Shown: positions 1 to 64,000 of the stretch, one piece after another
How positions within the stretch are numbered: position 1 is the first letter of the stretch
Layout: every line of letters begins with the position of its first letter
Sequence record: NZ_CP072388.1
Strand: one strand, 5' to 3'
Source of the DNA: a plasmid
Length of the DNA: 64,000 bases
Program-made: the position numbers and the translations under genes
The notes under the pieces: generated by a model
Seen by the model: only the letters and a program-made list of their open reading frames with translations
Databases searched by the model: none
Told to the model about the DNA's origin: nothing

Positions 1-577
1 AGAACATCTGCCACAACGTCGCGATGCCCGTAACGAGGCCCGTGGCAAGCGCCGTCGCGGCGGTACCGACAAGCACTTGTCCTAGGACGCCGATAGCGCC
101 AGCGGCGGTGCGCACGGAGCGTCCCGGACCGACCGCCTCGCGCAGGTTGGCCGGCCACCTCAGAAAGCCTGCGATCAACCCGGTGAGTCCCTTCTCGCGT
201 TCCGAGGCGTCGGCTGCAGCCTTATTGGCAGCGCCGATAGCTGCTTCTACGGACGCGATGACCATGTCGGGCCGAAGCTGCTGCGGGTCGCGCAGACTCA
301 TCTCCCAGTTGACGACCGGGTTCACGTCCCGCGTCATGTAGGCACCATTAGCGAGCGTGTACGTGCCGCCGTGCCGCTCGTGGACAGCGCCAGCCGCCCC
401 CGCGGCCATTGCCACTGCCCTCCGCTTGGCCTGCCAAATACCGTGGTCGACCGCAGGAACAAGCTCCATGAACAAGCCATCGGAACGAGCTTGTGCGCTG
501 TTCAGGAGGTCGATGTAGGCGCCCCGGAACTCAGTCAGCAGGTCTACGTCTCTAGCCCACCGCTTGCTCGGCTTCAC
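1..577 (-). CDS. hypothetical protein, 3' end truncated by the window edge (candidate GTG start at 577, alternative ATG at 469)
   Basis: A minus-strand reading frame runs without a stop from about 595 to position 1. It is absent from the ORF track because no stop lies inside the window. No motif recognised. Confidence 0.35.
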   Translation of the reverse strand, partial: MKPSKRWARDVDLLTEFRGAYIDLLNSAQARSDGLFMELVPAVDHGIWQAKRRAVAMAAGAAGAVHERHGGTYTLANGAYMTRDVNPVVNWEMSLRDPQQLRPDMVIASVEAAIGAANKAAADASEREKGLTGLIAGFLRWPANLREAVGPGRSVRTAAGAIGVLGQVLVGTAATALATGLVTGIATLWQMF

Positions 578-1066
578 AGTCTTGATTCTTCTGCATGGAT
601 CTGACACACAGTCGAACATCAGGTGCCGCGCTTGATGACGATCAGCGGCAGGCTGTGCTGCCGAGGTGCGATGAGGCGTGTTCGCAGGCACCAAAGGGCG
701 ACGGGTCTCGAGGTTCCAACCCTCGAGACCCGTCGGTCGGCACGGGCAACTACCGCCGGCAGCACCCTCCCCTGGCACTTCCAGGTAGGCACTGCCTCGC
801 CGCCCCAACGCACCCCATCGCGCAGGGTGTCGCTGACTACCGACTCGGCCCGGAGTCCTCGATGACCGCGCGGGCCCCTTGGCCCTCAGCCACAGAGACG
901 CTTCCTCCAGGTCGTGGATATCACGCTACAGCGGTTGTCGAGCGTTCTGCCACCATGACCTGGGCATACGTTTGAGTGCAGCAAGCCATGAGACGTCTGA
1001 GTGCGGTATGGTAGGTGGTAGTTACAGAGTCACCCCTACCTTCAAGCCCCACCCACTAGGAGCCAG

Positions 1067-2014
1067 ATGAGCGAAGTAGAGAGGACATCTAGTTCATCGC
1101 GACGCCAGAGAGCGATCGTCGCCCGCACTGGCGTCAAAGTGAGCCTCGGTGACCTCAGTCCTCCCGCTCAGGGTGAGGTCACGAAGCTGCTCGACTCGGC
1201 TCCAGGGCGCCGCATGACGACACCGGTTCGGAAGACGTTCGTGCGTACAGAGGACCCTGAGAGCCCTCCCCCCCTTGCGCAGATCGTCTCGACGCGCGGG
1301 CGAGGCGGCGCGGTGCCTCTGAAGCTGTATCTCGGACTGATTCGACGCAGTTCTGCGGCACCCTATGACTCGACAATCTCCGCTCGCCGATGGGCCGCCC
1401 TGCTAGATCTCGAGGACTATGCCCACCGGGGTGCTCGACGAGTCAACGACGCGATCAGCCGACTCCAAGAACTGCAGTTGATTGATGTAGAGACGAGCCG
1501 CGGCGCCGCCTCCACGATCACGCTTCTTCGTGAAGACGGATCAGGGGCTCCGTACCGCCCGCCTAGCGAGCAGAAGCGCTCTGGGAGGCCAGGGCGCGCG
1601 AAGGCCGCGCCTGAGCTCTATCTACAGATGCCCGACGCTCTATGGCAGGGGTACATCCAACGCATGGCTGCCCCGGAGCTCGCCATGCTGCTGATCCTTC
1701 TCGCAGAGCCCGACAGCGTTCAAGACGGGATGTGGTGGTCGATTCAGAACTTCCCCGCCTGGTACTGCATCAAGCCATCCATGCGCACCAGTGGCACCCA
1801 CGCACTCGAGAACCTCGGCTTGCTGCGCGTCACCAAGAAGATGCTCGACACGCCCCGCGGCGGCAATGGTGATGACCGCGACCGTGTGCGCAACGTCTAC
1901 AAGCTCAGGGGCGCGGCGCTCCAACCGGCCAAGACCGCCCCAGCCCCGCCTGCAGGAGCCAAGCCTTCGACACCCGCGACCAAGAAGCGGAGCCGACTCA
2001 AGAAGAAGGTTTGA
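1067..2014 (+). CDS. hypothetical protein (315 aa) with basic Lys/Arg-rich C-terminus
   Basis: Long ORF in a locally lower-GC stretch (about 0.6-2.0 kb). The K/R-rich tail suggests DNA binding. No catalytic motif recognised. Confidence 0.45.
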   Translation: MSEVERTSSSSRRQRAIVARTGVKVSLGDLSPPAQGEVTKLLDSAPGRRMTTPVRKTFVRTEDPESPPPLAQIVSTRGRGGAVPLKLYLGLIRRSSAAPYDSTISARRWAALLDLEDYAHRGARRVNDAISRLQELQLIDVETSRGAASTITLLREDGSGAPYRPPSEQKRSGRPGRAKAAPELYLQMPDALWQGYIQRMAAPELAMLLILLAEPDSVQDGMWWSIQNFPAWYCIKPSMRTSGTHALENLGLLRVTKKMLDTPRGGNGDDRDRVRNVYKLRGAALQPAKTAPAPPAGAKPSTPATKKRSRLKKKV

Positions 2015-2109
2015 GGGCGCCAACGACAGCAGCTGACGGGGCCGCCGACGAAATCTAGACGGATGGCGCCCACCTACGTGGCTTGAGGTGGGCGCCATCG
2101 TGCCTTTGG

Positions 2110-2952
2110 TCAGCGCGTAAGTTCGGCGGCGTGGTCCCGGGTGTGGGCGCGGCTGCGGTTCGTGCGGGCGCGGGGCGCCGCGCCGTGTCGGGCACCGCGC
2201 AGGGTGGCGTTGGCGGAGGCCGGGAAGTTGGTGGCGGCCTCGCGCCGGGCGGTGGCCGCGGCGGCGGGGGCGTGCTTGAGCTCGTCTTCGGTGACGGGGG
2301 CGTACGCCGGCCCGTCGACGGCGCCGGTCTTGCTCGCCTCGCCGGCGTGGGTCTTGGCGGAGTCGTGGAGCCGGTCGTGCTCGACCAGGTGCTCGCGGGC
2401 GTCCTCGCGGGTGTCGTCCGCGCGCTGGGCGTCGACGTCGGCGGACGGGTCGGCCTGGGCGGCCTTGTCGCTGGCGCGCTCGTCGAGCTCGTCGGCCTCG
2501 GCGAAGTCCTCCCGGGCTTGGGCGTCCTCGCGCTGGGCGGCGGCCGCGTCGTCGAGCGCGTGCCACAGCGCGTTGGTGCGATCGGCCGGGTTGGGGTGGG
2601 CGCGGGCGACGGCGTCGACGTCGACGCCGAACCGGGCACCGACCTGCTCGCGCACGACCTGGTGGGCCTCGCGCCCGCGCGCATCGTGCGGGGCGATGGT
2701 GGAGGTGAACGTCGCGAGCTCGGCGACGTCCTGGTGGCCCGCGGTGCGCCAGAAGTCCTCGCGCCGGACCCGGTCGTAGACCATCGCGATCTGCTCGCGA
2801 TGCTCACCGGCCACGCGCGCGACCTCCTGGTGGCGCGCGGTGGCGCGGGTGGCCTGGGCACGGGCCAGCTGCTCGCGGACCTGGCCGATCGCCATCATGG
2901 TCGAGCGCACGACGCGGTCGACCTCCTGCCCGAACTCGTCCTCACTGCTCAT
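2110..2952 (-). CDS. hypothetical acidic protein, last gene of the conjugation operon
   Basis: ORF of 280 aa co-oriented with and immediately downstream of the DUF4913-like gene and the coupling protein. Asp/Glu-rich. A mirror ORF on the plus strand (2083..3063) is probably a GC artefact. Confidence 0.45.
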   Translation of the reverse strand: MSSEDEFGQEVDRVVRSTMMAIGQVREQLARAQATRATARHQEVARVAGEHREQIAMVYDRVRREDFWRTAGHQDVAELATFTSTIAPHDARGREAHQVVREQVGARFGVDVDAVARAHPNPADRTNALWHALDDAAAAQREDAQAREDFAEADELDERASDKAAQADPSADVDAQRADDTREDAREHLVEHDRLHDSAKTHAGEASKTGAVDGPAYAPVTEDELKHAPAAAATARREAATNFPASANATLRGARHGAAPRARTNRSRAHTRDHAAELTR

Positions 2953-2984
2953 TTGGATGCCTCCAGGGTGGGTGTCGGGTGGGG

Positions 2985-3395
2985 TTACTGCTCGGCCGGG
3001 TGGTGCGCGTCGCGGAACAACCCCGGCGGCGGGACCTCGACGGGCCAGGCGTCCGGGAGCTGACGATCCTGCACGTCGCTCAGGCGCCAGAACGGGCCGT
3101 CGGTGGCGGTGATCTCGCGCATCTCGGGGCCGAGGTAGTCGCGGAAGAACACGCTCATGCCGGTCATGCCCTCACCGCGCAGGAACTCCCAGGACCGCCA
3201 CAGCGCCTCCAGGCGCGCGACGACCTCGGTGTACTCCCACCAGCGCGGGTCCCACCGGAAGGACTTGGGGTTGCGCTTGTAGTGCGGGAGCAGCCACTCG
3301 CGCACCCACACGTCGACGTTCGGGTAGAACGTCGCGACCGGCTCGGACTCGGGCACGTCGTCCAGGTCGATCTCGACCTCGTCGAACTCGCTCAT
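2985..3395 (-). CDS. small conserved protein typically found beside actinobacterial TraG/TcpA-type coupling proteins (DUF4913-like)
   Basis: ATG at 3395 (plus-strand 'cat' at 3393-3395) overlaps the coupling-protein stop in an ATGA arrangement. Sequence MSEFDEVEIDLDD...WWEYTEVV. It is the C-terminal part of the long alternative-frame ORF 2985..5093. Confidence 0.55.
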   Translation of the reverse strand: MSEFDEVEIDLDDVPESEPVATFYPNVDVWVREWLLPHYKRNPKSFRWDPRWWEYTEVVARLEALWRSWEFLRGEGMTGMSVFFRDYLGPEMREITATDGPFWRLSDVQDRQLPDAWPVEVPPPGLFRDAHHPAEQ

Positions 3396-5143
3396 GCTGC
3401 CTCCCGGGCGCGCGCCGGCACGTTGGTGCGCGCGGCGCGCTGGTTCTCGTAGTGGGCCAGGCTCGCGCTGACCTTGTCGGTGTAGGGGCGGGCGCTGTGG
3501 TGGTCCAGGCGCAGCAGCGCGGCCGGCAGCCCGGAGGCGAGCAGCACCGCGCGCCCGCGCGGCAACGCGGTCAGGTCGGAGACGTCGAACAGGCGCTGGC
3601 GGGCGACCGAGGTCGAGACGGTGCGGCTGGTCTTGTTCTGCGACGCAGAGCGCTTGACGACGTCGTGGTCGCCGATCAGGTTCGACACGAACGGCAGGAA
3701 CTTGTCTTCGGAGAGCCCGGACCCGACCACGCGCACGTTCGCCGCGCTCCACAGCTTCTGCATCCCGGTCTCCCCGAACGCTTCGGCGCCCTGGGACCAG
3801 GACTGGAAGAACGCGGACACCACGATGCCGCGCGACCCGTAGTGCGAGTACAGGTCGGGCAGCTCGCGCCAGCGGCACACGTTCGCGACCTCGTCCAGCA
3901 CCGCGGTGACCGGCGGGGCCAGGCGCCCGCCCACCCCGCGCGACCCGGCGCGCTCGGCCGCCGTGAGGATTGCCATCGTCAGCGCGGCGGTGATCGCCCG
4001 CGCGGAGCCCCCGCCCTCCTTGGACACGAGGTAGACGGTGTCGGTCGAGCGGACGAAGGCGGCCGGGTCGAAGTGCGGACGCCGCCCGGTCGGGTCGGTG
4101 ATCCAGTCGGCGATCTTGCGGCTGCCCAGGACCCCGATCCAGGGCCGGACCGTGCCGTACACGCCGTCGCGCTGCTTCTCGGTGAGCTTCTGCGTCTTTT
4201 CCAGCGCGATCGCCTGCGCACCCTCGCCGTGGGCTTTGAGCAGCGCGGCCGGGTTCTCCCCGTCGCGGGCGTCGGGGTCGTTGGCCCACGCGAACACGTC
4301 CGTGATCGGCCGGCGGGCCAGGGCGGCGGCGAGGAACAGGCGCGACAGCAGTTCCTTGCCTGCGGACTCGAAGTACGCGTCCTGCTTCGCCCCGGCCGTC
4401 GTCGCGGAGGAGATGAACACGTCGGCGAGCTTCTCGGCGGTCTCGAGGTCGGTGACGAAGGACAGCGGGTTCCACCACCAGGTAGGTCGCTCGCCGATGA
4501 TGTCCTGCACGTCGTGGACCCAGCACACCCCGTGCTCGCTGCGTGGCCCGCGGGTGGCGTCGACGATGTCGGGCTTGTTCGACGTCGCCACGACCGGCCC
4601 GGTGGTCTCGAGGATTTGCGGGATGCACACGCACGAGGTCTTGCCTGCGCGCGGGCCCATGAGCCAGATCTGCACCCACTCCCACGACGCGTACAGCGCC
4701 TTGCGGGAGGGCAGGTGCGTGCCGAGGGTGACCCCGATCCCGGCGCCGTCGGCGCCGAGCCGGGCCGCGTCGCGGCGGGCCGCGCCCTCGGTGAGCTCGG
4801 TGACGTCGCGGCCGGTGGCCAGGTACCGGGCCTTGTAGTCGATGCGTGAACGCTGGCGGCCGGTGCGCAGCGCGACCGTCGCGAGCAGTGCCGCCACGGC
4901 GAGGAAGCCGGCGACGATGCCCAGGGTGATCGCGGTCTGCGCCGCGGTGAACGCGACGTCGCCGCCGAGCACCTGCGCCACGGTGTCGACCGGGTTGGAG
5001 GTGTCGCGGATCTGCGGGTTGGCCATCGCGCCGGCCCACAGCGCGCCGGCGACGATCATCAGGAGCAGGAGCAGGCCGCCGAGCAGCATCCACCCGAGGT
5101 CGTTGGTCGCCGGTTCGGCCCGCCGGTTCGCCTCGCGGGCCAT
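3392..5143 (-). CDS. type IV secretion coupling protein (VirD4/TraG/TcpA family ATPase)
   Basis: N-terminal transmembrane segments, Walker A GPRAGKTS, about 580 aa, lying directly downstream of the VirB4-like ATPase. Confidence 0.85.
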   Translation of the reverse strand: MAREANRRAEPATNDLGWMLLGGLLLLLMIVAGALWAGAMANPQIRDTSNPVDTVAQVLGGDVAFTAAQTAITLGIVAGFLAVAALLATVALRTGRQRSRIDYKARYLATGRDVTELTEGAARRDAARLGADGAGIGVTLGTHLPSRKALYASWEWVQIWLMGPRAGKTSCVCIPQILETTGPVVATSNKPDIVDATRGPRSEHGVCWVHDVQDIIGERPTWWWNPLSFVTDLETAEKLADVFISSATTAGAKQDAYFESAGKELLSRLFLAAALARRPITDVFAWANDPDARDGENPAALLKAHGEGAQAIALEKTQKLTEKQRDGVYGTVRPWIGVLGSRKIADWITDPTGRRPHFDPAAFVRSTDTVYLVSKEGGGSARAITAALTMAILTAAERAGSRGVGGRLAPPVTAVLDEVANVCRWRELPDLYSHYGSRGIVVSAFFQSWSQGAEAFGETGMQKLWSAANVRVVGSGLSEDKFLPFVSNLIGDHDVVKRSASQNKTSRTVSTSVARQRLFDVSDLTALPRGRAVLLASGLPAALLRLDHHSARPYTDKVSASLAHYENQRAARTNVPARAREAA

Positions 5144-6795
5144 CAGACCAGCACCTCTTCCGCCTCGTCGTCCTCGAGGCGGATGCTGCCCGCCTGCAGG
5201 GCGCGTTCCATCGCCGCCGCCCAGGCGCGGTTGGTGTTGTTCACGTCGTACTCGCTGGGGACCATGCGCATGACGAACGGGACCCCGGCGCGCTTGCCCG
5301 TCTTGAGAAGGAACTTCCCGCGGCCGGGCGGGACGGCGGCCTGGGACGTCTCGGGGTTCACTCCCCCGTCGGCGGACCAGTCGGTGATCATCTCCTGCTC
5401 ACGGCCGGACAGGGCGAAGACCTCCTTGAGGTTGCCCATCTCCTTGTCGGCCAGCCCGCCGAGGAACACCATCGCGGAGCGCTCGACGAAGCCCCAGGCG
5501 ATCTCCGTCAGGTGGGAGTTCGCGAGCTTGAGGTCGTTCATCGTGTGCGTGATCATCGCCTGCCCGATCGCGCGCTGGCGGTTGAGCCGGGTGAGCGCGT
5601 CGACGAAGTAGACCATCGCGTCCGACGCGCGCAGCATCCGCCACAGCTCGTCCATCACCAGGAAGTAGTGCCGCTGCGCGCGCATGCCCGCGGCCGCCAG
5701 GTGCTTGTCGGCGGCCACCATCGCCGAGCCGACCGACCAGCACACCGACTGCACCGCGGCCTGCAGCTGCAGGTCCGCGTCGTCGATGCCGGACAGGTCG
5801 TAGGCCATCGGGCGCCCGAGCTCGATGTGCTCGCTGGTCGGACGGGCGAACACGTCCCCGAACGGGCCGCTGACGCCGAGGGCCAGCAGCGCGTCCAGCA
5901 GGTCCTGCACCCGGGAGTCGTAGTGCTCGGTGTCCCCGCGACTGCTCGCGACGCGGACCAGGCGCGGGTGCCGGGAGCGGACCAGCGTGGCGAGGTCGTC
6001 GACCACCGGCATGCCGGTGTGCTCCTCGTCCAGCACGCGCAGCGCCTCGGCGACCAGGGACTGCTCGTAGTCGCGCAGCCGGGTGCCGCGCACGAGGTCG
6101 AGCAGCCCGAGCACCGTCGTGCGGCGCCTGGCGCGCATCTCCTCCAGCGCCTTGCGCCGGCGCTCCTCGTCGGGGATCTGCTCGAGCTCGCGCACGAGCG
6201 GGCCGAGGTCGAGCGGGTTGATGTTGCCCACGCCCGGTCCCAGCGCGATCACCTGCCCGCCCAGCGCGCGGATCAGGTCGACGTAGTCCGGCTTGGTGTC
6301 CGACAGGACCATCGGCGTGATCCCCCACGCCGCCAGCACCGTGACCATGCGCCGGATCAGCGAGGACTTGCCCAGGCCTGGGCGGCCGAGGACGAAGCAG
6401 GACGGGTTGAGGACCAGGTTCGCCATGAACCAGTGGATCGGGTCGGCGCAGACCGTCGACCCGTTCAGCAGGTTCGGGCCCAGCGGCACGCCGCGCACCG
6501 GGTTGCCCGACCCCGCGATGAACGGCCACAGGCCGCACACCTGGACGGTCGTGCCCTGGTACTCCGGAGCGGGCTCGATGTACGGCTCGCGTCCCGTGCC
6601 GTGGCCCGCCCAGCCGCGCCGGCCCGCGCGCCGGGACGCCTGCTCGCGCCCCTCGGCGGCCGCGTCCAAGAACTTGCCGAGGGCGCCGCGGCGTCGCGGC
6701 GCGCTCGCCGCGGATGCCCGCTTGGCACGCGCGGCGATCTGGCGTGCCTCGCGGCGGGACAGCTGCAGGCCGGTGGACTGCTCGGTGCGGTTCAC
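5143..6795 (-). CDS. conjugative ATPase, VirB4/TrsE-like P-loop domain
   Basis: Walker A GRPGLGKSS. GTG start at 6795 overlaps the stop of the upstream membrane-protein gene as GTGA. The ORF-track entry 5143..7446 over-extends the N-terminus. Confidence 0.75.
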   Translation of the reverse strand: MNRTEQSTGLQLSRREARQIAARAKRASAASAPRRRGALGKFLDAAAEGREQASRRAGRRGWAGHGTGREPYIEPAPEYQGTTVQVCGLWPFIAGSGNPVRGVPLGPNLLNGSTVCADPIHWFMANLVLNPSCFVLGRPGLGKSSLIRRMVTVLAAWGITPMVLSDTKPDYVDLIRALGGQVIALGPGVGNINPLDLGPLVRELEQIPDEERRRKALEEMRARRRTTVLGLLDLVRGTRLRDYEQSLVAEALRVLDEEHTGMPVVDDLATLVRSRHPRLVRVASSRGDTEHYDSRVQDLLDALLALGVSGPFGDVFARPTSEHIELGRPMAYDLSGIDDADLQLQAAVQSVCWSVGSAMVAADKHLAAAGMRAQRHYFLVMDELWRMLRASDAMVYFVDALTRLNRQRAIGQAMITHTMNDLKLANSHLTEIAWGFVERSAMVFLGGLADKEMGNLKEVFALSGREQEMITDWSADGGVNPETSQAAVPPGRGKFLLKTGKRAGVPFVMRMVPSEYDVNNTNRAWAAAMERALQAGSIRLEDDEAEEVLV

Positions 6796-8294
6796 AGGTA
6801 CTCCCGGAGCTGGGCGGGGATGATCGAGTGCTCGGGCAGGATCACGCCGAGGGGCAGCGCGGCCTGGAACGCCACGGCCTGGTTGCCCAGCGCCGGGCGC
6901 AGCCGCAACCGGGCCTGGTTGCCCAGGGAAGGCACGATCTTGTCCAGGCGCGGGAACTCGTCCGAGCTCGCGCACGTCACGGTCACGATCGCGCCGAACC
7001 GCACGAGGCCGGCGCCCTGCGCCTCTTCCTCGGCCGCCTTGTTCGCGTACCGCAGCCGCGTGCGCTGACGCGCCGAGACTCGCTGCTTCTGCGAGGCGGT
7101 GAAGGTGGCGTTGTTGATCTCGGCCTCGATCACGTCGCTGGCCTCCCCCGCCGGGATCGGCCGGTAGAGCAGCGTCACCCGCTTGCGCAAGACGCCGGGC
7201 GTGGGCTCCACCAGACGCCGCAGCGCGCCGGAGAAGAACATCGACTCCGGCGCCTGCCACATCTGCCACGACTTCGAGACCGCGCGGTCGTGGAAGTACC
7301 GGTCGATCCTGTCCTCGGCGAACGTCGGCCCGGCCTCCGCCCAGGTCAGGCCCGTCCCGCCCTCGGCGCGCGCCTGCTCGACCCTCGAGGCGACCGTCGG
7401 GTCGTACGCCACGCGCGTGAAGTCGACGATGTCCTGAGCGGTGCACGCCCGCACGGACGTCCCGGCCCCGGTCTCCCAGAGCTGCGACAGCAGGACCGGG
7501 AGCCGGTTGCCGATCTCCTCGGCCATTGCCTGGGTGCCGCGGTCGCCGCCCTTGGCCTCCGGCGACTTCCCGGAGAACGTGATGGCGATGCGGGTCGCGA
7601 TCATCGGCGACGCCGTCGCGAGCTCGCCGACGAGCTCGCCGGCCACCGCGGCCGCGAACGGCTCCGCGTCCGGGGCCATGTTGCCCTGCACCATGCGGGT
7701 CAGGCGCACGCCGGAGTCGGGCGCCGTCTCGACGGTGACGCTCGCGCCGACGATCCCCTCGTCGACGCCGAGCTGGGCGAGCCAGGCGCCCCAGTGCGCG
7801 ACCTGCGAGTCGATGCGCGACTGGTCGACCAACGCGTCCCCGTCCGGGTACGCCTCGATCACCACGGTGTAGTGGGCGGCCGAGCGCAGCCGGATGAGCC
7901 CGAACCGGTTGCCGAACGCGTCCTGGTGCTCGCTGAGGGTGCTCGGTGCCATCAGGCCCGGCAGGCTGAACGTCCCGTCCGGCACCTTCCCGGCCGGGCC
8001 GGCGACGTAGAGGCTGTCGCCGCGGCGCGTCTTCGCCCGGTGCGCGGAGACCAGCATCCTGCGTGCGTAGAAGCTGCGGCCCTGGCGGGTGAAGCCCACC
8101 AGCAGCGCGGCCGCTGCCACGCCCACCGCCACGGTCACCAGCGCGGGCAGGTACCAGGCCCGCACGAGCATCAGGACGACGAGCACCACGAACGGGATGC
8201 CGAGCAGGGTCACGCCCATCGGCAGGCCGAGCACGCCCTGCCGGCTCGGGCGGGTCAGGTTGCCGTAGTGGATCCGGGTTGCTGCCTCAGTCAT
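6792..8294 (-). CDS. conjugation membrane protein (two N-terminal TM helices plus large soluble domain); probable N-terminal partner of the VirB4-like ATPase
   Basis: 500-aa ORF, TM helices at residues ~25-70, translationally coupled to the ATPase gene. Such an arrangement is typical of actinobacterial conjugative T4SS-like clusters. Confidence 0.65.
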   Translation of the reverse strand: MTEAATRIHYGNLTRPSRQGVLGLPMGVTLLGIPFVVLVVLMLVRAWYLPALVTVAVGVAAAALLVGFTRQGRSFYARRMLVSAHRAKTRRGDSLYVAGPAGKVPDGTFSLPGLMAPSTLSEHQDAFGNRFGLIRLRSAAHYTVVIEAYPDGDALVDQSRIDSQVAHWGAWLAQLGVDEGIVGASVTVETAPDSGVRLTRMVQGNMAPDAEPFAAAVAGELVGELATASPMIATRIAITFSGKSPEAKGGDRGTQAMAEEIGNRLPVLLSQLWETGAGTSVRACTAQDIVDFTRVAYDPTVASRVEQARAEGGTGLTWAEAGPTFAEDRIDRYFHDRAVSKSWQMWQAPESMFFSGALRRLVEPTPGVLRKRVTLLYRPIPAGEASDVIEAEINNATFTASQKQRVSARQRTRLRYANKAAEEEAQGAGLVRFGAIVTVTCASSDEFPRLDKIVPSLGNQARLRLRPALGNQAVAFQAALPLGVILPEHSIIPAQLREYL

Positions 8295-9715
8295 CGCTTC
8301 TCCTCCGTCACGTCGTCCATCGCGCCTGCGGCCGTCGCCCCGGTGTTCGCCAAGTCACCGACAACCTGCGCACCGACCCGGGTGCGGTCCGCGCTCGAGG
8401 AACCGGTCGTGGCCGTCGTCGCGCCGCTGTTGTCCGGCGCCGCTGCAGGCTGGGCACCGCTGGCACCGTTCGTCCCGGTGCTCGTCGTCTCGCTCGGCGA
8501 GGCGCCAGATCCGCTCGTCGACCCAGAGGACGCCCCGTTGCTCGAGGTCCCTGCACCGCTCGACGTACCGGGGCCGTCGCTCGCCGCGCCCGCCGGGCTC
8601 GACCCGCCGGTGCCGCTCCCGCTGCCGCCGCCCGATGGCGTGGAGCCTCCACCGCTCGCTGTTCCGCCACCGGCAGCTCCCCCGCCCGCAGCGCCGTTCG
8701 CGGCCGCCGTGGTGCCTGTGGTCGAAGCGGCGGTACCGCTCGTGGTCGCCGTGGTGCCGGCGCCCGCGGCCGCCGGTGCCGCGGCCCCGCCGGTCGCACC
8801 GATTGCGACCACCGCGGCTCCCGTGGCCACGACGCCCGCGGCGGCGGCCGCCCCGGAGAACGCCCCGGACGAACCGCCGGCGGCGACCGGGGCGATGAAC
8901 TTGATCAGCGCTGGCAGCGCGAGCGCAGCCGCCAGCAGGATGACGATCGCGAGACTGGTGACGTATATCGCGTTGGCGTTGGGGTCCAGGCCGGCAATCT
9001 GCGGCGGATCCTTGAGCATGAGGATGCCCAGCGCGTAGATCCCGCCCGCGACCGGCTTGAACAAGATGAACGCGAGCAGCCAACTCATCGCCTTGCGGAA
9101 CGCCTGGGCACCGGACTCGGAGCCAGACGCGGCCGCCAGGGTGGGCAAGAACGCGAACAGCACCAGCACCAAGGCGCCACGCACGATCATGAAAGCCACG
9201 TTCGCCAGGCTCGCCAGGAATGCCAGCAGCGCCAGGATCAGACCAGGACCGATGCCCGTGACCAGGAACAGGTCGACGCTCAGGATCCCCTGCAGCGACA
9301 TCGGATCGTCGGTCACCTGCTCGACGATCCAGGGCGCGAAGGCATCCCCGGCGGCCATCAGCGACGTGAAGCCCGTGGCGAGCACGGCGGAGACGACGAT
9401 CAGGTTCGCGATCATCCGCACCGCGCCGGCGCCGCTGCGGAACTCGTGCGTCACGGCCATGCGACCCAGCGCGATGAGGATGCCGATCAGCGCAAAAACG
9501 AACGTGTACCAGGAGAGGTTCTGCTGGATGGCCGTGACCGGCGACGCGTTCACGTCGGGCGAGGGCATGCCCAGCCAGAACGTGTTCAGCCACTCCAGGA
9601 CGGATACGGCCCCCTCCGCCATGCTCTTCACGAACGTCTCGGCGGCCGACTGCCCCCACTCGGCGATCTTGTTGCCGAGGCGGCAGTCGAAGTCGATGCC
9701 CTTGCACTCATCCAC
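8291..9715 (-). CDS. polytopic membrane protein, VirB6/TrbL-like, with Gly/Ser/Thr/Ala-rich low-complexity C-terminal tail
   Basis: At least six predicted TM helices followed by about 150 aa of G/S/T/A repeats. Overlaps both neighbouring genes in the operon. Confidence 0.6.
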   Translation of the reverse strand: MDECKGIDFDCRLGNKIAEWGQSAAETFVKSMAEGAVSVLEWLNTFWLGMPSPDVNASPVTAIQQNLSWYTFVFALIGILIALGRMAVTHEFRSGAGAVRMIANLIVVSAVLATGFTSLMAAGDAFAPWIVEQVTDDPMSLQGILSVDLFLVTGIGPGLILALLAFLASLANVAFMIVRGALVLVLFAFLPTLAAASGSESGAQAFRKAMSWLLAFILFKPVAGGIYALGILMLKDPPQIAGLDPNANAIYVTSLAIVILLAAALALPALIKFIAPVAAGGSSGAFSGAAAAAGVVATGAAVVAIGATGGAAAPAAAGAGTTATTSGTAASTTGTTAAANGAAGGGAAGGGTASGGGSTPSGGGSGSGTGGSSPAGAASDGPGTSSGAGTSSNGASSGSTSGSGASPSETTSTGTNGASGAQPAAAPDNSGATTATTGSSSADRTRVGAQVVGDLANTGATAAGAMDDVTEEKR

Positions 9716-10442
9716 CGGTGGCTCCCCACGGCGTGAAGGTCGCTAGGTCTGCCAGCACCGGCTCGAGCTGGCTCATTGAGAAGTCGCCGAGCCACGTGCC
9801 GGCAGCTTCGTCCCACACGAGCCCGAGGCGGATGGACGCCTCGACGTCGTTCTGGCGTAGCCCGAGGTCGATGACGACTCGGTCGGTCTCCACCTGCTGG
9901 AACTGGAACCCGGCGACCTGCGCGACACGGCCCGCTTCCTGACCCTTCGCCTCGAGGTCCTGGGCGCTGACCCACTGGGAACGGGCCGGGTTGTCGACGG
10001 TTGCCGACTCGGCCACCTCGACGTAGTCGGTCTCATTCAGACCGATGAAGAGATGAACGGCCGCGAACAGCGCGCCGGTCGGCGAGGGCGCGAAGCACGG
10101 CCAGGCCGAGTCGTCCGTCGCCACCGGGCCGTACTCGGGCGAGGTCGGGACCATGAAGTACCCGACGGCCTCCCAGGACGCCTCGGGTCCCGCGACCGGG
10201 ATCTCGGTTGCTGCGGGCAGGTCGCACGCGTTGCCGCTCGCGTCCGGCGTCGCCGGGGCGTCGGGGCTGTCCGCCGACATGGTCGGCGACGGGTCGGACG
10301 GCCCTGTCTGGCTGTCGTCCGACCCGCGCGACGTCCCGACGAGGGCGACGACGACGAGGACGACGATGAGCAGCAGGAAGCCCCCCGCGACCCACCACCA
10401 GACGTTGAACGGACTGGTGCTGTGGTTGTTCTCGTCGCTCAT
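9708..10442 (-). CDS. membrane-anchored hypothetical protein of the conjugation operon
   Basis: MSDENNHSTSPFNVWWW followed by one TM helix and a Pro/Ser-rich linker. Strong RBS (aaggag) upstream of the ATG at 10442. Confidence 0.55.
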   Translation of the reverse strand: MSDENNHSTSPFNVWWWVAGGFLLLIVVLVVVALVGTSRGSDDSQTGPSDPSPTMSADSPDAPATPDASGNACDLPAATEIPVAGPEASWEAVGYFMVPTSPEYGPVATDDSAWPCFAPSPTGALFAAVHLFIGLNETDYVEVAESATVDNPARSQWVSAQDLEAKGQEAGRVAQVAGFQFQQVETDRVVIDLGLRQNDVEASIRLGLVWDEAAGTWLGDFSMSQLEPVLADLATFTPWGATGG

Positions 10443-10451
10443 CGGTACTCC

Positions 10452-10724
10452 TTAGACAAAGACCCGCATGATCGCCCCGACGCCAGTCGCGAGGATGCAC
10501 ACGAGGATCGACATGACCAGGCCCTTGAACCCGTTGATCTCGCGGCCGGTGAACGCCGCGAAGGCGAGGTAGCCGGCGGAGACGAGGAACCCGGCGACGC
10601 CGAGGACGATCACGCCCCAGCTGAGCCAGTTCAGGACCGTGGTCACGCCCTCGACGCCCGGCGGCTCCTCGGGCGAGGGGTCGGGCAGGACGCTGGTTGC
10701 GAGCTGGTAGATGCGCGGTGTCAT
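10452..10724 (-). CDS. small two-TM membrane protein (90 aa), candidate pilin-like/VirB2-like or VirB3-like component
   Basis: Internal ATG at 10724 (plus-strand 'cat' at 10722-10724) overlaps the stop of the upstream gene as ATGA. The sequence is hydrophobic. Confidence 0.5.
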   Translation of the reverse strand: MTPRIYQLATSVLPDPSPEEPPGVEGVTTVLNWLSWGVIVLGVAGFLVSAGYLAFAAFTGREINGFKGLVMSILVCILATGVGAIMRVFV

Positions 10725-11398
10725 TCGTCGTTCCCTTCGATGTTCCGTGCGTGCGCACGGATGTTCTTGATGACCTGGCGGGTGCGGATCGGTGCGCCGT
10801 GGACCACCGCCGGCTCGATGCGCCACAGCTCGTTCCATGGCAGGTGCCAGCCATGCGGCGTCATCTGCGCGAGGCGACGCGCCGCAGCACGCTGAGGTGC
10901 CGTCAGGCGAGGCCCGTCGTCCACGAGGACGAGCCCCAGCAAGGTGGAGTCGGTAAGCGTCCCGGCCGCCCACAGGCGGGCGAACCGTTCCGCGGCGCTC
11001 AGGCCGGCGTGGTGCGTCCGGGCGACAGCGAGCACGGCGAGGCTGGGCAGAGGGCGTTCCCACCCGGTGGCGACCGGCCAGCTGCGGCCGACGTCGACCG
11101 CGTCCTCGCCGAGCAGCCCGGCGAGCGTGGTCGCCCCTGCTCCCCCGTGCAGCCCCATCACGCAGATCAGCGGGCGCTCGGGGACATCCCGGCGGGGCCA
11201 GGGGTCGTCGTGCGCCACATCGACCGGCGGTGCCGATTCAGGCCGCGAGGGCCCGGCCAGCGCGATCTGCTCGCCCAGCACCTCGTCGACCTCGGGCTGC
11301 GGTTCGACGTCCGACTGCGGCGCCATCGGCGCGGCGACGAACGGGTTCTGGACTGGCGGGTCGACCGCCTGTGACCTGCGTCGAAACAAGCTGTGCAC
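10721..11398 (-). CDS. hypothetical protein, first gene of the conjugation operon; weak ParA/MinD-like P-loop remnant (VMGLHGGAGATT)
   Basis: 225-aa ORF. The divergent AT-richer promoter region 11399-11500 separates it from the plus-strand lipoprotein gene. Confidence 0.45.
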   Translation of the reverse strand: MHSLFRRRSQAVDPPVQNPFVAAPMAPQSDVEPQPEVDEVLGEQIALAGPSRPESAPPVDVAHDDPWPRRDVPERPLICVMGLHGGAGATTLAGLLGEDAVDVGRSWPVATGWERPLPSLAVLAVARTHHAGLSAAERFARLWAAGTLTDSTLLGLVLVDDGPRLTAPQRAAARRLAQMTPHGWHLPWNELWRIEPAVVHGAPIRTRQVIKNIRAHARNIEGNDE

Positions 11399-11500
11399 CC
11401 CCTTCTCAACTGGCTACAACCAGATTATGGCACAATTTCATCACGTTGCGCTAGGGTATGATCAGATCGTGAACCGACACAGGAAAGGCGGGGCCGGCGG
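11399..11500. promoter_or_regulatory. divergent promoter region between the conjugation operon (minus) and the lipoprotein/hydrolase operon (plus)
   Basis: Locally AT-richer intergenic sequence (ttctcaactggctacaaccagattatggcacaatttcatcacgttgcgctagggtatgatcag) between two divergent operons. Confidence 0.4.
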
Positions 11501-11992
11501 ATGCGACTGAGGCGGTCTGCAGCGGTGATCGCGAGCTTTCTCGTGCTCGGCGCGTGCTCGGCACCGGAGGCGGCGACCGAATCCCCGCCCGCCGCGACCG
11601 CGTCCGAAGCGGCGACTGACGGGCCGGCCCCTTCGGGCGAGCCGTCTGCGCCCGACGTCGTCAGCGCGCCGGACAGCGAAGCCGCGGTGGAGGTCGCGGT
11701 GGCCGCGATGACGGACTTCACTGCACGCGATCGCCCATACGAGGCGTGGTGGGCGGAGTTCAGCGCGCACCTGACGCCCGAGGGCATGCAGGCGTACGAG
11801 TTCACGGACCCGGCTCGCGTCCCCGCATCGGGCGTCGCCGACGCCGGGCAGTTCGCCGGCGGTCCCGACGGCACGAGTGCCGCCGTGCTCGTGGGTACGG
11901 ACGTCGGGCAGTACCGCGTCGAGCTCGTGCGTCAGAGCGTCCTTGACGCCTGGCTGGTCGACCGGCTCACGCCGCCGCAGGAGGCGTCGTGA
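11501..11992 (+). CDS. lipoprotein
   Basis: Signal peptide ending in lipobox VLGAC|S. Ala/Pro/Ser-rich linker. Confidence 0.6.
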   Translation: MRLRRSAAVIASFLVLGACSAPEAATESPPAATASEAATDGPAPSGEPSAPDVVSAPDSEAAVEVAVAAMTDFTARDRPYEAWWAEFSAHLTPEGMQAYEFTDPARVPASGVADAGQFAGGPDGTSAAVLVGTDVGQYRVELVRQSVLDAWLVDRLTPPQEAS

Positions 11993-13083
11993 AGCGCGCG
12001 CTCGGGGGGTCGCTCGCGTTCGTCTTCTTCTTGCCGATCCTCTTGCTGGTGGTCATCGGCGGCGGTGGGTGCGCCCCCGCCGTTGCGAGCGGCGAAGCGG
12101 TGAGCGTCGACGTCGACGCGGTCGTCGACCAGGAGCTGCAGGGGCTCTCGGGCGACCCGCAGGTCCGCGCCGACCAGCTGCGCAACGCGGCGCTGATCAT
12201 GAACGCCGCTCAGGCGCTCTCCCTGCCCGTGAAGGCGCAGGCGATCGGTGTGATGACCGCGATGGGCGAGTCGTCGTTGATCAACGTCGACTACGGCGAC
12301 GACCGCCACGGTGTGACGAACCCGGATGGGACGCCGACGTGCAGCCTGGGCCTGTTCCAGCAGCAGTGGTGCCTGGGATGGGGCACCCGCGAGCAGGTCA
12401 TGGACCCCACGTACGCGGCGACGAAGTTCTACGAGCGGCTGGTCGCCGTCGAAGGCTGGCAGGACCTGGCCCCGACGATCGCGGCGCACCGAGTTCAGCG
12501 CAACGCCGACCCGTTCCACTACGAGAAGTACTGGACCGACGCGAACGCCATCGTCGCCGCGCTCACCGGCCTCGAGATCGACCCCACCGGCGAGAGCCCG
12601 TCCAGCTGTGCCGTCGACACCGCCGCGGGCTCCGGGGACTACCCCACCGACGGCGGCCCGGGCGCCTGGGGAGGGCACTCCAACGGCCGGATCCCGGGCA
12701 GCGCGATGAAGGTGTTGCCCTGGGCGAGCGGTCACTACCTGCGCGCGGATGCGACCGACGCGCTCACCGCGCTCAACAACGTCTACCAGGCGCAGTTCGG
12801 GCGCCCGCTGTCGATCACCGACGCCTACCGCGACTACGACACCCAGGTGCGTCTCAAGGCGCAGAAGGGCGGCATGGCGGCCACGCCCGGCACGTCGAAC
12901 CACGGCTGGGGGCTGGCCGTCGACCTCGGCGGTGGCATCAACCGGTTCGGCACACCGCAGCACCTATGGATGAAGCAGAACGCGCCCGCCTACGGCTGGA
13001 TCCTGCCGAGCTGGGCCGACCAGGGCGGGGTCAACCCCGAGCCGTGGCACTGGGAGTACTGGGGAGTTGCAGATGCCGCTTGA
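11989..13083 (+). CDS. secreted/membrane-anchored peptidoglycan hydrolase: N-terminal glycoside-hydrolase-like domain plus C-terminal peptidase M15 (D-Ala-D-Ala carboxypeptidase/VanY-like) domain
   Basis: GTG start overlaps the lipoprotein stop (GTGA). N-terminal TM/signal. M15 signature SNHGWGLAVDL and EPWHWEY. Fits a conjugation-associated cell-wall lytic enzyme. Confidence 0.75.
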   Translation: MKRALGGSLAFVFFLPILLLVVIGGGGCAPAVASGEAVSVDVDAVVDQELQGLSGDPQVRADQLRNAALIMNAAQALSLPVKAQAIGVMTAMGESSLINVDYGDDRHGVTNPDGTPTCSLGLFQQQWCLGWGTREQVMDPTYAATKFYERLVAVEGWQDLAPTIAAHRVQRNADPFHYEKYWTDANAIVAALTGLEIDPTGESPSSCAVDTAAGSGDYPTDGGPGAWGGHSNGRIPGSAMKVLPWASGHYLRADATDALTALNNVYQAQFGRPLSITDAYRDYDTQVRLKAQKGGMAATPGTSNHGWGLAVDLGGGINRFGTPQHLWMKQNAPAYGWILPSWADQGGVNPEPWHWEYWGVADAA

Positions 13084-14524
13084 TCCGAAGACCGTGCCGG
13101 CCTTCCCGGTGGTCAACCTCGCGATGGCCGTCGACGGCGCCGTGACCGTCGATGGGCGCCCGGTCGAGGTCGCCCCGGGACAAACTCCCGCCGCTGCCGG
13201 CGTCGCGGCCGTGGCCGAGCTCGTGCGCGAGCAGGACCTGGGTGCGGTGCGCGTGCGCGCCGCCGCACCCGAAGGGGTCTTCCAGATGGTGGTCTCCGCC
13301 GACGGCGAGGCCATCGACACGACTCCCCCACCGCCTGCCCCACGCGGCCCCCGGCCGCGCCTGCTCCTGGGCATCGGCGCGGCCGCCGGGTGCGTCGTCG
13401 TACTCGGCGCGGCGACAGTCGGCGTCCTGGCGATCGCCGACGAGGCCGACCAGCCCCCGGCACAGACCCAGACCGCTACGCCCGAGCCGCTACCCGGCGC
13501 CGGCGCCAACCTGCCGGTCGCGACTCCCCCGGGCTTCGCGAGCCGGGCTACCTGGGCCGTGCCGGTGGACCCGCGCTCGACGCCGCTGGTCCGCGACGAC
13601 GGCTCGGTCGTCGTGACCACGCCGTCGGGCGACCTCAACATGCTCGACCCCGCTACCGGGCGCACGCGGTGGACCGGGACGGGCGCGCGGGGCGCTCTGG
13701 CGCTGAGCGAGGTCCAGGGCCGGCACGTCGTCGCCGCCACGTCCTCGTCCGAGCTGCACCTGTGGCCCCTCGACGTCACCGACCCCGCCCGCACCCCCGC
13801 CGTCGACCTCCCGCTGACCGCCCGCCGCGCCGAGGTCACCCACCTCGGATCCAGCCCGCTGGTCACCCTCGAGAACCAGACCGTTGCGGTGTTCGACGGC
13901 GAGGGCCTGGTGCGCCGCGACGTTCCGGTCGGCGCCGACCCGGTCCTCGCCCGCCACGACGGGATCGTGGCGGTCGGCGACGACGCCTGGTGGCTCATCA
14001 CCGCCGACGCCGATCCCGTGCGCCACGCCCTCCCGCGCCCCGACGGCGCCAGCGGCGCCCCGCTGGCCGTGTCTGCCGCCGACGACGCCACCCTGGTCAT
14101 CACCTGGCCGGTCGCCGGGCCGACGGACCTGGCCGCGCTCGTCGACATCGCCACCGGCCGCATCACGGCCCAGGCAGCCGTCGACGACGCGGCGATCGGT
14201 GCCGACGACGTCCCGCTGCACGATCCGACCGGGCAGACCATGACGCTCGGGACGCTGTTCGTCGACTACTCCCCCGAGCCGGCGATCCTCGAGCTCCCCG
14301 ACATCACGCCGACCGCGGTCCACGGACACACGATCCTTGGCACCGTCGGCCGCGCCGCGGCCGTCCTGGAGGCCGGGGACGACGAGCCCCGCATCTACGA
14401 CGAGTCCACCTCGGCGACCGCACCCCTCGCTGTCACCGACGACTACGCCTACGTCATGGCCGACAAGGTCGACCAGACGCTCCTGTACGCAGTACCCCGA
14501 ACCGACGAAGGGACGAACCCATGA
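13067..14524 (+). CDS. membrane-anchored hypothetical protein with repeated beta-strand-rich segments (possible beta-propeller)
   Basis: 485-aa ORF with an N-terminal TM after a Pro-rich region. Overlaps the hydrolase gene. Confidence 0.55.
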   Translation: MQMPLDPKTVPAFPVVNLAMAVDGAVTVDGRPVEVAPGQTPAAAGVAAVAELVREQDLGAVRVRAAAPEGVFQMVVSADGEAIDTTPPPPAPRGPRPRLLLGIGAAAGCVVVLGAATVGVLAIADEADQPPAQTQTATPEPLPGAGANLPVATPPGFASRATWAVPVDPRSTPLVRDDGSVVVTTPSGDLNMLDPATGRTRWTGTGARGALALSEVQGRHVVAATSSSELHLWPLDVTDPARTPAVDLPLTARRAEVTHLGSSPLVTLENQTVAVFDGEGLVRRDVPVGADPVLARHDGIVAVGDDAWWLITADADPVRHALPRPDGASGAPLAVSAADDATLVITWPVAGPTDLAALVDIATGRITAQAAVDDAAIGADDVPLHDPTGQTMTLGTLFVDYSPEPAILELPDITPTAVHGHTILGTVGRAAAVLEAGDDEPRIYDESTSATAPLAVTDDYAYVMADKVDQTLLYAVPRTDEGTNP

Positions 14525-15879
14525 TCAACGTCGTCGTCCACGCTGACGGCAGCGGCGGCCACGTCGAGCTGCCCGACGAGACCGTTCCCCTCGCACCGGG
14601 GAACCCCGCCGACGTCCAGCAGCGCGCCGTCAGCGTGCTCCTGCGCCACTCCGCGAAGGAAGGCCGACCCGTCACCGTCAAGGCCGTCGACGCCAGCGGC
14701 GCCAGACACCTACGCGTGACCCCGGACGGGCGCGTCGAGCCCGTGCGGAACCTCGACACCCCGCCCGCGCCCGCACCGTCTCCCGAGCAGGCCGACAACC
14801 CGGCGCCGCCCAGCCGCGACGAGTCGCCGGCGCCCGACGTCGACGCCGCCCCCACCACGCCGGCACCCGAGCCGACCCCCACCCTCGGCAGCGGCGACGA
14901 GCTCGCCCCCGCCGTCGAGCCCGGCCCGCCTGACCCCGCGGCGGCCGAGCCCATGACCCGCCGCGCCCGCAAGTCGTTCCTCACCGTCGCTCAGGCCGAG
15001 CAGCCCGCCATGAAAGGGCTGCGGGGAGCGATGACGCGCGCAGGCATCCGCATGGCACCCAGCGAAGCCGAGCGCATCGAGCGCGCCAACGTCCGCGCGG
15101 TCTCCCAGCACTGGCCCGGACCCCGGACCATCGCCGTCGTCAACGGCAAGGGCGGCGCAAGCAAGACGCCGACCACCGTCCTGCTCTCCGCGGTGTTCGC
15201 CCTCAACGGCGGCGCCGGCGTCGTGGCCTACGACAACAACCAGACCCGCGGCACTCTCGGCTGGCGCACCGAACAGGGCCCGCACGAGGCGACCCTGCTC
15301 GACATGCTCCCCCGCGCCACCCACCTGCTCGGCACCAGCGCGCAGTCGGCCGACCTCGCCCACTACGTGCACCACCAGACCCACGACCGCTACGACGTCC
15401 TGCGCTCCCAGCCCATGATGCTCGCCGACCAGCAGCGCCTGGGCGTCGACGACTTCGACGCCGTCCACGCCGTGCTCAAGAAGTACTACCGGCTCATCTT
15501 CGTCGACTCCGGCAACGACGAGTCCGACCCGCTGTGGCTGCGCATGATCGACCACGCCGACCAGCTCGTCGTCGCCACAACCACCCGAGCGGACATCGCC
15601 GAAGCCGGCGCCCTGCTGCTCGAAGCCCTGGCCGACCGCGACGAGCGATCGGCCGCCCTGGCTGCCGGCGCCGTCGTCGTCGTCAACCAGGCCAACGAGA
15701 AGGGCGGTCAGCACGAGGCCGACCAGATCGCCGACGGGTACCGAACGATCGCCCGCCAAGCGGTCACCATCCCCTACGACAAGGCGATGGTCGACGGACA
15801 CCTGCAGTTCTCGACGCTGCGCCCGACCACACGACGTGCTTGGCTTACGGCGGGGGCTGCAGTAGCGCGGGGCCTATAA
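14521..15879 (+). CDS. ParA/MinD-family P-loop ATPase with about 190-aa N-terminal extension (CpaE/TadZ-like architecture)
   Basis: Internal ATG at 14521 within long ORF 13390..15879. Deviant Walker A VVNGKGGASKTPTT. Confidence 0.7.
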   Translation: MINVVVHADGSGGHVELPDETVPLAPGNPADVQQRAVSVLLRHSAKEGRPVTVKAVDASGARHLRVTPDGRVEPVRNLDTPPAPAPSPEQADNPAPPSRDESPAPDVDAAPTTPAPEPTPTLGSGDELAPAVEPGPPDPAAAEPMTRRARKSFLTVAQAEQPAMKGLRGAMTRAGIRMAPSEAERIERANVRAVSQHWPGPRTIAVVNGKGGASKTPTTVLLSAVFALNGGAGVVAYDNNQTRGTLGWRTEQGPHEATLLDMLPRATHLLGTSAQSADLAHYVHHQTHDRYDVLRSQPMMLADQQRLGVDDFDAVHAVLKKYYRLIFVDSGNDESDPLWLRMIDHADQLVVATTTRADIAEAGALLLEALADRDERSAALAAGAVVVVNQANEKGGQHEADQIADGYRTIARQAVTIPYDKAMVDGHLQFSTLRPTTRRAWLTAGAAVARGL

Positions 15880-15918
15880 CCCGCACAATGAGCATCAGCC
15901 GCACGCATAGAACGGACC

Positions 15919-16230
15919 GTGACTCACGTGCCCGCGACCCACGACGAGGACATCGACGCCCTCGGGCAGATCGCCCGCAGCGCCGATCGCACGGCCGTCG
16001 TGCGCCATCTGAGCACGCACCCCGGTGACTACTTCGGAGCCATCCACAAGGCCACCGGCATCTCCGTCGGAAGCCTCGGCAAACACCTACGCGACCTCGA
16101 AGCCGCCGGCATCATCGTCGGCGACCTCCCCCTCGAGCAGCGCAAGGGCCGCACCGTGCGCTACCACGTCGACGACAAGCGCCTGCGGACGCTCGTCAAG
16201 AAGCTCGAACGGCGCTTGCTGGGCCAGTGA
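15919..16230 (+). CDS. winged-helix transcriptional regulator (ArsR/MarR-like wHTH)
   Basis: 103 aa. HTH segment GAIHKATGISVGSLGKHLRDLEAAGII. Confidence 0.55.
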   Translation: MTHVPATHDEDIDALGQIARSADRTAVVRHLSTHPGDYFGAIHKATGISVGSLGKHLRDLEAAGIIVGDLPLEQRKGRTVRYHVDDKRLRTLVKKLERRLLGQ

Positions 16231-16570
16231 CACCAAGGGCTCTGCGGGACGGCAAGCAGTGCGCCGTCACCTCCGCTCGCCAGGCCGCTCGGGCTTCAAC
16301 GCGACCGGCGCCGGGGAAGCAAGCGTGCACCCGAGGGTGAGAGAGGACGACACACGCCTCGCAGGCGCGCATGGCCGCCGCGGAAACACCCTCCGCTTCT
16401 TCGGCATGCCTGACGTGGCGTCCAGCGCGCGGTATCACTGTGATCGCGATCGCAGTAGGCGCCCAGGGACGTACACGTTCAGGCGCCCATCGTCACGAAC
16501 ACGCGGCGGGCGACACGCCGACACGCCAGTTGCAGAATTCGTCCGGATTCAGGAAGTCGTGTGGTTGAGT

Positions 16571-17044
16571 ATGCCCATGACGATCTCCACGGGACGACCG
16601 AGCAAGGGTGACAGGGACCAGTTCCTGCTCGAGCTCCCCGTCGCCGCCGCGGACATCCTTCGACGCAACGCCGACGCCCTGCAGATGCCCCACGGCGAGT
16701 ACATCGCCGCGGTCCTCGCCGAGCAGGTGGGCATGCCCTGGCTCGCACCTGTCGAGACGCGAGCACCGTATGCCGGCCGCATTCAGGAGATGCTCGACGA
16801 AGTCGGAGTGAAGGCGTGGGACACCGCTCCTGCCTCCGGTTGGGCCGAGACCATCAAGTTCACGACGCGTCCCGCGCGGCCCATCGGAGATCTCGTCCGT
16901 TCACGCTCGCGCGTGCAGGGCATGACGTACAAGGAGTACATCGTCGCGGCAGTCATGGCGTGGCACGGCATCACGCGTGATGCCGACCCTGCGTTGGCGC
17001 CCCGTTCGCGCTACGCCCGGGAGGCGATGCGCCAACCCGCATAA
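16571..17044 (+). CDS. hypothetical protein with two tandem ribbon-helix-helix-like segments
   Basis: Internal start of ORF 16025..17044. Repeated motif HGEYIAAVLAEQVGMPW / YKEYIVAAVMAWHGI. Followed by a strong hairpin. Confidence 0.4.
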   Translation: MPMTISTGRPSKGDRDQFLLELPVAAADILRRNADALQMPHGEYIAAVLAEQVGMPWLAPVETRAPYAGRIQEMLDEVGVKAWDTAPASGWAETIKFTTRPARPIGDLVRSRSRVQGMTYKEYIVAAVMAWHGITRDADPALAPRSRYAREAMRQPA

Positions 17045-17046
17045 GA

Positions 17047-17075
17047 AAGTGGCCCGTCCCTTGCGGGACGGGCCA
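17047..17075 (+). terminator. GC-rich hairpin terminator candidate (GTGGCCCGTCCC-ttgc-GGGACGGGCCAC)
   Basis: Perfect 12-bp inverted repeat lying 3 nt after the stop at 17044. Confidence 0.5.
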
Positions 17076-17194
17076 CCAGATCGAACCACTTCCGGCGACT
17101 TGCTTGGCGGCTGGAAACCGGAGCGGTTCTCTACCTAAGAACAGGAGCCATCATACCCACCGCCCCGACGGGGCGCGATTTCGCCTACACCGGC

Positions 17195-18994
17195 GTGTCG
17201 TCGCCAACCGTTTCCGAGCTCTCGCAGGCGAGCCATGCGCACCCGCGCGCAGGCTCGCCCGACGAGCAGTGGGCGGACACCGCGCACCTCCTTGCAGGGT
17301 GCGACCGGGTGCGCATCGGCACGATCCGCGCTGATCGCAGCGTCGACTACCCCACCCGCGGCGAACGTAAACTCACACTCGCGCGTCCGACGGCACCGGC
17401 CGCGGTCCGCGTCTACGGTGATGACGGCTGCTGCCGCGCCCTGTTCCTCGACCTCGACGCCAAGGGCCGCCACGGTGCGGTCGACGTAGCCCGAGACGGA
17501 GCAGTGCTGCAGCGCATCCTCGCCGTTGCCGGGCTGCGTACCTTCGTCGACATCGCCCCGACCGGTGGTCGTCACATCTACGTCCCCCTCGCCAAGCGTC
17601 TGCCGTTCGAGGTTGCTCGCGAGCTCGTCGAGGCGCTTGCCCGGCACGCGCCCACGCTCGATCCAGGCCCGCACCGCAGCGTGCGCACCGGGTGCATCCG
17701 CACGCCAGGATCCACGCACGGCGCCGGCGGCCACCAAGTCCTGACCAGCAGCCTCTCGAGCGCTGTCGACGTCCTCAAGCGACCCAACCCACCCACCGCC
17801 ATTGCAGAGCTCCGCGGCATGCTCGCCGGCGACATTGCCGCGGTCCGCGCTCAGCGCGACGACCTGACAATCGTCTCTGCGCCCACCTCTGACCAGCCCG
17901 GTGCACCCGGCACGCTCTCCGCCCGTGTCGTCGCGATCGCCCGCAACGGGCTCTGGGACGTCGGCCGCTACGACTCGCCATCCGCTGCACGCCAGGCGGT
18001 CATCACGGCCTGCGTGCGTGCCGGCTGGGACATCACCGATGTGCAGCGTCGACTCAACGATGGCACATGGCCGGCTCTCGCGGGCATGTACGCCCGGTAC
18101 TCCCCCGCACGGCGCCCCGTGTCCCTGCGGGCCGACTGGCTCAAGGCGAGGGCGTACATCGCCTGTACGCCTCAAGACCCGAAAACCAGCAGTGACGTGC
18201 AGAAAGACAGTGTGCACATCTCCAACACAAGCGCTCTTCTGTCACAGGGGGGCGACGACCACGGCTGGATCCGAACCTGGCGGGCTGCGGTCTCCACCTA
18301 CGAGACGGTGCGTCTTCCCGGTAGGCACTGGTACACGGCACGGTTTCTTCTCCGTGCGATCGGAGAGGCTGCACACAAGACCGGCAGCAGGTACGTCGGA
18401 TTCGGCTGCAGATCGCTCGCTGAAGCCTGCGGAGCCGACTACACGACGGTGTCAGTCTTACTGCACGAACTCCAGCGTGCTGGCTGGATCGACCTGATCG
18501 AGTCCGCGCGCGGCGAGACAGCAGACCTGTACGAGCTCACCCTCCCCCACGATCTCCGCGGCCGGTCGGACGAACTGCGCTGGCAGCGTGGCAAGGTGTA
18601 CTCGCTTCGGCCGGCCTTCCGCGAGCTCGGCCACGTCAGTGCTTTCGTCTTCGAGGCCGTTGAGCAGGGCAGGGCCTCCTCCATCACGGAACTTGTCGCC
18701 ATCACCGGGATCTCGCGACGAGCTGTTCACACCAGCATTGACCTGCTCACCGCCTGGGACCTCGTCGAACGCACAGACGAGGGCCTGCGAGCCTTCCCGG
18801 AGCGCCTCGGGCGTGTCGCCGAGCACCTCGGCGCCTTCGAGGCGATCTACGAGCAGATGCGCCGTCACCGCGCACAGCGGGCCACCTGGCGGGCCTGGCT
18901 CGCGCGGTTCGAGGGCCACTGGGATGAGGGCGAGCACTGGGACGAACTCCACTCCCCCGCGGCCGAGACCCTCTTCGCGACGGAGGTGGCCTGA
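17195..18994 (+). CDS. replication protein with N-terminal primase-polymerase (Prim-Pol) domain and C-terminal winged-helix domains
   Basis: Prim-Pol motifs LFLDLDAKG (Dx D) and APTGGRHIYVPL (sGxGxHxh). Lies immediately upstream of the partition genes. Confidence 0.65.
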   Translation: MSSPTVSELSQASHAHPRAGSPDEQWADTAHLLAGCDRVRIGTIRADRSVDYPTRGERKLTLARPTAPAAVRVYGDDGCCRALFLDLDAKGRHGAVDVARDGAVLQRILAVAGLRTFVDIAPTGGRHIYVPLAKRLPFEVARELVEALARHAPTLDPGPHRSVRTGCIRTPGSTHGAGGHQVLTSSLSSAVDVLKRPNPPTAIAELRGMLAGDIAAVRAQRDDLTIVSAPTSDQPGAPGTLSARVVAIARNGLWDVGRYDSPSAARQAVITACVRAGWDITDVQRRLNDGTWPALAGMYARYSPARRPVSLRADWLKARAYIACTPQDPKTSSDVQKDSVHISNTSALLSQGGDDHGWIRTWRAAVSTYETVRLPGRHWYTARFLLRAIGEAAHKTGSRYVGFGCRSLAEACGADYTTVSVLLHELQRAGWIDLIESARGETADLYELTLPHDLRGRSDELRWQRGKVYSLRPAFRELGHVSAFVFEAVEQGRASSITELVAITGISRRAVHTSIDLLTAWDLVERTDEGLRAFPERLGRVAEHLGAFEAIYEQMRRHRAQRATWRAWLARFEGHWDEGEHWDELHSPAAETLFATEVA

Positions 18995-19009
18995 GATGAG
19001 GGCCGAGGC

Positions 19010-19100
19010 CCCAGCGATCTTCATTCATGAACACAGACATGAACCACGTCATGAACCGTGTTCGCCAGTCATGACTTCATGCATTCATGCAAACATGCAC
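19010..19100. repeat. short array of TCATGA/GCATGC-type motifs between rep and parA
   Basis: tcattcatgaacacagacatgaaccacgtcatgaaccgtg...tcatgacttcatgcattcatgcaaacatgcac. Same motif family as the large array at 20.56-21.01 kb. Confidence 0.6.
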
Positions 19101-19147
19101 AACCAGGCGTCCGCCGGACACCCTGGACGACTTGAGAGAGGTACGCG

Positions 19148-19924
19148 ATGACGACGACGACCGCGCTCGGAAACCAGAAGGGCGGTGTCGGGAAGACCAC
19201 GGTGTCGCTGTGTCTGCTGAGCGAGCTCGCTCGTCTCGGCAGGTCATGTCTGCTGATCGACCTCGATCAGCAGATGTCTGCGTCCTCGACCGTGGGCGCG
19301 GAGGGCGACATCACGATCGAGGACGTCCTGCGCGCGAAGGCTCCCGCGCACCTGTCCGATGCGATCGAGAAGTCGCAGTGGGAGGGGATCGACGTCGTTC
19401 CGGGCTCCGACACCATCCAGACCCTTGAACGTGACCCCGACGTCATGGCCGCCTTCCGTCTCCAGAAGGTCCTTCGAGACAACGCCGACCTGCTCTCCAA
19501 GTACGACGACATCATCATCGACCTGCCACCGGATCTGGGGACCTGTACGGTCTCCGGCCTCCTCGCGGCCGACCAGGTCGTCGCCGTGACGATCCCGGAG
19601 CCGTGGAGTTCCGAAGGCCTCGACCGATTCCTCACTACGCTCGAGGGGATCCGCCAGGGGCCTCACCCCTCGTTGACCCTGTTCGGCGTCATCGTGAACA
19701 TGGTCCGCCGCACCAACGAGCACCGGTACCGCATCGCCGAGTTGAACGACTCCGTGGGCGGGCTCGTCATGAACCCGGTGATCCCGCAGCGCGTCGCCGC
19801 GGCGGAGGTCGCAAGCGAGCAGCTGCCGCTGCACGAGCTGAAGAACGAGGGCGCAAAGGTCCTATCAGACCTGTTCGCTGAGCACGCCAGGGCGCTGGCC
19901 GAGGGCCGGAAGGGGAAGAACTGA
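19148..19924 (+). CDS. parA: ParA partition ATPase
   Basis: Walker A GNQKGGVGKTT. 258 aa. Confidence 0.9.
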   Translation: MTTTTALGNQKGGVGKTTVSLCLLSELARLGRSCLLIDLDQQMSASSTVGAEGDITIEDVLRAKAPAHLSDAIEKSQWEGIDVVPGSDTIQTLERDPDVMAAFRLQKVLRDNADLLSKYDDIIIDLPPDLGTCTVSGLLAADQVVAVTIPEPWSSEGLDRFLTTLEGIRQGPHPSLTLFGVIVNMVRRTNEHRYRIAELNDSVGGLVMNPVIPQRVAAAEVASEQLPLHELKNEGAKVLSDLFAEHARALAEGRKGKN

Positions 19925-20535
19925 TGCCGAAGCCGCGAATGTCGAAGAGAACAGCTCTCGACGTCGTCCTCGGTCAGCCGGCGCCTGTCGCGGCGCCGGA
20001 GTCCGGAAACGGGACGAGCACAACCACCGCTGTGGTCGAGCCTGAGCAGAGGGACGAAGGGCCAACGTCTGACGAGGCCGAAGGAACCGAACCCGAGCCC
20101 GCGCCCACAGCGGATGGCGCCCCGTCGGCAGAGAGCACAACGCTCGTTACGCCGGATCAGGACGAGACGGCGGAAGTTGAGGACGGCCAGCGCGAGACCA
20201 GCGAGACGGACGAGGCAGGCGAACCCGCTGAGTCGGCCGAGCCTGAACCGCTGCCCACCCCGGAGCCGGGGCCACGCCAGGCGGCGTCGAAGGCTCGACC
20301 TCGCAGGCATGCTCCGGCTGCCCCCTCTCTCGAGGAGTCTGACCCCCGATTTCAGCCGGTGCTCGGACGCAACGATGATGCTGCGCTCGTGCCGTTCTCG
20401 ACCCGCCTTACCCCAGATCTACGTCGCCGGCTCAAGCTCTACTCCGCGGTGTCGGGCGAGTCCACGACCAGCCTGACCAACCGCGCGCTCGACTACATGC
20501 TCGAGGTGGCCGAACGCAAGGTCGGCATGCGCTGA
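19924..20535 (+). CDS. partition centromere-binding protein, ParG-like (disordered acidic N-terminus, C-terminal RHH)
   Basis: ATG overlaps the parA stop (ATGA-type coupling). C-terminal LKLYSAVSGESTTSLTNRALDYMLE resembles an RHH fold. Confidence 0.55.
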   Translation: MPKPRMSKRTALDVVLGQPAPVAAPESGNGTSTTTAVVEPEQRDEGPTSDEAEGTEPEPAPTADGAPSAESTTLVTPDQDETAEVEDGQRETSETDEAGEPAESAEPEPLPTPEPGPRQAASKARPRRHAPAAPSLEESDPRFQPVLGRNDDAALVPFSTRLTPDLRRRLKLYSAVSGESTTSLTNRALDYMLEVAERKVGMR

Positions 20536-20559
20536 GTCATCCCGTCCATGTCTGAGGGC

Positions 20560-21010
20560 CCTGCGTCGATCGCGCGGGGCCCTCAGCCTTTGCGCAGGCG
20601 TGTGTGAAGTCATGAATGCATGAAGTCATGAGTACCGCGGTCCCAGCCGCGCCCAGCACCGTTCATGAAAGCATGCATGAATGCATAAACTCGCGAGCCC
20701 ATCGTTGGGCCGGCGTACATCCACCACCCGGACAGTTCATGCATGCCTTCATGAAAGCAGGAACGAATGAATGCATGATCCCGTGACCACTTTGCGTGCG
20801 TCGGTGAAAGTATGAAGTAGTTCACGCATTCATGTACCACTTCATGCATGACTGCATGTGTTGATGAAGCAAGTCATGAAGCCATTCATGTTTACATGCA
20901 TTCATGCATGACGTCATGAACGCATGAATGCATGAACGGTTCTCCTGCGAGCTGTTGGTTCGGGCGACCATGCATGAATGCATGAATGCATGCATGCGTT
21001 CATGCAGTTC
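20560..21010. repeat. dense iteron/centromere-like array built from CATG-centred palindromes (TTCATGCATGAA, TCATGA, GCATGC, ACATGT)
   Basis: More than 30 copies of the TCATG/CATGA hexamer in about 450 bp. AT-rich island inside 70% GC DNA. Six-frame ORFs here are M/H/C-rich artefacts of the repeated ATG/CAT. Confidence 0.8.
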
Positions 21011-21136
21011 ACACTGCCTCGCCTGCCTTGTCCTCGTTGGCGCAGTCGCGGGACAACCGAGATTAGAAGCTCCACGTGAGTGGGGCACAGCTCGTATGTG
21101 CGCACCTAGGCTGACATCGATAGAGCGGGAGGTGCG

Positions 21137-21667
21137 ATGGTCGAGCGTGGATCCTGCCGCACGTGCGGCGTGGAAACTGTCCGCCTGAGGTGCTTCGACG
21201 GCACTGTGCGGACATTCCACGCGCGAGAAGCCGCCAATCCCGATCTCGACGAGTCTCAGCGCTGGTACTACACGGCCACGCGCGGAGCGATCAGCGGCGC
21301 CGACGCGTCCTCGCCACCCAACAGGCCGTACCTAACCCTTCACCAGTGCCTGCGCACACGCGCCGGCTTCGGCGAGTCCACCAGAAACGAGGCCGGCACG
21401 ATCCGTGCCGCCGACGCAGTCGCGCTCCGTACGGATGTCCCCACGGTCAACGACTCGGCGCTGAGCCTCACCGGCTACCGCTGGACGTACCGATGGCCGT
21501 CCCACTGGGCGCACATCATCGCAGGCCGAGCACCCCAGGCGCTGTGCGGCGCCACCGTCCTGGTGCCCGAGGAGATGAGCGAGAGGGAACGCGCGCGGAT
21601 CTCGACGATGCACGTGTGCCCACGGTGCGTGCAGACGAACGCCCGCCACGAACGAACACGTCGCTAG
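21137..21667 (+). CDS. hypothetical protein with two Cys pairs (CxxC...CxxC), zinc-ribbon-like
   Basis: CRTCGVE at the N-terminus and CPRCVQT at the C-terminus. 176 aa. Confidence 0.45.
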   Translation: MVERGSCRTCGVETVRLRCFDGTVRTFHAREAANPDLDESQRWYYTATRGAISGADASSPPNRPYLTLHQCLRTRAGFGESTRNEAGTIRAADAVALRTDVPTVNDSALSLTGYRWTYRWPSHWAHIIAGRAPQALCGATVLVPEEMSERERARISTMHVCPRCVQTNARHERTRR

Positions 21668-21728
21668 GGGAGCACGCGCATCGACGCCGTGTGCGAAGAT
21701 CTACAACGAATGCAAAGACTGCAAAGGA

Positions 21729-22868
21729 GTGCGAACGGTGGCGCGTAACCCGTTCAAGCCCACAGCGGGCGCCACACCGCCCCTGCTCGTCGGGCGTGAT
21801 GACGACCTCGAGGAGTTCGCTGAATCCCTGGACGACGGACCAGGCGCGCCCGGACGACTGACGATCTTCACCGGCGCCCGCGGCGTCGGCAAGACCGTGA
21901 TGCTCACCGAGGTCGCCGACACCGCGCTCCAGCGAGCCTGGGTGACGATCGCCGAGACCGCCACGCCCGGCCTCATCGACCGCCTCTCGGCAGCCACCTC
22001 GATGCTCTCGCGCGAGCACGATCCGACCAGCCACCGCGGCCGCAGCATCACCGGTGTCACCCTGCCGGTCGTAGGTGGAGGCCTCACCTTCAGCCAGGCA
22101 CCTGCCGTCGTCACGGCGTGGCGCGACGAGCTCGGGGGAGTGCTCGACGCACTCGAGAACCACGGCACCGGACTGCTCGTCACGATCGACGAGGTCCACC
22201 ACGTCGCACGCGAAGACCTTCGCGCACTCGCCGCAACGTTCCAGCACCTGGTACGCGAAGACCGCAACGTCGCCCTCGCCTTCGCCGGTCTCCCGTCGTC
22301 GGTCTCCGACCTGCTCAACGACGACGTCCTGACCTTCCTGCGCCGCGCCACACCCGTCCACCTGGAAGACGTCGCCCTCGACGACGTCAAGACCGCCCTG
22401 CGCACCACCATCACCGACAGCGGACGCACCATCACCGACACCGCCCTCGACGCCGCCGCACAAGCCACCGGCGGCTACCCCTTCATGATCCAGCTCGTCG
22501 GCTACCACGTATGGCGCAAAGCCAGCAGCGACACCATCGACGAAGCCGCCGTCGCACTCGGCATCCCAGCCGCCCGCAAGCGACTCGGCTCCACCGTCCA
22601 CGCCACGGCCCTCGCCGACCTGTCCGACGTCGACCGCACCTATCTGCTCGCCATGGCACAAGACGACGGCCCCTCCCGCACCGGAGTCATCGCGAAGCGA
22701 CTACGCGTCAGCGACTCCTACGCCCAGGTCTACCGCGGCAGACTCCTCGACGCCGGCATGATCGAGACAACCAGACGCGGCTACGTCGACTTCGCCATCC
22801 CCTACCTGCGCGAATACCTCCGCGAGCACGCCGCCCAGTACGAGATGGCAAACCGCCCCGAGAACTGA
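21729..22868 (+). CDS. AAA/ORC-Cdc6-like ATP-binding protein with C-terminal wHTH
   Basis: Walker A FTGARGVGKT, Walker B-like LLVTIDEVHHV. Alternative GTG at 21738 is preceded by aaggag. Confidence 0.65.
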   Translation: MRTVARNPFKPTAGATPPLLVGRDDDLEEFAESLDDGPGAPGRLTIFTGARGVGKTVMLTEVADTALQRAWVTIAETATPGLIDRLSAATSMLSREHDPTSHRGRSITGVTLPVVGGGLTFSQAPAVVTAWRDELGGVLDALENHGTGLLVTIDEVHHVAREDLRALAATFQHLVREDRNVALAFAGLPSSVSDLLNDDVLTFLRRATPVHLEDVALDDVKTALRTTITDSGRTITDTALDAAAQATGGYPFMIQLVGYHVWRKASSDTIDEAAVALGIPAARKRLGSTVHATALADLSDVDRTYLLAMAQDDGPSRTGVIAKRLRVSDSYAQVYRGRLLDAGMIETTRRGYVDFAIPYLREYLREHAAQYEMANRPEN

Positions 22869-22936
22869 CCTGTACCCCGCCAGCGCGCCCTGTCGCCGCG
22901 CAGCGCGCGCTGCGGGCCACCACCCAAGGAGCAGAC

Positions 22937-23098
22937 ATGACCCTCGACGTCAACTACCCGCCTACTCACCACCCAGCCGTAGCCGTCCCTGAGCGCCAAG
23001 ACGTCGAGCAGTCCCTGCTCGCCCACCTCCCTCAGCCCACAACGCCAGCCATCGGAGACCTGACCTGGCCAGGCCTCGAGGCACCCGAGAGCCTCTAG
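22937..23098 (+). CDS. small hypothetical protein (53 aa)
   Basis: Good RBS (aaggagcagac) 6 nt before the ATG. Internal to longer ORF 22118..23098. Confidence 0.35.
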   Translation: MTLDVNYPPTHHPAVAVPERQDVEQSLLAHLPQPTTPAIGDLTWPGLEAPESL

Positions 23099-23267
23099 CC
23101 GAACGACTGATCGACGCCCTCGCGCTCACCCGAGCACGAGGGCATCGTCGTTCCCGGACGCGGCCGATGGCCGAATGGGGGAGCGCTGAGGTGAGGTAGT
23201 GCCCGTCTTCGACCTCGGCTGGGCGCACGGAGATCGAAAGCGTCCTAGCTCGCAAGGAAGCGCACGG

Positions 23268-23510
23268 TTACCCGCGGTGCTTCTCAACGTTGCGATACAG
23301 GTCGAGCAGTTCCTGCACGTCGCGTTCCTCCGCGCGCCGACGAACGTCCGGACCAGACACCCGGAACGCACACCAAGCGATCACGGCGACGTAGACGAAC
23401 AAGCCCGCCACGAGCACGAGCCACTCACCGCTGTCACCGACGACCTCGTCCATGCGCTCGACCGTACCGCCCCCCTCACCCAGCTCACCGACGACCCAGG
23501 GAAGAGACAA
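23268..23510 (-). CDS. small membrane protein (80 aa)
   Basis: One central TM helix (WLVLVAGLFVYVAVIAWCAF). Divergent from repeat copy 1. Confidence 0.4.
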   Translation of the reverse strand: MSLPWVVGELGEGGGTVERMDEVVGDSGEWLVLVAGLFVYVAVIAWCAFRVSGPDVRRRAEERDVQELLDLYRNVEKHRG

Positions 23511-23528
23511 GTCGGCGGCCGAGACTCG

Positions 23529-23880
23529 TGGTGGAGCTCGGCAGGGTGCGTGGTGCGCCGGCCGGTGGCCGGCCCGATCTGTGGCCGCTGCGCGGCCCGG
23601 TGCTTTCCCGCGCTGCGCGCGGGGAAGTCGTCCCCTCCTGGCTCTCCATCATCGCCCGCGCGACCCTGCGCGCAACCCGCTCGACTACGTCGCCGGCCCG
23701 TCGCCGAAACTCGTCGCCCGGCGCTCCTTCGTCGCTTCATCCGGGCGACGAGCCCCGTCGTCGGACCGTACCGCGGGTTGCACTCCGGGCCGCTTATGCG
23801 GGCGTTGATTACGGAGCCAGGAGGGGGCGAAAAACGGTCGGGACCACCCGCCACCCGCCACCTGGCAGGAAGGAGCCCCC
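23529..23880 (+). repeat. R1 leader repeat, copy 1 (about 350 bp, non-coding, ends in RBS plus start codon of downstream gene)
   Basis: Near-identical to 25144-25495 and 29240-29539. Contains hairpin CCCGCGC-tgc-GCGCGGG and the conserved tail ggagccaggagggggcgaaaaacggtcgggaccacc. Confidence 0.8.
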
Positions 23881-24915
23881 GTGGCTCACCAGCCCGCACT
23901 CCGCGCCCGCACCGTCGCCGACGTGCTCGCCTACATCCCCGCGTGCATCGGGTACACCCCGACCGAGAGCATGGTCGTCGTCGCCCGCCGGTCGAGCACC
24001 GGCACCGTCGGCCTGGTCGCTCGCGCGGACCTGTCCGACGTCACGCCCGAGACGGCCGACATGCTCGCCGTGCACGTCGCCAACGACCGCGCCGCGTCCG
24101 CGATCATCGCCCTGTACACCGAGGACCGCGAGCAGGCCGACCGCACCCTCGCGGGCATGACCGAGGCCCTGCACGGCCAGGCCGTCGACGTGTACGACGC
24201 CGTGCAGGTCAGCGCCGACGGGTACGTCGACCTCCACGCGCCGCACCCGGTCGTGCGCCCGCTGTCGGACGTGACCTCGAGCGTGCTCGCCGCCGAACTG
24301 GTCGCCTCCGGCGTCGCCCCGGCGCGTGACCGCGCCGGGCTGCTGCCCGGCGCGGCCGACGAGGCCGCCCAGGACCTCGCCCGCAGTGCGGCCGCCAAGC
24401 ACGCCGCCAAGACGCGCGACGAGCAGACCACCCACGCGCTCGCCACGTGGCGACTCGCGCTCAGCGGCCTGGTCGACGGCCCCGCGATCTACGGCGAACT
24501 CGCGCAGATGCTCACGCACATCAAGGTCCGTGACGCCGCCCTGCTGACCGCCGTCCCCGACGTCGACCCGGACACCGTGACCCAGGTTGTCACCGGGCAG
24601 AACCCGGACGACGACGCCGTGGGCCGCGCGATCGCCGCGATGGTGGACCCGAAGGTCGGCGTCCAGCCCGGTGAGGCCGCCGACGCCGCGCGCGATCTGC
24701 TCGCGCAGATCATCGCGCACGTGCCCACCAGCGCCGCCGCGTGGACGCTGTGGGGCTTCCTCACGTGGTGGACCGGGCAGAACGGCATCGCGGGCGACGC
24801 CATCGACCGCGCGCTCAGCGTCGACGACGGCTATCGCCTGGCCCTGATGCTGCGGGCCGTGCTTCGGGCGGGCCTGCCGCCCGCATGGGTCGTGCGCGAG
24901 CGCGACGCGCAGTGA
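23881..24915 (+). CDS. DUF4192-like hypothetical protein (344 aa)
   Basis: GTG start right after R1 copy 1. Actinobacterial mobile-element protein family. No catalytic motif recognised. Confidence 0.6.
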   Translation: MAHQPALRARTVADVLAYIPACIGYTPTESMVVVARRSSTGTVGLVARADLSDVTPETADMLAVHVANDRAASAIIALYTEDREQADRTLAGMTEALHGQAVDVYDAVQVSADGYVDLHAPHPVVRPLSDVTSSVLAAELVASGVAPARDRAGLLPGAADEAAQDLARSAAAKHAAKTRDEQTTHALATWRLALSGLVDGPAIYGELAQMLTHIKVRDAALLTAVPDVDPDTVTQVVTGQNPDDDAVGRAIAAMVDPKVGVQPGEAADAARDLLAQIIAHVPTSAAAWTLWGFLTWWTGQNGIAGDAIDRALSVDDGYRLALMLRAVLRAGLPPAWVVRERDAQ

Positions 24916-25060
24916 CACCCGGCGCGCGGCCCGTGGGACAGCCCCGCGGGCCGCGCGCCCTCCGCGCGGGGTGCTGCCCGTACCGGCCCATCGAGGGCCG
25001 GCACGAGCACCGGGGAGCTGCCGCCCCCCGGACCCCCGCCTCATCCCGACGCGCGTCCCA
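24916..25060 (+). repeat. R2 trailer repeat, copy 1 (hairpins GCGCGGCCCG...CGGGCCGCGC and CCGGCCC-atcga-GGGCCGG)
   Basis: About 130 bp, largely conserved with 26903-27045. Terminator-like inverted repeats. Confidence 0.7.
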
Positions 25061-25143
25061 GCAGACCGCACCGAACCAGCCACCAGCGCCAGGCCGGGGA
25101 GCGGCCCGTGGCCGATGGGGGAGTGCCGGTAGCGGGTGCGCCT

Positions 25144-25495
25144 GGTGGAGCTCGGCCAGGTGCGTGGTGCGCCGGCCGGTGGCCGCCCCGATTCGGTGGC
25201 CGCTGCGCGGCCTGGTGTTCTCCCGCGCTGCGCGCGGGGGAGTCGTCCCCTCCTGGCTCTCCATCATCGACCGCGCGACCCTGCGCGCAACCGACCTCGC
25301 TGCGCGTCCCGGCCCGGCGAAACTCGGCGGCCTGCGGTCGCTGCGCTCCCTGAGCTCGGCCGGCGAGCCCCGCCGTTCCGGGACCGGTCGGTTGCGCTCT
25401 GGGCCGCTTGTGCGGTCGGTGATTACGGAGCCAGGAGGGGGCGAAAAAACGGTCGGGACCACCGGCCACCCACCTGCTGGCGGGAAGGGGCACCC
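25144..25495 (+). repeat. R1 leader repeat, copy 2
   Basis: See copy 1. Copies differ by single-nucleotide indels (gaaaaacgg versus gaaaaaacgg), so R1 is non-coding. Confidence 0.8.
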
Positions 25496-26902
25496 ATGAC
25501 CACCGACACCACGGCCACTCAGGCCGAGACGACCACCACCGCCGACGGCGCGGAGTTCGCCCACGTCGACCCGCGCACCCTGGTTGTCGGCGTGAACGTG
25601 CGCGCCGACGCCGACCTCACGCCCGCGTTCGTCGGCTCGATCAAGCAGCACGGAGTCCTGCAGCCCGTGCGCGTGCGCCGCGACGACGACGGCACGCTCG
25701 TCGTCCTGCACGGCCAGCGCCGCACCCTGGGCGCGATCGAGGCGGGCCAGGCGACGATCCCCGCGTACATCGTGACCAGCAGCGGCGAGGGCGCGCAGCG
25801 CATCGTGGAGCAGTTGGCCGAGAACGACCATCGCGAGGACATGCGCGACAGCCACCGCACCGCCGCCTACCGTCAGCTCTCGCTCGAGTTTGGGCTGAGC
25901 GCGGCGCAGATCGCCAAGCGCACCGGCACGAAGAAGGCCGTCGTCCAGGCCACGCTCACCGTGGCCGAGTCCCAGGTCGCCGCCGCCGTGCAGGCCAAGT
26001 ACGACCTGCCGCTGGATGTGGCCGCCGCCCTGGCGGAGTTCGACGACGACACTGAGACCGTCAAGAACCTGACCGCCGTCGCGGTCAAGGAGCCTGGCCG
26101 CTTCGCCCACGAGGCTCAGCGCGCGCGTGACGAGCGCCAGCGCGCCGCCGAGGTCGCCGCCGCCCGCGAGACCCTGACCGCACAGAACGTGACCGAGGTC
26201 GAGCGCCCCGACTACAACGACGCCAAGGTCCAGCACCTGGCTCGACTCAAGCCCACCAACGACGACCCGAACGGCACCGACCTGACCCCCGAGGCGCACG
26301 CCGAGTGCCCCGGTCACGCGGCGTACATCGCCGCGCAGTGGAACCGCGTCGAGATCGTCTACGTCTGCACGAACTGGCGCACCCACGGCCACGCCGACCG
26401 CTACGGCACCACCAGCACCCAGCGCACCGGACCGATGAGCGAGGCCGAGAAGGCCGAGCGCAAGCAGGTCATCGAGAACAACAAGGCGTGGAAGTCCGCC
26501 GAGACCGTGCGCCGGACCTGGCTCGCGGAGTTCGCCCAGCGCAAGACCGCCCCCAAGGGCGCCGCCGAGTACATCGCCCACGCGATCGCCACCGAAACCC
26601 ACACCCTGCGACGCGCAGGAGAGCGCGGACACACACTGGCCAGCGAATGGCTCGGCATCAAGACCGAGACCAGCCCGTACCCGACCGGACGCGGCCTGGC
26701 CGACCTCATCGCCAAGGCCACCCCCAGCCGCGCCCAGCACATCGCGCTCGTCCTCGCCCTCGCCGCACGCGAGGCCGAGACCGGCGTGCAGACCTGGCGC
26801 CGCGAAGGCGCCGAACAGACCTACCTCAGCGCACTCGAAACCTGGGGCTACACCCTCAGCGACGTCGAGCAGATCGCCCGAGGCCAGGCGCCCACCGAGT
26901 AG
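25496..26902 (+). CDS. ParB/Srx N-terminal domain protein (ParB-like nuclease domain), 468 aa
   Basis: LQPVRVRRDDDGTLVVLHGQRRTLGAIEAG matches the ParB N-terminal domain fold motif (GxRR). ATG at 25496 directly follows R1 copy 2. Confidence 0.65.
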   Translation: MTTDTTATQAETTTTADGAEFAHVDPRTLVVGVNVRADADLTPAFVGSIKQHGVLQPVRVRRDDDGTLVVLHGQRRTLGAIEAGQATIPAYIVTSSGEGAQRIVEQLAENDHREDMRDSHRTAAYRQLSLEFGLSAAQIAKRTGTKKAVVQATLTVAESQVAAAVQAKYDLPLDVAAALAEFDDDTETVKNLTAVAVKEPGRFAHEAQRARDERQRAAEVAAARETLTAQNVTEVERPDYNDAKVQHLARLKPTNDDPNGTDLTPEAHAECPGHAAYIAAQWNRVEIVYVCTNWRTHGHADRYGTTSTQRTGPMSEAEKAERKQVIENNKAWKSAETVRRTWLAEFAQRKTAPKGAAEYIAHAIATETHTLRRAGERGHTLASEWLGIKTETSPYPTGRGLADLIAKATPSRAQHIALVLALAAREAETGVQTWRREGAEQTYLSALETWGYTLSDVEQIARGQAPTE

Positions 26903-27045
26903 CACCCAGCGCGGTCCGTGGGACAGACCCGCGGGCCGCGCACCCGGGTGCGCGCGCTGCCTGCGCCGGCCCATCGAGGGCCGGCGCAGACACCGGGGAG
27001 CTGCCGCCCCCCGAACCCCCGCCTCGGCATGAGTACCGGATCAGA
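26903..27045 (+). repeat. R2 trailer repeat, copy 2
   Basis: Same hairpins as copy 1 (cgcggtccgtgggacagacccgcgggccgcg; ccggcccatcgagggccgg). Confidence 0.7.
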
Positions 27046-27192
27046 AGAACGCCACCGTGGCCGACGGTCGAGATTTCAACGAGGAACTTCCGAGCCTACG
27101 TGCGGCTGCCGTGATGACCAGGTGCGATTGGCCTCGAGGTGGCCGGATTCCGCGCTTTCATCGTCTGGGTCGGTTGCATAGAACCCGAACGC

Positions 27193-28542
27193 TCATGGCG
27201 ACGAGAGGGTCGCGACTCGCCAGTTGAGGCTATTTGCGACTTCGTAGACGGAGGCTGCGAATCCGTACGGGCTGCATCCGCGGCCGTTCGGCTGCGCAGC
27301 AGGGACCCCGTTGCAGTTGTCCAGGACCCACTCCTCGTCTTCGAACCAGTAGATCCCCGAGATGACGCCCAGAGCGCGTGGTCGGAAGCCCGCGTCGACG
27401 GAAACCAAGTCGAACACGGGGCCACCGCTGTCTCCGCTGCCCCACAGCGGTTCGCCGAGTTGGTTGACGATACGAGCGACCTTTGCGCTGGTGATGTCGG
27501 TGTCCTCATACTCGACGAAATAGTCGGTTTCGACGACCTGCCCACCGCAGGTCATGCCGGAGTACGATCCCGAGCTGCAGACCTCTTGTCCGAGAAGATA
27601 GCCAGTGGAGACTGCCTCCACGCCGACGTACTGGGTGCTCGTGTACTCGCCGATGTACATGTAGGGGTTCGACCAGTCCTGCGTCAGGACGGCGCCGTCG
27701 AGGCTTGTGAGCCGGTGCGTCATGTTGCCGTAGTGGTAGGCCATGAGGCCGCCTTCAGACATGGCGGTACGGACCCATTGGGAGTTGATCGGACCGCAGT
27801 GGGCGGCGGTGACCATCCCGTAGTCGCCGGTGACCTTGTGTCGGGTGGCGAAAGCGGTGCTGCAGTTGCCACGGAGGTAGCCGTCCTGGAACCGGCTTAT
27901 CCGGGCGCCGCCCAAGTGCAGGTTGTCGGACAGTCGGGCGGGGTTGTTCTGGACGTTCTCGTTGACGCGCACCGGCACGCCGGCGATCTCGCTCAGCTCG
28001 TTGGCTACTTCGTCGCGATCGGGGCTCGCGCTGCGGCGTGCACCGGTTGACGTGCTCTGGTCAAGGTCCACATAGACGCCAGAGGCGTCGGCGTTGACGC
28101 CCGCGCCGGCGACCTTTGCACCGCCCACCTCGGTGCCGGGAAGACTTGCCGCGGCCCGGCGGAGGTCTCCAGGGAGGTACGGGGCGGCAGTAACCGCCAA
28201 GTTCTCCGACGGCGTCAGGTCAGCTGGGACGTCCCCGTACCACGCGACAGACAGGTGGGACCGGTCGTCCGAGATGGCGAGCGTGCCGAGGCGGTCGTCG
28301 GAGCCGTAGCGCTTCCTGATCTCGTCGGCCTTGGCGGCCACAACCTCGGGAATGGCGGGCGTGTGAAGGTGCTGCGCCAGGTCAGACGGGTCGAGGACTG
28401 ACCGTTGATCGACGGGGCCCTGTACATCGGGCTCAGGCGGCGGGACGGGCGAGTTCGTCGCGTGTGCAGCGATCCCCCCGCACAGAGAGAGCGAGACGGC
28501 GGCGACGAGCGCATAGCTGCCGCGTTGCAGCCTGGACTTCAT
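27193..28542 (-). CDS. secreted trypsin/chymotrypsin-family (S1) serine protease, alpha-lytic/streptogrisin-like
   Basis: Signal peptide, TAAHCG (His) and GDSGGP (Ser). Locally lower GC. Confidence 0.8.
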   Translation of the reverse strand: MKSRLQRGSYALVAAVSLSLCGGIAAHATNSPVPPPEPDVQGPVDQRSVLDPSDLAQHLHTPAIPEVVAAKADEIRKRYGSDDRLGTLAISDDRSHLSVAWYGDVPADLTPSENLAVTAAPYLPGDLRRAAASLPGTEVGGAKVAGAGVNADASGVYVDLDQSTSTGARRSASPDRDEVANELSEIAGVPVRVNENVQNNPARLSDNLHLGGARISRFQDGYLRGNCSTAFATRHKVTGDYGMVTAAHCGPINSQWVRTAMSEGGLMAYHYGNMTHRLTSLDGAVLTQDWSNPYMYIGEYTSTQYVGVEAVSTGYLLGQEVCSSGSYSGMTCGGQVVETDYFVEYEDTDITSAKVARIVNQLGEPLWGSGDSGGPVFDLVSVDAGFRPRALGVISGIYWFEDEEWVLDNCNGVPAAQPNGRGCSPYGFAASVYEVANSLNWRVATLSSP

Positions 28543-28550
28543 GTTTCCCC

Positions 28551-29003
28551 CTACGTTGTCGTATGCGGTACCGCTTTGCCATTAACGAGAACCTCGACAG
28601 CGTCGTCGACGGAATTCTCGACCGGGATCTCCACAACGTGACTAAAAGGAACGCTATCCGCGGTGCAGCTCATGTTGTTGCTGCGCGCCATCTCGAGAGC
28701 GAGAGTTGTCGATCCTTGCCAAGCGATCCCCACCGGGATCGCTGGGCAGCTGGAACTACCCCAGGACGTGACCGTGAGCGTCGGCGGCTCGGCGGTCGGG
28801 TCGATGACTACATTCGACTGCCCCTCCGGCGGTGGCCTGAGCGTCGAGTCCTCGGTGGGAAACGAGTCGACAGCGATCGAGACAGCGGGCACGCCAGTCC
28901 TGGATGCGGGAGGCGGGTCACTAGAGGGCGCCGCACAGCCGGTGATGACGCCAACGACGAGCAACCCAGTGAAAAGCACCGGCACGTAGGCGGCTCGCCT
29001 CAT
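28551..29003 (-). CDS. lipoprotein (lipobox ITGC), co-operonic with the S1 protease
   Basis: Signal peptide plus Cys, 150 aa, 8-bp gap to the protease gene. Confidence 0.55.
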   Translation of the reverse strand: MRRAAYVPVLFTGLLVVGVITGCAAPSSDPPPASRTGVPAVSIAVDSFPTEDSTLRPPPEGQSNVVIDPTAEPPTLTVTSWGSSSCPAIPVGIAWQGSTTLALEMARSNNMSCTADSVPFSHVVEIPVENSVDDAVEVLVNGKAVPHTTT

Positions 29004-29239
29004 TGACTATCCCCCAAAGTCAAGGTGGTGGAAGGAGAGTGCCATAAGTTCGGATGGTCGACAAGGGTCGGGCGCGCGGTCCGTGCTCGGCCGCGAACGA
29101 GTAAGGGGCACGTTGAGCGTCTGAGCGTGGCGAGACTCAGCCGCGTCGCTCGCCGAAGATCAGGGTGCTCGAGGGCGCGTTCTTGCGCGGTGCAGGGGCA
29201 CGGCAGATCCCTGCGCCTTGAGGCCCGCTGCGCGGGCTG

Positions 29240-29539
29240 TTCGTGCCGCTGCGCGGCCCGGTGTTGTCCCGCGCTGCGCGCGGGGGAGTCGTCCCCTCCT
29301 GGCTCTCCATCATCGACCGCGCGACCCTGCGCGCAACCGACCTCGCTGCGCGTCCCGGCCCGGCGAAACTCGGCGGCCTGCGGTCGCTGCGCTCCCTGAG
29401 CTCGGCCGGCGAGCCCCGCCGTTCCGGGACCGGTCGGTTGCGCTCTGGGCCGCTTGTGCGGTCGGTGATTACGGAGCCAGGAGGGGGCGAAAAACGGTCG
29501 GGACCACCGGCCACCCACCTGCTGGCGGGAAGGGTCACC
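29240..29539 (+). repeat. R1 leader repeat, copy 3
   Basis: See copies 1 and 2. Ends ...ctggcgggaagggtcacc-ATG. Confidence 0.8.
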
Positions 29540-29929
29540 ATGACCACCAACTCCGCGCACGTCTTCGGTGAGCCGATCCACGTCTACACCCGCGCCCGGG
29601 CCCTGGCCGACGGCGTCCTGGTCGACGCCGGGCCGCTGGCCGGTGAGGCAGGGTTCCGCTGGCCCGTCGCGCTCACCCAGGCGGCTCACGCCGAGGCTGT
29701 CACCTGGAACCCCGAGCACGGCCCCGGGCAGGACGAGACCGGCCGACTGTGGGACGTGCTCTGGCTCGCCACCATCGCGGCCCGCGCGGGCCGCTCCCGG
29801 TTTACCGTGGCCCGCGTCCCCAATCTCCCGGGCCAGGACGAGGCCCAGGGCCTCGACCTCGTGCTCCACGTCGGCCCCGGCGACACGGGCGAACCGGTCG
29901 TGACGATCAGCCTCCCCGGCGAGGACTGA
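29540..29929 (+). CDS. small hypothetical protein (129 aa)
   Basis: ATG directly after R1 copy 3. Followed by hairpin GCGGCGGGCC-agcagc-GGCCCGCCGC. Confidence 0.5.
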   Translation: MTTNSAHVFGEPIHVYTRARALADGVLVDAGPLAGEAGFRWPVALTQAAHAEAVTWNPEHGPGQDETGRLWDVLWLATIAARAGRSRFTVARVPNLPGQDEAQGLDLVLHVGPGDTGEPVVTISLPGED

Positions 29930-30004
29930 CCGCCACCGCGGCGGGCCAGCAGCGGCCCGCCGCGGCCCCACGCCCGACCGGCCCCGGCCCACGAAGGGAC
30001 CACC

Positions 30005-30337
30005 ATGACCACCGAGCACCAGACCATGCGCCAGCGCGTGGCCGCCATCAACTCCCACCCCGCCGAGCTCGAGCCCGAGCAGCGCGCCGCGCTCGAGGAG
30101 CGCGTCCGTCGCCGCCTGCCCGGCTACCCCGACCAGTACGTCATCCAGTACGCGAACGGCGATGCCGATTTCGCGCTCTGGCTCGCCCTGGTCGACGTCC
30201 GGCTCATGCGCCGAATCTGGCTCACCCACCGCGCTATCGCGGACCGCCCCTGGCGCGAGGACTACGACGCGGGCCGCGACCCCATCGACGCCGCCGACGA
30301 GGCGGCCGAGGAGGAAGCCGGCCACCACTTCGACTGA
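30005..30337 (+). CDS. small acidic hypothetical protein (110 aa), acidic C-terminal tail (AADEAAEEEAGHHFD)
   Basis: RBS gaaggga upstream. Followed by hairpin GGGCCGGGCG-caagaa-CGCCCGGCCC. Confidence 0.5.
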   Translation: MTTEHQTMRQRVAAINSHPAELEPEQRAALEERVRRRLPGYPDQYVIQYANGDADFALWLALVDVRLMRRIWLTHRAIADRPWREDYDAGRDPIDAADEAAEEEAGHHFD

Positions 30338-30487
30338 ACCACCAGCGGGCCGGGCGCAAGAACGCCCGGCCCGCCCCTCACCTGAGGTATACATACAGAT
30401 GCGCTAGATGTATACTTGAGGTGTTGGAAGGGCACGCAACGGCCGGAGACCACCGGCCACCCGGCACCAACGCAAAGGAGGGCCCTC

Positions 30488-30769
30488 GTGGCTCAGCACA
30501 CCATCGCCGCCCAGGACGCGAGCCGCGCGTCGTTCGAGGCCAGCATCGAGGCCGCCAAGCGCCACGCGCGGGAGACCGGCGAGGACCTGTACGACGTGCT
30601 GGATCGGATGGACCGCAACGACGCGAGCGTCGTCCCGGCGATCCACCCCCTGATCAGCGCCGACAAGGCCCACCTGGCCCAGCGCATGCGCGGCGCCCTG
30701 TGGATCGATCCGACCGGACGCCGCACCTACACCCCGCCCGCGCGCACCCTGGGCGAGCTGCTCGCCTGA
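30488..30769 (+). CDS. small hypothetical protein (93 aa)
   Basis: GTG start preceded by aaggaggg. Downstream of the AT-rich palindromic site at 30395-30430. Confidence 0.45.
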   Translation: MAQHTIAAQDASRASFEASIEAAKRHARETGEDLYDVLDRMDRNDASVVPAIHPLISADKAHLAQRMRGALWIDPTGRRTYTPPARTLGELLA

Positions 30770-30840
30770 CGTGCCCGGTGGGTCGGGAAGGAGACTTCCC
30801 GGCCCACCGGCTGGCCCACCCAGAACCGCACGCGAGCAGG

Positions 30841-31791
30841 AGAGCGCCCATGCTGACCATCACCCACACCCGCGAGGCTGGAACCCTTATCGACGGGACC
30901 GAGCGCGGCGACGGAACGAACGTCATCCTCAAGGCCAACGGCTGGCGGTTCAGCCGCAGCCTGGCCGGTTGGTTCATCCCGCAGTCGCGGGACCGCGCCG
31001 TCAAGGCGTGGAAGATCAACGCGACCGCGGCCGCGCTGCGCGAGGCCGGCCACACGGTCGAGGTCCACGTCGACGACACCGCCCGCCCGGCCGCCGTCGT
31101 CGAGGCCGACAAGATCGCCCGACAGGCCGACCGCACCGCGGCCCTGGCCGCCAAGGCTGACCGCAAGACCGCCGCCGCCGATGCCGCCTACGCCCGGCAC
31201 GAGGCCGCCGTCGAGCGGCTGCCCGAGGGAGGGGAGCCGATCAAGATCGGCCACCACTCCGAGAAGCGCCACCGCCGCGACACCGAGCGCGCATGGTCCA
31301 CGCTCGGCACCGCCGTCCACGCCCAGCGCGACGCCGAGGACGCCCAGGAGGCAGCGGCGACCGCCGCCGCGACGACCGGCGCCCGGTACAACCCCGTCAC
31401 CGTCGGGAACAGGATCGACCGGCTGGCCGCACAGATCCGCAAGTACGAGCGCGAGCTGGTCGCGCCGGTCTACGACCTCGACACCGGATACCGGCCCGCG
31501 ACCGAGCACGAGCAGGCCCGGCGCCGTCGACGCCTCGAGCCGGCCATCGCCGAGACCCGCGACAACCTCGCGCACTGGCAGGACGTGCGCGCCCAGCAGA
31601 TCGCCGACGGCACCGTCACCGCATACGGGCCGCACAACGTCGCCAAGGGCGACGAGGTCAAGATCGGCCACTGGTGGCGACGCGTCGCCCGCGTCAACGC
31701 CAAGTCCGTGAGCGTCGAGACCGACTACTCCTGGACCGACCGCGCCCCGTGGCACGAGGTCACCGACCACCGCCCGGCCCAGGCCACGTGA
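30841..31791 (+). CDS. hypothetical protein (316 aa), DUF3560-like family common in actinobacterial mobile elements
   Basis: RBS ggagag upstream. No catalytic motif recognised. Family assignment is from memory, not a search. Confidence 0.55.
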   Translation, partial: RAPMLTITHTREAGTLIDGTERGDGTNVILKANGWRFSRSLAGWFIPQSRDRAVKAWKINATAAALREAGHTVEVHVDDTARPAAVVEADKIARQADRTAALAAKADRKTAAADAAYARHEAAVERLPEGGEPIKIGHHSEKRHRRDTERAWSTLGTAVHAQRDAEDAQEAAATAAATTGARYNPVTVGNRIDRLAAQIRKYERELVAPVYDLDTGYRPATEHEQARRRRRLEPAIAETRDNLAHWQDVRAQQIADGTVTAYGPHNVAKGDEVKIGHWWRRVARVNAKSVSVETDYSWTDRAPWHEVTDHRPAQAT

Positions 31792-31859
31792 CCGACAGCC
31801 AGGGCGGGCCGCACCCGGCCCGCCCTGGCCCAGCCCGTACCGACACCAGGAGAACCGCC

Positions 31860-32723
31860 ATGACCACCGCCACCGCACCCCGAACCCGTAGGCTCACCCG
31901 TGCACGCCGCGCCGCCGTGGGGGACTTGCCGCCCCCCACACCCCCCGCCTCCGGCGCGGCTCACCACCGCCTGCAACCCCGAGGTGCCCTTCCCATGACC
32001 ACCCGCCGCGTCGACGCGCTGCCCGACGAGCACGCCGGCCCGATCCTCGAGCTGCTCGAGCGCGTGCGCGCAGCCGCGACCGCGCCTGACGGCGATGGGG
32101 GAGCGTGGGCCGCGGCCGAAGCGGGGCAAGCCCGGGTCCGCACCGGGTACAAGGCCGCCCGCCGCACCCTGTCCGCCGGGCAGTACGCCGCGCACACCCT
32201 GCGCCTGCTCGCCCTGACCCAGCCCGAGGCCGACCGCGAACCGTGGACCAACGCCCTGGCCCACGCCGGCGCACCGATCGGCTCTTGGGACTGGGACGAG
32301 CGCATGCAAGGCGCGCTCGACCTGCGCCGCACCTTCAAGGACCTGCCCGAGCCGCTGCCCGAGACCGTGCGCTCGGTCCGGCTCGTGTCCGCCTGGCTCA
32401 CCCACGCCAGCGGCACCGGGCTCGTGCCTGTCACCGCCCGCCTCGCCGCCCACGTCCTCGAGCTCGAGCCCGACGGCGACGTCCTCGCCGCCGCCTGGTA
32501 CGCCACCCACGGCACCCGGCTCCTGGCCGAGCTCACTGCCAACGGCACACCCACCAGCGGAGCGCCCGACCTCGACGAAGCCCACCAACGCGCACTCCTG
32601 CGCACCGCCGTGCGCGGCCTCTATAGCGCGCAGCTGCTCACCAAGGTCGACCTCGCCGCCCGCGCCGGCGTCACACGGCGCACCCTCGACGCTTGGACGG
32701 CCAGTGCAGAGGCTCAGACGTAG
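31860..32723 (+). CDS. hypothetical protein with C-terminal HTH-like segment (VDLAARAGVTRRTLDAW)
   Basis: Internal ATG of ORF 31293..32723, preceded by aggagaacc. Confidence 0.5.
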   Translation: MTTATAPRTRRLTRARRAAVGDLPPPTPPASGAAHHRLQPRGALPMTTRRVDALPDEHAGPILELLERVRAAATAPDGDGGAWAAAEAGQARVRTGYKAARRTLSAGQYAAHTLRLLALTQPEADREPWTNALAHAGAPIGSWDWDERMQGALDLRRTFKDLPEPLPETVRSVRLVSAWLTHASGTGLVPVTARLAAHVLELEPDGDVLAAAWYATHGTRLLAELTANGTPTSGAPDLDEAHQRALLRTAVRGLYSAQLLTKVDLAARAGVTRRTLDAWTASAEAQT

Positions 32724-33772
32724 ATCGCGAGGGGAACCACGCGGAACGACTCGCCGCTGACCCGAGAACTGAACGTCAGGTCGACTTGGCTCGCGTCGAA
32801 AGATCCCTCGTTCGGTTCAAGGTTGTCGGCGGCGGTCGCGATGAACTTGGCCAACGCATCGACGCCGTCGGCCCCGATGCGGGACAGGAGCTTGTTGCGC
32901 CGAAGGATGGGCGCGTCGGCCTCCAGGCTGGACGTAACCTTGCCTAAGACGGTGAACTCGCCATCCAGGATGCGATCCTCATCATCGACCGTGAAATGTC
33001 CGGTGTCACAGATGGTGACCGCAGTGACCGTCGCGTCGCCAGAGGCGATCGCGCCGTAGTACTCCCGTGTCGTCGTGCTGCGGAAGTCGGTCTTGACGGC
33101 CCGTGTGATCGCCCCGGCCAGTTCTCCTCGCGCCCCGGCCTCAAGGTCGATTCTGAGGGCCGCCTTCTGTACGTCCTCGTGGGTCCCGTAACCCTCGAAC
33201 AGCTTCGCCTCGGACAGCTTGTGCTGGGTTCGTGTGATCGTCTCCACGAGCTCGGGCGTTACAACGTCCATGAGCGTCGTCACCTCGCTGGGGCGGAACC
33301 ACGCTCGGTACTCAACGAAATCGCCCGCCTTGAGGTGTCGTGCATCGTCAAGGTTGGCGACCGTCCGCAGCACCTCAGCGTCGCGCAGTGCCTTGCGCAC
33401 GAGGTTGAGGTAGTACGCCTGCGAGTAGACGAAGTTCTGCACCGCACGCGTACTCGTCGCACTTGCTCCCTCGTGGCCTCGCAGGTAGCTGTAGTCCGCT
33501 TGTGCCTTCACCTTGGCGATCAAGGGCGTATTGGCCTCACCGGCAACCTGAACCCCGGCATTGTGCTCGCTCTTCTGCCCTGTCGATGACGTACCTTCGT
33601 TCTCGAACGTCTCGTCGACCACCAAGGGACGCTCGAAGAACTGCTGGACCACGCCGGCTACGTGCTCACCGTGCTGATAGATCGTCACGGTAGGCGCAAG
33701 TACTTGGTCCTTGACCTGCTCTTCTGGGGACAGCGGCTCCGTCGTCATGAAGCATGACGATTCCATAAGCAC
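32714..33772 (-). CDS. hypothetical protein (352 aa), opposite orientation to flanking genes, lower GC
   Basis: No P-loop, nuclease or TM motif. Compositionally distinct from neighbours. Convergent with the 31860 gene. Confidence 0.55.
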   Translation of the reverse strand: MLMESSCFMTTEPLSPEEQVKDQVLAPTVTIYQHGEHVAGVVQQFFERPLVVDETFENEGTSSTGQKSEHNAGVQVAGEANTPLIAKVKAQADYSYLRGHEGASATSTRAVQNFVYSQAYYLNLVRKALRDAEVLRTVANLDDARHLKAGDFVEYRAWFRPSEVTTLMDVVTPELVETITRTQHKLSEAKLFEGYGTHEDVQKAALRIDLEAGARGELAGAITRAVKTDFRSTTTREYYGAIASGDATVTAVTICDTGHFTVDDEDRILDGEFTVLGKVTSSLEADAPILRRNKLLSRIGADGVDALAKFIATAADNLEPNEGSFDASQVDLTFSSRVSGESFRVVPLAIYV

Positions 33773-33846
33773 GGCGGGGACTTGGCGTTTGTGGTCTCCG
33801 TGTCGCAGCCGGCCGTTGCGCCTGAATAGGCTCCGCGTCTCGTCAA

Positions 33847-34089
33847 TCAGAAGCTGCGCCGGGGGCGTCCTGGGCCACGCCGGCGGTCTTCAATCCCTTC
33901 GAGGCTTGCAGCAGTCCAGACTGGGCCGCCGTTGAGCTGGCCCTCAGCCTTGGGGAGCCAGTCTGCGCCGCGGTGGCGCGCTGAACGCAGGGACGCGTGG
34001 GCCATGCCGAGCCGTTGGGCCAGACGAGCCACGTCGTACAGCCCGCCCGGCCCGGGACCCGGATCGCGCGGGCCGTCCGGCCGAGATTC
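33847..34089 (-). CDS. excisionase/AlpA-like HTH DNA-binding protein (start uncertain; ORF extends to 34146)
   Basis: LYDVARLAQRLGMAHASLRSARHRGADWLP resembles Xis/MerR-type HTH proteins. Confidence 0.4.
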   Translation of the reverse strand, partial: ESRPDGPRDPGPGPGGLYDVARLAQRLGMAHASLRSARHRGADWLPKAEGQLNGGPVWTAASLEGIEDRRRGPGRPRRSF

Positions 34090-34160
34090 CTTGCTCACCC
34101 GGCCACGGTAACAGCACGCTCTCGTTCTGCTTCTGTTAAACTGCAACGCGTCCGTTCTGA

Positions 34161-35126
34161 TTGATGGAGGTCGTCGTGTCCCACGTTGAGCCGGTGAACC
34201 GCGCTGCTGCTGGCCCCTCGGTCCGGATCCGCGACGCGGTCCGGCGCCGGTTCGATCGAGGCTCGGAGGAGGGTCAGGCTGAGCCGGGGGAGGGCTACGA
34301 GTCGTTCCCGCGCTGGCCGGTGGTTGCTCTCGCTGCAGGCGCGTTCGTCGCGATCTGGGGTGGGTGGGTCGACTTGGGCCGGATGGCCGGCTTCGGTCCG
34401 GTGAACCTGTTGCCCGGGATCATGGACCTGACGGTGAACCTCGCGATCACCCTGCCGCTGGGCATGGAGGTCTACGCTGCGTTCGCGCTCGGCGTGTGGC
34501 TCACGCACCGCAACGTCCGTCCGGCCGCGCGGACGTTCGCGGGATGGTCGGTCCTGGCCTCGCTGGTGATCGGCGCCGCGGGCCAGATCACCTATCACCT
34601 GCTCCACGCCGCTGGCATCGAACGGGCGCCCTGGCAGGTCGTGGTCGGTGTCGCGTGCGTGCCGGTCGCCGTCATGGGTATGGGCGCCGCGCTGGCCCAC
34701 CTGCTGGGCGTGCGCCGGCCCCGGCCGGCCCTGCCTGTGGTCGAGGAAACCGCGACGGCCGAGGCGAGCACGTCGACGCCCTCGACCGCTCCCGCGAGCA
34801 TGACGGAGTCGGCGCCGATCGCGGAGCTGTCTCCGGTTCCGGCCGTCGTCGAGCCGGCCGTCGAGCCGGTCGTCGTCGTGGCGAGCCAGGTGCAGGACGA
34901 GCCTGGCCAGGAGCTGGACCCGGCCGCCATGACCACGGAGCAGCGCGACGCGTTCATCCTCGAGCTCGCGCGCGACGCTCGCTCCGAGCGTGACATCGCG
35001 GCGCGCGTGCCGTGGTCGCGGTCCACCGTGAACCGCGTCCTGCGCAAGCACGACGTCGTGCTGAACCCGCCGAACCAGGCTCGGCTGGAGTGGGCCACCG
35101 ACCGTGGGGAGGCGGCTCTGGCGTGA
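34161..35126 (+). CDS. membrane protein with C-terminal HTH (DUF2637/SpdB-like architecture)
   Basis: About four TM helices in the N-terminal half, then a Pro/Ala/Glu-rich linker and RSTVNRVLRKH at the C-terminus. Confidence 0.5.
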   Translation: MMEVVVSHVEPVNRAAAGPSVRIRDAVRRRFDRGSEEGQAEPGEGYESFPRWPVVALAAGAFVAIWGGWVDLGRMAGFGPVNLLPGIMDLTVNLAITLPLGMEVYAAFALGVWLTHRNVRPAARTFAGWSVLASLVIGAAGQITYHLLHAAGIERAPWQVVVGVACVPVAVMGMGAALAHLLGVRRPRPALPVVEETATAEASTSTPSTAPASMTESAPIAELSPVPAVVEPAVEPVVVVASQVQDEPGQELDPAAMTTEQRDAFILELARDARSERDIAARVPWSRSTVNRVLRKHDVVLNPPNQARLEWATDRGEAALA

Positions 35127-35455
35127 ACCGCGGGTGCGCCGCGACAGGTCGCCGCGCACAACACGTCGCGGCCCTGCGGGCCGCGGCTGGAGCATCATCT
35201 GTCTTCGGTCCGTCCCTGGCTGCGAGTGTGGCCGGCCGTCCCCGGGCGCAAGCCGGCTCCGCTGCGCTGCGGCCCGCCCATCCGCGACGTTCTCGGCTGC
35301 GCTCCTTCGTCGCTGAGCCCGCCGAGAACGTCGCGCCCGCGCGGGCGTCCCGACTCGCTCGCGGTGCTCGCGCCCTGCGGGTGCGTCCGGGGACGGCTTC
35401 CAGCCAACGCTCTGGCTGCAGGGACGGTCCGAAAAACGACGTGGGGGAGGGCATC

Positions 35456-35707
35456 ATGACCAGCCAGGGGATCGAGGTCACCGTGTACAGCAAGCCGGCG
35501 TGCGTGCAGTGCGACGCGACGTACCGCGCTCTGGACAAGAAGGGGATCGCGTACACCGTGGTGGACATCAGCGCCGACGCCCTCGCGCTCGAGCGGGTGC
35601 GTGCCCTGGGGCACCTCCAGGCCCCGGTCGTCGTCGCCGGTGACGTGTCGTGGTCCGGGTTTCGGCCCGACCAGGTCAATGCCCTCGCGGCCCGTCAGGA
35701 GGTCTGA
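35456..35707 (+). CDS. nrdH: NrdH-like glutaredoxin/redoxin
   Basis: CVQC active site in a thioredoxin fold of about 80 aa. RBS ggggagg upstream. Confidence 0.65.
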   Translation: MTSQGIEVTVYSKPACVQCDATYRALDKKGIAYTVVDISADALALERVRALGHLQAPVVVAGDVSWSGFRPDQVNALAARQEV

Positions 35708-35708
35708 C

Positions 35709-36734
35709 ATGAGCGACGAGTTGACCCGTGAGCGCACGGTGCAGATCAACGCCGCGGCGTGGGAGTTCTGGCGCTTCCATGCGAACAGTGCTGACGACTG
35801 GACCCGGGCCTACCTCGCCGCACGCGGGCTGCGCGGCCTGCAGGCCGGGTACGCGCCCGAGGGGTGGGCTCGGCTGGTGGGCCGCATGCGCGGCCGCGGG
35901 TTCAGCGCGGACGAGATCGTGGCCGCCGGCCTCGCGTTCCGCACCGAATCCGGCTCGGTAGGGGACGTCTTCCGCGACCGCCTGGTGCTGGCGTACCGCG
36001 ACGAGCACGGCGACATCGTCGGGTTCACCGCGCGTCGCAACCCCGCGCTCGACGACGACGGCGATGCGCCGGCGAAGTACCTCAACACGACCGCCACGCC
36101 CGCGTTCGACAAGAGCCGGGACCTGTACGGCCTCGACCCCGCGGCCGCGCGGAACATCCGTGCCGGCGCGCGCGTCGCGGTCGTCGAGGGCGCCCTGGAC
36201 GCCGAGGCCATCCGCCGCACCGGGACCGCCGTGGTCGCCGTGTCCGGGTGCGGCACCGCGGTCACCGCGACGCACCTCGAGCGGCTGCGCGCGATCCACC
36301 CGGACGCCGTCGCGCTGGCCGTGTTCGCGTTCGACGCCGACGCCGCTGGCCGCGGTGCCGCGTCGCGCGTGTGGGACCTGCTCAACGACGTCGAGGCCGG
36401 CACCGCCGGCGCCCTGGTGCTGCCCGAAGGGACCGACCCCGCGCAACTCGTCCAGGACGGCCACGGGCACGCCCTCGCCGAGCGGCTCGCGCAGCCGACC
36501 AGCCTCGCGAGCGTCGTCGTCGACGCCGAGCTCGCACGCCACGACCTGACGATCCCCGAGGGTCGCGTCGCCGGACTGCGCGCCGCGGCCGCACGCGTCG
36601 CACGCATCCCACAGGCGCCCCTGGCACGCGTCGGCGCCCACCTGCACGCACGCCTGGCGCCGCACACCGACCTGGGCACGATCGCCGGCGAGCTCGCCGT
36701 CGCGCATGCAGGCGCGGCGCGCGGGGGCGCGTGA
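35709..36734 (+). CDS. DnaG-like primase core (TOPRIM domain), no zinc finger
   Basis: TOPRIM Glu (VAVVEGALDAEAI) and DxD (FAFDADAAG). The ATG comes 1 nt after the nrdH stop. Confidence 0.7.
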   Translation: MSDELTRERTVQINAAAWEFWRFHANSADDWTRAYLAARGLRGLQAGYAPEGWARLVGRMRGRGFSADEIVAAGLAFRTESGSVGDVFRDRLVLAYRDEHGDIVGFTARRNPALDDDGDAPAKYLNTTATPAFDKSRDLYGLDPAAARNIRAGARVAVVEGALDAEAIRRTGTAVVAVSGCGTAVTATHLERLRAIHPDAVALAVFAFDADAAGRGAASRVWDLLNDVEAGTAGALVLPEGTDPAQLVQDGHGHALAERLAQPTSLASVVVDAELARHDLTIPEGRVAGLRAAAARVARIPQAPLARVGAHLHARLAPHTDLGTIAGELAVAHAGAARGGA

Positions 36735-36787
36735 TGAGCGCGTGCGGCGCCGCTAGGTTGGCGTCGACACCGACAGGGGAGGGCCAC

Positions 36788-36979
36788 ATGTCGATCAGCG
36801 ACGAAGAGCGCGCGCGACGAGCCGACGACGCCGCCAGGATCCGCCACAGCACCGAGCTCGAGGGCGGCCGCACCGACGACGCCGCACGGGCGATCCAAGA
36901 CCAGTACGTGCGCGGCGAGATCGACAGCGAGGAGCTGGTCCGACGCACCAAGGCCTACCTGAACCTGCCGGAGCGCTGA
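36788..36979 (+). CDS. VbhA-like Fic antitoxin
   Basis: Inhibitory motif HSTELEGG ((S/T)xxxE(G/N)). 63 aa, immediately upstream of the Fic gene. Confidence 0.65.
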   Translation: MSISDEERARRADDAARIRHSTELEGGRTDDAARAIQDQYVRGEIDSEELVRRTKAYLNLPER

Positions 36980-36980
36980 C

Positions 36981-37763
36981 GTGGCGCAACCGTGGGAGAC
37001 GGGTGACGAGATCTCCCGCTGGCATGGGTACCTGCTCGACGACGGCAAGACGCTACGCAACCGCGTCGGCGCCACGACGCCGGACGACCTACGCCGCGCA
37101 GAGGACCACCTCGTGGAGACCCGGGCGCTGTCGCTGCGCGAGCACGACCTGCCCGGCACCTACGACCTCGCCGGCCTGCAGGCCGTCCACCGGCACATGT
37201 TCCAGGACGTCTATGACTGGGCGGGCGAGCTGCGGACGGTGTCGATCCGCAAGAGCGCGGACACGTGGTTCACGCCTGTGCCCGACATCGAACCGTCCAT
37301 GGAAGTGCTCGCTGGCCACCTGCGCGCGTCCGACAACCTGCGCGCGATCGATGCCCAGCACGTGCCGGGTGCGCTCGCCACCGTCTACGACATCGTTAAC
37401 CAGGCACACCCGTTCCGGGAGGGCAACGGCCGCGTCCAGCGCGAGTTCCTGAGCGCCCTTGCGAGCGAGAGCGGGCACCACATCGACTGGACGAAGGTGA
37501 CGCTGTCCGTCGGCGATCGCGAGAACGAAAACGACCGCGTCAGCCGCCTCGCCCTCGCCGGTGACAACGGCCCGATGCGCGACATGTTCGCGCGCATCGT
37601 GACCCGCGCAGACCGCGACAGCTTCGACGTCGCCGCCTTCGAGGCGGTGCGCATCGCGCAGGCCGGTCGGGTGACCCGTCCGCGCTCATCCGAGCACGGA
37701 CCGAGGCCTGCCGCGCCACGTATCCCTGGCGCCTCGCAAGGACAAGAGATCGATCGGACGTAG
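36981..37763 (+). CDS. Fic-family protein (AMPylator-type toxin) with about 80-aa C-terminal extension
   Basis: Canonical Fic motif HPFREGNGRVQR. GTG start 2 nt after the antitoxin stop. Confidence 0.8.
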   Translation: MAQPWETGDEISRWHGYLLDDGKTLRNRVGATTPDDLRRAEDHLVETRALSLREHDLPGTYDLAGLQAVHRHMFQDVYDWAGELRTVSIRKSADTWFTPVPDIEPSMEVLAGHLRASDNLRAIDAQHVPGALATVYDIVNQAHPFREGNGRVQREFLSALASESGHHIDWTKVTLSVGDRENENDRVSRLALAGDNGPMRDMFARIVTRADRDSFDVAAFEAVRIAQAGRVTRPRSSEHGPRPAAPRIPGASQGQEIDRT

Positions 37764-37834
37764 CACCGCTCGGCGCGGTGCGCGGTGAGTACAACGAGGG
37801 GCCCCGCGCAGTGCGCGGGGCCCCTCACTTCGTC

Positions 37835-38146
37835 TCAGTTGGACTCGGACGCCACAGGCTCATCGGACCGAGCGGAGCGCGCCGTCGTGCTCGACCGACG
37901 TCGCGGCGTGCGCGCCTTGCGCTCGGGATCGGGCAAGCCAAGCTTGCGCAGCTCGTCGGCGGTCCACCCGTCGCTGAGCGCGGCCGCGTACGCCCGTGCA
38001 TGCTCGCGCTCGGCGGTCTGTACCTGCGTGCGTAGATCCGCCTCGGCCTGGGCTGCGCGCACCAGTGCACGCACCGACCGGATCCGCTCGTCGAGGAGTT
38101 CGCGGGCCTTCGCCTCGGCAACCTCGGGGTCTAGTTCTCGCGCCAT
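37835..38146 (-). CDS. hypothetical coiled-coil protein (103 aa)
   Basis: ORF with the window's codon bias. Alternative overlapping ORFs on both strands are probable artefacts. Confidence 0.4.
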   Translation of the reverse strand: MARELDPEVAEAKARELLDERIRSVRALVRAAQAEADLRTQVQTAEREHARAYAAALSDGWTADELRKLGLPDPERKARTPRRRSSTTARSARSDEPVASESN

Positions 38147-38254
38147 GCCGCGATGCTACAAACCCCACGACGGCGCGCGCCAGCGCGACGCATCTGGGCG
38201 CCGTCGCAGACACGACACCCGCGCCGAGGGAACGTTGAGCGCACAGGCCTCGGC

Positions 38255-38300
38255 GGAGCAAGCTATACACTTACGTGCCGTAAGTGGCTTGATGGCTCGA
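38255..38300 (+). promoter_or_regulatory. candidate oriT: perfect inverted repeat CACTTACG-tgc-CGTAAGTG followed by gcttgatgg
   Basis: Lies about 100 bp upstream of mobC. Further hairpins lie just downstream (GACGC-tgc-GCGTC; CCCCGCT-gga-GCGGGG). Confidence 0.4.
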
Positions 38301-38384
38301 CGCTGCGCGTCGGCGATGGCACACTGGGCGTGTGGTCCCCGCTGGAGCGGGGTCGCTGCGCTGGGCGAACAGGAGCAAGACGAC

Positions 38385-38783
38385 GTGACCGAGCAGACGA
38401 CGCGAGCACGCAGCCAGAAGCGGCAGCGGCGCGCGAACGTGCCCGGGGGACGACGCCACTACCACCGCGTCGGAGTGACGCCCGAGGAAGAGGCGATGCT
38501 GTTGCAGCGGGCCGCGGCCGCGAAGGTCACCGTGCCGCGCTTGCTCGTCGAGTCTGCGCTTGCGGAGCATGGTGAGACCGCGACCGATCGCGCTGAGTTG
38601 CTGACGGAGCTGTTCCACGCGCGGAGGCTGCTCGCTGCCGTGTCGAACAATCTCAACCAGGTAGCGCGTGCGACGAATGCGACGGGCGAGATCCAGGCCG
38701 AGCTGACGGACACCCTGCGCAACGTGACGATCACCAGCGAGCGGGTCGGGCGGGCGCTTCGACGGTTCGAGGTCGGCGCATGA
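38385..38783 (+). CDS. mobC: MobC-family relaxosome accessory protein
   Basis: Signature NNLNQVARATN. GTG start preceded by aggagcaag. Confidence 0.65.
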   Translation: MTEQTTRARSQKRQRRANVPGGRRHYHRVGVTPEEEAMLLQRAAAAKVTVPRLLVESALAEHGETATDRAELLTELFHARRLLAAVSNNLNQVARATNATGEIQAELTDTLRNVTITSERVGRALRRFEVGA

Positions 38784-40324
38784 TGCCGAACATCACGCGC
38801 GGCGACAGGGTCGCCGGCGTGATGGTGTACCTCGCGGGGGAGGGGCGGCACAACGAGCACACGAACCCGCACGTCGTTGCCGGGCACGACGTCATCGTGG
38901 ACGTGGTCGGCGGGCGCGAGCTGAGCACCGACGACGCTCTCGACATCGCCAACGAGCTCGATCTGCCGCGGCGCGTGTTCGGCACGCGCGTGACCGTCCC
39001 GGTCAAGGAGTGGAGCGAGGAGCAGCAGCGCCAGGTCAAGGTCGGTGACCGGGACGCGCACGTTTGGCACTGCTCGCTGTCGCTGCGCGCCGCGGAGGGC
39101 ACGCTGTCGGACGAGCAGTGGAACCGGATCGCGACCGACTTCGTAGAGGGCATGGGCTTCGGGGCCGCCAGTGACGACGGCGCCGGGTGCCGGTGGGTCG
39201 CGGTCCGGCACGGGCTGTCGTCGGCCGGCAACGACCACGTGCACATCGTGGTGAACCTCGTGCGCGAGGACGGCACGAAGGCGTCGGTGCACAACGACCA
39301 GCCGCGCGCGCAGCGCCTGACGAACGAGCTCGAGCACCGGCACGGGCTGCAGGTGCTCGAGTCGCGCGAGGTCGGACGCGGGGCACTTGCCGGCGCGAAG
39401 CCTGCCGAGCTCGGGCGCGCCGAGCGTGAGGGTGCCGCGCTCCCGGCGCGCGACGAGCTGCGCCGGCGCGTGCGCGCCGCGGCCGCGGAGGCGACGAGCG
39501 AGCGCGAGTTCCTGGACGCGCTGCGCGACGTGCGGGTGCTGGTCCGACCCCGGTACGCCGAGGGCGGGCGCGAGCGCGTCGTCGGGTACTCGGTCGCCCT
39601 CCCGCCGTCGGTCGATGACGGGCGGCGCGCGGCACCGGTGTGGCACGGCGCGGGCCGCCTCGACAACTCCCTGGCGCTCGGCCAGCTGCGCGCCCGCTGG
39701 GGCGCCGACGTCGCCGGCGACCCGGCCCTGACGCCGGCATGGACCCAGCGGTGGACCACCCTTGACGTCGCGGACAAGGTGCGTGCGAGCGAGCCACCGC
39801 GCGACGCCGCACGCGCCCTGGTCGGGCTGTCCGGGACGCTCGGAGACGGCGGACAGCGCCTCGCGGCCGCCGACGCCGCGGGCGTGTTCGCGCGCGCATC
39901 GATCGCGCTCGAGAAGGACAAGCCAGGTCCGCTCGCCAAGCTCTCCGACGACCTCGCCCGCGCGGCCCAGCCCTCGGCCTACACCGCAGAGGACCGTGAC
40001 CGGCAACGGCGCGAGAACGCCGCGCTTGGGGCCGCGTACGTCAGTCGGCTCATGGCCCGCGGCACGGGCAGCGACTCACGCACCGGATGGATCGCCGTCA
40101 TGCGGCAAGCCGAGCGCACCGCCCGCGCGATCGCGCACGCCCAGGCACTGCAGGGACGGGCGGTCGCGGCGGCGCAGACGAACCGTGCGCTCCTCGCCGC
40201 GGTCGCAGCGGTGCCGCAGATGGAAGGCCGCGCCGCGGCGCCGAACCTCGATCCGGGCGCCCACGCGATGCGCGACCGCCGAGGGGCTGCCGTGCGCGAC
40301 GTCGACGTGGAACAAGGCCGCTGA
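38780..40324 (+). CDS. relaxase (MobA/VirD2-type relaxase/mobilisation nuclease domain)
   Basis: His-triad motif GNDHVHIVVNLV. N-terminal region with the putative catalytic Tyr. Overlaps the mobC stop. Confidence 0.8.
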   Translation: MMPNITRGDRVAGVMVYLAGEGRHNEHTNPHVVAGHDVIVDVVGGRELSTDDALDIANELDLPRRVFGTRVTVPVKEWSEEQQRQVKVGDRDAHVWHCSLSLRAAEGTLSDEQWNRIATDFVEGMGFGAASDDGAGCRWVAVRHGLSSAGNDHVHIVVNLVREDGTKASVHNDQPRAQRLTNELEHRHGLQVLESREVGRGALAGAKPAELGRAEREGAALPARDELRRRVRAAAAEATSEREFLDALRDVRVLVRPRYAEGGRERVVGYSVALPPSVDDGRRAAPVWHGAGRLDNSLALGQLRARWGADVAGDPALTPAWTQRWTTLDVADKVRASEPPRDAARALVGLSGTLGDGGQRLAAADAAGVFARASIALEKDKPGPLAKLSDDLARAAQPSAYTAEDRDRQRRENAALGAAYVSRLMARGTGSDSRTGWIAVMRQAERTARAIAHAQALQGRAVAAAQTNRALLAAVAAVPQMEGRAAAPNLDPGAHAMRDRRGAAVRDVDVEQGR

Positions 40325-40482
40325 GGGCTCCTGGCGCCACGCGCCGTGCATGGACCCGGGCCCATCCCAAGGCGCGCCTTGTGCGAGGACTTCTTGACCG
40401 GTAAGTCATGATCGAGACGTGCGTCTGGGCCAATAATCGCAGCGAAGACCAAGGCCCAGCCCTAGCCCAGCAGAGGAGTCCG

Positions 40483-41556
40483 ATGGCGGAGAAGTCTGTC
40501 GAGCAGCTCGTGCACGAGGCGCTTGACCTGTTCGACGATCCGTCACAGTCGGTCGCCAGTCATGTGCGGCGCGCAATCCGGATCGCGACGAAGCGGCAGG
40601 ACTACATCGCGTTGCTGCGTCTCTACCCGGAAACGTTCGACTTCACCCCTCAGACCAAGATCGACCATCCGGCGTTCGTCGATGCGGGCGCTAGCCTCGA
40701 CGCGCTCGTGGGAGCCGAGGAAGGTGAGCGGCAGAAGATCCAGATCTTGATGCGCTTCATGCGCGACCGCACTCCGCGCGGCGGCAGCGAGAGGTTCCAC
40801 GCCCTGAGCATCGGTCAGATCGAAGCGCAGTTGCAGCAGGTAAACGAGGTTATCGAGCACTACTCGAAGGTGCCGGAGAACCTCACACCTATCGACACGT
40901 ATCGAGTCGCGGAGCAGTACGACAGAGCGGGAGCCCAGGCCCTGCCTCTCAGGGCCGAGTACGAGTCGACGATCGAGCGCGTGAAGCAGGCAGTTCACGA
41001 CATCCTGGTTGACACAGAGCGGCAGATCGAGTCGGGGCAGCGACGCCCAAGCATCTTCGAGCGGGGCCAGGCCTACATCGCCGGGGCACTTGCTCGTCGC
41101 GCCCCCGACGCGCTTACGACGTTCGAGGCCGCGGAGGATGCCCTCCAGCGAGGGACGCCTGAGGACTTGAGTCACGCTCTCACCTCGTGCCGACGGATGA
41201 TCAAGGCCCTGGCCGACGCGCTGTACCCAGCGACCGGAGAGAAGATCACGGGCGACGACGGACGCGAACGACCCATGACCGACGACGCCTACAACAACCG
41301 GCTCCTACAGTTCGCGGTCGAGCACATCGATGGGTCGACCCATCAAGACCTCGTGAACGAGACCCTGAAAGGGCTGGGGAACCGGCTCAAGCGGCTCAAC
41401 GAGCTGTCCTCGAAGGGTGTACACGACGTTGTGAGCAGCGCGGAGGCAGAAACATGTCTCATGTGGACCTACCTCACCGTCGCGGACTTCCTACGCATCG
41501 CAGACGGGACCAGTTCACGTCTCCAGGGTGACCCCGCCACCGAGCTACCCGACTGA
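40483..41556 (+). CDS. hypothetical protein (357 aa), lower GC than flanks
   Basis: RBS gaggag upstream of the ATG. Helical, no recognisable catalytic motif. Confidence 0.55.
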   Translation: MAEKSVEQLVHEALDLFDDPSQSVASHVRRAIRIATKRQDYIALLRLYPETFDFTPQTKIDHPAFVDAGASLDALVGAEEGERQKIQILMRFMRDRTPRGGSERFHALSIGQIEAQLQQVNEVIEHYSKVPENLTPIDTYRVAEQYDRAGAQALPLRAEYESTIERVKQAVHDILVDTERQIESGQRRPSIFERGQAYIAGALARRAPDALTTFEAAEDALQRGTPEDLSHALTSCRRMIKALADALYPATGEKITGDDGRERPMTDDAYNNRLLQFAVEHIDGSTHQDLVNETLKGLGNRLKRLNELSSKGVHDVVSSAEAETCLMWTYLTVADFLRIADGTSSRLQGDPATELPD

Positions 41557-41565
41557 GAGAGAACG

Positions 41566-42327
41566 ATGGACACGCTTCCGATCCCCGAGGTGCTGGACGA
41601 CCCGGCACTCTTCATCACGTATGGTCCGGAGCCCCTGAACGGGCAATGGGGCAGCCTCGCAGCCGAGTACGCCCGTCATCGTGAGTACACCGGCGTCGCA
41701 CCCCGCTACTTCGCATTCGACGACCTGTGGCTGGAGTTCAGCGAGGCCGACGGGTCTTCTGCGCCTCTGCCCACCGGGTGGGCACGCGCCCTGCTTCTGG
41801 CGTCGGGCGGCGGCAACTACCAGCGCATGCTCCTCGAGAAGCTGGTGAAGGTCTGGACTCCCGCCACCCCGCCGCCGGGGGGCCGGTTCGGGGCGCTACT
41901 CACGGCGCTGTTGTTCGACGACGTCCACCCCGACGACGCCCAGGGGCTGCCGGCTCTGGCCCCGACCGCCCTCGCCGAGGAGCGCACCCGGCGCCTGCAG
42001 GCCCGGCGTCAGCTGCGCGCCGACGTCGCCGAGGCGGCCGGGGCGCTCGTCGAGCGGCAAGCCGCCGAGCGGCGACGCCAGCGTGAGGTGGACGCGGCGG
42101 CCAGCGCCGTGGTGCGCGAGCAGATGCGGGCGCTCGGGCTGTACGTGCGCCGGGTGCGCCACCCGAGCGAGACGCCGGCCAGCGTGCACCGGTTCGACTG
42201 CGGCGCGGTCACCGGGGTGACCAAGAAGCGCACGATCGACCCCGCGCTGTACGAAGGTTTCGACGCCGTGCCGGAGGGTGCTCGCATGTGCCGCACCTGC
42301 CATCCGCGCCAGACGCAACCCGTCTGA
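41566..42327 (+). CDS. hypothetical protein (253 aa) with C-terminal Cys cluster (C..x21..CRTCH, zinc-ribbon-like)
   Basis: 9-bp spacer after the previous gene. Ala/Arg-rich coiled-coil middle. Confidence 0.55.
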   Translation: MDTLPIPEVLDDPALFITYGPEPLNGQWGSLAAEYARHREYTGVAPRYFAFDDLWLEFSEADGSSAPLPTGWARALLLASGGGNYQRMLLEKLVKVWTPATPPPGGRFGALLTALLFDDVHPDDAQGLPALAPTALAEERTRRLQARRQLRADVAEAAGALVERQAAERRRQREVDAAASAVVREQMRALGLYVRRVRHPSETPASVHRFDCGAVTGVTKKRTIDPALYEGFDAVPEGARMCRTCHPRQTQPV

Positions 42328-42495
42328 CCTCAGTGCGCACCAAGCATCGCTAGCCGTACAAGGTTGGCGGGTGCGAGCGGAGCGCGAAGTTGCGTCGCCT
42401 CTGCAAGGGCACCACGAATCGCGGGTACCGGTCAGCGGCCCGGAACGGCCGTGTCAGATCCTTGTGCTGGACTTCTGGCGAACGGAGGTGACGTC

Positions 42496-42624
42496 ATGGC
42501 GAAGTCGTCGAAGTCTGGGAAGCCCTCGAAGTCCGCTCTGTCCAAGGCGGGCAAGACGCTCGCGAGCGATTCCTCGAGCAAGCCGGCGAAGTCGAAGGCC
42601 GGTTCGACGCTCGGCAAGGGCTAA
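42496..42624 (+). CDS. small Lys/Ser-rich basic protein (42 aa)
   Basis: MAKSSKSGKPSKSALSKAGK..., RBS ggagg upstream. Internal to ORF 42364..42624. A hairpin GACGTCGCA...GCGACGTC follows at about 42700. Confidence 0.35.
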   Translation: MAKSSKSGKPSKSALSKAGKTLASDSSSKPAKSKAGSTLGKG

Positions 42625-43203
42625 ACCGGTGCGCGGGCGGTCGCCGCCCGCGCACCGTCCGTCGCGTGACGCGATCGCCCGTAGCAGCACTGCAGGTGGC
42701 GGAAACCGACCGTTTCTCGGACGTCGCACAACCAGGTTCTGCGACGTCCGTGAAACGTGGGTTCTGCATCACGCGGCGTTGCTACGAGTCCCTCTTCGCG
42801 AGGTGGGCGTTGAGGGCGGTGCGATCGGCGTCGCCGTCGCGGTCGGCTTGGCGGCCTGGGCGGTGGACGGTGCGATTCGTCGTCCGCGGGTCCATTGGAC
42901 GGCGACGACGATCGCGCGATCAGGTCGGGGGCTCGCCGGCTCCCCAGGCGATGGAGCTGCCGTCGGCTTGGTCGTCGAGCAAGGTGGTGGTGGCGGTGTA
43001 TCCGATGGATGCCCACCAGTCGGCGGCGAGGATCTGCTGGTCGGCTATGACGGCGACGCCGAAGAACGCGTGGAACGCCATGGCGATGAGCAGGATGAGC
43101 GGGCGGATGGGGTAGGCGGCGCGGGTGGGGCCGGGGTCGATCCCGGGGACGACCCAGAAGAACAGGTACCCGCACCGGTGGTCCGCGGTCAGGGCGGCGC
43201 CGT

Positions 43204-44238
43204 CTACCGGGTGGTCTCGAGCGCAGGCACAGCAGGCTTCTCGCGCTCGGGCGTCGCGCGGGGGCGACGGTGCGCGCGCACCACCGTGATGGCGACGGCG
43301 ACCACGAACAGGACGAACCCCACCCAGACCATCACCTGGGTGACGTTGAGCCCCGCCCCGTCCGAGCCCGGCGTGCGCCCGCCGTCACGGCCCGTCGCGG
43401 TGACGAGCAGGACGACGACGATCGTCGCCGAGACCGCGAGGCGACCGACCCAGCGTCCGGCCGTGTCCAGCGCGGACCGCCCGGGCGTGCGGGCCGGCGC
43501 GAGCAGCCGCACCAGGAGCAGCCCGGCGACGGGCAGCTGCAGCAGCCAGATCGTGGTGCGGAACGCCCCGTCGTACCAGACGTTCGTCCCGTACAGCAGG
43601 GTGTGCCACACGCTCAGCACGTACACGAGGATGATCGAGGCGTGTAGCGCCTGCCACACGCGCGGGCCCATCCACCGGCGCGCGTAGAACGCCAGGCCGA
43701 GCGGGATCGACAGGTACAGCGCCAACAGCCCGATCAGGATCGCGATCTGCCCCGTGCCCGAGGAGTAGCCGCCCGGTACGAATACGTCCACGAACGCGCC
43801 CCACAGCAACGCCGGCGTCGAGAGTCCGTCCGCGTTCTCCCGGACCAGCTCGGCGAAGAACCAAAACGCGTGCGCGAACATCAGGCCGATCGTCGTCAGG
43901 CTCGTCGTGCGGTGCCACCGCTCCAGACGTGCCGTCGACACCGGCATCCACGCCGGGCGCCGCGAAGACCGCACCAGCCCGAGCATCACCGTGATCCACG
44001 CCCAGAACAGACCCGACCACCCGAACGCCTGGCACAGCCAGTACATCCAGTACAGCGGCGCGTCCGCGAGGAACGGCATCACCTCGATCGTCGTCGACGT
44101 GCCCTGCGCGACCCGCCAGTACAACAGTGCGAAGATCGCGAGCGTCAGCACCAACGCGGCCGTCGCGTCCTTCCACGACGCCCGCAGGTCCTCGCGCAAC
44201 GCCGCGCCATCGAACTGCGCACCCCTGCCAGTCGTCAT
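43204..44238 (-). CDS. polytopic membrane protein, ferric-reductase/MsrQ-like transmembrane domain (conserved His in TM helices)
   Basis: Internal ATG at 44238 with RBS gaggtg. At least seven TM helices. Divergent from the arsR-CDF operon. Confidence 0.45.
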   Translation of the reverse strand: MTTGRGAQFDGAALREDLRASWKDATAALVLTLAIFALLYWRVAQGTSTTIEVMPFLADAPLYWMYWLCQAFGWSGLFWAWITVMLGLVRSSRRPAWMPVSTARLERWHRTTSLTTIGLMFAHAFWFFAELVRENADGLSTPALLWGAFVDVFVPGGYSSGTGQIAILIGLLALYLSIPLGLAFYARRWMGPRVWQALHASIILVYVLSVWHTLLYGTNVWYDGAFRTTIWLLQLPVAGLLLVRLLAPARTPGRSALDTAGRWVGRLAVSATIVVVLLVTATGRDGGRTPGSDGAGLNVTQVMVWVGFVLFVVAVAITVVRAHRRPRATPEREKPAVPALETTR

Positions 44239-44452
44239 CGACCACACCTCTGTCCAGGACGATGACCACGCCGTCACCGTCGACCGGCCTCGACCGTACT
44301 GGCACCTTTTGACGGCCGTCAAGCAAAAGTAGTGCGCCGCGAACGACTGGTGGCGTGGTGCGGCAGTCTTCGACCCGACTCGAAGACCATGGTTTCGCGC
44401 GCGTCACACCGGCCGAGATTGACCCATCGCCGCTCAGCGATATTATCGCCAT

Positions 44453-44845
44453 ATGACGATGATGCCTGGGGTTGTGCCGCGACCGGTGGATCGGCAGATC
44501 GATGTCGTGGCCACGGCGGTGTACGCGGAGCTGTTCCATGCGCTGTCCGAGCCGACGCGGTTGGCGATCGTGCAGCACCTGGCGATCGGTGAGCACCGGG
44601 TGCGGGATCTGGTGGAGCACATGGGGTTGGCGCAGTCGACGGTGAGTGGGCACCTGGGGTGCCTGCGTGAGTGCGGGCTGGTCACGGTGCGCGTAGAGGG
44701 ACGGTCGTCGTGGTTCTCTTTGTCCGAGCCCGAGCTGTTGGCGGGCCTGTTGGTGGGTGCCGAGCGGTTGCTGGGCGCGACGGGTGAGAAGGTGCGGCTG
44801 TGCACTCACCTGGTGCATCCGGAGACGTCGGGGGAGGGGGCCTGA
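44453..44845 (+). CDS. ArsR/SmtB-family metalloregulator
   Basis: HTH LAIVQHLAIGEHRVRDLVEHMGLAQSTVSGHLGCLRECG. C-terminal Cys/His. Confidence 0.8.
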   Translation: MTMMPGVVPRPVDRQIDVVATAVYAELFHALSEPTRLAIVQHLAIGEHRVRDLVEHMGLAQSTVSGHLGCLRECGLVTVRVEGRSSWFSLSEPELLAGLLVGAERLLGATGEKVRLCTHLVHPETSGEGA

Positions 44846-45786
44846 TGGGCGCGGGGCACAGTCACGGTCCGGCCGATGCGACCGGTGGGGCGGCTCCGGA
44901 CCTTCGTCGCCGGCTCGCGATCGTGTTCGGGCTGACGTCGACGGTCGTGGTGGCGCAGGCGATCGGGTCGTGGGTCACGGGAAGCCTGGCGCTGTTGACC
45001 GACACGGCGCACGCGTTGACGGACGCCACGGGTTTGCTGGTCGCGTTGATCGCCGCCACGTTGATGCTCAGGCCGGCGAACAAGCACCGCACGTGGGGAT
45101 TCCGGCGGATCGAGGTGATCGCCGCGCTCGCGCAGGCGACGTTGTTGATTGTGGTCGGGGTGTACGCAGCGGTCGAGGGGGTGCGGCGCCTGGTGGAGCC
45201 GCCCGAGGTGCAGTCGTCCGAGCTGCTGGTGTTCGGCATCGTGGGCCTGGTCGCGAACATCACGGGGATCGTGATCCTGTCCTCCAGCCGGGGCGCGAAC
45301 TTCAACATGCGGGCCGCGTTCTTGGAGGTCCTCAACGACGCGCTCGGCTCGCTGGGCGTGATCGTGGCGGCGATCGTAATTACGACCACGGGGTTCCAGC
45401 GGGCGGACGCGATCGCGGGCCTGTTCATCGCGGCGCTGATCGTGCCGCGCGCGGTGACGATCCTGCGAGAGACGACGAGCGTGCTGATGGAGTTCACGCC
45501 GAAGGGTCTGGACCTGGACCAGGTCCGGGCGCACATCCTCGGTCTGGCGCACGTGCGTGACGTCCACGATCTGCACGCCTCGACCGTGGCGACGGGGCTG
45601 CCGACGATCTCCGCGCACGTGGTCGTCGACGACGAGTGCTTCACCGACGGGCACGCCCCGACGATCCTGCATGACATCCGCGAATGCGTCGCAGAGCACT
45701 TCCCGGTCTCGCTGGAGCACTCGACGTTCCAGCTCGAGACCGAGCGCCTGCGCGAGCACGAGCCCGCTGATACCCGGCACGCCTGA
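44845..45786 (+). CDS. cation diffusion facilitator (CzcD-like Zn/Co/Cd efflux)
   Basis: Six TM helices. His-rich N-terminus MGAGHSHG. CDF signature region with HALTDA. The ATG overlaps the arsR stop. Confidence 0.85.
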   Translation: MGAGHSHGPADATGGAAPDLRRRLAIVFGLTSTVVVAQAIGSWVTGSLALLTDTAHALTDATGLLVALIAATLMLRPANKHRTWGFRRIEVIAALAQATLLIVVGVYAAVEGVRRLVEPPEVQSSELLVFGIVGLVANITGIVILSSSRGANFNMRAAFLEVLNDALGSLGVIVAAIVITTTGFQRADAIAGLFIAALIVPRAVTILRETTSVLMEFTPKGLDLDQVRAHILGLAHVRDVHDLHASTVATGLPTISAHVVVDDECFTDGHAPTILHDIRECVAEHFPVSLEHSTFQLETERLREHEPADTRHA

Positions 45787-45813
45787 GTAGCCGCGGCAAG
45801 GTCGGGGCGGGGT

Positions 45814-46794
45814 TCAAGTATTGCCGTCGCCGAGTCGGCGCAGGTAGTCGTTGTAGGCGTCGAGCTCGGGGTCGCCGTACTGGTCGATGCGACGGTCGGC
45901 CGCCCGGGTGCGGCGGGTCTCGTCCTTGTTCCAGCGCACGAAGATGATCAGCAGCATGATCAGCGAGGGCAGCTCGCCATAGGACCAGGCCAGCGCCCCG
46001 GCGACGCCCTGGTCGGCGAGCACGTCCACTCCCCAGGTCGCGGGTGGGTGGGTGAATGCGGAGACCAGGGGGGCGCTAGCCATCATGACGATGACGCCGA
46101 AGAACGCGTGGGTGGGCATCTCGATGAACATGTCCGCCGCCCGCCCGAGGTGTCCCTGGGGTCGGGGTAGCGGGTCGCGGGAAAGCACGGGGATGGTGAA
46201 CAGGATCCCCGCCAGCAGGAACAGCAGCTCGAGGGAGAGGTGTCCGGTCCATGTGCCCAGGAGGTTGCCGGCGAGCGGGCTGAGGTACAGGGCGTAGAAG
46301 CACAGCAGGAACAGCGGGATCATCAGGGCTGGGTGCAGCACGACCTGACCGGCCCCTGATCGCAGGCCCCACCGGGCGGCGATGAGCACGGGCCGCCCCA
46401 TCCGGGTATGAGGGGTGGCGCGCAGAAGCAGCGTGCCGGGGCGGCCCAGGACCAGCAGCGGCGGGACGGCCATCATGAGGGTGAGCTGCTGGAACATGAA
46501 CACCGAGTACATCTCCAGGCCGTAGCCCTCCACGCCGGCGCCCATCACCACGACCAGGACGGCGCACCCGGTGAGGAAGGACAGCGTCGCCCACGGCGAC
46601 CAGCGCCGCCCGCTGGCCCAGACGCGGATCGCGCCGGCCAGGTACGCCGCGGCGGCGAGGAGCCCGAGCACGGGGATGACCGGGATGGGCTGCAGCGTCG
46701 GGGCGAGGAACGTCTCCCATGACGGGGGCTCGGTCGGCAGCCACACGGGGCCGTCGAACTGCGTTGGGAGCAGAGGGCCCATGCGCACCTGCAC
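45814..46794 (-). CDS. CtaG(Caa3-type)/CopD-like membrane protein
   Basis: About eight TM helices. Family resemblance to cytochrome oxidase assembly/copper-resistance CopD proteins. No search performed. Confidence 0.5.
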   Translation of the reverse strand: MQVRMGPLLPTQFDGPVWLPTEPPSWETFLAPTLQPIPVIPVLGLLAAAAYLAGAIRVWASGRRWSPWATLSFLTGCAVLVVVMGAGVEGYGLEMYSVFMFQQLTLMMAVPPLLVLGRPGTLLLRATPHTRMGRPVLIAARWGLRSGAGQVVLHPALMIPLFLLCFYALYLSPLAGNLLGTWTGHLSLELLFLLAGILFTIPVLSRDPLPRPQGHLGRAADMFIEMPTHAFFGVIVMMASAPLVSAFTHPPATWGVDVLADQGVAGALAWSYGELPSLIMLLIIFVRWNKDETRRTRAADRRIDQYGDPELDAYNDYLRRLGDGNT

Positions 46795-46892
46795 CTCCGT
46801 TCCTGCCGCCGGGACGGGTCCGGACGCTAGCAGACCTGGCCGGGAGCGCCCTCGGCTCGGGTTCAGGTCGTACCTCTATCATCACCCTCGTC

Positions 46893-47291
46893 ATGGGCAC
46901 CTCGACTCGACCTCGCGTGGGCGCGGCCGCAACGCGGCTCGTGCTCGTCTTCGCGCTGCTCGCGTTGACCGGACTGTTCGCCCTCACCACCGTCGACTCG
47001 ACCGCGCCGGCCGCCGCCGGTGTGGTGGCTGCCGAGCACGTCACCCAGGACCCGTCCGCCGAAGAGGCTGCTGCGCAGCTCGGTGGCAGCGAGGTGCCGC
47101 ACGGTGAGGTGCTGACTTTGCTGTGCCTGTGCGCGCTGCTGATCGCCGGTGTCGTCATCGCAGCCCGGGGCGCGATGCTGCACCGCTCCACGAGACGCCT
47201 GCCCGGTCTTCGTACCCTCGTGGGTGTCTTGCGAGCCGCACGGAGACCCGTTGTCGCCGATCCATGGGTCTGGGGGGTCAGCCGGACGTAG
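46893..47291 (+). CDS. hypothetical exported/membrane protein
   Basis: Signal-like N-terminus and a C-terminal TM. Internal start of ORF 46719..47291. Confidence 0.35.
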   Translation: MGTSTRPRVGAAATRLVLVFALLALTGLFALTTVDSTAPAAAGVVAAEHVTQDPSAEEAAAQLGGSEVPHGEVLTLLCLCALLIAGVVIAARGAMLHRSTRRLPGLRTLVGVLRAARRPVVADPWVWGVSRT

Positions 47292-47494
47292 TCGTCCGGC
47301 CGCCACGACGCGCCAGCACCGCCTGGCCTGCGGTCGCTGACCGCCTCGCTCACCTCCCCCCGCACCACCACGCTGGGCCCTCGTCGACGCTTCGCCCCCG
47401 GATGTTCGACACGAGTTGAGCGCACCCTTGTTCCTGTGCACCCTTGCTGCGCATTCTTGGCGCGGCATGGGCCGTCTTCGGAGGAGACCCGACG

Positions 47495-48412
47495 ATGGAG
47501 ATCTCTGCTTTGAGCGTGCTGCTCGTGTGGTCCAGCGCCACCGCCCTGGTCATCGCCTTGATCGCGTTCGCGGTCGACCTCGCTCAACGTGCCGACCCGC
47601 GCGGCGGCCAGCGCGTGAACCCAGCGGCGACGGCGGTCACCATGCCGCGTCGCGCGGCCGGGATCGCGATGGCCACCACCTGGCTCGCCACGGGGCTGCT
47701 CGTCGTTGCGATCGTGCTGCGTGGCATGGCGGCAGGGCGCACCCCGTGGGCGAACATGTACGAGTTCACCCTGGTGGGTACGTGCGCGGCCCTGCTCGCG
47801 TTCCTCGTGCTGAATGCACGCCGGGACCTGCGGTTCGCCGGCACGTTCGTCACCGGCGTCGCTGCGCTGTTCCTGGTCCTGGCGCTGAACGCGTTCTACA
47901 CCCCGGCCACGGGCTTGTTCCCCGCGCTGCAGTCGTACTGGCTCGTGATCCACGTCGGCGTCGCGATCGGCGCAACCGGGATCTTCACCGTCAGCGCGAT
48001 CCTGTCCGCGCTGCAGCTGCTGCGTGACCACCGCGACGAGGGCGGGGTCGTGCTGGGGCGGCGCTGGTGGCGGTGGCTGGACGTGATGCCGGAGCCGGCC
48101 GCGCTCGAGTCGACGTCTTTCCGGCTCAACGCGGTGGGGTTCGTCGCCTGGACCTTCACGCTGATCGGTGGGGCGATCTGGGCCGAGAGCGCGTGGGGTC
48201 GCTACTGGGGATGGGACCCGAAGGAGGTGTGGACGTTCATCATCTGGATCGTCTACGCCGCCTACCTGCACGCGCGCACCACACGCGGCTGGACAGGTCG
48301 CCGCGCCGCCTACCTCGTCCTGGTCGGATATAGCTGCGTGCTGTTCAACTTCACGGTGGTGAACCTGCTCATCAACGGCAAGCACTCCTACTCCGGGCTG
48401 ACCGCCGGATGA
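47495..48412 (+). CDS. ccsA: cytochrome c biogenesis protein CcsA/ResC-like (heme-handling)
   Basis: Trp-rich WWD motif WGRYWGWDPKEVW with flanking His. RBS ggagga. Confidence 0.75.
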   Translation: MEISALSVLLVWSSATALVIALIAFAVDLAQRADPRGGQRVNPAATAVTMPRRAAGIAMATTWLATGLLVVAIVLRGMAAGRTPWANMYEFTLVGTCAALLAFLVLNARRDLRFAGTFVTGVAALFLVLALNAFYTPATGLFPALQSYWLVIHVGVAIGATGIFTVSAILSALQLLRDHRDEGGVVLGRRWWRWLDVMPEPAALESTSFRLNAVGFVAWTFTLIGGAIWAESAWGRYWGWDPKEVWTFIIWIVYAAYLHARTTRGWTGRRAAYLVLVGYSCVLFNFTVVNLLINGKHSYSGLTAG

Positions 48413-49509
48413 ACGGCGCGACACGGCACGACGTCCTGGTCGTCGGAGGTGGCCAGGCGGGGCTCGTCACCGCGGCCCTGCTCGCCCGCGCCGGCGTGGA
48501 CTACGTCGTGCTCGACGCGGGCGAACGCCCCGGAGCCAGCTGGGCCCGGCGCTGGGACTCGCTGCGGCTGGTCACTCCGGGCCGCTACACGGCCTTGCCC
48601 GACTTCCCCAACCCGTGGCCCGGCGCCTACTACCCGACGAAGGACGAGGTCGCGGCCTACCTCGCCGACTATGCGCGCCACCACGACCTGATCGTGCGTC
48701 ACGGCGTGCGTGTCGACCAGCTCAGCGTCGACAACGCCGGGGTGTTCGTCGCCTCGGGGACGCACGGGGCGACCACGGCGCGGCGCGTGGTCGTGGCGAC
48801 CGGCGCGTTCCACACGCCGTTCGTTCCCGACCTCGCCCACGGGACCGCCGAGCACATCGTGCAGCTGCACTCGCACGACTACCGCGGTCCGCAGGCGACA
48901 CCGGGGAGACGGGTCCTGGTCGTGGGTGGCGGCAACTCCGGCGCACAGATCGCGCTCGAGCTCGCCCGCGACGACCGCGAGGTCCACCTCGCCTGTGCGG
49001 GCAGGCTGCGCAGCGTGCGGCAGGCGTTCGCTGCCGGGCCCGCGCTGTGGTGGATGACGCGCACCGCCACCCTGCGCGCCTCTGGCGGCGTTCTCGGTCG
49101 TCGGCTGCGGATGACCGACCCCGTGATCGGGATCTCCGACGCCGACCTGTGGGCGCTGGGCGTGCGCGTTCGCGAGCGGGTGCGGCAGGTGACCGGCCCG
49201 GACGCGGTGCTCGCGGATGACACGACCTGCCGGCCGGACACGATCGTGTGGGCGACCGGGTACCGCCACGACGACTCCTGGATCGCCGTTTCCCGGGCGC
49301 TGAACCCGCACGGCGCCCTAGTCCACGACGACCACCGCACCCGGATCGCGGGCCTGCACGTCATCGGGCGGCCGTGGCAGCGCACCCGCGGTTCAGCACT
49401 GCTCGGCTTCGTCGGCGATGACGCACGCCGCATGGTCGGCAGCATCCTCAACGATCGTCCCGCGACCGATCACCGCAACCCCGTCGCCCTGGAAGAGGAC
49501 CACCCGTGA
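48409..49509 (+). CDS. FAD/NAD(P)-binding oxidoreductase (flavin monooxygenase-like; CzcO-like)
   Basis: Two Rossmann motifs VVGGGQAG and VLVVGGGNSGAQIA. Confidence 0.7.
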   Translation: MNGATRHDVLVVGGGQAGLVTAALLARAGVDYVVLDAGERPGASWARRWDSLRLVTPGRYTALPDFPNPWPGAYYPTKDEVAAYLADYARHHDLIVRHGVRVDQLSVDNAGVFVASGTHGATTARRVVVATGAFHTPFVPDLAHGTAEHIVQLHSHDYRGPQATPGRRVLVVGGGNSGAQIALELARDDREVHLACAGRLRSVRQAFAAGPALWWMTRTATLRASGGVLGRRLRMTDPVIGISDADLWALGVRVRERVRQVTGPDAVLADDTTCRPDTIVWATGYRHDDSWIAVSRALNPHGALVHDDHRTRIAGLHVIGRPWQRTRGSALLGFVGDDARRMVGSILNDRPATDHRNPVALEEDHP

Positions 49510-49802
49510 CCATCCCGTGGACCGCCATCATCGCGGGGGTCGTGCCCTCCATCGGCGTCGGACTGCTGTTCTGGCTCGCGATGCGCGCGATCATTCACGC
49601 CGACCGCAACGAACGCAACGCCCTCGCCGAGCTCGAGCGCCAGCAGGCCGCGGCCGACGGCACCCGGCACCCCGACCCCGCTACGGCGACTTCATCTGAA
49701 GGCAACGGCATCGACCGTGCCGAGCCTGCTCCGGGGGCACCCGACGACCCGAGCGGCGCCGCCGTCTCGCAACCCACTACCCAACCGCCGAGGAACCCAT
49801 GA
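49506..49802 (+). CDS. small membrane protein
   Basis: One N-terminal TM helix. Translationally coupled on both sides. Confidence 0.4.
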   Translation: MTIPWTAIIAGVVPSIGVGLLFWLAMRAIIHADRNERNALAELERQQAAADGTRHPDPATATSSEGNGIDRAEPAPGAPDDPSGAAVSQPTTQPPRNP

Positions 49803-50452
49803 CGACCCGACGAGTCCTGCAGTCCCTTCTCCTGGTTGGCGTGATCGGACTGGTCGCCATCCTGGTCTGGTTCATCTTGTCCTCGGGGACCGATGACGGC
49901 GCAGCCGCGCCTAGCGGTGACCCTCAGGTCGTGCGAGACAACAGCCACGTCCTAAACCAGGCACCCGAGGAGAAGGCCGTTCTGGTCGAGTTCCTCGACT
50001 TCGAGTGCGAGGTCTGCCGCGCCTACTACCCGACCGTCGAGCAGCTGCGCGAGCGCAATGCCGACGAGCTCACCCTGGTGATCCGCTACTTCCCGATCCC
50101 CTCGCACGCCAACGCGAACAACGCCGCGATCGCGGTCGAGGCCGCCGCCCGCCAGGACCAGATCGAGGCGATGTACCAGCAGATGTACGCCACGCAGGCC
50201 GAGTGGGGCGAGGCACGCGAGTCCAAGGCCGAAGTGTTCCGCGGCTTCGCCCAGGACATCGGCCTGGACATTGAGCAGTATGACGCCGACGTGGCCGACC
50301 CCGACGTCGCAGCCCGCGTCCAGTCCGACTTCGACGAAGGCGTACGCCTGGGAGTGCAAGGCACCCCCACGTTCTTCCTCGACGGCGAGAAGCTGACCGT
50401 GCAGACGCCCGAAGACCTGATTCGGGCCGTCGAGGGCGCGCTCGGCCAGTGA
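49799..50452 (+). CDS. DsbA-family thiol:disulfide oxidoreductase, membrane-anchored
   Basis: CEVC active site in a thioredoxin fold. Confidence 0.8.
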   Translation: MTTRRVLQSLLLVGVIGLVAILVWFILSSGTDDGAAAPSGDPQVVRDNSHVLNQAPEEKAVLVEFLDFECEVCRAYYPTVEQLRERNADELTLVIRYFPIPSHANANNAAIAVEAAARQDQIEAMYQQMYATQAEWGEARESKAEVFRGFAQDIGLDIEQYDADVADPDVAARVQSDFDEGVRLGVQGTPTFFLDGEKLTVQTPEDLIRAVEGALGQ

Positions 50453-51177
50453 GTGTCACCGAGACCGTCTTCTCCGGCGGCCTGCTCCTGGCCCTCCCAC
50501 TCGCCATGGTCGCCGGGCTGGTCTCGTTCGCCTCGCCGTGCATCCTGCCGCTCGTGCCGGGCTACCTGGGGTACGTGGGCGGGATGGGGCGCGAGGTCTC
50601 GCGGCGGCGCCTCATGCTCGGGGTCGGGCTGTTCATTGCCGGGTTCACCGTCGTGTTCGTCGCCTACGGCGCCCTGTTCGGCGCGCTCGGGTCCTGGCTC
50701 GTGCAGCGCCAGGACCTCATGATCCGCGTCTTCGGGGTCCTGGTGGTCCTCATGGGCCTGGTGTTCGTCGGGCAGGTCGGGCCGCTGCAGCGCGTGGTGC
50801 GCCCGTCCTGGACGCCGCGGGTCGGGACCGTCGGAGCCCCGGTCTTGGGGGTGGTGTTCGGTCTCGGCTGGACCCCGTGCCTGGGCCCGACGCTCGTGGC
50901 CATCTCCGCGCTCAGCGTGGACGCCGGTACGGCCGGACGCGGGGCGCTACTCGCTCTCGCGTACTGCTTCGGCCTGGGAGTCCCGTTTGGCCTGGTCGCG
51001 TGGGGCTTCGGGTGGGCGAAGCGTTCCACCACGTTCCTCCGCGAACACCTGCGCGCAATCAACATCGCCGGCGGCGCCGTGCTCGTCCTCATCGGCCTGG
51101 CCATGGTCACCGGACTGTGGACCGTCCTGATGACGACGATGCAGGGTTGGGTCGGTGGTTTCGTCACGCCGATCTAG
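50449..51177 (+). CDS. ccdA: CcdA/DsbD-core cytochrome c biogenesis thiol-disulfide transporter
   Basis: Six TM helices. Conserved Cys in FASPCILPLVP and GWTPCLGP. Confidence 0.8.
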   Translation: MSVTETVFSGGLLLALPLAMVAGLVSFASPCILPLVPGYLGYVGGMGREVSRRRLMLGVGLFIAGFTVVFVAYGALFGALGSWLVQRQDLMIRVFGVLVVLMGLVFVGQVGPLQRVVRPSWTPRVGTVGAPVLGVVFGLGWTPCLGPTLVAISALSVDAGTAGRGALLALAYCFGLGVPFGLVAWGFGWAKRSTTFLREHLRAINIAGGAVLVLIGLAMVTGLWTVLMTTMQGWVGGFVTPI

Positions 51178-51708
51178 TCGGCAACAAGCACCATCGCCCG
51201 ATCCCAATGGCGCGACCAGACCGGGGGTGGTGCGTGGCGGGACGAAAGCCACATGGACCCACGACGGCGCACGCCACCACGCAGGCTGTCGCCCAGAGGA
51301 ACAGGAACCCGACAGCAGCCGCGGCGATGGCAAGGCCGATATCGATCGCCAACCACACCTTGCGCCCTGGCGGCCAGTGCTGGCGTCGGATTCACAGGAG
51401 AAAGACGACCGTCGCCGGGATGGAGACCACGACACCGGTGACCGCACCCAGCGACTACTCGCCGAGGCGTTCCAGGTCGTCAGATGGAAGAGCATGTTCA
51501 TGCCGAGCTGCCACTGGAACGCGGTGTTGCCACCACCCAGCCGTTGCTAGGCCTCGCACGCGGCCTACCGCGCCACTTCCGCCTGTCAGGTGTGCACCGA
51601 GGAGAGCGGCAGCACGATCGCGGCTCGCGCGAGATCCGCGGCAACGTCCGGAGGTGGGCTGAAGCTGCATCGCGCGATGCCTATCCGGGCACCTGGTCGT
51701 CTCGACGC

Positions 51709-52962
51709 TCATCCCACGATCGTCAGGGTCAGCAGGGTGATGTTGAGCACGACGATGACCGCAGCGATGGCGCACGCCGATAGGTGCAGCAGGGCGCCGT
51801 TGCGCCGCGCACCCATCATCCCCGCGTCGCGGGTAACCAATACCAAGGGAATCAGTGCGAACGGGATACCGAAACTGAGTACGACCTGGCTGATGACGAG
51901 CATGCTCGTCGGCGGAACGTCGGTAGCAAGCAGTAGGAGCGCCGGGGTGAGCGTGACCAAGCGTCGGACTAGAAGAGGGATGCGTGTCCGCAGAAGGCCG
52001 CGCATGATCTCCGCCCCGGCGTACGCCCCGACTGAGGTCGAAGCGAGTCCTGACGCGAGCAGACCGACGGCAAAGAGCACCGCGATTGTGGGTCCGAGTG
52101 CTGCTGCGATTGCTGTGTGGGCCCCGCTGATCGTGTCGGTTCCGTCCCGCCCAGCAAGGTTGGTCGCCGCCAGAAGGAGCATCGCAATGTTCACCCCACC
52201 GGCGATTGCCAGCGCGATGACGACGTCCCAGCGTGTCGCACGCAGAAGATGCGCAGTCTCCAGGTCCGTACGCGATCGGCCGTGCCGATCGCGCGCGAGG
52301 GAGGAGTGCAGGTAGATCACGTGGGGCATGACGGTCGCGCCGAGCATTGACGCCGCGAGCAGGACGGACTGCGGGCCATCGAAGCGAGGAACGAGCCCGG
52401 CCGCGGCCTGTGCCCACGGCGGTGGGGTGACAAAAAGGCCAGCCGTGAAGCCGACGGTGAGCACGACAAGCAGACCGGTGATGACGAACTCGAAATGACG
52501 CTGGCGCCGTCGGTGCTGAAGCACGAGAAGCGCCAGGGAGACCACGCCCGTGATCACGCCGCCCAGCACGAGCGGCAGATCGAATAGGAGGTTCAGGGCG
52601 ATGGCCCCGCCGATCACCTCAGCAAGATCAGTGGCCGCCGCGACGAGCTCGGCCTGGCCCCAATAGGCGAGACGGGCGGGCCGAGTAAACCGCTGCCCTA
52701 GCACCTCAGGAAGTGAGCGACCCGTGACGATCCCCAGCTTCGCGGACAGATACTGCACCACCACGGCCATCGCATTCGCCCCGACCAGAACCCACACGAG
52801 CAGGAACCCGAACTGCGCCCCGGCGGAGACGTTCGCCGCGACATTGCCCGGGTCGACGTAAGCGACCGACGCGACGAACGCGGGCCCCAGAAGGCGAAGC
52901 AAACCGAGCCGCTCGGTCCGCGGCGCCGCCCGCCTCGAGTCCTGCCCGACTGCAAGATCCAT
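51709..52962 (-). CDS. mntH: NRAMP-family divalent metal transporter (MntH)
   Basis: DPGN and MPH motifs. Eleven or twelve TM helices. Confidence 0.85.
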   Translation of the reverse strand: MDLAVGQDSRRAAPRTERLGLLRLLGPAFVASVAYVDPGNVAANVSAGAQFGFLLVWVLVGANAMAVVVQYLSAKLGIVTGRSLPEVLGQRFTRPARLAYWGQAELVAAATDLAEVIGGAIALNLLFDLPLVLGGVITGVVSLALLVLQHRRRQRHFEFVITGLLVVLTVGFTAGLFVTPPPWAQAAAGLVPRFDGPQSVLLAASMLGATVMPHVIYLHSSLARDRHGRSRTDLETAHLLRATRWDVVIALAIAGGVNIAMLLLAATNLAGRDGTDTISGAHTAIAAALGPTIAVLFAVGLLASGLASTSVGAYAGAEIMRGLLRTRIPLLVRRLVTLTPALLLLATDVPPTSMLVISQVVLSFGIPFALIPLVLVTRDAGMMGARRNGALLHLSACAIAAVIVVLNITLLTLTIVG

Positions 52963-53023
52963 GTAGCCGAACTATACTCTTCGTGTTCCCGAACTCTCTG
53001 TCGGCCTCGTTGCGTTCCTTCCT

Positions 53024-55075
53024 CTAGATCGTGGAAGTCGGTGTCGGCGCGGGTCGTGTCGGTGCAGGCACCGTCGGCAGCGCGGTAAGGGTGGCGGTCC
53101 CGCGTGCGGCGCGGACGCCGTTGAGGATGACGACGACCTCGGCGATCTCGTGGACGAGCACGACGCCGGCCAGGCCCAGCACGCCGAACAGCGCGAGCGG
53201 GAACAGCACGATGATGATCGCCAGGGCGAGCACGATGTTGCCGGTCATGATGCGCCGCCCGCGTCGGGCGTGGGCCAGGCCCTGGGGGACCAGGCGCAGG
53301 TCGTTGCCCGTGAACGCGACGTCGGCGGACTCGATCGCGGCGGCCGACCCACCGACGCCCATCGCGATCCCGACGTTCGCCGCGGCGAGGGCGGGGGCGT
53401 CGTTCACGCCGTCGCCGATCATCGCGGTGGGCACGTGTTCGGCCGAGGCGCGCACGGCCTGCTCCTTGTCCTGGGGCATCTGGGCGGCACGGACCTCGCT
53501 GATGCCGGCCTGGGCGGCCAGCGCGCGGGCGGTGCGCTCGTTGTCCCCGGTGAGCATGGTGACCGTGACACCGTCCAGGGCGAGCTGGCGCACGGCGTGG
53601 GCGGCCTCGGGGCGCAGCTCGTCGCGGATCCCGACGAGCGCGACCGGCTCGTCGCCGGCGGCGACCACGACGACGGTCATGCCCTGCCCCTCCAGGGTCG
53701 CCGCGTCGGGCTCGAGCGGACCGGGATCGATCCACCGGGTCGTGCCGACGCGGACCTGCACGCCGTCGACGGTGCCGTGCAGCCCGCGACCGGGCAGCTC
53801 CTGGACGTCGCCCGCCGGGCGCACCGGCGCGGATGCGGCGGCGAGGATCGCCGCGGCCAGGGGGTGGGTGCTGCGCGCCTCGAGCGCGCCGGCCCAGGCC
53901 AGAGCCTGCTCGCGGGTGGTGCCGGGGCGGGTCCTCACCTGCACGACCTCGGGCCGGTTGCGGGTCAGGGTGCCGGTCTTGTCGATCGCGACGGCGCGCA
54001 CGGTGCCGAGCTCTTCGAACGCCGCCCCGGACTTGACGATCATCCCGAACCGGCTCGCGGCGCCGATCGCGGAGATGACGGTGACGGGCACGGCGATCGC
54101 CAGCGCGCACGGAGACGCGGCGACGAGCACGACCAGGGCCCGCTCGGTCCACAAGCCCGGGTCGCCGACGACGAAGCCCCACACCACGACCAGCGCCGCG
54201 GCGACGAGCACGATCGGCACGAGCGGCTTCGCGATCCGGTCCGCCAGGCGCGCTCGCTCGCCCTTGCGCGCCTGGGCCTGCTCGACGAGGTGCACGATCG
54301 TGGTCAGGGAGTTGTCGCGCCCGTCCGCGCTCGCCTCGACCAGCAGGGCCCCGCCGCCGTTGATCGCGCCGGCGGGCACGGCGTCGCCCGGGCCGACCTC
54401 GACCGGGATGGACTCCCCGGTGATGGCGGAGGTGTCCAGCGAGCTGCGCCCGGACGTCACGACGCCGTCGGTCGCCAGGCGTTCCCCGGCCCGCACGACC
54501 AGCAGGTCGAGCTCGCGCACGTCCGCGGCGGGGATCTCCACGTCCCCGGACAGGCGCGAGACCCGTGCCGTGGTGGGCATGAGGTCGAGCAGGGCGCGCA
54601 GGCCGTGCTTGGCCCGGTCCATCGCACGGTCCTCGAGGGCCTCGGCGATGGAGAACAAGAACGCCAGCGCCGCGGCCTCCCCGACGTGGCCGAGCGCGAC
54701 GGCCCCGACCGCGGCGATCGTCATGAGCAGCCCGACCCCGAGCTTGCCGCGCGCCAGGCGCCGCACCGCACCGGGCACGAACGTCCACGCGCCGGCCAGC
54801 AGGCTCGCGCTCTGCACCACCAGCGCGGGCGTGGCCAGGTCCGACCACTCCAGGGCGTACCCGACGGCGAGCAGCACACCCGAGAGCGCGGGCAGCAGCA
54901 GCGCACGATCACGCCACCACGGCGCGAGCTCCTCGTCCTCGCCGTCGTGCTCGTCGTGGCTGTCGGCGGGCGCGCCGTCGGGCGTGCGCGGCGAAGCAGG
55001 CGTCAGGCCCAAGCCGGTCACCAGCGCGGGACGGTCCTCGAGCTCGTCGTCGCCCCCGCAGCACTCGCGGCTCAC
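53024..55075 (-). CDS. P1B-type heavy-metal ATPase, SPC subtype (P1B-4-like; Co/Ni/Zn-type), no N-terminal HMA domain
   Basis: SPC TM motif (VAASPCALAIA), DKTGTLT, GDGVNDAPAL. GTG at 55075 overlaps the arsR stop (GTGA). The ORF-track entry over-extends the N-terminus. Confidence 0.8.
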   Translation of the reverse strand: MSRECCGGDDELEDRPALVTGLGLTPASPRTPDGAPADSHDEHDGEDEELAPWWRDRALLLPALSGVLLAVGYALEWSDLATPALVVQSASLLAGAWTFVPGAVRRLARGKLGVGLLMTIAAVGAVALGHVGEAAALAFLFSIAEALEDRAMDRAKHGLRALLDLMPTTARVSRLSGDVEIPAADVRELDLLVVRAGERLATDGVVTSGRSSLDTSAITGESIPVEVGPGDAVPAGAINGGGALLVEASADGRDNSLTTIVHLVEQAQARKGERARLADRIAKPLVPIVLVAAALVVVWGFVVGDPGLWTERALVVLVAASPCALAIAVPVTVISAIGAASRFGMIVKSGAAFEELGTVRAVAIDKTGTLTRNRPEVVQVRTRPGTTREQALAWAGALEARSTHPLAAAILAAASAPVRPAGDVQELPGRGLHGTVDGVQVRVGTTRWIDPGPLEPDAATLEGQGMTVVVVAAGDEPVALVGIRDELRPEAAHAVRQLALDGVTVTMLTGDNERTARALAAQAGISEVRAAQMPQDKEQAVRASAEHVPTAMIGDGVNDAPALAAANVGIAMGVGGSAAAIESADVAFTGNDLRLVPQGLAHARRGRRIMTGNIVLALAIIIVLFPLALFGVLGLAGVVLVHEIAEVVVILNGVRAARGTATLTALPTVPAPTRPAPTPTSTI

Positions 55076-55482
55076 TGCTCGTCCTCGCACGCGGTGCAGC
55101 CCGGGACGTCGCACACCGGGTTCGAGCACTCGCGGCCTTCGCGGACGTCCAGGACCACGCGCATCAGCTCGTCCAGCGCCGCGGACAGGTGCGGGTCCGC
55201 GATCGTGTACTGGGTGCGGCGCCCGTCGGGCTCCGCAAGCACCAAACCGCACCCACGCAGACACGCCAGATGGTTGGACACGTTCTGCCGGCTCAACCCC
55301 AGGGCGTCGGCGAGGTCGGCCGGGTACGCCGGGCCGACGAGGAGACGTTCGAGGATGCGCGCGCGCGTCGGGTCACTCATCGCCCTCCCCAGGCGACCCA
55401 TGACTTCTACACGATCACCAGTGTTCAGCATGTGCTGAACTATACAGTGCAGCGTGAACCTGCGATCCGATCCCATCGACAA
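55072..55482 (-). CDS. ArsR-family metalloregulator with C-terminal Cys cluster (start uncertain)
   Basis: HTH RARILERLLVGPAYPADLADALGLSRQNVSNHLACLRGCG. C-terminal CSNPVCDVPGCTAC. Confidence 0.7.
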   Translation of the reverse strand: MSMGSDRRFTLHCIVQHMLNTGDRVEVMGRLGRAMSDPTRARILERLLVGPAYPADLADALGLSRQNVSNHLACLRGCGLVLAEPDGRRTQYTIADPHLSAALDELMRVVLDVREGRECSNPVCDVPGCTACEDEQ

Positions 55483-55502
55483 GTGTCAGTTATTATCGGT
55501 CT

Positions 55503-55874
55503 GTGTCGATCATAGATACCGAAGTATGTGTGGCGAGTACGGCGGACGTCGAGCCGGCGGTCGCGTTGTTCCGGTCGCTGGGAGATCCCGCGCGACTGGC
55601 GATCGTGCGCCGACTGGCTGTGGGTGAGGCGCGGGTCGCGGAGCTGACGCGCGACCTCGGCTTGGCACAGTCGACAGTGTCCTCGCACGTGGCCTGTCTC
55701 AAGGACTGCGGTCTGGTCTCCGGCCGCATGGAGGGTCGACGGGTCTTCTACTCCCTGGCCCGCCCCGAGCTGCTGGACCTGCTGGGAGCGGCCGAGACGC
55801 TGCTCGCCGCCACCGGTAGCGCCGTCGCCCTGTGCCCGACCTACGGCGTGGACGGGCAGGACTCGGCATGCTGA
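55503..55874 (+). CDS. ArsR-family metalloregulator (CmtR/CadC-like)
   Basis: HTH plus Cys residues (CLKDCG, C-terminal C). Heads the cadD-lspA operon. Confidence 0.75.
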   Translation: MSIIDTEVCVASTADVEPAVALFRSLGDPARLAIVRRLAVGEARVAELTRDLGLAQSTVSSHVACLKDCGLVSGRMEGRRVFYSLARPELLDLLGAAETLLAATGSAVALCPTYGVDGQDSAC

Positions 55875-56476
55875 GCACGATCGCGGCCGCGGCCGGGCTG
55901 TTCGTCGCGACCAACATCGACGACATCGTGGTCCTGACCGTCCTGTTCGCCGTCGCCGCACGCGGGACCTCACGACTGCGCGGCTGGCAGATAGTCGCCG
56001 GGCAGTACCTCGGGCTCATCACCCTGATCGCGGTCAGCTTCCTCGCCGCCCTCGGCCTGACGATCGTCCCGGACGAGTGGGTGGGCCTGCTCGGCCTGAT
56101 CCCGCTCGCGATCGGCGTCCTGGCACTGGTGCGCACCCTGCGCGGCAAGGACGACGACGAGGCAGAGTCCGCGCTCAAGGCCGTCGGGCTCCTCGGCGTC
56201 GCCGGCATCACGATCGCCAACGGCGGCGACAACATCGCGATCTACACCCCGGTGTTCCGCACCATCTCGACCACCGACACCCTAGTCACGATCACCGTGT
56301 TCCTCGTGCTCCTCGCCCTCTGGTGCCTGCTCGCACGCGCGATCGGCACCAACGAGAAGGTCACCGAAGCGCTCGAGAAGGTCGAGCACTGGCTCGTGCC
56401 CGTCGTGTTCATCGGCCTCGGCATCTTCATCCTGATCGAGTCCGGCACCCTCGCCCACATTGCCAGCCTGACATGA
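55868..56476 (+). CDS. cadD: CadD-family cadmium resistance transporter
   Basis: About 200 aa, five TM helices, typical CadD size and hydropathy. Overlaps the arsR stop. Confidence 0.75.
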   Translation: MLSTIAAAAGLFVATNIDDIVVLTVLFAVAARGTSRLRGWQIVAGQYLGLITLIAVSFLAALGLTIVPDEWVGLLGLIPLAIGVLALVRTLRGKDDDEAESALKAVGLLGVAGITIANGGDNIAIYTPVFRTISTTDTLVTITVFLVLLALWCLLARAIGTNEKVTEALEKVEHWLVPVVFIGLGIFILIESGTLAHIASLT

Positions 56477-57132
56477 CCACTCAGCCTCGCCGTCGCCGCG
56501 CTGCCGCCGTGTCCGCGTGGGTGGAACAGGGAACCACCGAGACGCCACGCACCCTCGTGGATTCCCCGGCGCAACTGCGGCGGTTCCTGCTCGCATTCGC
56601 CGTCGCAGCCAGCGCCGTGCTGATCGACCAGGGGACCAAAACCCTCGCCCTCACATACCTCAGCGAGCACGAGCGCATCCCGCTGCTTGGCGACGCGCTC
56701 GGCCTTCAGCTCGCGTTCAACCCCGGCACTGTCATGTCATTCGGAGCCGACGCAACCTGGGTGCTTACCGTCGTCGCCACCGCCGCATCCGTCGCTCTAC
56801 TCGTCGCTGCAAGCCGTGCCCACACGGTCGGATGGGCGGTAGCGATCGGACTCCTGTGGGGAGGCGCGGTCGGAAATCTGCTGGACCGCCTCCTGGCCCC
56901 GCCCGGCTTTGGGCGAGGCCATGTCACCGACTTCCTCGCCTACGGGAACCTCTTCATCGGCAACCTCGCTGACGTCGTCCTCGGCGCCGGGGTTGCCCTG
57001 AGCCTCCTACTCTCCCTTTCAAACCGTCAGGTCCCGCGTTCGTCCTCCCAGCGCGAGACCGCCGCCGGTCGGTGGACTGGCGACGCGCACGGCGTCGCGG
57101 CAAGTGAGCGAGGGCAGGCACATGAAGGTTGA
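56473..57132 (+). CDS. lspA: lipoprotein signal peptidase II
   Basis: FNPG, GNLLDRL and DF(L)AYGN motifs. Confidence 0.75.
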   Translation: MTTQPRRRRAAAVSAWVEQGTTETPRTLVDSPAQLRRFLLAFAVAASAVLIDQGTKTLALTYLSEHERIPLLGDALGLQLAFNPGTVMSFGADATWVLTVVATAASVALLVAASRAHTVGWAVAIGLLWGGAVGNLLDRLLAPPGFGRGHVTDFLAYGNLFIGNLADVVLGAGVALSLLLSLSNRQVPRSSSQRETAAGRWTGDAHGVAASERGQAHEG

Positions 57133-57433
57133 GCTCCTAGTCATCGACGAGTGCCCGAACGAAGTTCCCGCCCTGGAAGCACTGCGCCGGGTCCTGGACA
57201 AGACCGGGATCGACGCGGCGATCGCCACCGTGGTCATCACCGACGACGACCAGGCCCAGGCCCATGGCTTCCACGGATCGCCCTCGTTCCACGTCGACGG
57301 ACGCGACCTGTTCCCTGTGCCCACGGTGCGCCCTGGCGTTGCGTGCCGCGTCTACCCCACGACAGCGGGACTGCGCGGCGTGCCCGACGACCACTCTCTG
57401 ACCGCCGCCCTCATGGACCGCGTCGGGCGCTGA
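57122..57433 (+). CDS. thioredoxin-like-fold protein (DUF2703-like, seen in actinobacterial metal-resistance operons)
   Basis: MKVELLVIDECPN...HGFHGSPSFHVDG. Internal start of ORF 57104..57433. Confidence 0.4.
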   Translation: MKVELLVIDECPNEVPALEALRRVLDKTGIDAAIATVVITDDDQAQAHGFHGSPSFHVDGRDLFPVPTVRPGVACRVYPTTAGLRGVPDDHSLTAALMDRVGR

Positions 57434-57457
57434 CCCGCGCTCGTCCACCGCCGCGAC

Positions 57458-57976
57458 CTACGGCGCCGGCCCCCGCGCCTGTGCCGGGCGACGCGGTCGG
57501 TGCCGGTGGACCGCCCAGCCCGTGAGCGGTGCCCCGACCACCGTCGGCAGGACCCAGAACGACCAGTCCGGCAGCCGTTCCCAGATCGGCAGGTGCGGGC
57601 CGTTGTCGACGTAGAACGCGGTCAGCATCGCGATGTACGCCAGACCCATCCACGCGATGTGCGCCCCGTCGCTCTCACCGCGGCGCCGGTTGCGCCACCC
57701 GAGGAGCACGGCGGCCAACGCGATCCCCCCGAGCGCGGCCAGGTGGACGGTTGCCGGCCAACGGATCACCACCATGACGACCATCGACCCGAAGAGAGCG
57801 GCGATCCCACCGAGGAACACGCGACCAGCCCCGACGTGCCACCGACCGCCCTTGCGCGCGAGCATCGCGACCAGCCCCGCGAGCACCGCCGTGACGCCCG
57901 CGGCGATGTGCACCAGCAGAGCGAGGTCGAACACCGGACCCGCGTCCGGCTCCGGCAACCCCGGGATGTCGATCAT
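57458..57976 (-). CDS. membrane protein (four TM helices), hypothetical
   Basis: Hydrophobic 172-aa ORF. Confidence 0.45.
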   Translation of the reverse strand: MIDIPGLPEPDAGPVFDLALLVHIAAGVTAVLAGLVAMLARKGGRWHVGAGRVFLGGIAALFGSMVVMVVIRWPATVHLAALGGIALAAVLLGWRNRRRGESDGAHIAWMGLAYIAMLTAFYVDNGPHLPIWERLPDWSFWVLPTVVGAPLTGWAVHRHRPRRPAQARGPAP

Positions 57977-58286
57977 GGTCGCCTCCGACGCCCGAGCATC
58001 CGATCTCAGCGTCTCACCGACCGGCCCGCCGCACCCCCGCCGCTTCTCGCACGAACTTGGCGACTTCCTACAAGGTTGTCAGACACCGCAAAACTGACCG
58101 TTTTCCGTACGGCGCGGACGCCGTCGCGACACGCCGATAGAACTGTGGCTTTCGCCTCTATATGGCGGTGTTCTGGTGGCACTCTGTGGCGGCCGCGTCG
58201 GGTGGTGATGACGATGATGACGGTGCGCTATGACGTTGTTGGTGATGGTGCGAAACTGGTCTACAAGACTGGTTTCGGCCCGGAGA

Positions 58287-60251
58287 TTAGACAGATACCG
58301 AGGTTCGGGCGCGTCGGGTCTCGCCGCGGCCGGGGCGGAGCATGCGCAGGCCGTTGAGGATGATCAGCGCCGCGCTGCCCTCGTTGAGGAGCAGGCCGGT
58401 GGTCAGGGACATCCAGCCGGCGAGGGCGGCGACGATCAGGACGGCCACGACGGTCAGGCTCAGGACGATGTTGATCTTGATGTTGTTCCGAGCGCGGCGC
58501 GAGAGTCGGATGGCGGCCGGGAGCCGGTCGAGCTCGTCGGCCATGAGGGCGACATCGGCGGTCTCTAGGGCGACGTCGGTGCTGGCGGCACCCATGGCGA
58601 TGGCGAGGTCGGCGTTGGCCAGGGCGGGGGCGTCGTTGACGCCGTCGCCGACCATCGCGATCACGCCGTGTTTCTCGCGCAGCTCACGGATTGCGGCGGA
58701 TTTGTCCTCGGGGAGCAACTCGGCGCGGTAGTCGTCTAGCCCCAGGGCCTGCGCGGTGGATCTGGCGACGGTGGCGTTGTCGCCGGTGAGCATCAGGACC
58801 CGCTCGACTCCGAGGTCGCGCAGCTCGGTAAGGGTGCTTTCGGCGTCGGGGCGCAGCTGGTCGGCCACCGCCACGACGGCCAAGGGTCGGGTGTCGTCGC
58901 GAAGAACCACGGCCGTGCATCCTTCCGCCTCGGCGTGCGCCAGCGCCGGGCCTGCGGTGCCGTCAGTCCGGTCCTCGTCGGTGGGCCGGCCGATGTGCAG
59001 GGTGCGACCGTCGAGGGTGGCTTCCATGCCGGCTCCTGGCAGGGCGCGTGCATCCTGGACGGCCGGGATGGTCAACCCGCGGTCGCGGGCACCGGCCACG
59101 ATCGCGGTCGCGATGGGGTGCTCGCTACCGGTCTCGACCGCCGCCGCAAGGGTCAGAGCCTCGTCCTCGCTGATCCCGTCGAGGGGCGTCACTTGAGCGA
59201 GAGTGGGCCGGCCGCGGGTGAGCGTCCCGGTCTTGTCGAAGGCGACGACCTTGATGTCCGCGAGGCGCTCGAGGTAGATCCCGCCCTTGATCAGGATGCC
59301 GTCCTTGGCGCCGCGGGCGATGGCGGTGACCACGCTGACGGGCACGGAGATGACCAGGGCGCACGAGCACGAGACCACGAGGATGACCAGCGCCCGGTAG
59401 ATCGCTTCGCGCCACTCGAAGCCGAGCAGCGGCATGACCAGGGCTACGACGATGGCCAGGGCGAACATCGCCGGGGTGTAGATGGCACTGAACTTGTCCG
59501 CGAACCGCTCGGCGCCGCTGCGGTTGGCCTGTGCCTCTTCGACCTGCCCGATCACCCGGGCCAGGACGGTGTCGTAATACTCCTTGGTGACCTTCACCCG
59601 GAGCACCCCGTTGCCGTTCAGGCTGCCGCCGAAGACCTCGGTGCCCGCGGCGGCCTCGACCGGTACCGACTCCCCGGTCACCGGGCTGGCGTCCACCCAC
59701 GAGGCACCGTCAACCACAATCCCGTCGGTGGGCAGACGCTCACCGGGGCGCACCATGACGACGTCACCGGGGTGGAGCTCCTCCACCGCCACGGTCTGCG
59801 TCTGGTCACCGGGCAGGAGGCGGGTGGCGGTCGGGGGCGTGAGCTCCATCAGGGCGCTGATGGACCCTCGGGCCTTGTCGGTGGCGTATGCCTCCATGGC
59901 CTCAACGAGGCTGAAGATGACGACGAGCGCTGCCGCCTCCTCGATCACCCCGAGCGCGATGGCGCCGATAGCCGCCACCACGAGCAGCACGGTGATGGTC
60001 AGCCGTTTGTGGCGCACCGCCCGGATCGCGCTGCGCAATGGGTAGACGCCGCCGATGAGGATCGCGCCCCAGAATAGGGCCAGGGCCACCGGCTCGGAGT
60101 GGATGGTCCACTCCACCACCAGCCCGGCCACCAGCAGCACCGCGGCGACGGCCAGGGTGACCATCTCGGGGTTCTGCCACCACCGGCGCCGGGCCGCCCG
60201 CACCACGACCGGAGCTGCTACCTGTGGCGACGTCGTCGCTCTAGCACTCAT
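58287..60251 (-). CDS. P1B-type heavy-metal ATPase with atypical CSC transmembrane motif, no N-terminal HMA domain
   Basis: DKTGTLT, GDGVNDAPAL. TM6 reads VVSCSCALVISVP (tcg codon where CPC/SPC enzymes have Pro/Cys). Verified by reverse-complementing 59341-59400. Confidence 0.8.
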   Translation of the reverse strand: MSARATTSPQVAAPVVVRAARRRWWQNPEMVTLAVAAVLLVAGLVVEWTIHSEPVALALFWGAILIGGVYPLRSAIRAVRHKRLTITVLLVVAAIGAIALGVIEEAAALVVIFSLVEAMEAYATDKARGSISALMELTPPTATRLLPGDQTQTVAVEELHPGDVVMVRPGERLPTDGIVVDGASWVDASPVTGESVPVEAAAGTEVFGGSLNGNGVLRVKVTKEYYDTVLARVIGQVEEAQANRSGAERFADKFSAIYTPAMFALAIVVALVMPLLGFEWREAIYRALVILVVSCSCALVISVPVSVVTAIARGAKDGILIKGGIYLERLADIKVVAFDKTGTLTRGRPTLAQVTPLDGISEDEALTLAAAVETGSEHPIATAIVAGARDRGLTIPAVQDARALPGAGMEATLDGRTLHIGRPTDEDRTDGTAGPALAHAEAEGCTAVVLRDDTRPLAVVAVADQLRPDAESTLTELRDLGVERVLMLTGDNATVARSTAQALGLDDYRAELLPEDKSAAIRELREKHGVIAMVGDGVNDAPALANADLAIAMGAASTDVALETADVALMADELDRLPAAIRLSRRARNNIKINIVLSLTVVAVLIVAALAGWMSLTTGLLLNEGSAALIILNGLRMLRPGRGETRRARTSVSV

Positions 60252-60300
60252 CTTGTTCTTACCTTCTCTTCATCGGTTTGCTGGGTGCAGTGGTGGAGCG

Positions 60301-60546
60301 TCAGACGCGTACCGGGCGGGCGGGGCCGGCAGGGGCGAGCGGCAGCCCGACCTTCTGGGCCGCCTGGACCACGGCGTCATCGCTCACGGTGCCGTCGTGG
60401 GTCACGAGGACCAGACCGGAGGCCAGGGCGTCCACCTCTTTGACCCCGGGCAGGGCCTCGAGGGTCGCAAGGTCCCCGGAGCAGGACACGCAACCGCCCT
60501 CGATGGCGCGGTACTTCGAACGGAAGAACTGGGCGGGAACGGTCAT
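60301..60546 (-). CDS. HMA-domain metallochaperone (CopZ-like)
   Basis: MxCxxC motif GGCVSCSGD. Internal ATG at 60546 with RBS aggag. Lies downstream of the CSC ATPase. Confidence 0.6.
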   Translation of the reverse strand: MTVPAQFFRSKYRAIEGGCVSCSGDLATLEALPGVKEVDALASGLVLVTHDGTVSDDAVVQAAQKVGLPLAPAGPARPVRV

Positions 60547-60645
60547 CGGTACATCTCCTGGTCGGGAAGCCTCCAGACTTCGACTGTCATCGAAGTCTTC
60601 AGCGACAATATTGCCACAGACTTCGATACATGTCAACATGTACGC

Positions 60646-61020
60646 ATGTCGATGTCCTTGCTGCCCACCCGGAACGCGGCCCTGAGGTACTGCACGCCGC
60701 TAGCGCGCGAGCCGATCAGCCCCGAGCAGGCCGAGGGCGTCTCCCGCATGCTCAAGGCGCTCGCCGACCCGGTTCGGCTGAGGCTGATGTCGATGATCCT
60801 GTCCCACGAGGGCGGCGAGGCGTGCGCGATGTGCGACCTGACCGAGGGCTTCGACCTGGCCCCGTCGACCCTCAGCCACCACCTGAAGGTTTTGCACGAC
60901 GCAGGCCTGGTCGACCGGGATAAGCGCGGCGTGTGGGTCTACTACAAGGCCCGCTCGGAAGCAATGGGCGCCCTGCGCACCCTGTTCAGCGGCGACCTCG
61001 CTGCTCCTCAGTCGGCGTGA
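60646..61020 (+). CDS. ArsR/SmtB-family metalloregulator
   Basis: HTH LADPVRLRLMSMILSHEGGEACAMCDLTEG. Divergent from the copZ-ATPase operon. Confidence 0.75.
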   Translation: MSMSLLPTRNAALRYCTPLAREPISPEQAEGVSRMLKALADPVRLRLMSMILSHEGGEACAMCDLTEGFDLAPSTLSHHLKVLHDAGLVDRDKRGVWVYYKARSEAMGALRTLFSGDLAAPQSA

Positions 61021-61211
61021 CCGGACCTAACGCGCAGCCCCCGCCTTGATACGTGGAGCCACCGACCGTGCTCCTCGCCCTTGTTCATACTGGCGCGATG
61101 GCCGCGGTCAGTCTCACCGGAACCCTGCTCGGGCTGGTTCTGGTTGGCAATTGATCGGCCCCACCCGCGACATTCACGGCTTGCCTGGTTGGGTCCAGGC
61201 CCGCAAGGCGA

Positions 61212-61745
61212 TTAGTTCAGAAGGGAAGCCGTAATCGCCCCGGCGGTGATAGCCCCAGCAAGGAGCAGCAGTGGGTGTACCCGGCGGGCGGCAAGCCCTA
61301 CGAACAAGGAACCGACAAGAAGGCCCGGGTTGATGTCGGCGACAGGGCGGGCGAGTGACGTCAGCGTGACGACGAGCAGACCGATCGCGCCCGCACCCGC
61401 ATAGCGCCCGAAGGCAGGCAGCCACCACGTCTGCGACAACCGATTCACTGCGCTGGCAGCACCGATCGCCGCGAGCACCGGGAGAGCGAACACGGCAGCG
61501 GTGGCGACCGCCGCACCGCCCACCCCAGCGGTCACGTATCCGACGAAGGCAGCGATGATCAGCACCGGACCGGGAGTTGCGTAGGAAAGCCCGACCGCTG
61601 TCGCGAACTCACCCGGGCTCAGCCAACCGTGCACCCCGACCGTGAGCCGCTCCACCAGTGGCAGCGCAGCCTGGCCACCGCCGAAGGCCAGCGCACCGAT
61701 CAGAAGGAACGTGGCGACCAGGTCAACCACGGTGGCCGCCCCGGT
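61212..61745 (-). CDS. chrA: chromate transporter, short-chain ChrA half (start uncertain, overlaps upstream half)
   Basis: ChrA-family hydropathy and motif LIGALAFGGGQA. Confidence 0.65.
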   Translation of the reverse strand, partial: TGAATVVDLVATFLLIGALAFGGGQAALPLVERLTVGVHGWLSPGEFATAVGLSYATPGPVLIIAAFVGYVTAGVGGAAVATAAVFALPVLAAIGAASAVNRLSQTWWLPAFGRYAGAGAIGLLVVTLTSLARPVADINPGLLVGSLFVGLAARRVHPLLLLAGAITAGAITASLLN

Positions 61746-62304
61746 ATCGGCGCACCCGGTCGACGATGACCCCGACCAGCCCGGCAAGCACCACGACGAT
61801 GGCAGGGTTGACGAAGAACCCCCCGGCGGCCGCCGCCACCGCGACCGCGGCGAGGGCGAGCGTGCGCGCCTCTTTGGTCAACAACCCAACCATCGAATGC
61901 CCGAGCAGACCGACAACGGCGACCTGCATACCCAGCAGCGCTCCGTCGACCCAAGCCGCGTCAGGCAGTGCCGCGGCGCCGGCCGCTGCGAGCGTCATCA
62001 GAACTGCGGCAGGCAGGAGGAACCCGAAGGTAGCGACTAGTGCCCCCATCACCCCACCGAGCCGCCAGCCAAGGAAGGTGACAATCTGCACGACAGTGGA
62101 GCCGGGAAGCGCCTTGGTGTAGGTGAGTGCGTCCCGCACATCGGTCGACGTCAACCACCCCCGTCTAGCGACCAATGAGCGATCGAGCAAGGCCAGCGTC
62201 GGGCCAAGCCCGCCGAACGCGACGGCACCAAGGCGCAACATCGCCCACCACAGAGTCAACATTGGTACGCGGGAACGATGGGTAGTTGCGTCTGTGCCGC
62301 TCAC
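61723..62304 (-). CDS. chrA: chromate transporter, short-chain ChrA half
   Basis: LRLGAVAFGGLGP motif. Paired with the gene above, as in short-chain ChrA pairs. Confidence 0.65.
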   Translation of the reverse strand: MSGTDATTHRSRVPMLTLWWAMLRLGAVAFGGLGPTLALLDRSLVARRGWLTSTDVRDALTYTKALPGSTVVQIVTFLGWRLGGVMGALVATFGFLLPAAVLMTLAAAGAAALPDAAWVDGALLGMQVAVVGLLGHSMVGLLTKEARTLALAAVAVAAAAGGFFVNPAIVVVLAGLVGVIVDRVRRYRGGHRG

Positions 62305-62437
62305 ATCCCTGCACTCCCTACCTGCGGTCGACGGTTCTTACCTGCGACCGGATGGTCAAAGCTGTGACTTTCGCCGGTGTAGGGCGGGCTGAGTGGCGGG
62401 CACGGTCAGGTGACGCCGATGACCAGGAGCGCCCTTC

Positions 62438-63052
62438 CTAGGTCTCGAGCAGGGCCAACGCATCCATCGGTGCAGCGAGCCGCGCGTCGGCGGGTTCCTC
62501 CGCCCGGTACAGGTGGCCCCAGGTCGCCGCTGCGCCGCGTGCGCCGGCGGATCGGGCTGTCCGCAAGTCGGTCGGCGCGTCACCGATGTACACGATGTCG
62601 GCTACATCAACTCCTAGCCGGGACGCTGCGGCCAGGATGCCGTCCGGGGCGGGCTTCGGCCACGCCACGTGGTCCCCACCGATGAGGATGTCGTACTCGA
62701 TGCTGGCCGAGGCGAGCAGCATGCGCGCCGCACGGCTGCTGGCGACCGTGAAGATGACCGTCCGCAGATCCCGCGCACGCAGCGCCGCGAGGGTCTCGAG
62801 CACACCGGCATAGGCCGTAACGGTGCTGGCGTGCAGTCGGTCGTAGTAAGCGTCGACCTCGCCGTTCTTGAGTGGCCGACCGACTAGGTGCTCGAGCATC
62901 ACCTCCGGCACGCCGAGGGAGTAGGCCGCAACGACCTTTTCCCGGTCGACGTCGGCAACCCCCAGCTCTTGCACCGTCGCGACGAACGCGTCAGGCACCA
63001 CCGACGTGGTGTCGAGCAGTGTGCCGTCCATGTCCCAGACCAGGTGCGTCAT
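62438..63052 (-). CDS. HAD-superfamily hydrolase (phosphatase-like)
   Basis: Motif I DMDGTLLD. Internal ATG at 63052. Confidence 0.7.
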   Translation of the reverse strand: MTHLVWDMDGTLLDTTSVVPDAFVATVQELGVADVDREKVVAAYSLGVPEVMLEHLVGRPLKNGEVDAYYDRLHASTVTAYAGVLETLAALRARDLRTVIFTVASSRAARMLLASASIEYDILIGGDHVAWPKPAPDGILAAASRLGVDVADIVYIGDAPTDLRTARSAGARGAAATWGHLYRAEEPADARLAAPMDALALLET

Positions 63053-63362
63053 GCGAAGCAGCCTAGGTCCGGTTCTGACGACCATGACGGACGGAAGAGC
63101 GATTCACTCGGGGGGCGTCCGGCCCGACTCGCCGAGCGACGGGGCGCGCGCCTTCAAACCCGCGATCGGCAGCGCTCCGCGTTCCAAGGAGCCGCGGTAG
63201 AGGTCCAGGACGTGGGCCCCAGGGCCCGGTCGCGGCGCGTTAGCGGCGTATCTCAAACGAACGATTCCGCTACACGCGCCGGAGGGCCGGGCGGCGCGCG
63301 TCGTCGACGAGGCGCCTGATGTAGCGGAACTGCGTGCCGAAAACTACGGCGCGATACTTCCC

Positions 63363-63992
63363 GTGTCGGACGGGTTTCGCTACGGTCGACGCGTGGGGCA
63401 TCTCCTGGGGTACGCGCGCGTGTCGACAACCGATCAGGACGCGTCGCTGCAGGTCGATGCGCTGACCAAGGCCGGGTGCTACCGGGTGTTCGTCGACACC
63501 GGCTCCGGGTCGCTGCAGCACCGGCCGGAGCTGGACAAGCTGCTGGACCAGCTGCGCCCGGGGGACACCCTGGTGGTGTGGCGGCTGGACCGGCTCGGCC
63601 GGTCGATCCGCCACCTGATCGACCAGCTGCAGGTCCTGGCCGACCGCGGCGTGGGGTTCCGGTCGTTGCAGGAGACCATCGACACCACCTCCCCAGGCGG
63701 ACGGTTGGTGTTTCACGTCTTCGCGGCACTGGCCGAGTTCGAGCGCGACCTGATCCGAGAGCGCACCAACGCCGGCCTGGCGGCCGCTCGTGCTCGGGGC
63801 CGCAGCGGTGGGCGGCCGTCGGCGTTGTCCGCGGACCAGGTCCGGGCGGCCCGACGGATGTATGAGCAGAAGGACATGACCGTCGCCCAGATCGGGCAGG
63901 TGCTCGGCGTCTCCCGCACCACCATCTACCGGGCCCTGAACCGCGCGCCCGCCGCAGCGGCCCCGTCACGACGAGCCACGAGCGCCGTGTAG
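63363..63992 (+). CDS. serine recombinase (resolvase/invertase family) with C-terminal HTH
   Basis: GYARVSTTDQD catalytic-Ser motif. C-terminal VAQIGQVLGVSRTTIYRAL. Confidence 0.8.
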   Translation: MSDGFRYGRRVGHLLGYARVSTTDQDASLQVDALTKAGCYRVFVDTGSGSLQHRPELDKLLDQLRPGDTLVVWRLDRLGRSIRHLIDQLQVLADRGVGFRSLQETIDTTSPGGRLVFHVFAALAEFERDLIRERTNAGLAAARARGRSGGRPSALSADQVRAARRMYEQKDMTVAQIGQVLGVSRTTIYRALNRAPAAAAPSRRATSAV

Positions 63993-64000
63993 GCCGGCCG

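Follow-up and report, generated by a model that had tools for sequence, protein, structure and literature searches.

The window analysed here, a stretch of 64,000 nucleotides, encodes among others a type IV coupling protein, a relaxase with a NikA-like partner, a DnaG-type primase and metal-resistance genes, and is thus part of a conjugative plasmid. The region of interest comprises a Rep-like gene, parA and a further gene, which follow each other on the plus strand, together with a small array of CATG boxes and a stem-loop:

17195–18994, plus strand: Rep-like replication gene of the module; the 599-aa product combines winged-helix domains with a primase-polymerase-like N-terminal part
19019–19103, no strand assigned: upstream CATG array, 7 boxes in one 4-bp phase
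19148–19924, plus strand: parA, encoding a 258-aa small Walker-type ATPase
19924–20535, plus strand: predicted centromere-binding partner gene, 203 aa
20552–20586, plus strand: stem-loop 3' of the partner gene stop codon, with a perfect 15-bp GC-rich stem

The Rep-like protein matched the Pfam family MarR_2 (9e-10) and, weakly, LigD_Prim-Pol, and according to tblastn 242 actinobacterial plasmids encode a homologue, which is near full length in 162 cases. For ParA, the Pfam matches (AAA_31, 2.8e-32; CbiA, 3e-21) span the whole protein, which carries no N-terminal DNA-binding domain, and the nearest solved structures are Soj/ParA proteins (1wcv at 7e-25).

The partner gene starts with a one-base overlap to the parA stop codon, and the order of parA followed by the partner is the same in all relatives. 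Three parts can be distinguished in its product, i.e., the N-terminal peptide MPKPRMSKRTALDVVLGQPAP, a disordered, acidic linker of ~115 residues and a C-terminal RHH-like domain carrying the strand VPFSTRL. When aligned with 13 homologues, the protein is invariant over its first 20 residues (MPKPRMQKRTALDVVLGQPAP), including K8 and R9 of the basic N-terminal peptide, and over its last ~65, and the linker varies freely. The similarity of the partner to Pfam RHH_10 (E = 0.008, 16.9 bits) lies under the cut-off of 27. In the AF2 monomer, a short segment and two C-terminal helices are modelled at pLDDT ~90 and the remainder is disordered; the top PDB matches obtained with Foldseek are the RHH antitoxins 6iya, 6gts and 6g26, at an rmsd of 0.7–0.9 Å over 36–40 residues and E > 1. 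A PDB sequence search at E ≤ 10 returned no match and Pfam at E ≤ 0.01 no ParG family match, so that the partner is not detectably related to ParG or to the ParB of pCXC100; the label "ParG-like", which a first-pass annotation of this DNA had given to the protein, holds for the fold class and not for the sequence.

Homologues of the partner are scarce, with only 16 clusters in 5.8 billion proteins. Named clusters are mostly from Cellulosimicrobium, the nearest database protein being from Cellulosimicrobium cellulans, and are complemented by one from Isoptericola and one from a Mycobacterium-labelled MAG. An exhaustive HMMER search (1.84 billion) with the C-terminal domain gave five cluster representatives, which marks this domain family as rare. 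A protein search by word index, run with the last 70 residues, remained empty, since no candidate shared three 5-residue words, and no match was obtained by tblastn of the full protein against plasmids or by megablast of 17000–23000 against plasmids and phages.

The stem-loop at 20552–20586 has a fold energy of –32 to –36 kcal/mol (z = –3.7), and in the relatives checked a hairpin just as strong, of different sequence, occupies the equivalent position between the operon and the CATG island described below. It is the probable end of the par transcript, which would place the island outside the operon. Consensus promoter and terminator scans of 18900–21300 called nothing; the stem-loop escaped the terminator scan because it lacks a T-run. 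Beyond the island, a plus-strand gene (176-aa ORF) starts at 21137.

Downstream of the stem-loop, 28 CATG boxes are found at 20607–21008 (counted in 20560–21010), within a low-GC patch extending from 20600 to 21010. The presence of such an island at this place had already been reported in the first-pass annotation, with more than 30 copies of the motif; even at the 28 copies counted, it is far beyond chance, as ~1.5 CATG per 500 bp would be expected from the background of 3.1 per kb (Poisson P ~1e-26). The 500-bp bin 20501–21000 holds 29 CATG, followed by 9 in the next densest bin and at most 5 in all remaining bins of the 64-kb window. For CATGAA, 9.3 occurrences would be expected in the window and 39 are found, 19 of them in the island and 6 in the array at 19019–19103, and all 11 matches to the 20-nt three-unit pattern in the 64 kb (up to two mismatches; none expected) fall within these two arrays. 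No other site in the window resembles either of them. The GC content drops to 52% in the island, and to 46% at the lowest 200-bp value, at a window mean of 70.1%, matching the ~70% GC previously stated for the surrounding DNA, and the ORFs across the island are, as was also stated, Met/His/Cys-rich artefacts with FMHAFMHSCM-type translations.

The boxes are distributed over five clusters, none with an assigned strand:

20607–20632: cluster A, 3 CATG boxes spaced by 8 bp
20660–20689: cluster B, 3 perfect and 1 degenerate box; contains TTCATGAA and CATGCATGAA
20734–20779: cluster C, 4 perfect boxes and in-phase weak boxes (cagg, aatg, aatg)
20807–20938: cluster D, 12 perfect boxes and degenerate in-phase boxes in 132 bp
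20969–21008: cluster E, 6 perfect boxes; period 4 with 9.5 copies in Tandem Repeats Finder

The clusters are separated by GC-rich spacers (CATG-to-CATG gaps of 37–62 bp), so the island does not consist almost entirely of palindromes as had been described. Within clusters, all 23 CATG spacings are multiples of 4 bp, mostly 8, for which the chance expectation is 0.25^23; solely at the four between-cluster gaps is this phase broken. The four bases 3' of a CATG box follow the rule [A/C]-A-T-[G/T], and the neighbours of CATG are accordingly AATG, CATT or another CATG. The resulting unit is the polar 8-mer CATGAAWG, which is present in both orientations. Orientation flips at CATGCATG (<-|->), where the 8-bp register shifts by 4, and it is at such junctions that the units of cluster D change direction while all its boxes keep a single 4-bp phase. 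Tandem Repeats Finder reported period-4 and period-8 arrays in the island. Of the sequences highlighted in the first-pass annotation, GCATGAATGCATGAA is indeed present, in exactly two copies in the island and one upstream of parA; the 12-bp palindrome TTCATGCATGAA has no perfect copy in the window and three copies with one mismatch, two of these in the island. Perfect TTCATGCATGAA, extended to CATTCATGCATGAATG, is the site of related Arthrobacter-type plasmids. Two other readings of the island were set aside: an RNA gene was rejected, Rfam having given chance-level miRNA-type matches only, and a cluster of methylation sites found no support, with no DNA methyltransferase among the ~40 larger ORFs checked in the window.

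The second array, at 19019–19103, was absent from the earlier description. It sits in the 153-bp rep–parA intergenic region (rep stop at 18994, parA start at 19148) and ends ~50 nt 5' of the parA start. Its boxes start at 19026, 19038, 19050, 19070, 19078, 19086 and 19094, and three rightward units are followed by two leftward ones (-> -> -> then <- <-).

Arrays of the motif are also present in close relatives, i.e., four full-length loci from Cellulosimicrobium and the Mycobacterium-labelled MAG (L004, L006, L008 and L009) and the locus L138, which is cut by a contig end. In all four full-length loci rep adjoins parA, the order being rep, small array, parA, partner, hairpin and island, and CATGAAWG-type arrays flank the parA-partner operon. 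Rep is 84% and ParA 94–95% identical to the window proteins. In L138, the most divergent member, a CATGAA array begins after the hairpin and the contig ends there. The two arrays of these plasmids differ markedly in their evolution. The upstream array is colinear and 78–86% identical, i.e., conserved as strongly as coding DNA, and in an alignment of five plasmids its box positions are invariant and its spacer positions vary. The island, in contrast, reaches only 37–41% identity in global alignments and is effectively unalignable, but 18–27 CATG in ~400 bp and the 4-bp phasing are retained in each relative, which argues for selection on box content and not on sequence order. The gene 3' of the island changes from the 176-aa ORF of the window to a 50–53-aa ORF (L004, L006 and L009) and to different content again in L008; given this variability, the island belongs with the par operon.

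A scan of genome contigs with CATGAANGCATGAANGCATG returned mostly unrelated 8-bp microsatellites from many phyla, and two hits were informative, namely a Pseudarthrobacter plasmid (L120) and an Arthrobacter contig (L019). On a Cellulosimicrobium chromosome (L077), a single three-unit run was seen and no par genes. Together with seven plasmids from protein searches of plasmids, i.e., Arthrobacter NicSoilB4 (L130), Clavibacter pCM2 (L131), Pseudarthrobacter BIM B-2242 (L132), Cryobacterium (L134), Rathayibacter (L135), Curtobacterium (L140) and Clavibacter pCCa (L141), this gave nine further Micrococcales plasmids. Their par modules are distant from that of the window, as indicated by 26% ParA identity for L120, the one ParA compared directly among the nine, and by the one partner compared (L134), in which similarity does not extend beyond the surroundings of the strand (14 of 25 residues). 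Nevertheless, all nine encode a strand of the form [VYFLI]P[FL]STR[LVI], and in all nine CATG is overrepresented in the 300 bp preceding parA (3–13 boxes, ~1 expected). Altogether, PFSTR strand and CATG box are found together in 14 replicons. In four of the plasmids (L134, L135, L140 and L141), the CATG array lies beside parA and no rep homologue is located within 2.6–3 kb.

The Arthrobacter-type site is a 16-bp palindrome, CATTCATGCATGAATG, which corresponds to one <-|-> pair of the window unit. It is present in ~11 copies at intervals of ~100 bp, spread over the 1.2–1.5 kb preceding parA, and once more after the partner gene; here, the large array lies on the side of the par operon away from rep and its sites are spread in 59% GC DNA. 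Two plasmids with a Rep 52–56% identical to that of the window and a different partner type (L001 and L003) feature CAAG/CTTG arrays before parA and no CATG island. The association of strand and box is not perfectly clean, as the Cryobacterium array is degenerate (3 CATG in 300 bp) and a Ruania plasmid with the strand QLSVRV still has 3 CATG upstream of parA. A ParB_N-domain protein of the window (25136–26902) was also considered as array binder and rejected, because this protein and a conserved element before DUF4192 occur in L001 as well, which is devoid of a CATG island.

The anatomy of the locus resembles that of known RHH partition systems, first of all ParF/ParG of plasmid TP228. There, 4-bp boxes separated by 4-bp spacers, direct as well as inverted, each bind one ParG dimer, with 8 boxes in the operator and 12 in the centromere parH (PMC3130281). 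The window shares with TP228 the tetramer boxes, the 4-bp A/T-rich spacers, the 8-bp grid and both orientations, as well as one array overlapping the promoter region next to a larger main array, and a small Walker ATPase encoded with a (here predicted) RHH protein featuring a flexible N-terminal tail (PMC3130281). Unlike the ACTC box of TP228, the box described here is the palindromic CATG, its number is 28 + 7, distributed over five clusters in 400 bp, instead of 12 + 8, and the large array is located downstream and not upstream of the operon. The partner, with its 203 aa and long acidic linker, also differs from the small ParG, which has ~76 aa.

A further type Ib locus from a Micrococcales plasmid is known from pCXC100 of Leifsonia xyli subsp. 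cynodontis, where nine 9-bp repeats are bound successively by dimers of a ParB with a C-terminal RHH domain, which is likewise unrecognisable by sequence (PMC3074162). Common to both is a centromere, in our case a putative one, of unspaced short repeats. The nine direct repeats of pCXC100 (AGNTGGAAA) cover, however, ~90 bp and are found only upstream of parA, whereas the units described here are 8 bp long, CATG-centred and present in both orientations, with a second, far larger array downstream, and a match between the window partner and the sequence of the solved ParB domain was not found. Short repeats that adjoin one another in mixed orientation also characterise the δ/ω system of pSM19035, in which ParA activation requires at least four contiguous 7-bp repeats, irrespective of their orientation, and the RHH protein omega acts as repressor and centromere binder at several arrays per plasmid (PMC9499535). 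In contrast to the window, the pSM19035 unit is asymmetric and the arrays, of 7–10 units, are all placed at promoters. Moreover, omega comprises 71 aa and has no long linker.

Described type Ib systems have their centromere upstream of the operon (PMC3074162), an exception being the enterobacterial par2 locus of pB171, which is also of type Ib and carries centromere-like arrays on both sides of the operon, in the order parC1, parA, parB, parC2 in the construct described (PMC4270457). The pB171 arrays are built from 6-bp repeats of another sequence and are similar to each other in size, unlike the arrays of 7 and 28 boxes described here. They are reported to contain 17 and 18 repeats, respectively. 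As to the binding geometry, an analogy, limited to tandem 8-bp boxes with a palindromic core, can be drawn to the met boxes of MetJ, which have a palindromic consensus and are each occupied by one RHH dimer in contact with its neighbours. MetJ itself is a chromosomal repressor that acts on 2–5 boxes, requires a co-repressor and has no role in partition.

Based on this resemblance, we consider it probable that the island represents the main centromere of a type Ib partition system, with 19019–19103 proposed as operator of the par promoter and auxiliary centromere. In agreement with type Ib, the locus encodes a small Walker ParA devoid of an extra domain and an adjoining partner, and carries repeats beside the operon and in its promoter region; it deviates in that the large array follows the operon after the hairpin and only the small array precedes it. 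Neither sequence homology to ParG or to the ParB of pCXC100 nor the 9-bp direct repeats of the latter were found. A centromere for the RHH partner had been among the options offered by the first-pass annotation, and it is now favoured by the comparative evidence, i.e., the same unit before parA, the flanking arrays in the relatives and the association of PFSTR with CATG. While systems of this class are well known and precedents exist for all architectural features, new elements are the box, the partner family, which is named by no profile library, the size of the main array and its location downstream, and the contrast between one conserved and one rapidly changing array. In the literature searched, no paper mentioned the CATG motif.

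In the proposed mechanism, dimers of the partner would insert a two-stranded ribbon formed by VPFSTRL into the major groove at the CATG boxes and load side by side every 8 bp, as does ParG on parH and MetJ on the met boxes. A symmetric ribbon whose DNA-facing side carries Ser and Arg would be a good fit for the palindrome C-A-T-G, in which both outer positions present a G, and the dimers may be centred either on a box or between two of them. The five clusters could each be coated cooperatively, adding up to ~30 dimers per island. The acidic linkers might keep the basic N-terminal peptides with the invariant K8 and R9 clear of the DNA, enabling them to stimulate the ATPase of nucleoid-bound ParA, by which plasmid copies would be moved and spaced and the plasmid stably maintained. 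Occupation of the seven boxes overlapping the parA promoter region would, in turn, repress the operon.

The most serious alternative to a centromere is a replication origin, in which the CATG units would serve as iterons for the primase-polymerase-type Rep protein encoded 1.5 kb upstream and the low-GC lattice as unwinding element, or in which the island would function in both replication and partition. The island is in fact the lowest-GC stretch near rep, no other iteron-like repeat family was found in 15800–19200, and wherever rep is adjacent a CATG site lies just past its 3' end, in both gene arrangements; furthermore, the primase-polymerase plasmid pRN1 requires sequence downstream of its rep gene (PMC4234260). 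We still regard this reading as unlikely, since the island arrangement is unconserved among plasmids with 84% identical Rep, four plasmids carry the array beside parA in the absence of a nearby rep, the large array of the Arthrobacter type lies across the par operon from rep and in 59% GC DNA, the plasmids with homologous Rep and another partner type have no CATG arrays, and no DnaA-box match occurs within 14 kb of the island. Established iterons, moreover, are helically phased direct repeats of 17–22 bp, unlike the contiguous 8-bp units in both orientations found here, and the iterons or origin offered in the first-pass annotation thus gain no support. A variant, in which the lattice would be centromere and replication start at the same time, Rep opening the RHH-coated low-GC grid and thereby coupling segregation to initiation, possibly gated by CATG methylation, appears quite unlikely.

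Very unlikely, in our estimation, is a mainly regulatory island, with the partner as a global repressor like omega of pSM19035 that controls the genes from 21137, although such a function would be compatible with a centromere role. A total of 28 boxes in five clusters over 400 bp is far beyond the needs of an operator, the gene following the island varies between relatives while the island stays with the par operon, and its internal order is free to vary, unlike that of the promoter-linked upstream array; on the other hand, the island does lie upstream of the plus-strand gene at 21137, and RHH partition proteins such as omega and ParG of TP228 double as repressors at several promoters. Finally, in favour of a functionless, degenerate (CATG)n or 8-bp microsatellite arising from replication slippage are the period-4 and period-8 arrays, the fast turnover of the island and the occurrence of the 20-nt pattern as simple 8-bp microsatellites in many unrelated genomes. 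This reading would leave unexplained that the island occupies one position in all four full-length loci, and starts to appear in L138, although its sequence has turned over completely, that the CATGAAWG unit also builds the strongly conserved promoter-proximal array, that the box is associated with one type of RHH strand across 14 replicons, and that the Arthrobacter-type sites are discrete 16-bp palindromes ~100 bp apart and not tandem repeats, and we rate it as highly improbable.

If confirmed, the main-centromere reading of the island would bring the number of centromere types characterised for actinobacterial plasmids to two, the first being that of pCXC100, and define a family of partner proteins recognised by no profile library. 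The frozen promoter-side array and the fast-evolving downstream array, built from the same boxes, provide a clean case for studying centromere turnover, and their contrast may bear on the origin of plasmid incompatibility groups. In addition, the parA-partner-island cassette could be of use to stabilise vectors for Cellulosimicrobium and related high-GC hosts. Plasmids combining PFSTR with CATG across very different par modules, next to neighbouring lineages with other strands and other boxes, also offer a simple natural test set for how an RHH strand reads DNA.

The CATG sites of the Arthrobacter and Pseudarthrobacter plasmids are scattered through non-coding DNA of 1.2-1.5 kb that lies 5' of parA, as follows:

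L132 (Pseudarthrobacter) 1110-2400 and 3695-3735, dispersed CATTCATGCATGAATG sites
L019 (Arthrobacter contig) about 600-2100, dispersed CATTCATGCATGAATG sites
L120 (Pseudarthrobacter) 3245-3670, dispersed CATTCATGCATGAATG sites

Here, the 16-bp palindrome CATTCATGCATGAATG is found in about 11 copies spaced by about 100 bp, and the gap that separates the partner gene from the convergent rep gene holds one further copy. The arrangement is a very extended, non-tandem version of the putative centromere grammar of the window.

Plasmids featuring other partner types or other repeats provided further points of comparison:

L001 (Cellulosimicrobium pTL2A) 7835-7960, non-CATG array 5' of parA
L003 (Cellulomonas p110066) 7900-8075, non-CATG array 5' of parA
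L137 (Ruania) 1-130, minus strand, repeats 5' of parA
L139 (Curtobacterium pTCS) 2625-2777, orphan remnant of a ribbon-helix-helix (RHH) domain

Both pTL2A and p110066 encode a Rep homologous to that of the window together with a different type of partner; upstream of parA, the former carries an array of CTTGCAAG-type units and the latter 9-bp CAAGCAnnn repeats, and the downstream island is absent in both. In the Ruania plasmid, where the strand of the partner reads QLSVRV, three CATG are found upstream of parA along with ACGTAA repeats, which are based on a different palindromic tetramer core. Curtobacterium pTCS retains a 50-aa remnant of the PFSTR-type RHH domain (VTVPFSTRRALDV...) with neither an adjoining parA nor a CATG array, and its working par locus features another partner type.

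Further downstream in the window, a conserved non-coding element precedes a gene pair:

23540-23880, plus strand, conserved non-coding element (also L001 9560-9985 and, in the close relatives, L006 5370-5805 and L009 5330-5755)
23881-24915, plus strand, gene of a DUF4192 protein
25136-26902, plus strand, gene of a 588-aa ParB_N and HTH_ParB protein, downstream of the DUF4192 gene

Since the gene pair is syntenic in L001, a plasmid that has no CATG island, it has no link to the CATG arrays; in L006 and L009, only the ParB_N gene follows the element. The element itself, GC-rich and about 330 bp long, lies immediately 5' of the DUF4192 gene and reaches a mean column identity of 85% across the four plasmids (window, L001, L006 and L009), exceeding the conservation of the adjoining genes, and is present in L001 even though the par module of this plasmid is of another type. 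Its predicted fold is a single long imperfect hairpin, and Rfam gave no family match. In the conjugative leading region, the element may serve as a single-strand promoter or as an initiation site; alternatively, it may be the real origin.

Within the partner protein, the variable part is confined to the linker:

19990-20320, acidic linker of the partner protein (residues about 22-135)

These roughly 115 disordered residues, rich in Glu, Asp, Pro and Thr, are hypervariable among plasmids in which the putative DNA-binding and N-terminal ends are invariant; the tails of ParG and omega are, in contrast, far shorter. Two distant relatives of the partner, P0017 (252 aa) and P0018 (224 aa), contain two tandem RHH-like domains per chain with NNRV strands, and the N-terminal peptide of P0018 resembles that of the window partner. 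They may constitute single-chain forms of the dimer.

Two further open reading frames were noted:

L008 (close relative) 4709-5734, minus strand, called gene of 341 aa
Window 13390-15879, plus strand, 829-aa ORF with a ParA-like P-loop domain

The former overlaps the CATG island of L008 (4701-5115) and is probably an artefact of gene calling, Met/His/Cys-rich like the ORFs of the window island. The latter, located 3 kb upstream of rep, represents a second ParA-superfamily protein in the window, its AAA_31/CbiA domain being confined to the C-terminal end (residues 579-799).

Follow-up and report, generated by a model that had tools for sequence, protein, structure and literature searches.

Why should three different establishment-type genes of an actinobacterial conjugative plasmid each begin directly behind the same hairpin-rich, non-coding element of ~320 nt? 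We examined this question in a 64,000-nucleotide stretch of NZ_CP072388.1 (the window), where the element, termed R1, is present three times in direct orientation, as repeat families and an alignment show (mean column identity 82%). The R1b and R1c copies are 98-99% identical, and R1c is without the first ~95 nt of R1a and R1b. Two 28-nt boxes in the R1 core each occur exactly three times in the window, where 0 would be expected. Every window copy terminates at an RBS (GGAAGGR) and start codon, so the sequence-only reading of this locus, which had described three near-identical copies in one orientation that each end at the RBS and start of a different gene, is borne out. The relevant features are as follows.

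23529..23880, + (by transcription; folding and activity are proposed for the - strand): R1a, a non-coding, hairpin-forming element that stops at the RBS/start codon of the gene for DUF4192
25143..25495, +: R1b, R1 element upstream of the orphan ParB-like gene
29239..29539, +: R1c, R1 element in which the small hairpin H0, the first one, is missing; it precedes the DUF6573 gene and subsequent + strand genes
23881..24915, +: DUF4192 gene, behind R1a, its proposed driver
25496..26902, +: orphan ParB-like gene (CTP-type ParB N-domain, HTH and ~270 aa of C-terminal sequence with no assigned family), behind R1b, its proposed driver
29540..29929, +: DUF6573 gene (129 aa), behind R1c, its proposed driver
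24916..25060, +: R2a trailer, three GC-rich hairpins directly 3' of the DUF4192 stop codon, with the invariant 17-mer CGGCCCATCGAGGGCCG at 24984-25000
26903..27045, +: R2b trailer, 3' of the ParB-like stop codon, with the invariant 17-mer at 26967-26983

The DUF4192 gene had been correctly placed behind the first copy. The protein behind the second had been called ParB-nuclease-like and is instead a CTP-type ParB N-domain joined to an HTH. R1 is also not a coding duplication, as had been proposed: 1-nt indels separate the copies, a stop codon lies in frame in R1a, and R1b and R1c read in different frames. Base composition likewise lacks a coding signature, with GC1, GC2 and GC3 of R1 all at ~0.7-0.8, compared with a GC3 of 0.92-0.95 and a GC2 of ~0.5 in the genes. 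In homologues R1 lies under no annotated CDS.

The element recurs well beyond this plasmid. We found ~57 distinct copies, drawn from Micrococcales, Kribbella and a Mycobacterium MAG and always next to a start codon, with 2-4 per contig and a 5' boundary that varies between copies, and R1 adjoins an RBS and start codon in 35/35 genome copies. The set of genes behind it is narrow (ParB_N 11, DUF4192 9, DUF6573 8), and other conjugative plasmids of Actinobacteria show the same associations. R1 showed no similarity to E. coli plasmids. R1-bearing plasmids encode a relaxase, a VirD4-type coupling protein and T4SS genes and therefore transfer single-stranded DNA.

R1 folds far better than shuffled sequences on both strands, and its structure comprises the following parts.

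23627..23834, -: long imperfect hairpin of R1a (~208 nt), identified by fold and covariation; the left arm begins GTCGTCCCCTCCTGGCTC and the right arm closes with GAGCCAGGAGGGGGCGAAAAA
25242-25449 and 29288-29494, -: equivalents of the long hairpin in R1b and R1c, by fold and covariation
23583..23623, -: small hairpins H1 (GGCCGC-TGC-GCGGCC) and H2 (CCCGCGC-TGC-GCGCGGG) of R1a, whose loops are C-GCA-G triloops on the - strand
25198-25238 and 29245-29284, -: H1 and H2 of R1b and R1c, the same triloop hairpins
23835..23874, +: common 5'-UTR module of R1a, a small hairpin and CCACCC (CGGTCGGGACCACCCGCCACCC) followed by the RBS GGAAGGA (R1b 25450-25489; R1c 29495-29534)

Covariation in the long hairpin is strong. 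Compensatory changes were seen at 24/57 pairs among 11 copies; with 37 copies, double changes were seen at 35/57 pairs and 93.8% of cells were paired, against 36-50% with slid partners, values matched by 0/500 shuffles. At the level of sequence comparison this shows that R1 is under selection for folding as a single strand, but covariation alone cannot tell DNA from RNA folding.

Other features are strand-specific. Of 165 triloop hairpins in R1, 78 are C-TNC-G in the gene sense, that is, C-GNA-G on the - strand, and the reverse arrangement occurs 0 times; in the rest of the window the counts for the two strands are 10 and 11 of 439. Loops of the d(GNA) type closed by C:G, such as d(gcGCAgc), are very stable in DNA (PMC3201870). 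Wobble-type mismatches of the long hairpin outside two fixed positions (33 A.C vs. 12 G.T in the + sense) also favour the - strand, which has a thermodynamic advantage of -6.3 kcal/mol in 30/33 copies, only modestly above the regional background bias of -3.1.

Is the - strand the one that enters a recipient? The mobilization region lies at higher coordinates.

38256..38298, -: oriT-like inverted repeat (CACTTACG-TGC-CGTAAGTG) with an invariant flank and a putative - strand nick
38391-38783, +: mobC/NikA-like gene, which with the relaxase gene defines the lagging side of oriT
38780-40324, +: gene for a MobA/VirD2-type relaxase (PF03432), which with the mobC/NikA-like gene defines the lagging side of oriT

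The oriT-like sequence has only TAAGTG in common with the MOBQ consensus and is by itself silent on the nicked strand. Relaxase genes typically lie in the lagging region, and leading genes are templated by the T-strand (PMC11541004, PMC9849209). We infer that the - strand is both the transferred strand and the template of the R1 genes. All three of these genes are on the + strand, as are the relaxase and MobC/NikA-like genes, in agreement with the co-orientation noted earlier; an oriT-like repeat does lie nearby, but the cassettes are 8.7-14.7 kb from it rather than 6-15 kb. The leading-region geometry that had been suggested holds in 4/4 replicons with two relaxase families, the R1 genes pointing the same way as the relaxase gene and lying across oriT from it in the window, Xylanimonas and Paraoerskovia (MobC and a PF03432 relaxase) and in pTL2A (MobF). 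The 599-aa protein encoded at 17195-18994 is not a relaxase but a PrimPol and wHTH replication protein.

Promoter-like boxes are present on the - strand within the long hairpin.

23670..23675, -: -35-like hexamer TTGCGC of R1a (R1b 25285-25290; R1c 29331-29336)
23648..23653, -: -10-like hexamer GATGAT of R1a (family pattern G-A-N-N-N-T), 16 nt from the -35-like box (R1b 25263-25268; R1c 29309-29314)
23807..23821, +: conserved internal loop on its template-arm side (GATTACGG), plus the beginning of a perfect 13-bp stem (GAGCCAGG), in R1a, the predicted transcription-start zone (R1b 25421-25435; R1c 29467-29481)

Among 35 genome copies, the -35-like box has TTG in 34, the spacer is 16 nt in 29 and 15 nt in 6, and the -10-like box varies (GATGAT, GATCAT, GAGGAT, GAGCAT or GAGACT) with an invariant G, A and final T. 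Full-length metagenome copies, retrieved by a pattern on the opposite hairpin arm, have the arrangement too, in 21-22 of 22 cases. Scanning R1 for TTGNNN-N15-18-NANNNT gave one conserved site, on the - strand, in 32/33 copies, whereas the same scan of the + strand gave no conserved site. The '-11' A, at the second position of the -10-like box, never faces T in the hairpin; its partner in the 35 genome copies is C (27), A (7) or G (1), while the adjacent positions covary and stay paired. When six diverse copies are folded, the -35 box and spacer lie in duplex, the '-11' A is unpaired, and three unpaired nucleotides right after the -10 box are followed by the perfect 13-bp stem. No sigma-70-type promoter was found at 23-30 kb of the window, and no conserved promoter is visible upstream of R1. 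The boxes do depart from consensus: position -12 of the -10-like box is G instead of T, and the -35-like box matches TTGACA at only 3-4/6 positions, with a spacer of 16 (sometimes 15) rather than 17 nt. By a rough estimate, some TTG...ANNNT match would arise by chance in a single sequence with a probability of ~0.1 (~100-nt arms; both arms and both strands counted), which is not negligible; therefore the argument for the boxes rests on conservation and context. In duplex DNA the - strand boxes could in principle form a weak promoter directed away from the gene.

Our best explanation, to which we assign a probability of roughly 55% on comparative grounds, is that R1 represents a new, sequence-unrelated, high-GC actinobacterial family of Frpo-like single-stranded DNA promoters of the conjugative leading region. 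The sequence-only reading had suggested such an Frpo/ssi-like role, which fold, covariation, recurrence and geometry support; what we add is a conserved -35/-10-like arrangement present only in the hairpin of the putative transferred strand and GNA triloops specific to that strand. The proposed mode of action is that of the Frpo/ssi elements of F and IncI1 plasmids, although the sequences are unrelated. During conjugation, the - strand would be nicked at oriT (~38.26 kb) and enter the recipient 5' to 3' toward lower coordinates, and each gene would therefore enter just ahead of its R1. On the incoming strand, R1 would fold into the small C-GNA-G triloop hairpins and the closing ~208-nt imperfect hairpin, whose 3' arm would act as the non-template strand and present TTGCGC, a 16-nt paired spacer and G-A-N-N-N-T. 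With a mismatched '-11' A and, immediately downstream, a 3-nt internal loop, the -10/discriminator region would be partly pre-melted. Host sigma-A RNA polymerase would initiate near GAGCCAGG on the 5' (template) arm and exit the hairpin, and the transcript would pass through the common 5' UTR (small hairpin, CCACCC and RBS) into the DUF4192, orphan ParB-like or DUF6573 gene. Synthesis of the complementary strand would turn the promoter off, as the gene-sense strand of duplex DNA reads G[G/T/C]TGAT, which has no A, with a TTG box ~24 nt away. Use of the boxes by RNA polymerase, the transcription start and the switch-off in duplex DNA are thus all predictions. In the F plasmid, the ssDNA promoter Frpo2 drives HerB/YfjB (PMC13370423), an orphan ParB-like protein like the product of the gene behind R1b. 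We found no prior description of such elements for Actinobacteria in the searchable literature, and R1 looks like the first candidate ssDNA promoter family outside E. coli-type plasmids.

The main rival, possible but considerably less probable, treats R1 as a structured RNA, either a 5' leader or an intercistronic element. Its transcription would begin at a more distant upstream promoter or result from read-through of the preceding gene, and the hairpin would act in the mRNA (e.g. by directing its processing, stabilising it or letting a protein control translation of each cistron). The covariation suits RNA as well as DNA, R1 continues straight into the RBS, three fixed positions are G.U-compatible when read in the gene sense, and a clear RNA-like signature (37 G.U vs. 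1 A.C) marks the last small hairpin, which lies beyond the predicted start. Co-transcription is conceivable as well, with only ~24 nt between R2 and the next R1 at some loci. The similar-looking EGeRS1 elements of pLS20, repeated leaders rich in inverted repeats, were judged to act by a mechanism other than an ssDNA promoter (PMC8708921), a precedent that counts against the promoter reading of R1. However, R1 matches no Rfam family at gathering or relaxed thresholds, its variable 5' boundary and the lack of a visible upstream promoter do not suit a leader, and the conserved mismatch includes T.T and T.C, which would be unpaired in RNA too. The sporadic mismatches of the main hairpin favour the - strand, as do the triloops (78 vs. 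0), and we know of no special stability of C-UNC-G triloops in RNA. An RNA leader also leaves unexplained why the sole conserved -35/-10-type arrangement lies antisense, at fixed spacing and beside an internal loop.

A rather unlikely alternative gives R1, alone or together with R2, a non-promoter role on the incoming single strand, either as a complementary-strand priming signal (G4-type ssi, used by the plasmid DnaG-like primase or a host primase) or as a roadblock that delays conversion to duplex, or both. The evidence for - strand folding applies equally here, R1 and R2 are extremely stable GC hairpins, and the leading regions of R1 plasmids include a gene for a DnaG/toprim primase (35601-36734 for the DnaG-like primase gene of this plasmid). 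Priming of DNA synthesis is also a function of Frpo, and ssp2, a hairpin of F, is a replication roadblock (PMC12672017; bioRxiv 10.64898/2026.01.09.698686). Neither function needs the fixed register with the RBS and start codon that all 35 genome copies share, or a TTG-16-GANNNT arrangement with a mismatched A. These roles and that of a promoter are mutually compatible.

We consider it somewhat less likely still that R1 is an ordinary duplex-DNA promoter or operator of a shared regulon, expressed transiently in the recipient only through the initial absence of a plasmid repressor, as might be modelled on p576, whose regulon is under the plasmid repressor Reg576 (PMC6294495). R1 does contain long invariant stretches, and an exact 12-mer, GGTCGCTGCGCT, is found both in the R1 apex and in a conserved block that precedes mobC by 29 nt in three plasmids, so that one protein could bind at both places; a possible operator is also offered by the neighbouring element at 30369-30433. 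This explanation gives no reason for 35 compensatory pairs over ~200 nt or for strand-specific triloops, and the gene-sense strand has no conserved -35/-10 arrangement. The shared repressor-controlled leader offered as a second option by the sequence-only reading may survive as an additional layer acting through the 12-mer, but it cannot account for the covariation. Finally, a MITE-like non-autonomous element or insertion sequence end lying by chance between genes is highly improbable: R1 is multi-copy, ~300 bp long and has inverted repeats, but these are internal rather than terminal, all copies share one orientation and a fixed register to a start codon whose RBS R1 itself supplies, they occur only with a few gene families and only in leading regions, on related plasmids, and neither further copies in the window nor an adjoining transposase was found.

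The second conserved element reported after two of the genes, R2, is real by repeat family, and it folds into three GC hairpins (z -4 to -5). We regard it as a separate module, probably a transcript terminator, which may also form a stable ssDNA barrier between cassettes. The 5'-UTR tail of R1 occurs again at 30441-30463 behind a different upstream element (30369-30463), and the stretch common to the two starts just past the predicted transcription start. At 30369-30433, this other element resembles a palindromic operator over a TATACT -10.

The window belongs to a conjugative plasmid of Micrococcales type and has the following features:

3392-5143, minus strand: gene for a VirD4-type coupling protein
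5.1-11.4 kb, minus strand: type IV secretion system (T4SS) genes
17195-18994, plus strand: gene for a PrimPol and wHTH replication protein
19148-19924, plus strand: gene for ParA
23.5-29.9 kb, plus strand: three R1 cassettes
30.0-37.8 kb, mostly plus strand: other genes, including those for a DnaG-like primase (35601-36734) and Fic
38256-38298: oriT-like inverted repeat
38391-38783, plus strand: mobC/NikA-like gene
38780-40324, plus strand: gene for a MobA/VirD2-type relaxase

The relaxase, coupling protein and T4SS of plasmids of this group imply transfer of single-stranded DNA (ssDNA), which is different from the TraB-type transfer of Streptomyces (PMC3429521). Among annotated relatives the nearest is pTL2A of Cellulosimicrobium cellulans, which matches 51% of the 13-kb region at 84% identity. 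The sequence-only reading had claimed leading-region geometry for the genes behind R1, a ~320-base non-coding hairpin element, and 4/4 replicons, with relaxases of two families, agree: the R1 genes are co-oriented with the relaxase gene and lie on the far side of oriT, the transferred strand presumably being the minus strand. In the window and in the Xylanimonas and Paraoerskovia plasmids they stand upstream of oriT, mobC and the relaxase gene on one strand; pTL2A has an unrelated MobF relaxase, yet shows an equal arrangement that spans the record origin. The relaxase side of oriT is the lagging region, normally last to enter the recipient (PMC11541004), and for leading genes the transferred strand is the transcription template (PMC11541004, PMC9849209). 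Our assignment of the transferred strand rests on this rule and on the conservation of the oriT flank. When the oriT regions were aligned, an invariant block, GGAGCAAGCTATACACTTA, was found to flank the inverted repeat on one side, which is compatible with a nick region on the minus strand, 3' of the repeat; the nick would be predicted there, inside TAAGTGTATAGCTTGCTCC. Because TAAGTG, present on both strands of the inverted repeat, is all that this oriT has in common with the MOBQ nic consensus (PMC3832669), we infer the minus-strand assignment rather than read it from a nic site.

Direct-repeat families and a three-way alignment place the three copies of R1 as follows:

23529-23880, plus strand: R1a, adjoining the DUF4192 gene (23881-24915)
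25143-25495, plus strand: R1b, adjoining the gene for a ParB N-domain and HTH protein (25496-26902)
29239-29539, plus strand: R1c, adjoining the gene for a 129-aa DUF6573 protein (29540-29929)

The alignment, the core boxes and GC content by codon position bear out the earlier description of three non-coding copies, every one of which terminates at an RBS and start codon, each time of another gene. Mean column identity is 82%, R1b and R1c are 98-99% identical, and the first ~95 nt are missing from R1c. Two 28-nt core boxes each occur exactly three times in the 64 kb (0 expected), and a covariance-model scan of 15-42 kb without filters found no additional R1 copy, diverged ones not rising above noise. 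R1 has ~73% GC and is flat by codon position (about 0.7-0.8), in contrast to the genes it precedes (GC3 0.92-0.95, GC2 about 0.5). Through R1b and R1c the frames of the adjoining genes remain open; a coding N-terminal extension was rejected on codon-position GC, and also by an in-frame stop in R1a and by the different frames in which the near-identical R1b and R1c are read because of 1-nt indels. The trailer element R2 was likewise recovered as a repeat after the DUF4192 gene (R2a, 24916-25060) and after the ParB-like gene (R2b, 26903-27045), where the sequence-only reading had placed it, and the window copies fold into three GC hairpins.

R1 recurs upstream of ParB-like and DUF4192 genes, a check that the sequence-only reading had proposed. 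BLAST found sequence resembling R1 in pTL2A and in plasmids of Paraoerskovia and Xylanimonas; no annotated feature, and hence no annotated coding sequence, lies over any of these copies, which end where a DUF4192, ParB-like, DUF6573 or small hypothetical gene starts. With a 19-base degenerate pattern taken from the right arm, 31 loci were found in genomes and 32 in metagenomes, and a covariance model built from 11 R1 copies picked up 37 sense copies in genomes and 33 in metagenomes. The family comprises about 57 natural variants. The genome hosts are Cellulosimicrobium, Isoptericola, Oerskovia, Actinotalea, Cellulomonas, Puerhibacterium, Paraoerskovia, Xylanimonas, Kribbella and a Mycobacterium MAG, and genome contigs carry 2-4 copies each in a single orientation. 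Pattern matches in Verrucomicrobia, Proteobacteria and Bacteroidota contigs were set aside as chance, none of them fitting the covariance model. All 35 of the 35 copies not cut by a locus end have directly 3' an ORF with an RBS and coding-type GC3, and Pfam assigns these ORFs to ParB_N (11), DUF4192 (9) and DUF6573 (8), with no match for 7. A PDB sequence search and NCBIfam added nothing to Pfam for DUF4192, DUF6573, a 449-aa ORF and other neighbours.

Folding of each strand and analysis of covariation, both of which had been suggested as checks, gave clear results. Both strands of R1 fold far better than shuffled sequences, the minus strand with a dG of -126 kcal/mol (z -6.4). Across 37 copies, standard pairs occupy 93.8% of cells, and sliding the partners by 1-3 columns lowers this to 36-50%; 35 of the 57 pairs have changed on both sides, and 0/500 shuffles match any observed measure. 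In gene sense the element consists of one to three small hairpins, a ~208-nt imperfect hairpin with a branched apex, an A-run, a small hairpin with CCACCC, and then the RBS and start codon, an architecture that is alike in six diverse copies. We regard it as very likely that R1 is functional, a regulatory element that folds as a single strand and serves leading-region genes.

The geometry described above and three further lines of evidence indicate that the minus strand is the one that folds. Among 165 triloop hairpins in the R1 copies (stems >=4 bp), 78 read C-TNC-G in gene sense, which is C-GNA-G on the minus strand; N is G, A or T, the stems covary, and the opposite polarity occurs 0 times. 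The remainder of the window has few triloops of either class, in nearly equal numbers (10 and 11 of 439). In DNA, d(GNA) triloops with a C:G closing pair, d(gcGCAgc) among them, are known for high stability (PMC3201870), and the heptamer GCTGCGC (GCGCAGC on the minus strand) is present 2-4 times per R1. Raw wobble counts favour the plus strand (96 G.T vs 34 A.C) but do not decide the matter, with 73 of the 96 at three fixed positions and with a structure that was derived on the plus strand. A split by helix says more: once two fixed positions are left out, the wobble-type mismatches of the main hairpin number 33 A.C vs 12 G.T in plus sense, favouring the minus strand, and the small hairpin past the predicted transcription start has an RNA-like pattern (37 G.U vs 1 A.C). 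With DNA parameters the minus strand is the more stable in 30/33 copies (mean -6.3 kcal/mol), a difference that is weak evidence because control windows are biased likewise at about half the size.

We also examined the hairpin for promoter-like boxes. The 3' arm, read on the minus strand from loop to base, contains (G/C)TTGCGC, 16 nt, G-A-N-N-N-T, GGAGAG and CCAGGAGGGG. TTG is present in 34 of 35 genome copies; 29 have a spacer of 16 nt and 6 have one of 15 nt. The -10-like hexamer is GATGAT in 23, GATCAT in 6, GAGGAT in 4, and GAGCAT and GAGACT in 1 each, so that G, A and the final T are invariant; its middle bases covary with their partners. Full-length metagenome copies, which were retrieved via the other arm, have TTGNNN-16-GAT(G/C)AT in 21-22 of 22, and overall the arrangement TTGCGC, 16 nt, GANNNT is found in about 55 of 57 R1 copies. 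A blind scan for TTGNNN-N15-18-NANNNT gave one conserved site in R1, on the minus strand in 32/33 copies, and no conserved site on the gene-sense strand of R1. The boxes deviate from the E. coli consensus in the G at -12 and the 16-nt spacer. Opposite the '-11' A, the second base of the hexamer, stands C in 27, A in 7 and G in 1 of the 35 genome copies, and never T. Minimum-energy folds of six diverse copies have the -35-like box and spacer in duplex, the '-11' A unpaired and TGAT paired, followed by three unpaired bases opposite a conserved ATTACGG loop and then a perfect 13-bp stem. Two other candidates inspected by eye, a -10 in the internal loop of the 5' arm (CGTAAT/TAATCA) and ECF-type boxes in the hairpin, were neither conserved nor correctly spaced.

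On this hairpin the 5' arm would serve RNA polymerase as template; transcription would begin near GAGCCAGG, with 5' ends predicted near 23814-23821, 25428-25435 and 29474-29481, and would leave the hairpin towards the gene. When the complementary strand has been synthesised, the plus strand would be the non-template strand for the gene direction; it has G(G/T/C)TGAT without the A and a TTG box ~24 nt off. A consensus scan found no duplex promoter in 23-30 kb. R1 has the testable features of an ssDNA promoter, namely a leading-region position with the presumed transferred strand as template, a long stem-loop and rebuilt boxes, and at the level of sequence analysis the suggestion that it may be one is supported. 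We put the probability of this reading at roughly 0.55.

An alternative, which we consider unlikely, is that R1 acts as a structured mRNA leader. Covariation does not distinguish RNA from DNA, three R1 positions are fixed as G.U-compatible, and the gap from R2 to the next R1 can be merely about 24 nt, all of which speak for a leader. However, the triloop polarity is opposed to it, T.T and T.C occur at the conserved mismatch, and the antisense promoter arrangement would be left unexplained. Rfam 15 also has no match at gathering score in the whole window; the sole match under relaxed settings is a plant miRNA precursor, at 27 bits vs a cut-off of 75.

The ssDNA-promoter reading can be compared with several known systems. 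In Frpo-type promoters, whose logic the R1 model shares, stem-loops rebuild the -35 and -10, the ssDNA is active and the duplex is silent (PMC9849209, PMC12672017). Frpo/ssi1-3 (class 1) and classes 2-3 of the IncF/IncI1 plasmids F, ColIb-P9 and pESBL resemble R1 in being non-coding, a few hundred nt long and present in several leading-region copies, each directly upstream of an operon for which the transferred strand (for R1, the presumed one) is the template, and in having a long stem-loop that rebuilds the -35 and -10 ahead of early 'establishment' genes (PMC9849209, PMC11541004, PMC12672017, PMC13370423). As duplex DNA, neither would be expected to be active. Frpo2, an ssDNA promoter of F, drives an orphan ParB-like protein, HerB/YfjB (PMC13370423), and the R1b gene likewise encodes an orphan ParB of CTP type, with a long uncharacterised C-terminal half. 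A blastn search (word 11) with R1a found no match in 5,426 complete E. coli genomes and their plasmids, and R1 therefore falls outside the Frpo/ssi sequence families. Further points of difference are its host phylum (Actinomycetota), its ~73% GC, its TTGCGC / GANNNT boxes with a 16-nt spacer, its accessory C-GNA-G mini-hairpins and branched apex, and its downstream DUF4192 and DUF6573 genes.

EGeRS1 of the pLS20 family in Bacillus is closer in layout. It is 400-600 bp long, comprises several branches, is GC-enriched and rich in inverted repeats, is present 4-5 times per plasmid, and lies directly upstream of the RBS of establishment and anti-restriction operons on a Gram-positive conjugative plasmid, with a strong predicted ssDNA/RNA fold and no strong duplex promoter (PMC8708921). 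Its authors found no boxes in the fold, showed that the strand transferred is the non-template one, and rejected an ssDNA promoter for these reasons (PMC8708921). R1 is similarly inverted-repeat-rich, repeated and abutting the RBS, and is shorter (300-350 bp); compared by description, it differs in that its presumed transferred strand is the template and promoter-like boxes are present. The EGeRS2 or Reg576-controlled promoters of p576 are also a common upstream module before several establishment genes (PMC6294495), but they are short promoters of duplex type that carry repressor operators and lack long-range pairing, whereas the defining feature of R1 is a covarying ~208-nt hairpin.

G4-type or primosome ssi and F ssp2 share with R1 stable hairpin clusters on single-stranded plasmid or phage DNA, and Frpo-type elements can prime complementary-strand synthesis too (bioRxiv 10.64898/2026.01.09.698686). 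A role for R1 in priming or as a roadblock only nevertheless seems improbable to us, because it does not account for the fixed register to start codons: priming signals are not bound to gene starts, whereas R1 has a fixed RBS register and promoter-like boxes. Even less probable is a duplex operator module, which leaves the covariation of R1 unaccounted for; fold and covariation rule out a purely duplex-DNA element. The exact 12-mer GGTCGCTGCGCT occurs three times in the window, at the R1b apex (25336-25347), at the R1c apex (29382-29393) and upstream of mobC (38351-38362), and is absent from the R1a apex; it recurs in the related loci L002 (1742-1753) and L003 (27334-27345 and 16626-16637). 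Near mobC it lies in an invariant block, 29 nt upstream, in three plasmids. Because the 12-mer is common to the R1 apex and this block, a common binding factor is possible as an extra layer on R1; the 12-mer may be a shared protein-binding site, or else an ssDNA feature that both places have in common and that ties the relaxosome region to R1. Finally, a mobile element, either a MITE or the terminal repeat of an insertion sequence, can practically be dismissed, as orientation and register to start codons are fixed, the inverted repeats are internal, no copies exist elsewhere in the window and the distribution is restricted.

In relatives R2 lies directly 3' of R1-driven genes and often just ahead of the next R1. 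Copies from the window and from loci L001, L002, L003, L006, L013 and L028 were compared, and the 17-nt core, CGGCCCATCGAGGGCCG (24984-25000 and 26967-26983), is identical in 11/11 copies from six genera; its stem extension covaries, and a second GC hairpin follows. The conservation of the core exceeds the need of a simple terminator hairpin. A scan for intrinsic terminators (GC hairpin plus T-run) found none at R2, where the sequence after the hairpins is C/G-rich. We speculate that R2 is a cassette-end module, as a U-less terminator and/or a stable ssDNA barrier. The ssp2 hairpin of F stalls complementary-strand synthesis, by which early expression is prolonged (bioRxiv 10.64898/2026.01.09.698686).

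The 5' UTR of R1 is shared beyond R1 itself. At 30340-30500 a terminator-like hairpin is followed by the palindrome CCTCACCTGAGGTATACAT-N13-ATGTATACTTGAGGTG, an R1-type tail (30441-30463), an RBS and a GTG start. The palindrome element (30369-30433) is not R1 and includes a good duplex -10, TATACT, so that the module looks like a conventional operator-controlled promoter with an R1-type UTR. The tail is the hairpin plus CCACCC, and the shared stretch starts just after the predicted R1 start, as would be expected of a swappable promoter joined to a common 5' UTR. An R1-type hairpin and CCACCC tail are likewise found in pTL2A (L001, 1874-1928).

A wider proposal, which we hold only tentatively, is that R1 and R2 may together form a phylum-specific, portable 'establishment cassette' system. 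The R1 promoter would exist solely in the transferred single strand, where C-GNA-G mini-hairpins would nucleate the fold on protein-coated DNA and the -11 mismatch would replace promoter melting. As an ultra-stable hairpin module, R2 would end the transcript and stall complementary-strand synthesis, so that the next R1 would stay single-stranded longer, and cassettes would pass between plasmids with unrelated relaxases (MobC/PF03432 type and MobF).

Conjugation in Actinobacteria is poorly understood, and the searchable literature yielded no account of ssDNA promoters in these bacteria or of how their leading regions are regulated. Such promoters account for the expression of protective genes by conjugative plasmids before the double-stranded state. 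They have so far been demonstrated in enterobacterial IncF/IncI plasmids only, and searches elsewhere leaned on Frpo similarity or E. coli consensus boxes (PMC11541004, PMC12672017). If the wider cassette proposal is true, it would describe the first such system shown outside Proteobacteria and would supply rules for spotting ssDNA promoters in high-GC genomes, where consensus searches fail. A sequence-unrelated family in high-GC Gram-positive plasmids would indicate that the strategy is a general one in relaxase/T4SS conjugation, and would offer a search signature of a covarying hairpin, antisense-arm boxes, a mismatched -11 A and strand-specific GNA triloops. DUF4192, DUF6573 and the orphan ParB-like protein would then stand out as early establishment factors that deserve study in Actinobacteria. 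The prediction is cheap to test, because the natural variants are a ready mutational series.

Several further observations concern the plasmid as a whole. The MobF relaxase of pTL2A (L035, 45966-49811) and the MobC plus MobA/VirD2-type relaxases of the window, Xylanimonas and Paraoerskovia plasmids are unrelated, yet the R1/R2 leading regions are closely related. MOB-suite, via PLSDB, lists pTL2A and the Paraoerskovia plasmid as 'non-mobilizable' despite relaxase and T4SS genes in both. The product of 17195-18994 (599 aa) has a LigD-type primase-polymerase domain and two winged-helix domains and is therefore taken to be the replication initiator; its pTL2A homologue is labelled 'MarR family transcriptional regulator' in RefSeq. 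Between parA and an AAA-ATPase gene, 8-nt-phased CATGAATGCATGA-type repeats in 11 overlapping 41-nt copies (20591-21009) are probably a plasmid centromere (parS) or replication iterons. The chief break in the one-strand gene order of the leading region is the 449-aa ORF at 27193-28542 on the minus strand, between R2b and R1c, which is borderline coding (GC3 0.82) and has no match in Pfam or NCBIfam. Nested long inverted repeats at 35163-35346 (25-26-nt arms, 80-85% complementary), intergenic and upstream of the DnaG-like primase gene, may be a further single-strand element of the leading region. The cargo at 42-64 kb includes metal and redox genes for a cation-efflux protein, CtaG, cytochrome c biogenesis and DsbD/thioredoxin, together with a P-type ATPase, a CadD-like transporter and an ArsR regulator.

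Follow-up and report, generated by a model that had tools for sequence, protein, structure and literature searches.

Does a Fic toxin that lies beside the relaxase genes of an actinobacterial plasmid, and that carries an additional C-terminal tail, leave the cell together with the relaxase? This question is raised by a locus in the window, that is, the whole stretch of 64,000 nucleotides of plasmid NZ_CP072388.1 that was analyzed. The plasmid is of the conjugative T4SS type and comes from Micrococcales, close to Cellulosimicrobium and Isoptericola. A sequence-only reading of the window had proposed a redoxin, a primase and a VbhA/Fic pair as candidate cargo of the T4SS. Its identification of NrdH, a zinc-finger-less DnaG-core primase, VbhA and Fic was confirmed by profile matches, and all the genes that it named are present on the plus strand, at the coordinates that it gave. 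The contexts of close relatives, designated below by L and a number, were taken from contigs encoding homologues and from a plasmid collection. The genes in question and the parts of Fic are as follows.

35456–35707, plus strand: NrdH-type glutaredoxin-like redoxin (83 aa, CVQC), first gene of the nrdH–primase pair
35709–36734, plus strand: DnaG-core primase without zinc-binding domain (341 aa; DNAG_N and Toprim)
36788–36979, plus strand: VbhA-family antitoxin (63 aa) with the inhibitory (S/T)xxxE(G/N) motif STELEG
36981–37763, plus strand: Fic protein (260 aa; PF02661)
36981–37610, plus strand: Fic catalytic core (aa 1–210), with HPFREGNGRVQR at aa 143–154
37611–37763, plus strand: Fic C-terminal extension (weak helix, disordered linker, terminal motif)

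The VbhA/Fic pair is a toxin–antitoxin (TA) module of the FicTA type. The Fic fold contains the HxFx(D/E)GNGRxxR motif of FicTA toxins, and the small antitoxin upstream contains the inhibitory motif. VbhA matches PF18495 with 47.8 bits against a cut-off of 25.9 (1.4e-12), a ribosome-binding site (GGGGAGGG) is located at its start, and only 1 nt separates its stop codon from the fic start. VbhA homologues are 60–76 aa long and are always located directly upstream of fic; a phmmer search of the PDB with VbhA gave no match. As for the Fic core, PF02661 is matched with 48 bits, NF045983 (VbhT) is aligned over its FIC part, and PRK10347 covers aa 16–211. The best match of Fic in the PDB is VbhT itself (3ZCB and 3SHG, E = 1.5e-23). 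The Fic motif, the antitoxin with an inhibitory glutamate and the antitoxin-first operon are all common to the window module and to the FicT/FicA modules that AMPylate GyrB and ParE. The window Fic is probably a class-I AMPylator kept inactive by the inhibitory glutamate of VbhA. Given its homology to FicT/VbhT, its predicted effect is the poisoning of DNA gyrase and topoisomerase IV; GyrB and ParE are the targets of FicT. Among the matches listed in the scan of genome contigs, distant Fic relatives (identity of 44% or less) predominate.

The sequence-only reading had placed Fic directly upstream of the relaxosome genes. In fact, a hairpin, a minus-strand ORF and an oriT-like block intervene before mobC:

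37796–37826, no strand: perfect GC-rich hairpin with 15-nt arms (inverted repeat I1; arms 100% complementary and 1 nt apart)
37835–38146, minus strand: ORF103, conserved (103 aa), convergent with fic, divergent from mobC and directed away from oriT
38250–38368, no strand: candidate oriT, non-coding, containing the conserved block GGCGGAGCAAGCTATACACTTACGTGCCGTAAGTGG
38385–38783, plus strand: NikA/MobC-like relaxosome accessory protein (132 aa; PF21983, 29.7 bits, above the cut-off)
38780–40324, plus strand: MOBP/Q-type relaxase (514 aa; PF03432 at 1.3e-15)

The hairpin between the convergent fic and ORF103 is likely a bidirectional terminator. ORF103 has no family match in Pfam or NCBIfam, and homologues with the sequence GWT-x-DELRKLGL occupy the same position in L083 (102 aa), L086 (119 aa), L002 (116 aa) and L093 (103 aa). 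The conserved block of the candidate oriT contains the inverted repeat CACTTACG/CGTAAGTG (the repeat search also reports I2 at the candidate oriT) and a second conserved hairpin, GGTCCCCGC...GCGGGGTC. Between five plasmids, with relaxases of only about 50% identity, this block hardly varies, and its flanks are not conserved. The mobC product additionally matches PF05713 with 22.8 bits, just under the cut-off.

OriT, mobC and the relaxase gene are located within 1 kb, and the window also encodes the coupling protein, a VirB4-like ATPase and an SCO6880-family protein of the transfer machinery:

2110–2952, minus strand: 280-aa protein of the T4CP operon, ending in ...RDHAAELTR; its family keeps a C-terminal Φ-(S/T/G/E)-R
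2985–8294, minus strand: conjugation machinery; the same block is found in pTL2A, L086 and L093
2985–3395, minus strand: DUF4913 protein (PF16259)
3392–5143, minus strand: type IV coupling protein, T4CP (PF12696 and PF02534)
5143–6795, minus strand: VirB4-like ATPase (weak VirB4-family matches)
6792–8294, minus strand: SCO6880-family protein (NF042935 at 4.6e-143)

Thus, Fic occupies a Dtr-locus position on an element with a complete T4SS, as do effectors of the VbhT/Bep type. As the sequence-only reading stated, it has no recognisable BID domain: a domain search of the protein gave Fic only. Its C-terminal extension had been estimated at about 80 aa; it amounts to about 50 aa, given that the fold ends at approximately aa 210–211 according to the coverage by E. 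coli Fic (aa 16–211 of the window protein) and to AlphaFold. The pLDDT values are above 90 in the core (aa 1–210), 65 in the helix and 44–53 in the tail. The extension consists of a weak helix (aa 217–230), a P/R/A-rich disordered linker (aa 231–251) and the motif SQGQEIDR-T (aa 252–260; nt 37734–37760, followed by the stop codon), so that the terminal 30 or so residues (aa 231–260) are disordered. Ahead of the terminal motif, the linker is otherwise unconserved.

When the Fic tail was compared with those of relaxase-associated proteins, the end motif proved to be common to Fic and the relaxases. The ending ...G-Φ-(G/E/S)-R is found in about 60 tailed Fic homologues, with termini such as DYGR, GYGR, GLER and GVGRD, and is absent from the 212-aa untailed homologues. 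In a fuller form, approximately RD-x-G-Φ-(G/E)-R and hereafter class 1, the motif is a position-specific end of the tailed homologues, and nearly all of 120 homologues of the window relaxase end in variants of the same motif. The window relaxase ends in ...RDVDVEQGR. The similarity was quantified with a position weight matrix (PWM) trained only on 78 relaxase tails, with 594 C-termini as the background. The window Fic tail scores 9.41, the top score in the window and the 99.3rd percentile of the background; the tail of the relaxase itself is at the 97th percentile. Three quarters (75%) of 44 non-redundant tailed Fic proteins exceed the background 95th percentile (Mann–Whitney p = 1e-19), and in 80% of cases the C-terminal window outscores all 25 internal positions of the tail. 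Shuffles of the last 30 aa gave −4.66 ± 0.66 against 5.41 observed. The same relaxase-trained matrix detects no motif at the C-termini of the primase, NrdH, VbhA, MobC and ORF103.

A compositional effect of Arg-rich, high-GC tails was also considered as the origin of the motif and was ruled out by the shuffling and by an Arg-rich background set.

The similarity between Fic and relaxases is confined to about eight residues. Since hhalign, run with 37 Fic tails and 92 relaxase tails, aligned the last 8 columns only (P = 0.024), a shared domain, or a bipartite signal that includes the helix of aa 217–230, was rejected. Tails of Fic and relaxase from the same plasmid resemble each other more than those of cross-plasmid pairs do (permutation p = 3e-4). 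The window pair itself, GQEIDRT in Fic and DVEQGR in the relaxase, is alike only at the level of the class motif, and its score of 12 is no better than that of cross-plasmid pairs (mean 14.7); it is at this level that Fic and relaxase share an element, as effectors of the VbhT/Bep type do. VbhA-Fic is located less than 4 kb from a relaxase gene in ten contexts (the window, L001, L002, L021, L083, L086, L087, L091, L093 and L095), and there is no relaxase gene within 10 kb of the tailed fic in L084, L088 and L092.

The motif class co-varies with the class of relaxase. On MobF plasmids, the relaxase, Fic and neighbouring proteins all change to the ending ...GP-x-(L/I/M), and the C-terminus is GP-x-(L/I/M/V) in 40 of 95 MobF relaxases. 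Of the 63 proteins of pTL2A, only three have this class-2 ending, namely, Fic, the MobF relaxase and the product of the gene after MobF; the same pattern was noted in L091 and L090. In addition, the class-1 motif is found at the C-terminus of zeta toxins encoded in L084, L002, L083 and L095; the window contains no zeta toxin gene. The 280-aa protein of the T4CP operon is a further carrier. In its family, the ends ELTR, ELSR, GLSR, GLGR, etc., occur in 32 of 41 full-length representatives (50% identity), compared with 23 of 594 background C-termini, and the protein is homologous to a 378-aa protein in the same position in L086. Neither this protein nor the proteins encoded downstream of the relaxases have a Pfam or NCBIfam annotation.

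These patterns may tentatively be read, with a probability that we place somewhat short of even, as a short C-terminal recognition code by which actinobacterial conjugative T4SSs mark the relaxase and co-transferred proteins, including Fic and zeta toxins. Such a code would comprise at least two interchangeable classes, RD-x-G-Φ-(G/E)-R of the MOBP type and G-P-x-(L/I/M/V) of the MobF type, and possibly a third one, ...G-x-G-W. Mating would therefore deliver TA toxins of the Fic and zeta families that bear it into recipients, and the window Fic may be one such effector.

Relaxases are obligatory T4SS substrates, exported by definition, and the tail motif common to Fic and the plasmid relaxase suggests that Fic is likewise injected into recipients. 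The shared motif would be read by the T4CP, and Fic would be carried into recipient cells as VbhT of Bartonella is. The primase, itself untagged, would cooperate with the relaxase in priming complementary-strand synthesis. Its possible purpose may be a transient arrest of the recipient, or the killing of recipients that fail to establish the plasmid with the antitoxin. Taken as a whole, the reading of the module as an actinobacterial analogue of VbhT is, in our estimation, evenly balanced between right and wrong. The earlier proposal that the tail is a novel translocation signal thereby gains comparative support in silico from the sharing of the motif, its position and the class switching.

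The VbhT/VbhA module of the Bartonella schoenbuchensis plasmid pVbh also consists of a class-I Fic and a separate VbhA antitoxin. Its gene is located, like the window fic, at the Dtr locus beside the relaxase gene of a conjugative plasmid (PMC5675462). VbhT, a FicT toxin with a BID secretion signal attached, is translocated by the conjugative Vbh T4SS; the signal is that of the relaxase of its own plasmid, whose C-terminus the extension of VbhT resembles (PMC5675462). The window Fic resembles its relaxase at the motif level. In contrast to VbhT, it has no BID domain. Most of its extension of about 50 aa is disordered, and what it shares with the relaxase is a motif of 8 residues, where VbhT has a folded domain of about 100 aa. 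The plasmid belongs to a monoderm actinobacterium, and its SCO6880/VirB4-like T4SS is not of the VirB type. A second TA toxin sharing a C-terminal element with a relaxase is PezT/zeta with BID, a proposed T4SS substrate of plasmid 1 of Chelativorans sp. BNC1 (PMC5675462), and the actinobacterial zeta toxins carry the short motif instead of BID. The authors of the VbhT study predicted further toxins with short C-terminal signals and noted that T4SS signals usually take the form of disordered, charged C-termini (PMC5675462). In the literature searched, the coverage of which is incomplete, neither an earlier description of a C-terminal signal of actinobacterial relaxases or T4SSs nor experimentally defined substrate signals of actinobacterial T4SSs were found.

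It is unlikely, in our view, that VbhA/Fic is an ordinary plasmid-stabilising TA module whose Fic stays in the cell. This explanation agrees with the canonical FicTA architecture and its translational coupling, with the occurrence of Fic homologues on 2030 plasmids of many phyla, and with the 212-aa homologues, which evidently function tail-free; plain FicT toxins stop at the Fic fold in the same way, and the window Fic is the one with a tail. The tailed copies in L084, L088 and L092, moreover, adjoin other TA or defence genes, with no relaxase gene within 10 kb. The tail would then have to be a tolerated disordered appendage, or would tune stability or activity inside the donor. What addiction leaves unexplained is a conserved position-specific motif at the end of an otherwise unconserved linker, its identity with the C-terminus of the relaxase, the change of its class with the relaxase family, and its presence on unrelated zeta toxins of the same plasmids.

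Another explanation does without protein transfer: the DNA of the cluster would enter the recipient first, and early expression of the primase, the redoxin and the TA module would serve establishment. NrdH, primase, VbhA and Fic form a 2.3-kb cluster that adjoins the conserved oriT block and is the part nearest to oriT in a row of co-oriented genes (ParB-like, DUF6573, DUF3560, NrdH, primase, VbhA, Fic). The whole of this row, at 29.2–37.8 kb, is directed at oriT, and the relaxase operon runs away from oriT; the F plasmid has a comparable layout. Plasmid leading regions likewise have oriT-adjacent, co-oriented genes with a TA module (Samuel et al. 2024), and TA genes are over-represented and co-oriented there (PMC11541004). 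The window row may lie on the leading side. Against this, relatives of the window differ in how vbhA-fic is oriented: the pair of L086 and that of L002 face the other way with respect to oriT and retain the tail motif. A leading-region role also leaves the tail unexplained, and as a full account of the locus it is distinctly unlikely; it is compatible with injection of Fic, not exclusive of it.

In the next explanation, the stand-alone primase, and possibly NrdH, would be a T4SS substrate in its own right, like Sog or TraC. The nrdH gene is preceded by a ribosome-binding site (GGGGGAGGG), and its product matches TIGR02194 with 98.2 bits (cut-off 85.75) as well as PF00462. The primase gene starts 1 nt after the nrdH stop, and the pair with this spacing is also present in L001, L083 and L084. 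No class Ib ribonucleotide reductase genes nrdEF were found beside nrdH, the neighbours of which encode a membrane/HTH protein and the primase. The primase matches PF08275 (2.8e-22), Toprim_2, Toprim and Toprim_4, with a weak DnaB_bind match, and contains the RNA-polymerase core with the EGxxD and DxD motifs (VVEGALDA, FDADAAG). No CHC2 zinc-binding domain was found at its N-terminus, and the frame upstream overlaps nrdH; the zinc-finger part is missing, since TIGR01391 is aligned over model positions 108–400 of 414 only. Like Sog of ColIb-P9, TraC of RP4 and MobA-RepB' of RSF1010, the primase is plasmid-encoded and associated with transfer genes; it differs from conjugative primases in being a stand-alone DnaG core that lacks both the zinc finger and the tail motif. 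Related MobF relaxases (1600–1790 aa) contain the same zinc-finger-less primase, full length, as a fused domain, and aa 2–336 of the window primase are 44% identical to aa 1123–1455 of one of them, P0248. The primase therefore travels with the relaxase on those plasmids, whereas that of the window is stand-alone. Such a fusion argues for a functional link to the relaxase, not for export on its own, and the C-terminus of the window primase resembles background (PWM score −8.4, 38th percentile), as do the unconserved C-termini of the stand-alone primases. NrdH lacks the motif and gives no sign of being cargo. Thus, the earlier suggestion of primase export finds no support in the tail, fusion in relatives notwithstanding, and export of either protein is highly improbable.

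The least probable explanation, which we regard as very doubtful, gives the motif another role, as a degradation tag or as a means of docking the relaxase, the toxins and the 280-aa protein at the coupling complex or relaxosome of the donor, with no export. The conserved 280-aa protein may belong to the machine itself, as a structural or accessory part, and the motif may therefore mean docking at the coupling complex rather than export; on the other side, degradation tags of TA modules are normally on antitoxins rather than toxins, and the relaxases that share the motif are exported substrates. The disordered, charged C-termini also have the usual form of T4SS signals (PMC5675462).

The motif common to relaxases, two unrelated toxin families and proteins of the transfer loci provides a concrete and cheaply testable candidate for a signal. 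Short T4SS signals are notoriously hard to predict. If the code is real, the transferred proteome of these plasmids would be predictable from sequence, and toxin delivery alongside conjugation, so far demonstrated for VbhT of Bartonella alone, would also exist in a distant phylum and with a different machine. This would raise the question of what role toxins play in plasmid spread, for example, by arresting the recipient or enforcing establishment.

The Fic toxin encoded in the window has a disordered C-terminal tail that ends in a family-wide relaxase motif. Its gene is the last of four tightly packed plus-strand genes (35456-37763) that precede the mobilization genes. The window features concerned are the following.

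2110-2952, minus strand: unannotated 280-aa protein, last gene of the T4CP-DUF4913 operon, ending in RDHAAELTR
3392-5143, minus strand: coupling protein
35456-35707, plus strand: nrdH (TIGR02194 score 98.2, cut-off 85.75; CVQC motif)
35709-36734, plus strand: primase, 341 aa (DNAG_N, Toprim, weak DnaB-binding match)
36788-36979, plus strand: vbhA (PF18495, 47.8 bits; inhibitory S-T-E-L-E-G motif)
36981-37763, plus strand: fic, 260 aa, with the canonical HPFREGNGRVQR motif
37796-37826: perfect hairpin with 15-nt arms, 3' of fic
37835-38146, minus strand: ORF103, conserved, 103 aa, convergent with fic
38250-38368: non-coding block, likely oriT, just before the NikA/MobC-like gene
38385-38783, plus strand: NikA/MobC-like gene
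38780-40324, plus strand: relaxase

The primase gene starts 1 nt past the nrdH stop, and fic starts 1 nt past the vbhA stop. The DnaG equivalog profile (414 positions) aligns to the primase only from position 108 onwards; the enzyme therefore lacks the zinc-binding domain, as the sequence-only reading had proposed. The reading frame 5' of the primase runs into nrdH. The Fic and VbhA-type antitoxin pair was likewise recovered, with the PF18495 match and both motifs, and with the Bartonella toxin VbhT (3ZCB/3SHG) as the top match of Fic among solved structures (E=1.5e-23). The same reading had placed fic directly upstream of mobC; in fact, the hairpin, the convergent ORF and the non-coding block intervene. 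ORF103 is transcribed divergently from mobC, bears the motif GWT-x-DELRKLGL, has an acidic C-terminus, matches no known family, and has counterparts at the same place in the related loci L083, L086, L002 and L093. The non-coding block is almost invariant in five plasmids although their relaxases are only ~50% identical. Within it lie GAGCAAGCTATACACTTACGTGCCGTAAGTGG, which includes an 8-bp inverted repeat, and the hairpin GGTCCCCGC/GCGGGGTC; the block is probably the oriT/nic region of this plasmid family. The FicTA-type module, its active site intact and its antitoxin inhibitory, adjoins the likely oriT of a T4SS plasmid.

The window (G+C ~70%) is a conjugative plasmid encoding a PrimPol/HTH Rep, ParA, a ParB-like protein, DUF4192, DUF6573, DUF3560 and DUF4913 proteins, a VirB4-like ATPase and a SCO6880-family protein. 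Among annotated plasmids, its nearest relatives come from Cellulosimicrobium, Cellulomonas and Isoptericola, and the order ParB-DUF6573-DUF3560-...-nrdH-primase-vbhA-fic-small ORF-mobC-relaxase was found again in C. cellulans (L083) and L095. The right-hand third (43200-62000 and 63363-63992) resembles an accessory region with ArsR-type regulator-like and membrane/transporter-like ORFs and, at its end, what may be the beginning of a serine recombinase, a reading based only on ORF translations and C-terminus similarity to ArsR/CadD genes of the related plasmid pTL2A. Both pTL2A (NZ_CP101476.1) and p110066 (NZ_CP081863.1) are typed as 'non-mobilizable' by PLSDB/MOB-suite, yet each has a relaxase, and pTL2A also has a T4CP, a VirB4-like ATPase and a SCO6880-family protein. 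Evidently, this typing under-recognises actinobacterial conjugation modules.

E. coli Fic spans aa 16-211 of the window Fic, and AlphaFold pLDDT exceeds 90 up to about aa 210, so the extension beyond the fold comprises ~50 aa and not the ~80 aa initially estimated. According to the AlphaFold model, it consists of a low-confidence helix (217-230) and a disordered tail (231-260); as had been noted, there is no BID domain (the folded secretion signal of VbhT), and the extension holds an 8-residue motif instead. Fic homologues were aligned, and the C-termini of the best 120 fell into two forms, untailed (212 aa) and tailed (250-360 aa). The untailed proteins, of Mycobacteriales type, end directly after the fold; in P0031-P0105 a terminal D-x-x-P-A-Y-(D/E)-F is conserved. 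In the ~60 tailed proteins, the Pro/Arg/Ala-rich linker is not conserved, and the ending is nearly always G-Φ-(G/E/S)-R, in some followed by D or E (DYGR, GYGR, GLGR, GVER, GYER, GVGRD). The comparison with relaxase tails that had been suggested revealed the same ending in the best 120 homologues of the window relaxase, 41-94% identical to it (RDSGYGR, RDNGIER, ERDHGYER, GPDLGR, RDAGTEIER, PDRSEIDR). Only the last 8 columns were common to Fic and relaxase tails in hhalign, which indicates a short linear motif and not a domain.

To keep the scoring non-circular, an 8-position matrix was trained on 78 non-redundant relaxase tails only; other proteins were then scored against a background of 594 C-termini from the same high-GC loci. 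With this crude matrix, 75% of 44 non-redundant tailed Fic proteins exceeded the 95th background percentile and 43% the 99th (Mann-Whitney p=1e-19), and untailed Fic scored like background. The window Fic tail (SQGQEIDR-T) scored 9.41, the 99.3rd percentile and the highest of all window proteins; the window relaxase (RDVDVEQGR) reached the 97th percentile, and the C-termini of primase, NrdH, VbhA, MobC and ORF103 were unremarkable. Composition was rejected as the source of the signal, with shuffles of the last 30 residues scoring -4.66±0.66 against 5.41 observed. The C-terminal position outscored all 25 internal tail positions in 80% of cases, and the difference held when the background consisted of proteins with Arg-rich, low-complexity tails (p=2e-10).

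The top-scoring 'background' C-termini belonged to zeta (PezT-like) toxins of the same plasmids, whose endings are of the relaxase type seen in the window (class 1, approximately RD-x-G-Φ-(G/E)-R) and among the top scores in their loci.

L084, 11746-12762: zeta toxin, tail DRGSGLER
L095, 7193-8200: zeta toxin, tail ERDTGPQR
L002, 10202-11200: zeta toxin, tail SDPAVER
L083, 14612-15616: zeta toxin, tail HDGPHR

Proteins encoded directly after relaxases also scored high. In the family of the 280-aa protein (45 representatives), a Lys/Arg-rich tail with the terminus E/G-L-S/T/G-R is conserved; an ending Φ-(S/T/G/E)-R (ELTR, ELSR, GLSR, GLGR) occurs in 32/41 full-length representatives taken at 50% identity versus 23/594 background proteins. 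In Aromatoleum (Betaproteobacteria; L007/L009), adjacent genes encode a Fic (377 aa, 9965-11098) and a zeta toxin (525 aa, 11988-13565), each with a C-terminal KfrB domain (PF18790) and a charged tail. This pair is a parallel, namely, two TA toxin families with one common C-terminal module.

The Fic ending follows the class of the relaxase. On every MOBP-type plasmid, a class-1 Fic goes together with a class-1 relaxase. In pTL2A, a MobF relaxase replaces the MOBP type; a class-2 ending, G-P-x-(L/I/M/V), is present in 40/95 MobF homologues versus 2/594 background proteins and, within pTL2A, in exactly 3 of 63 annotated proteins: Fic (TPGPRLT), MobF (TRGPRL) and a 331-aa protein encoded directly after MobF (APRGPRI). 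Four neighbouring proteins of L091 have endings of this type. On these MobF-type elements, unannotated proteins encoded beside the relaxase in L091 (5947-6633 and 6674-7669) and L001 (10646-11641) end in GP-R-(I/L), as MobF and Fic do, and in L090 the Fic (GGPQL) adjoins an 1866-aa methyltransferase-helicase protein (4111-9711) ending in RGPRIE; by their termini, these neighbours are candidate members of the same substrate set. Promicromonospora MobF relaxases (P0301-P0359) show a third ending, G-(R/W/H)-(G/S)-W (GWGW, SRGW, GHSW), and no Fic among the 120 homologues examined matched it. In a small, phylogenetically clustered sample (9-11 pairs), Fic-relaxase tail alignments from nine plasmids averaged 21.9 within and 14.7 between plasmids (permutation p=3e-4; 9e-4 without the redundant L091). 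The window pair, alike only at class level, scored 12 and adds nothing to this result.

The primase had also been proposed as T4SS cargo, which the tail criterion does not support: the motif is absent from the primase and NrdH C-termini. About two thirds of the retrieved Micrococcales MobF relaxases (1600-1790 aa, among P0243-P0359) contain a zinc-finger-less primase domain of the window type (~aa 1100-1450; 44% identity across the entire window primase, E=4e-70), followed by a 200-300-aa linker and the C-terminal motif. The fusion gives the primase a functional link to the relaxase, and in those plasmids the fused primase must reach the recipient within MobF; the fusion does not show export of the stand-alone enzyme. 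Where a stand-alone primase is present, nrdH always lies 1 nt upstream (4/4 plasmids: the window, 35705-35711, L001, L083 and L084).

The architecture of the module and the wide spread of Fic on plasmids would fit pure addiction, which we consider unlikely and which accounts neither for the motif nor for its co-variation. Action by early transcription from the leading region, where an enrichment of TA genes has been described (PMC11541004), agrees with the position and co-orientation of the cluster towards oriT; it appears quite improbable, with vbhA-fic facing the opposite way with respect to oriT in L086 and L002 and the motif still kept, and it can coexist with protein transfer. Some other role of the motif, for example as a degradation tag or in docking that involves no export, would accommodate its presence in a T4SS-operon protein and seems very unlikely.

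The closest precedent is VbhT, a FicT toxin translocated by the conjugative Vbh T4SS, with a C-terminal BID signal that hardly differs from the one in TraA, the relaxase of its plasmid; a BID-bearing PezT/zeta toxin has been proposed as a substrate, and more toxins with short, hard-to-recognise signals have been predicted (PMC5675462). The window Fic may resemble VbhT in its mode of action but lies outside that architecture, with an 8-residue motif in place of the BID domain, in a different phylum and with a different machine. Neither this motif nor any actinobacterial T4SS signal is described in the searchable literature, a 2025 review included. Transfer itself we infer throughout. We give an about even chance to delivery of Fic to recipients as a toxin, its relaxase-type tail being read by the coupling protein. 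If the coupling protein reads the motif, Fic would enter recipients with the DNA or ahead of it and may there modify gyrase and topoisomerase IV by AMPylation until expression of the transferred plasmid supplies VbhA.
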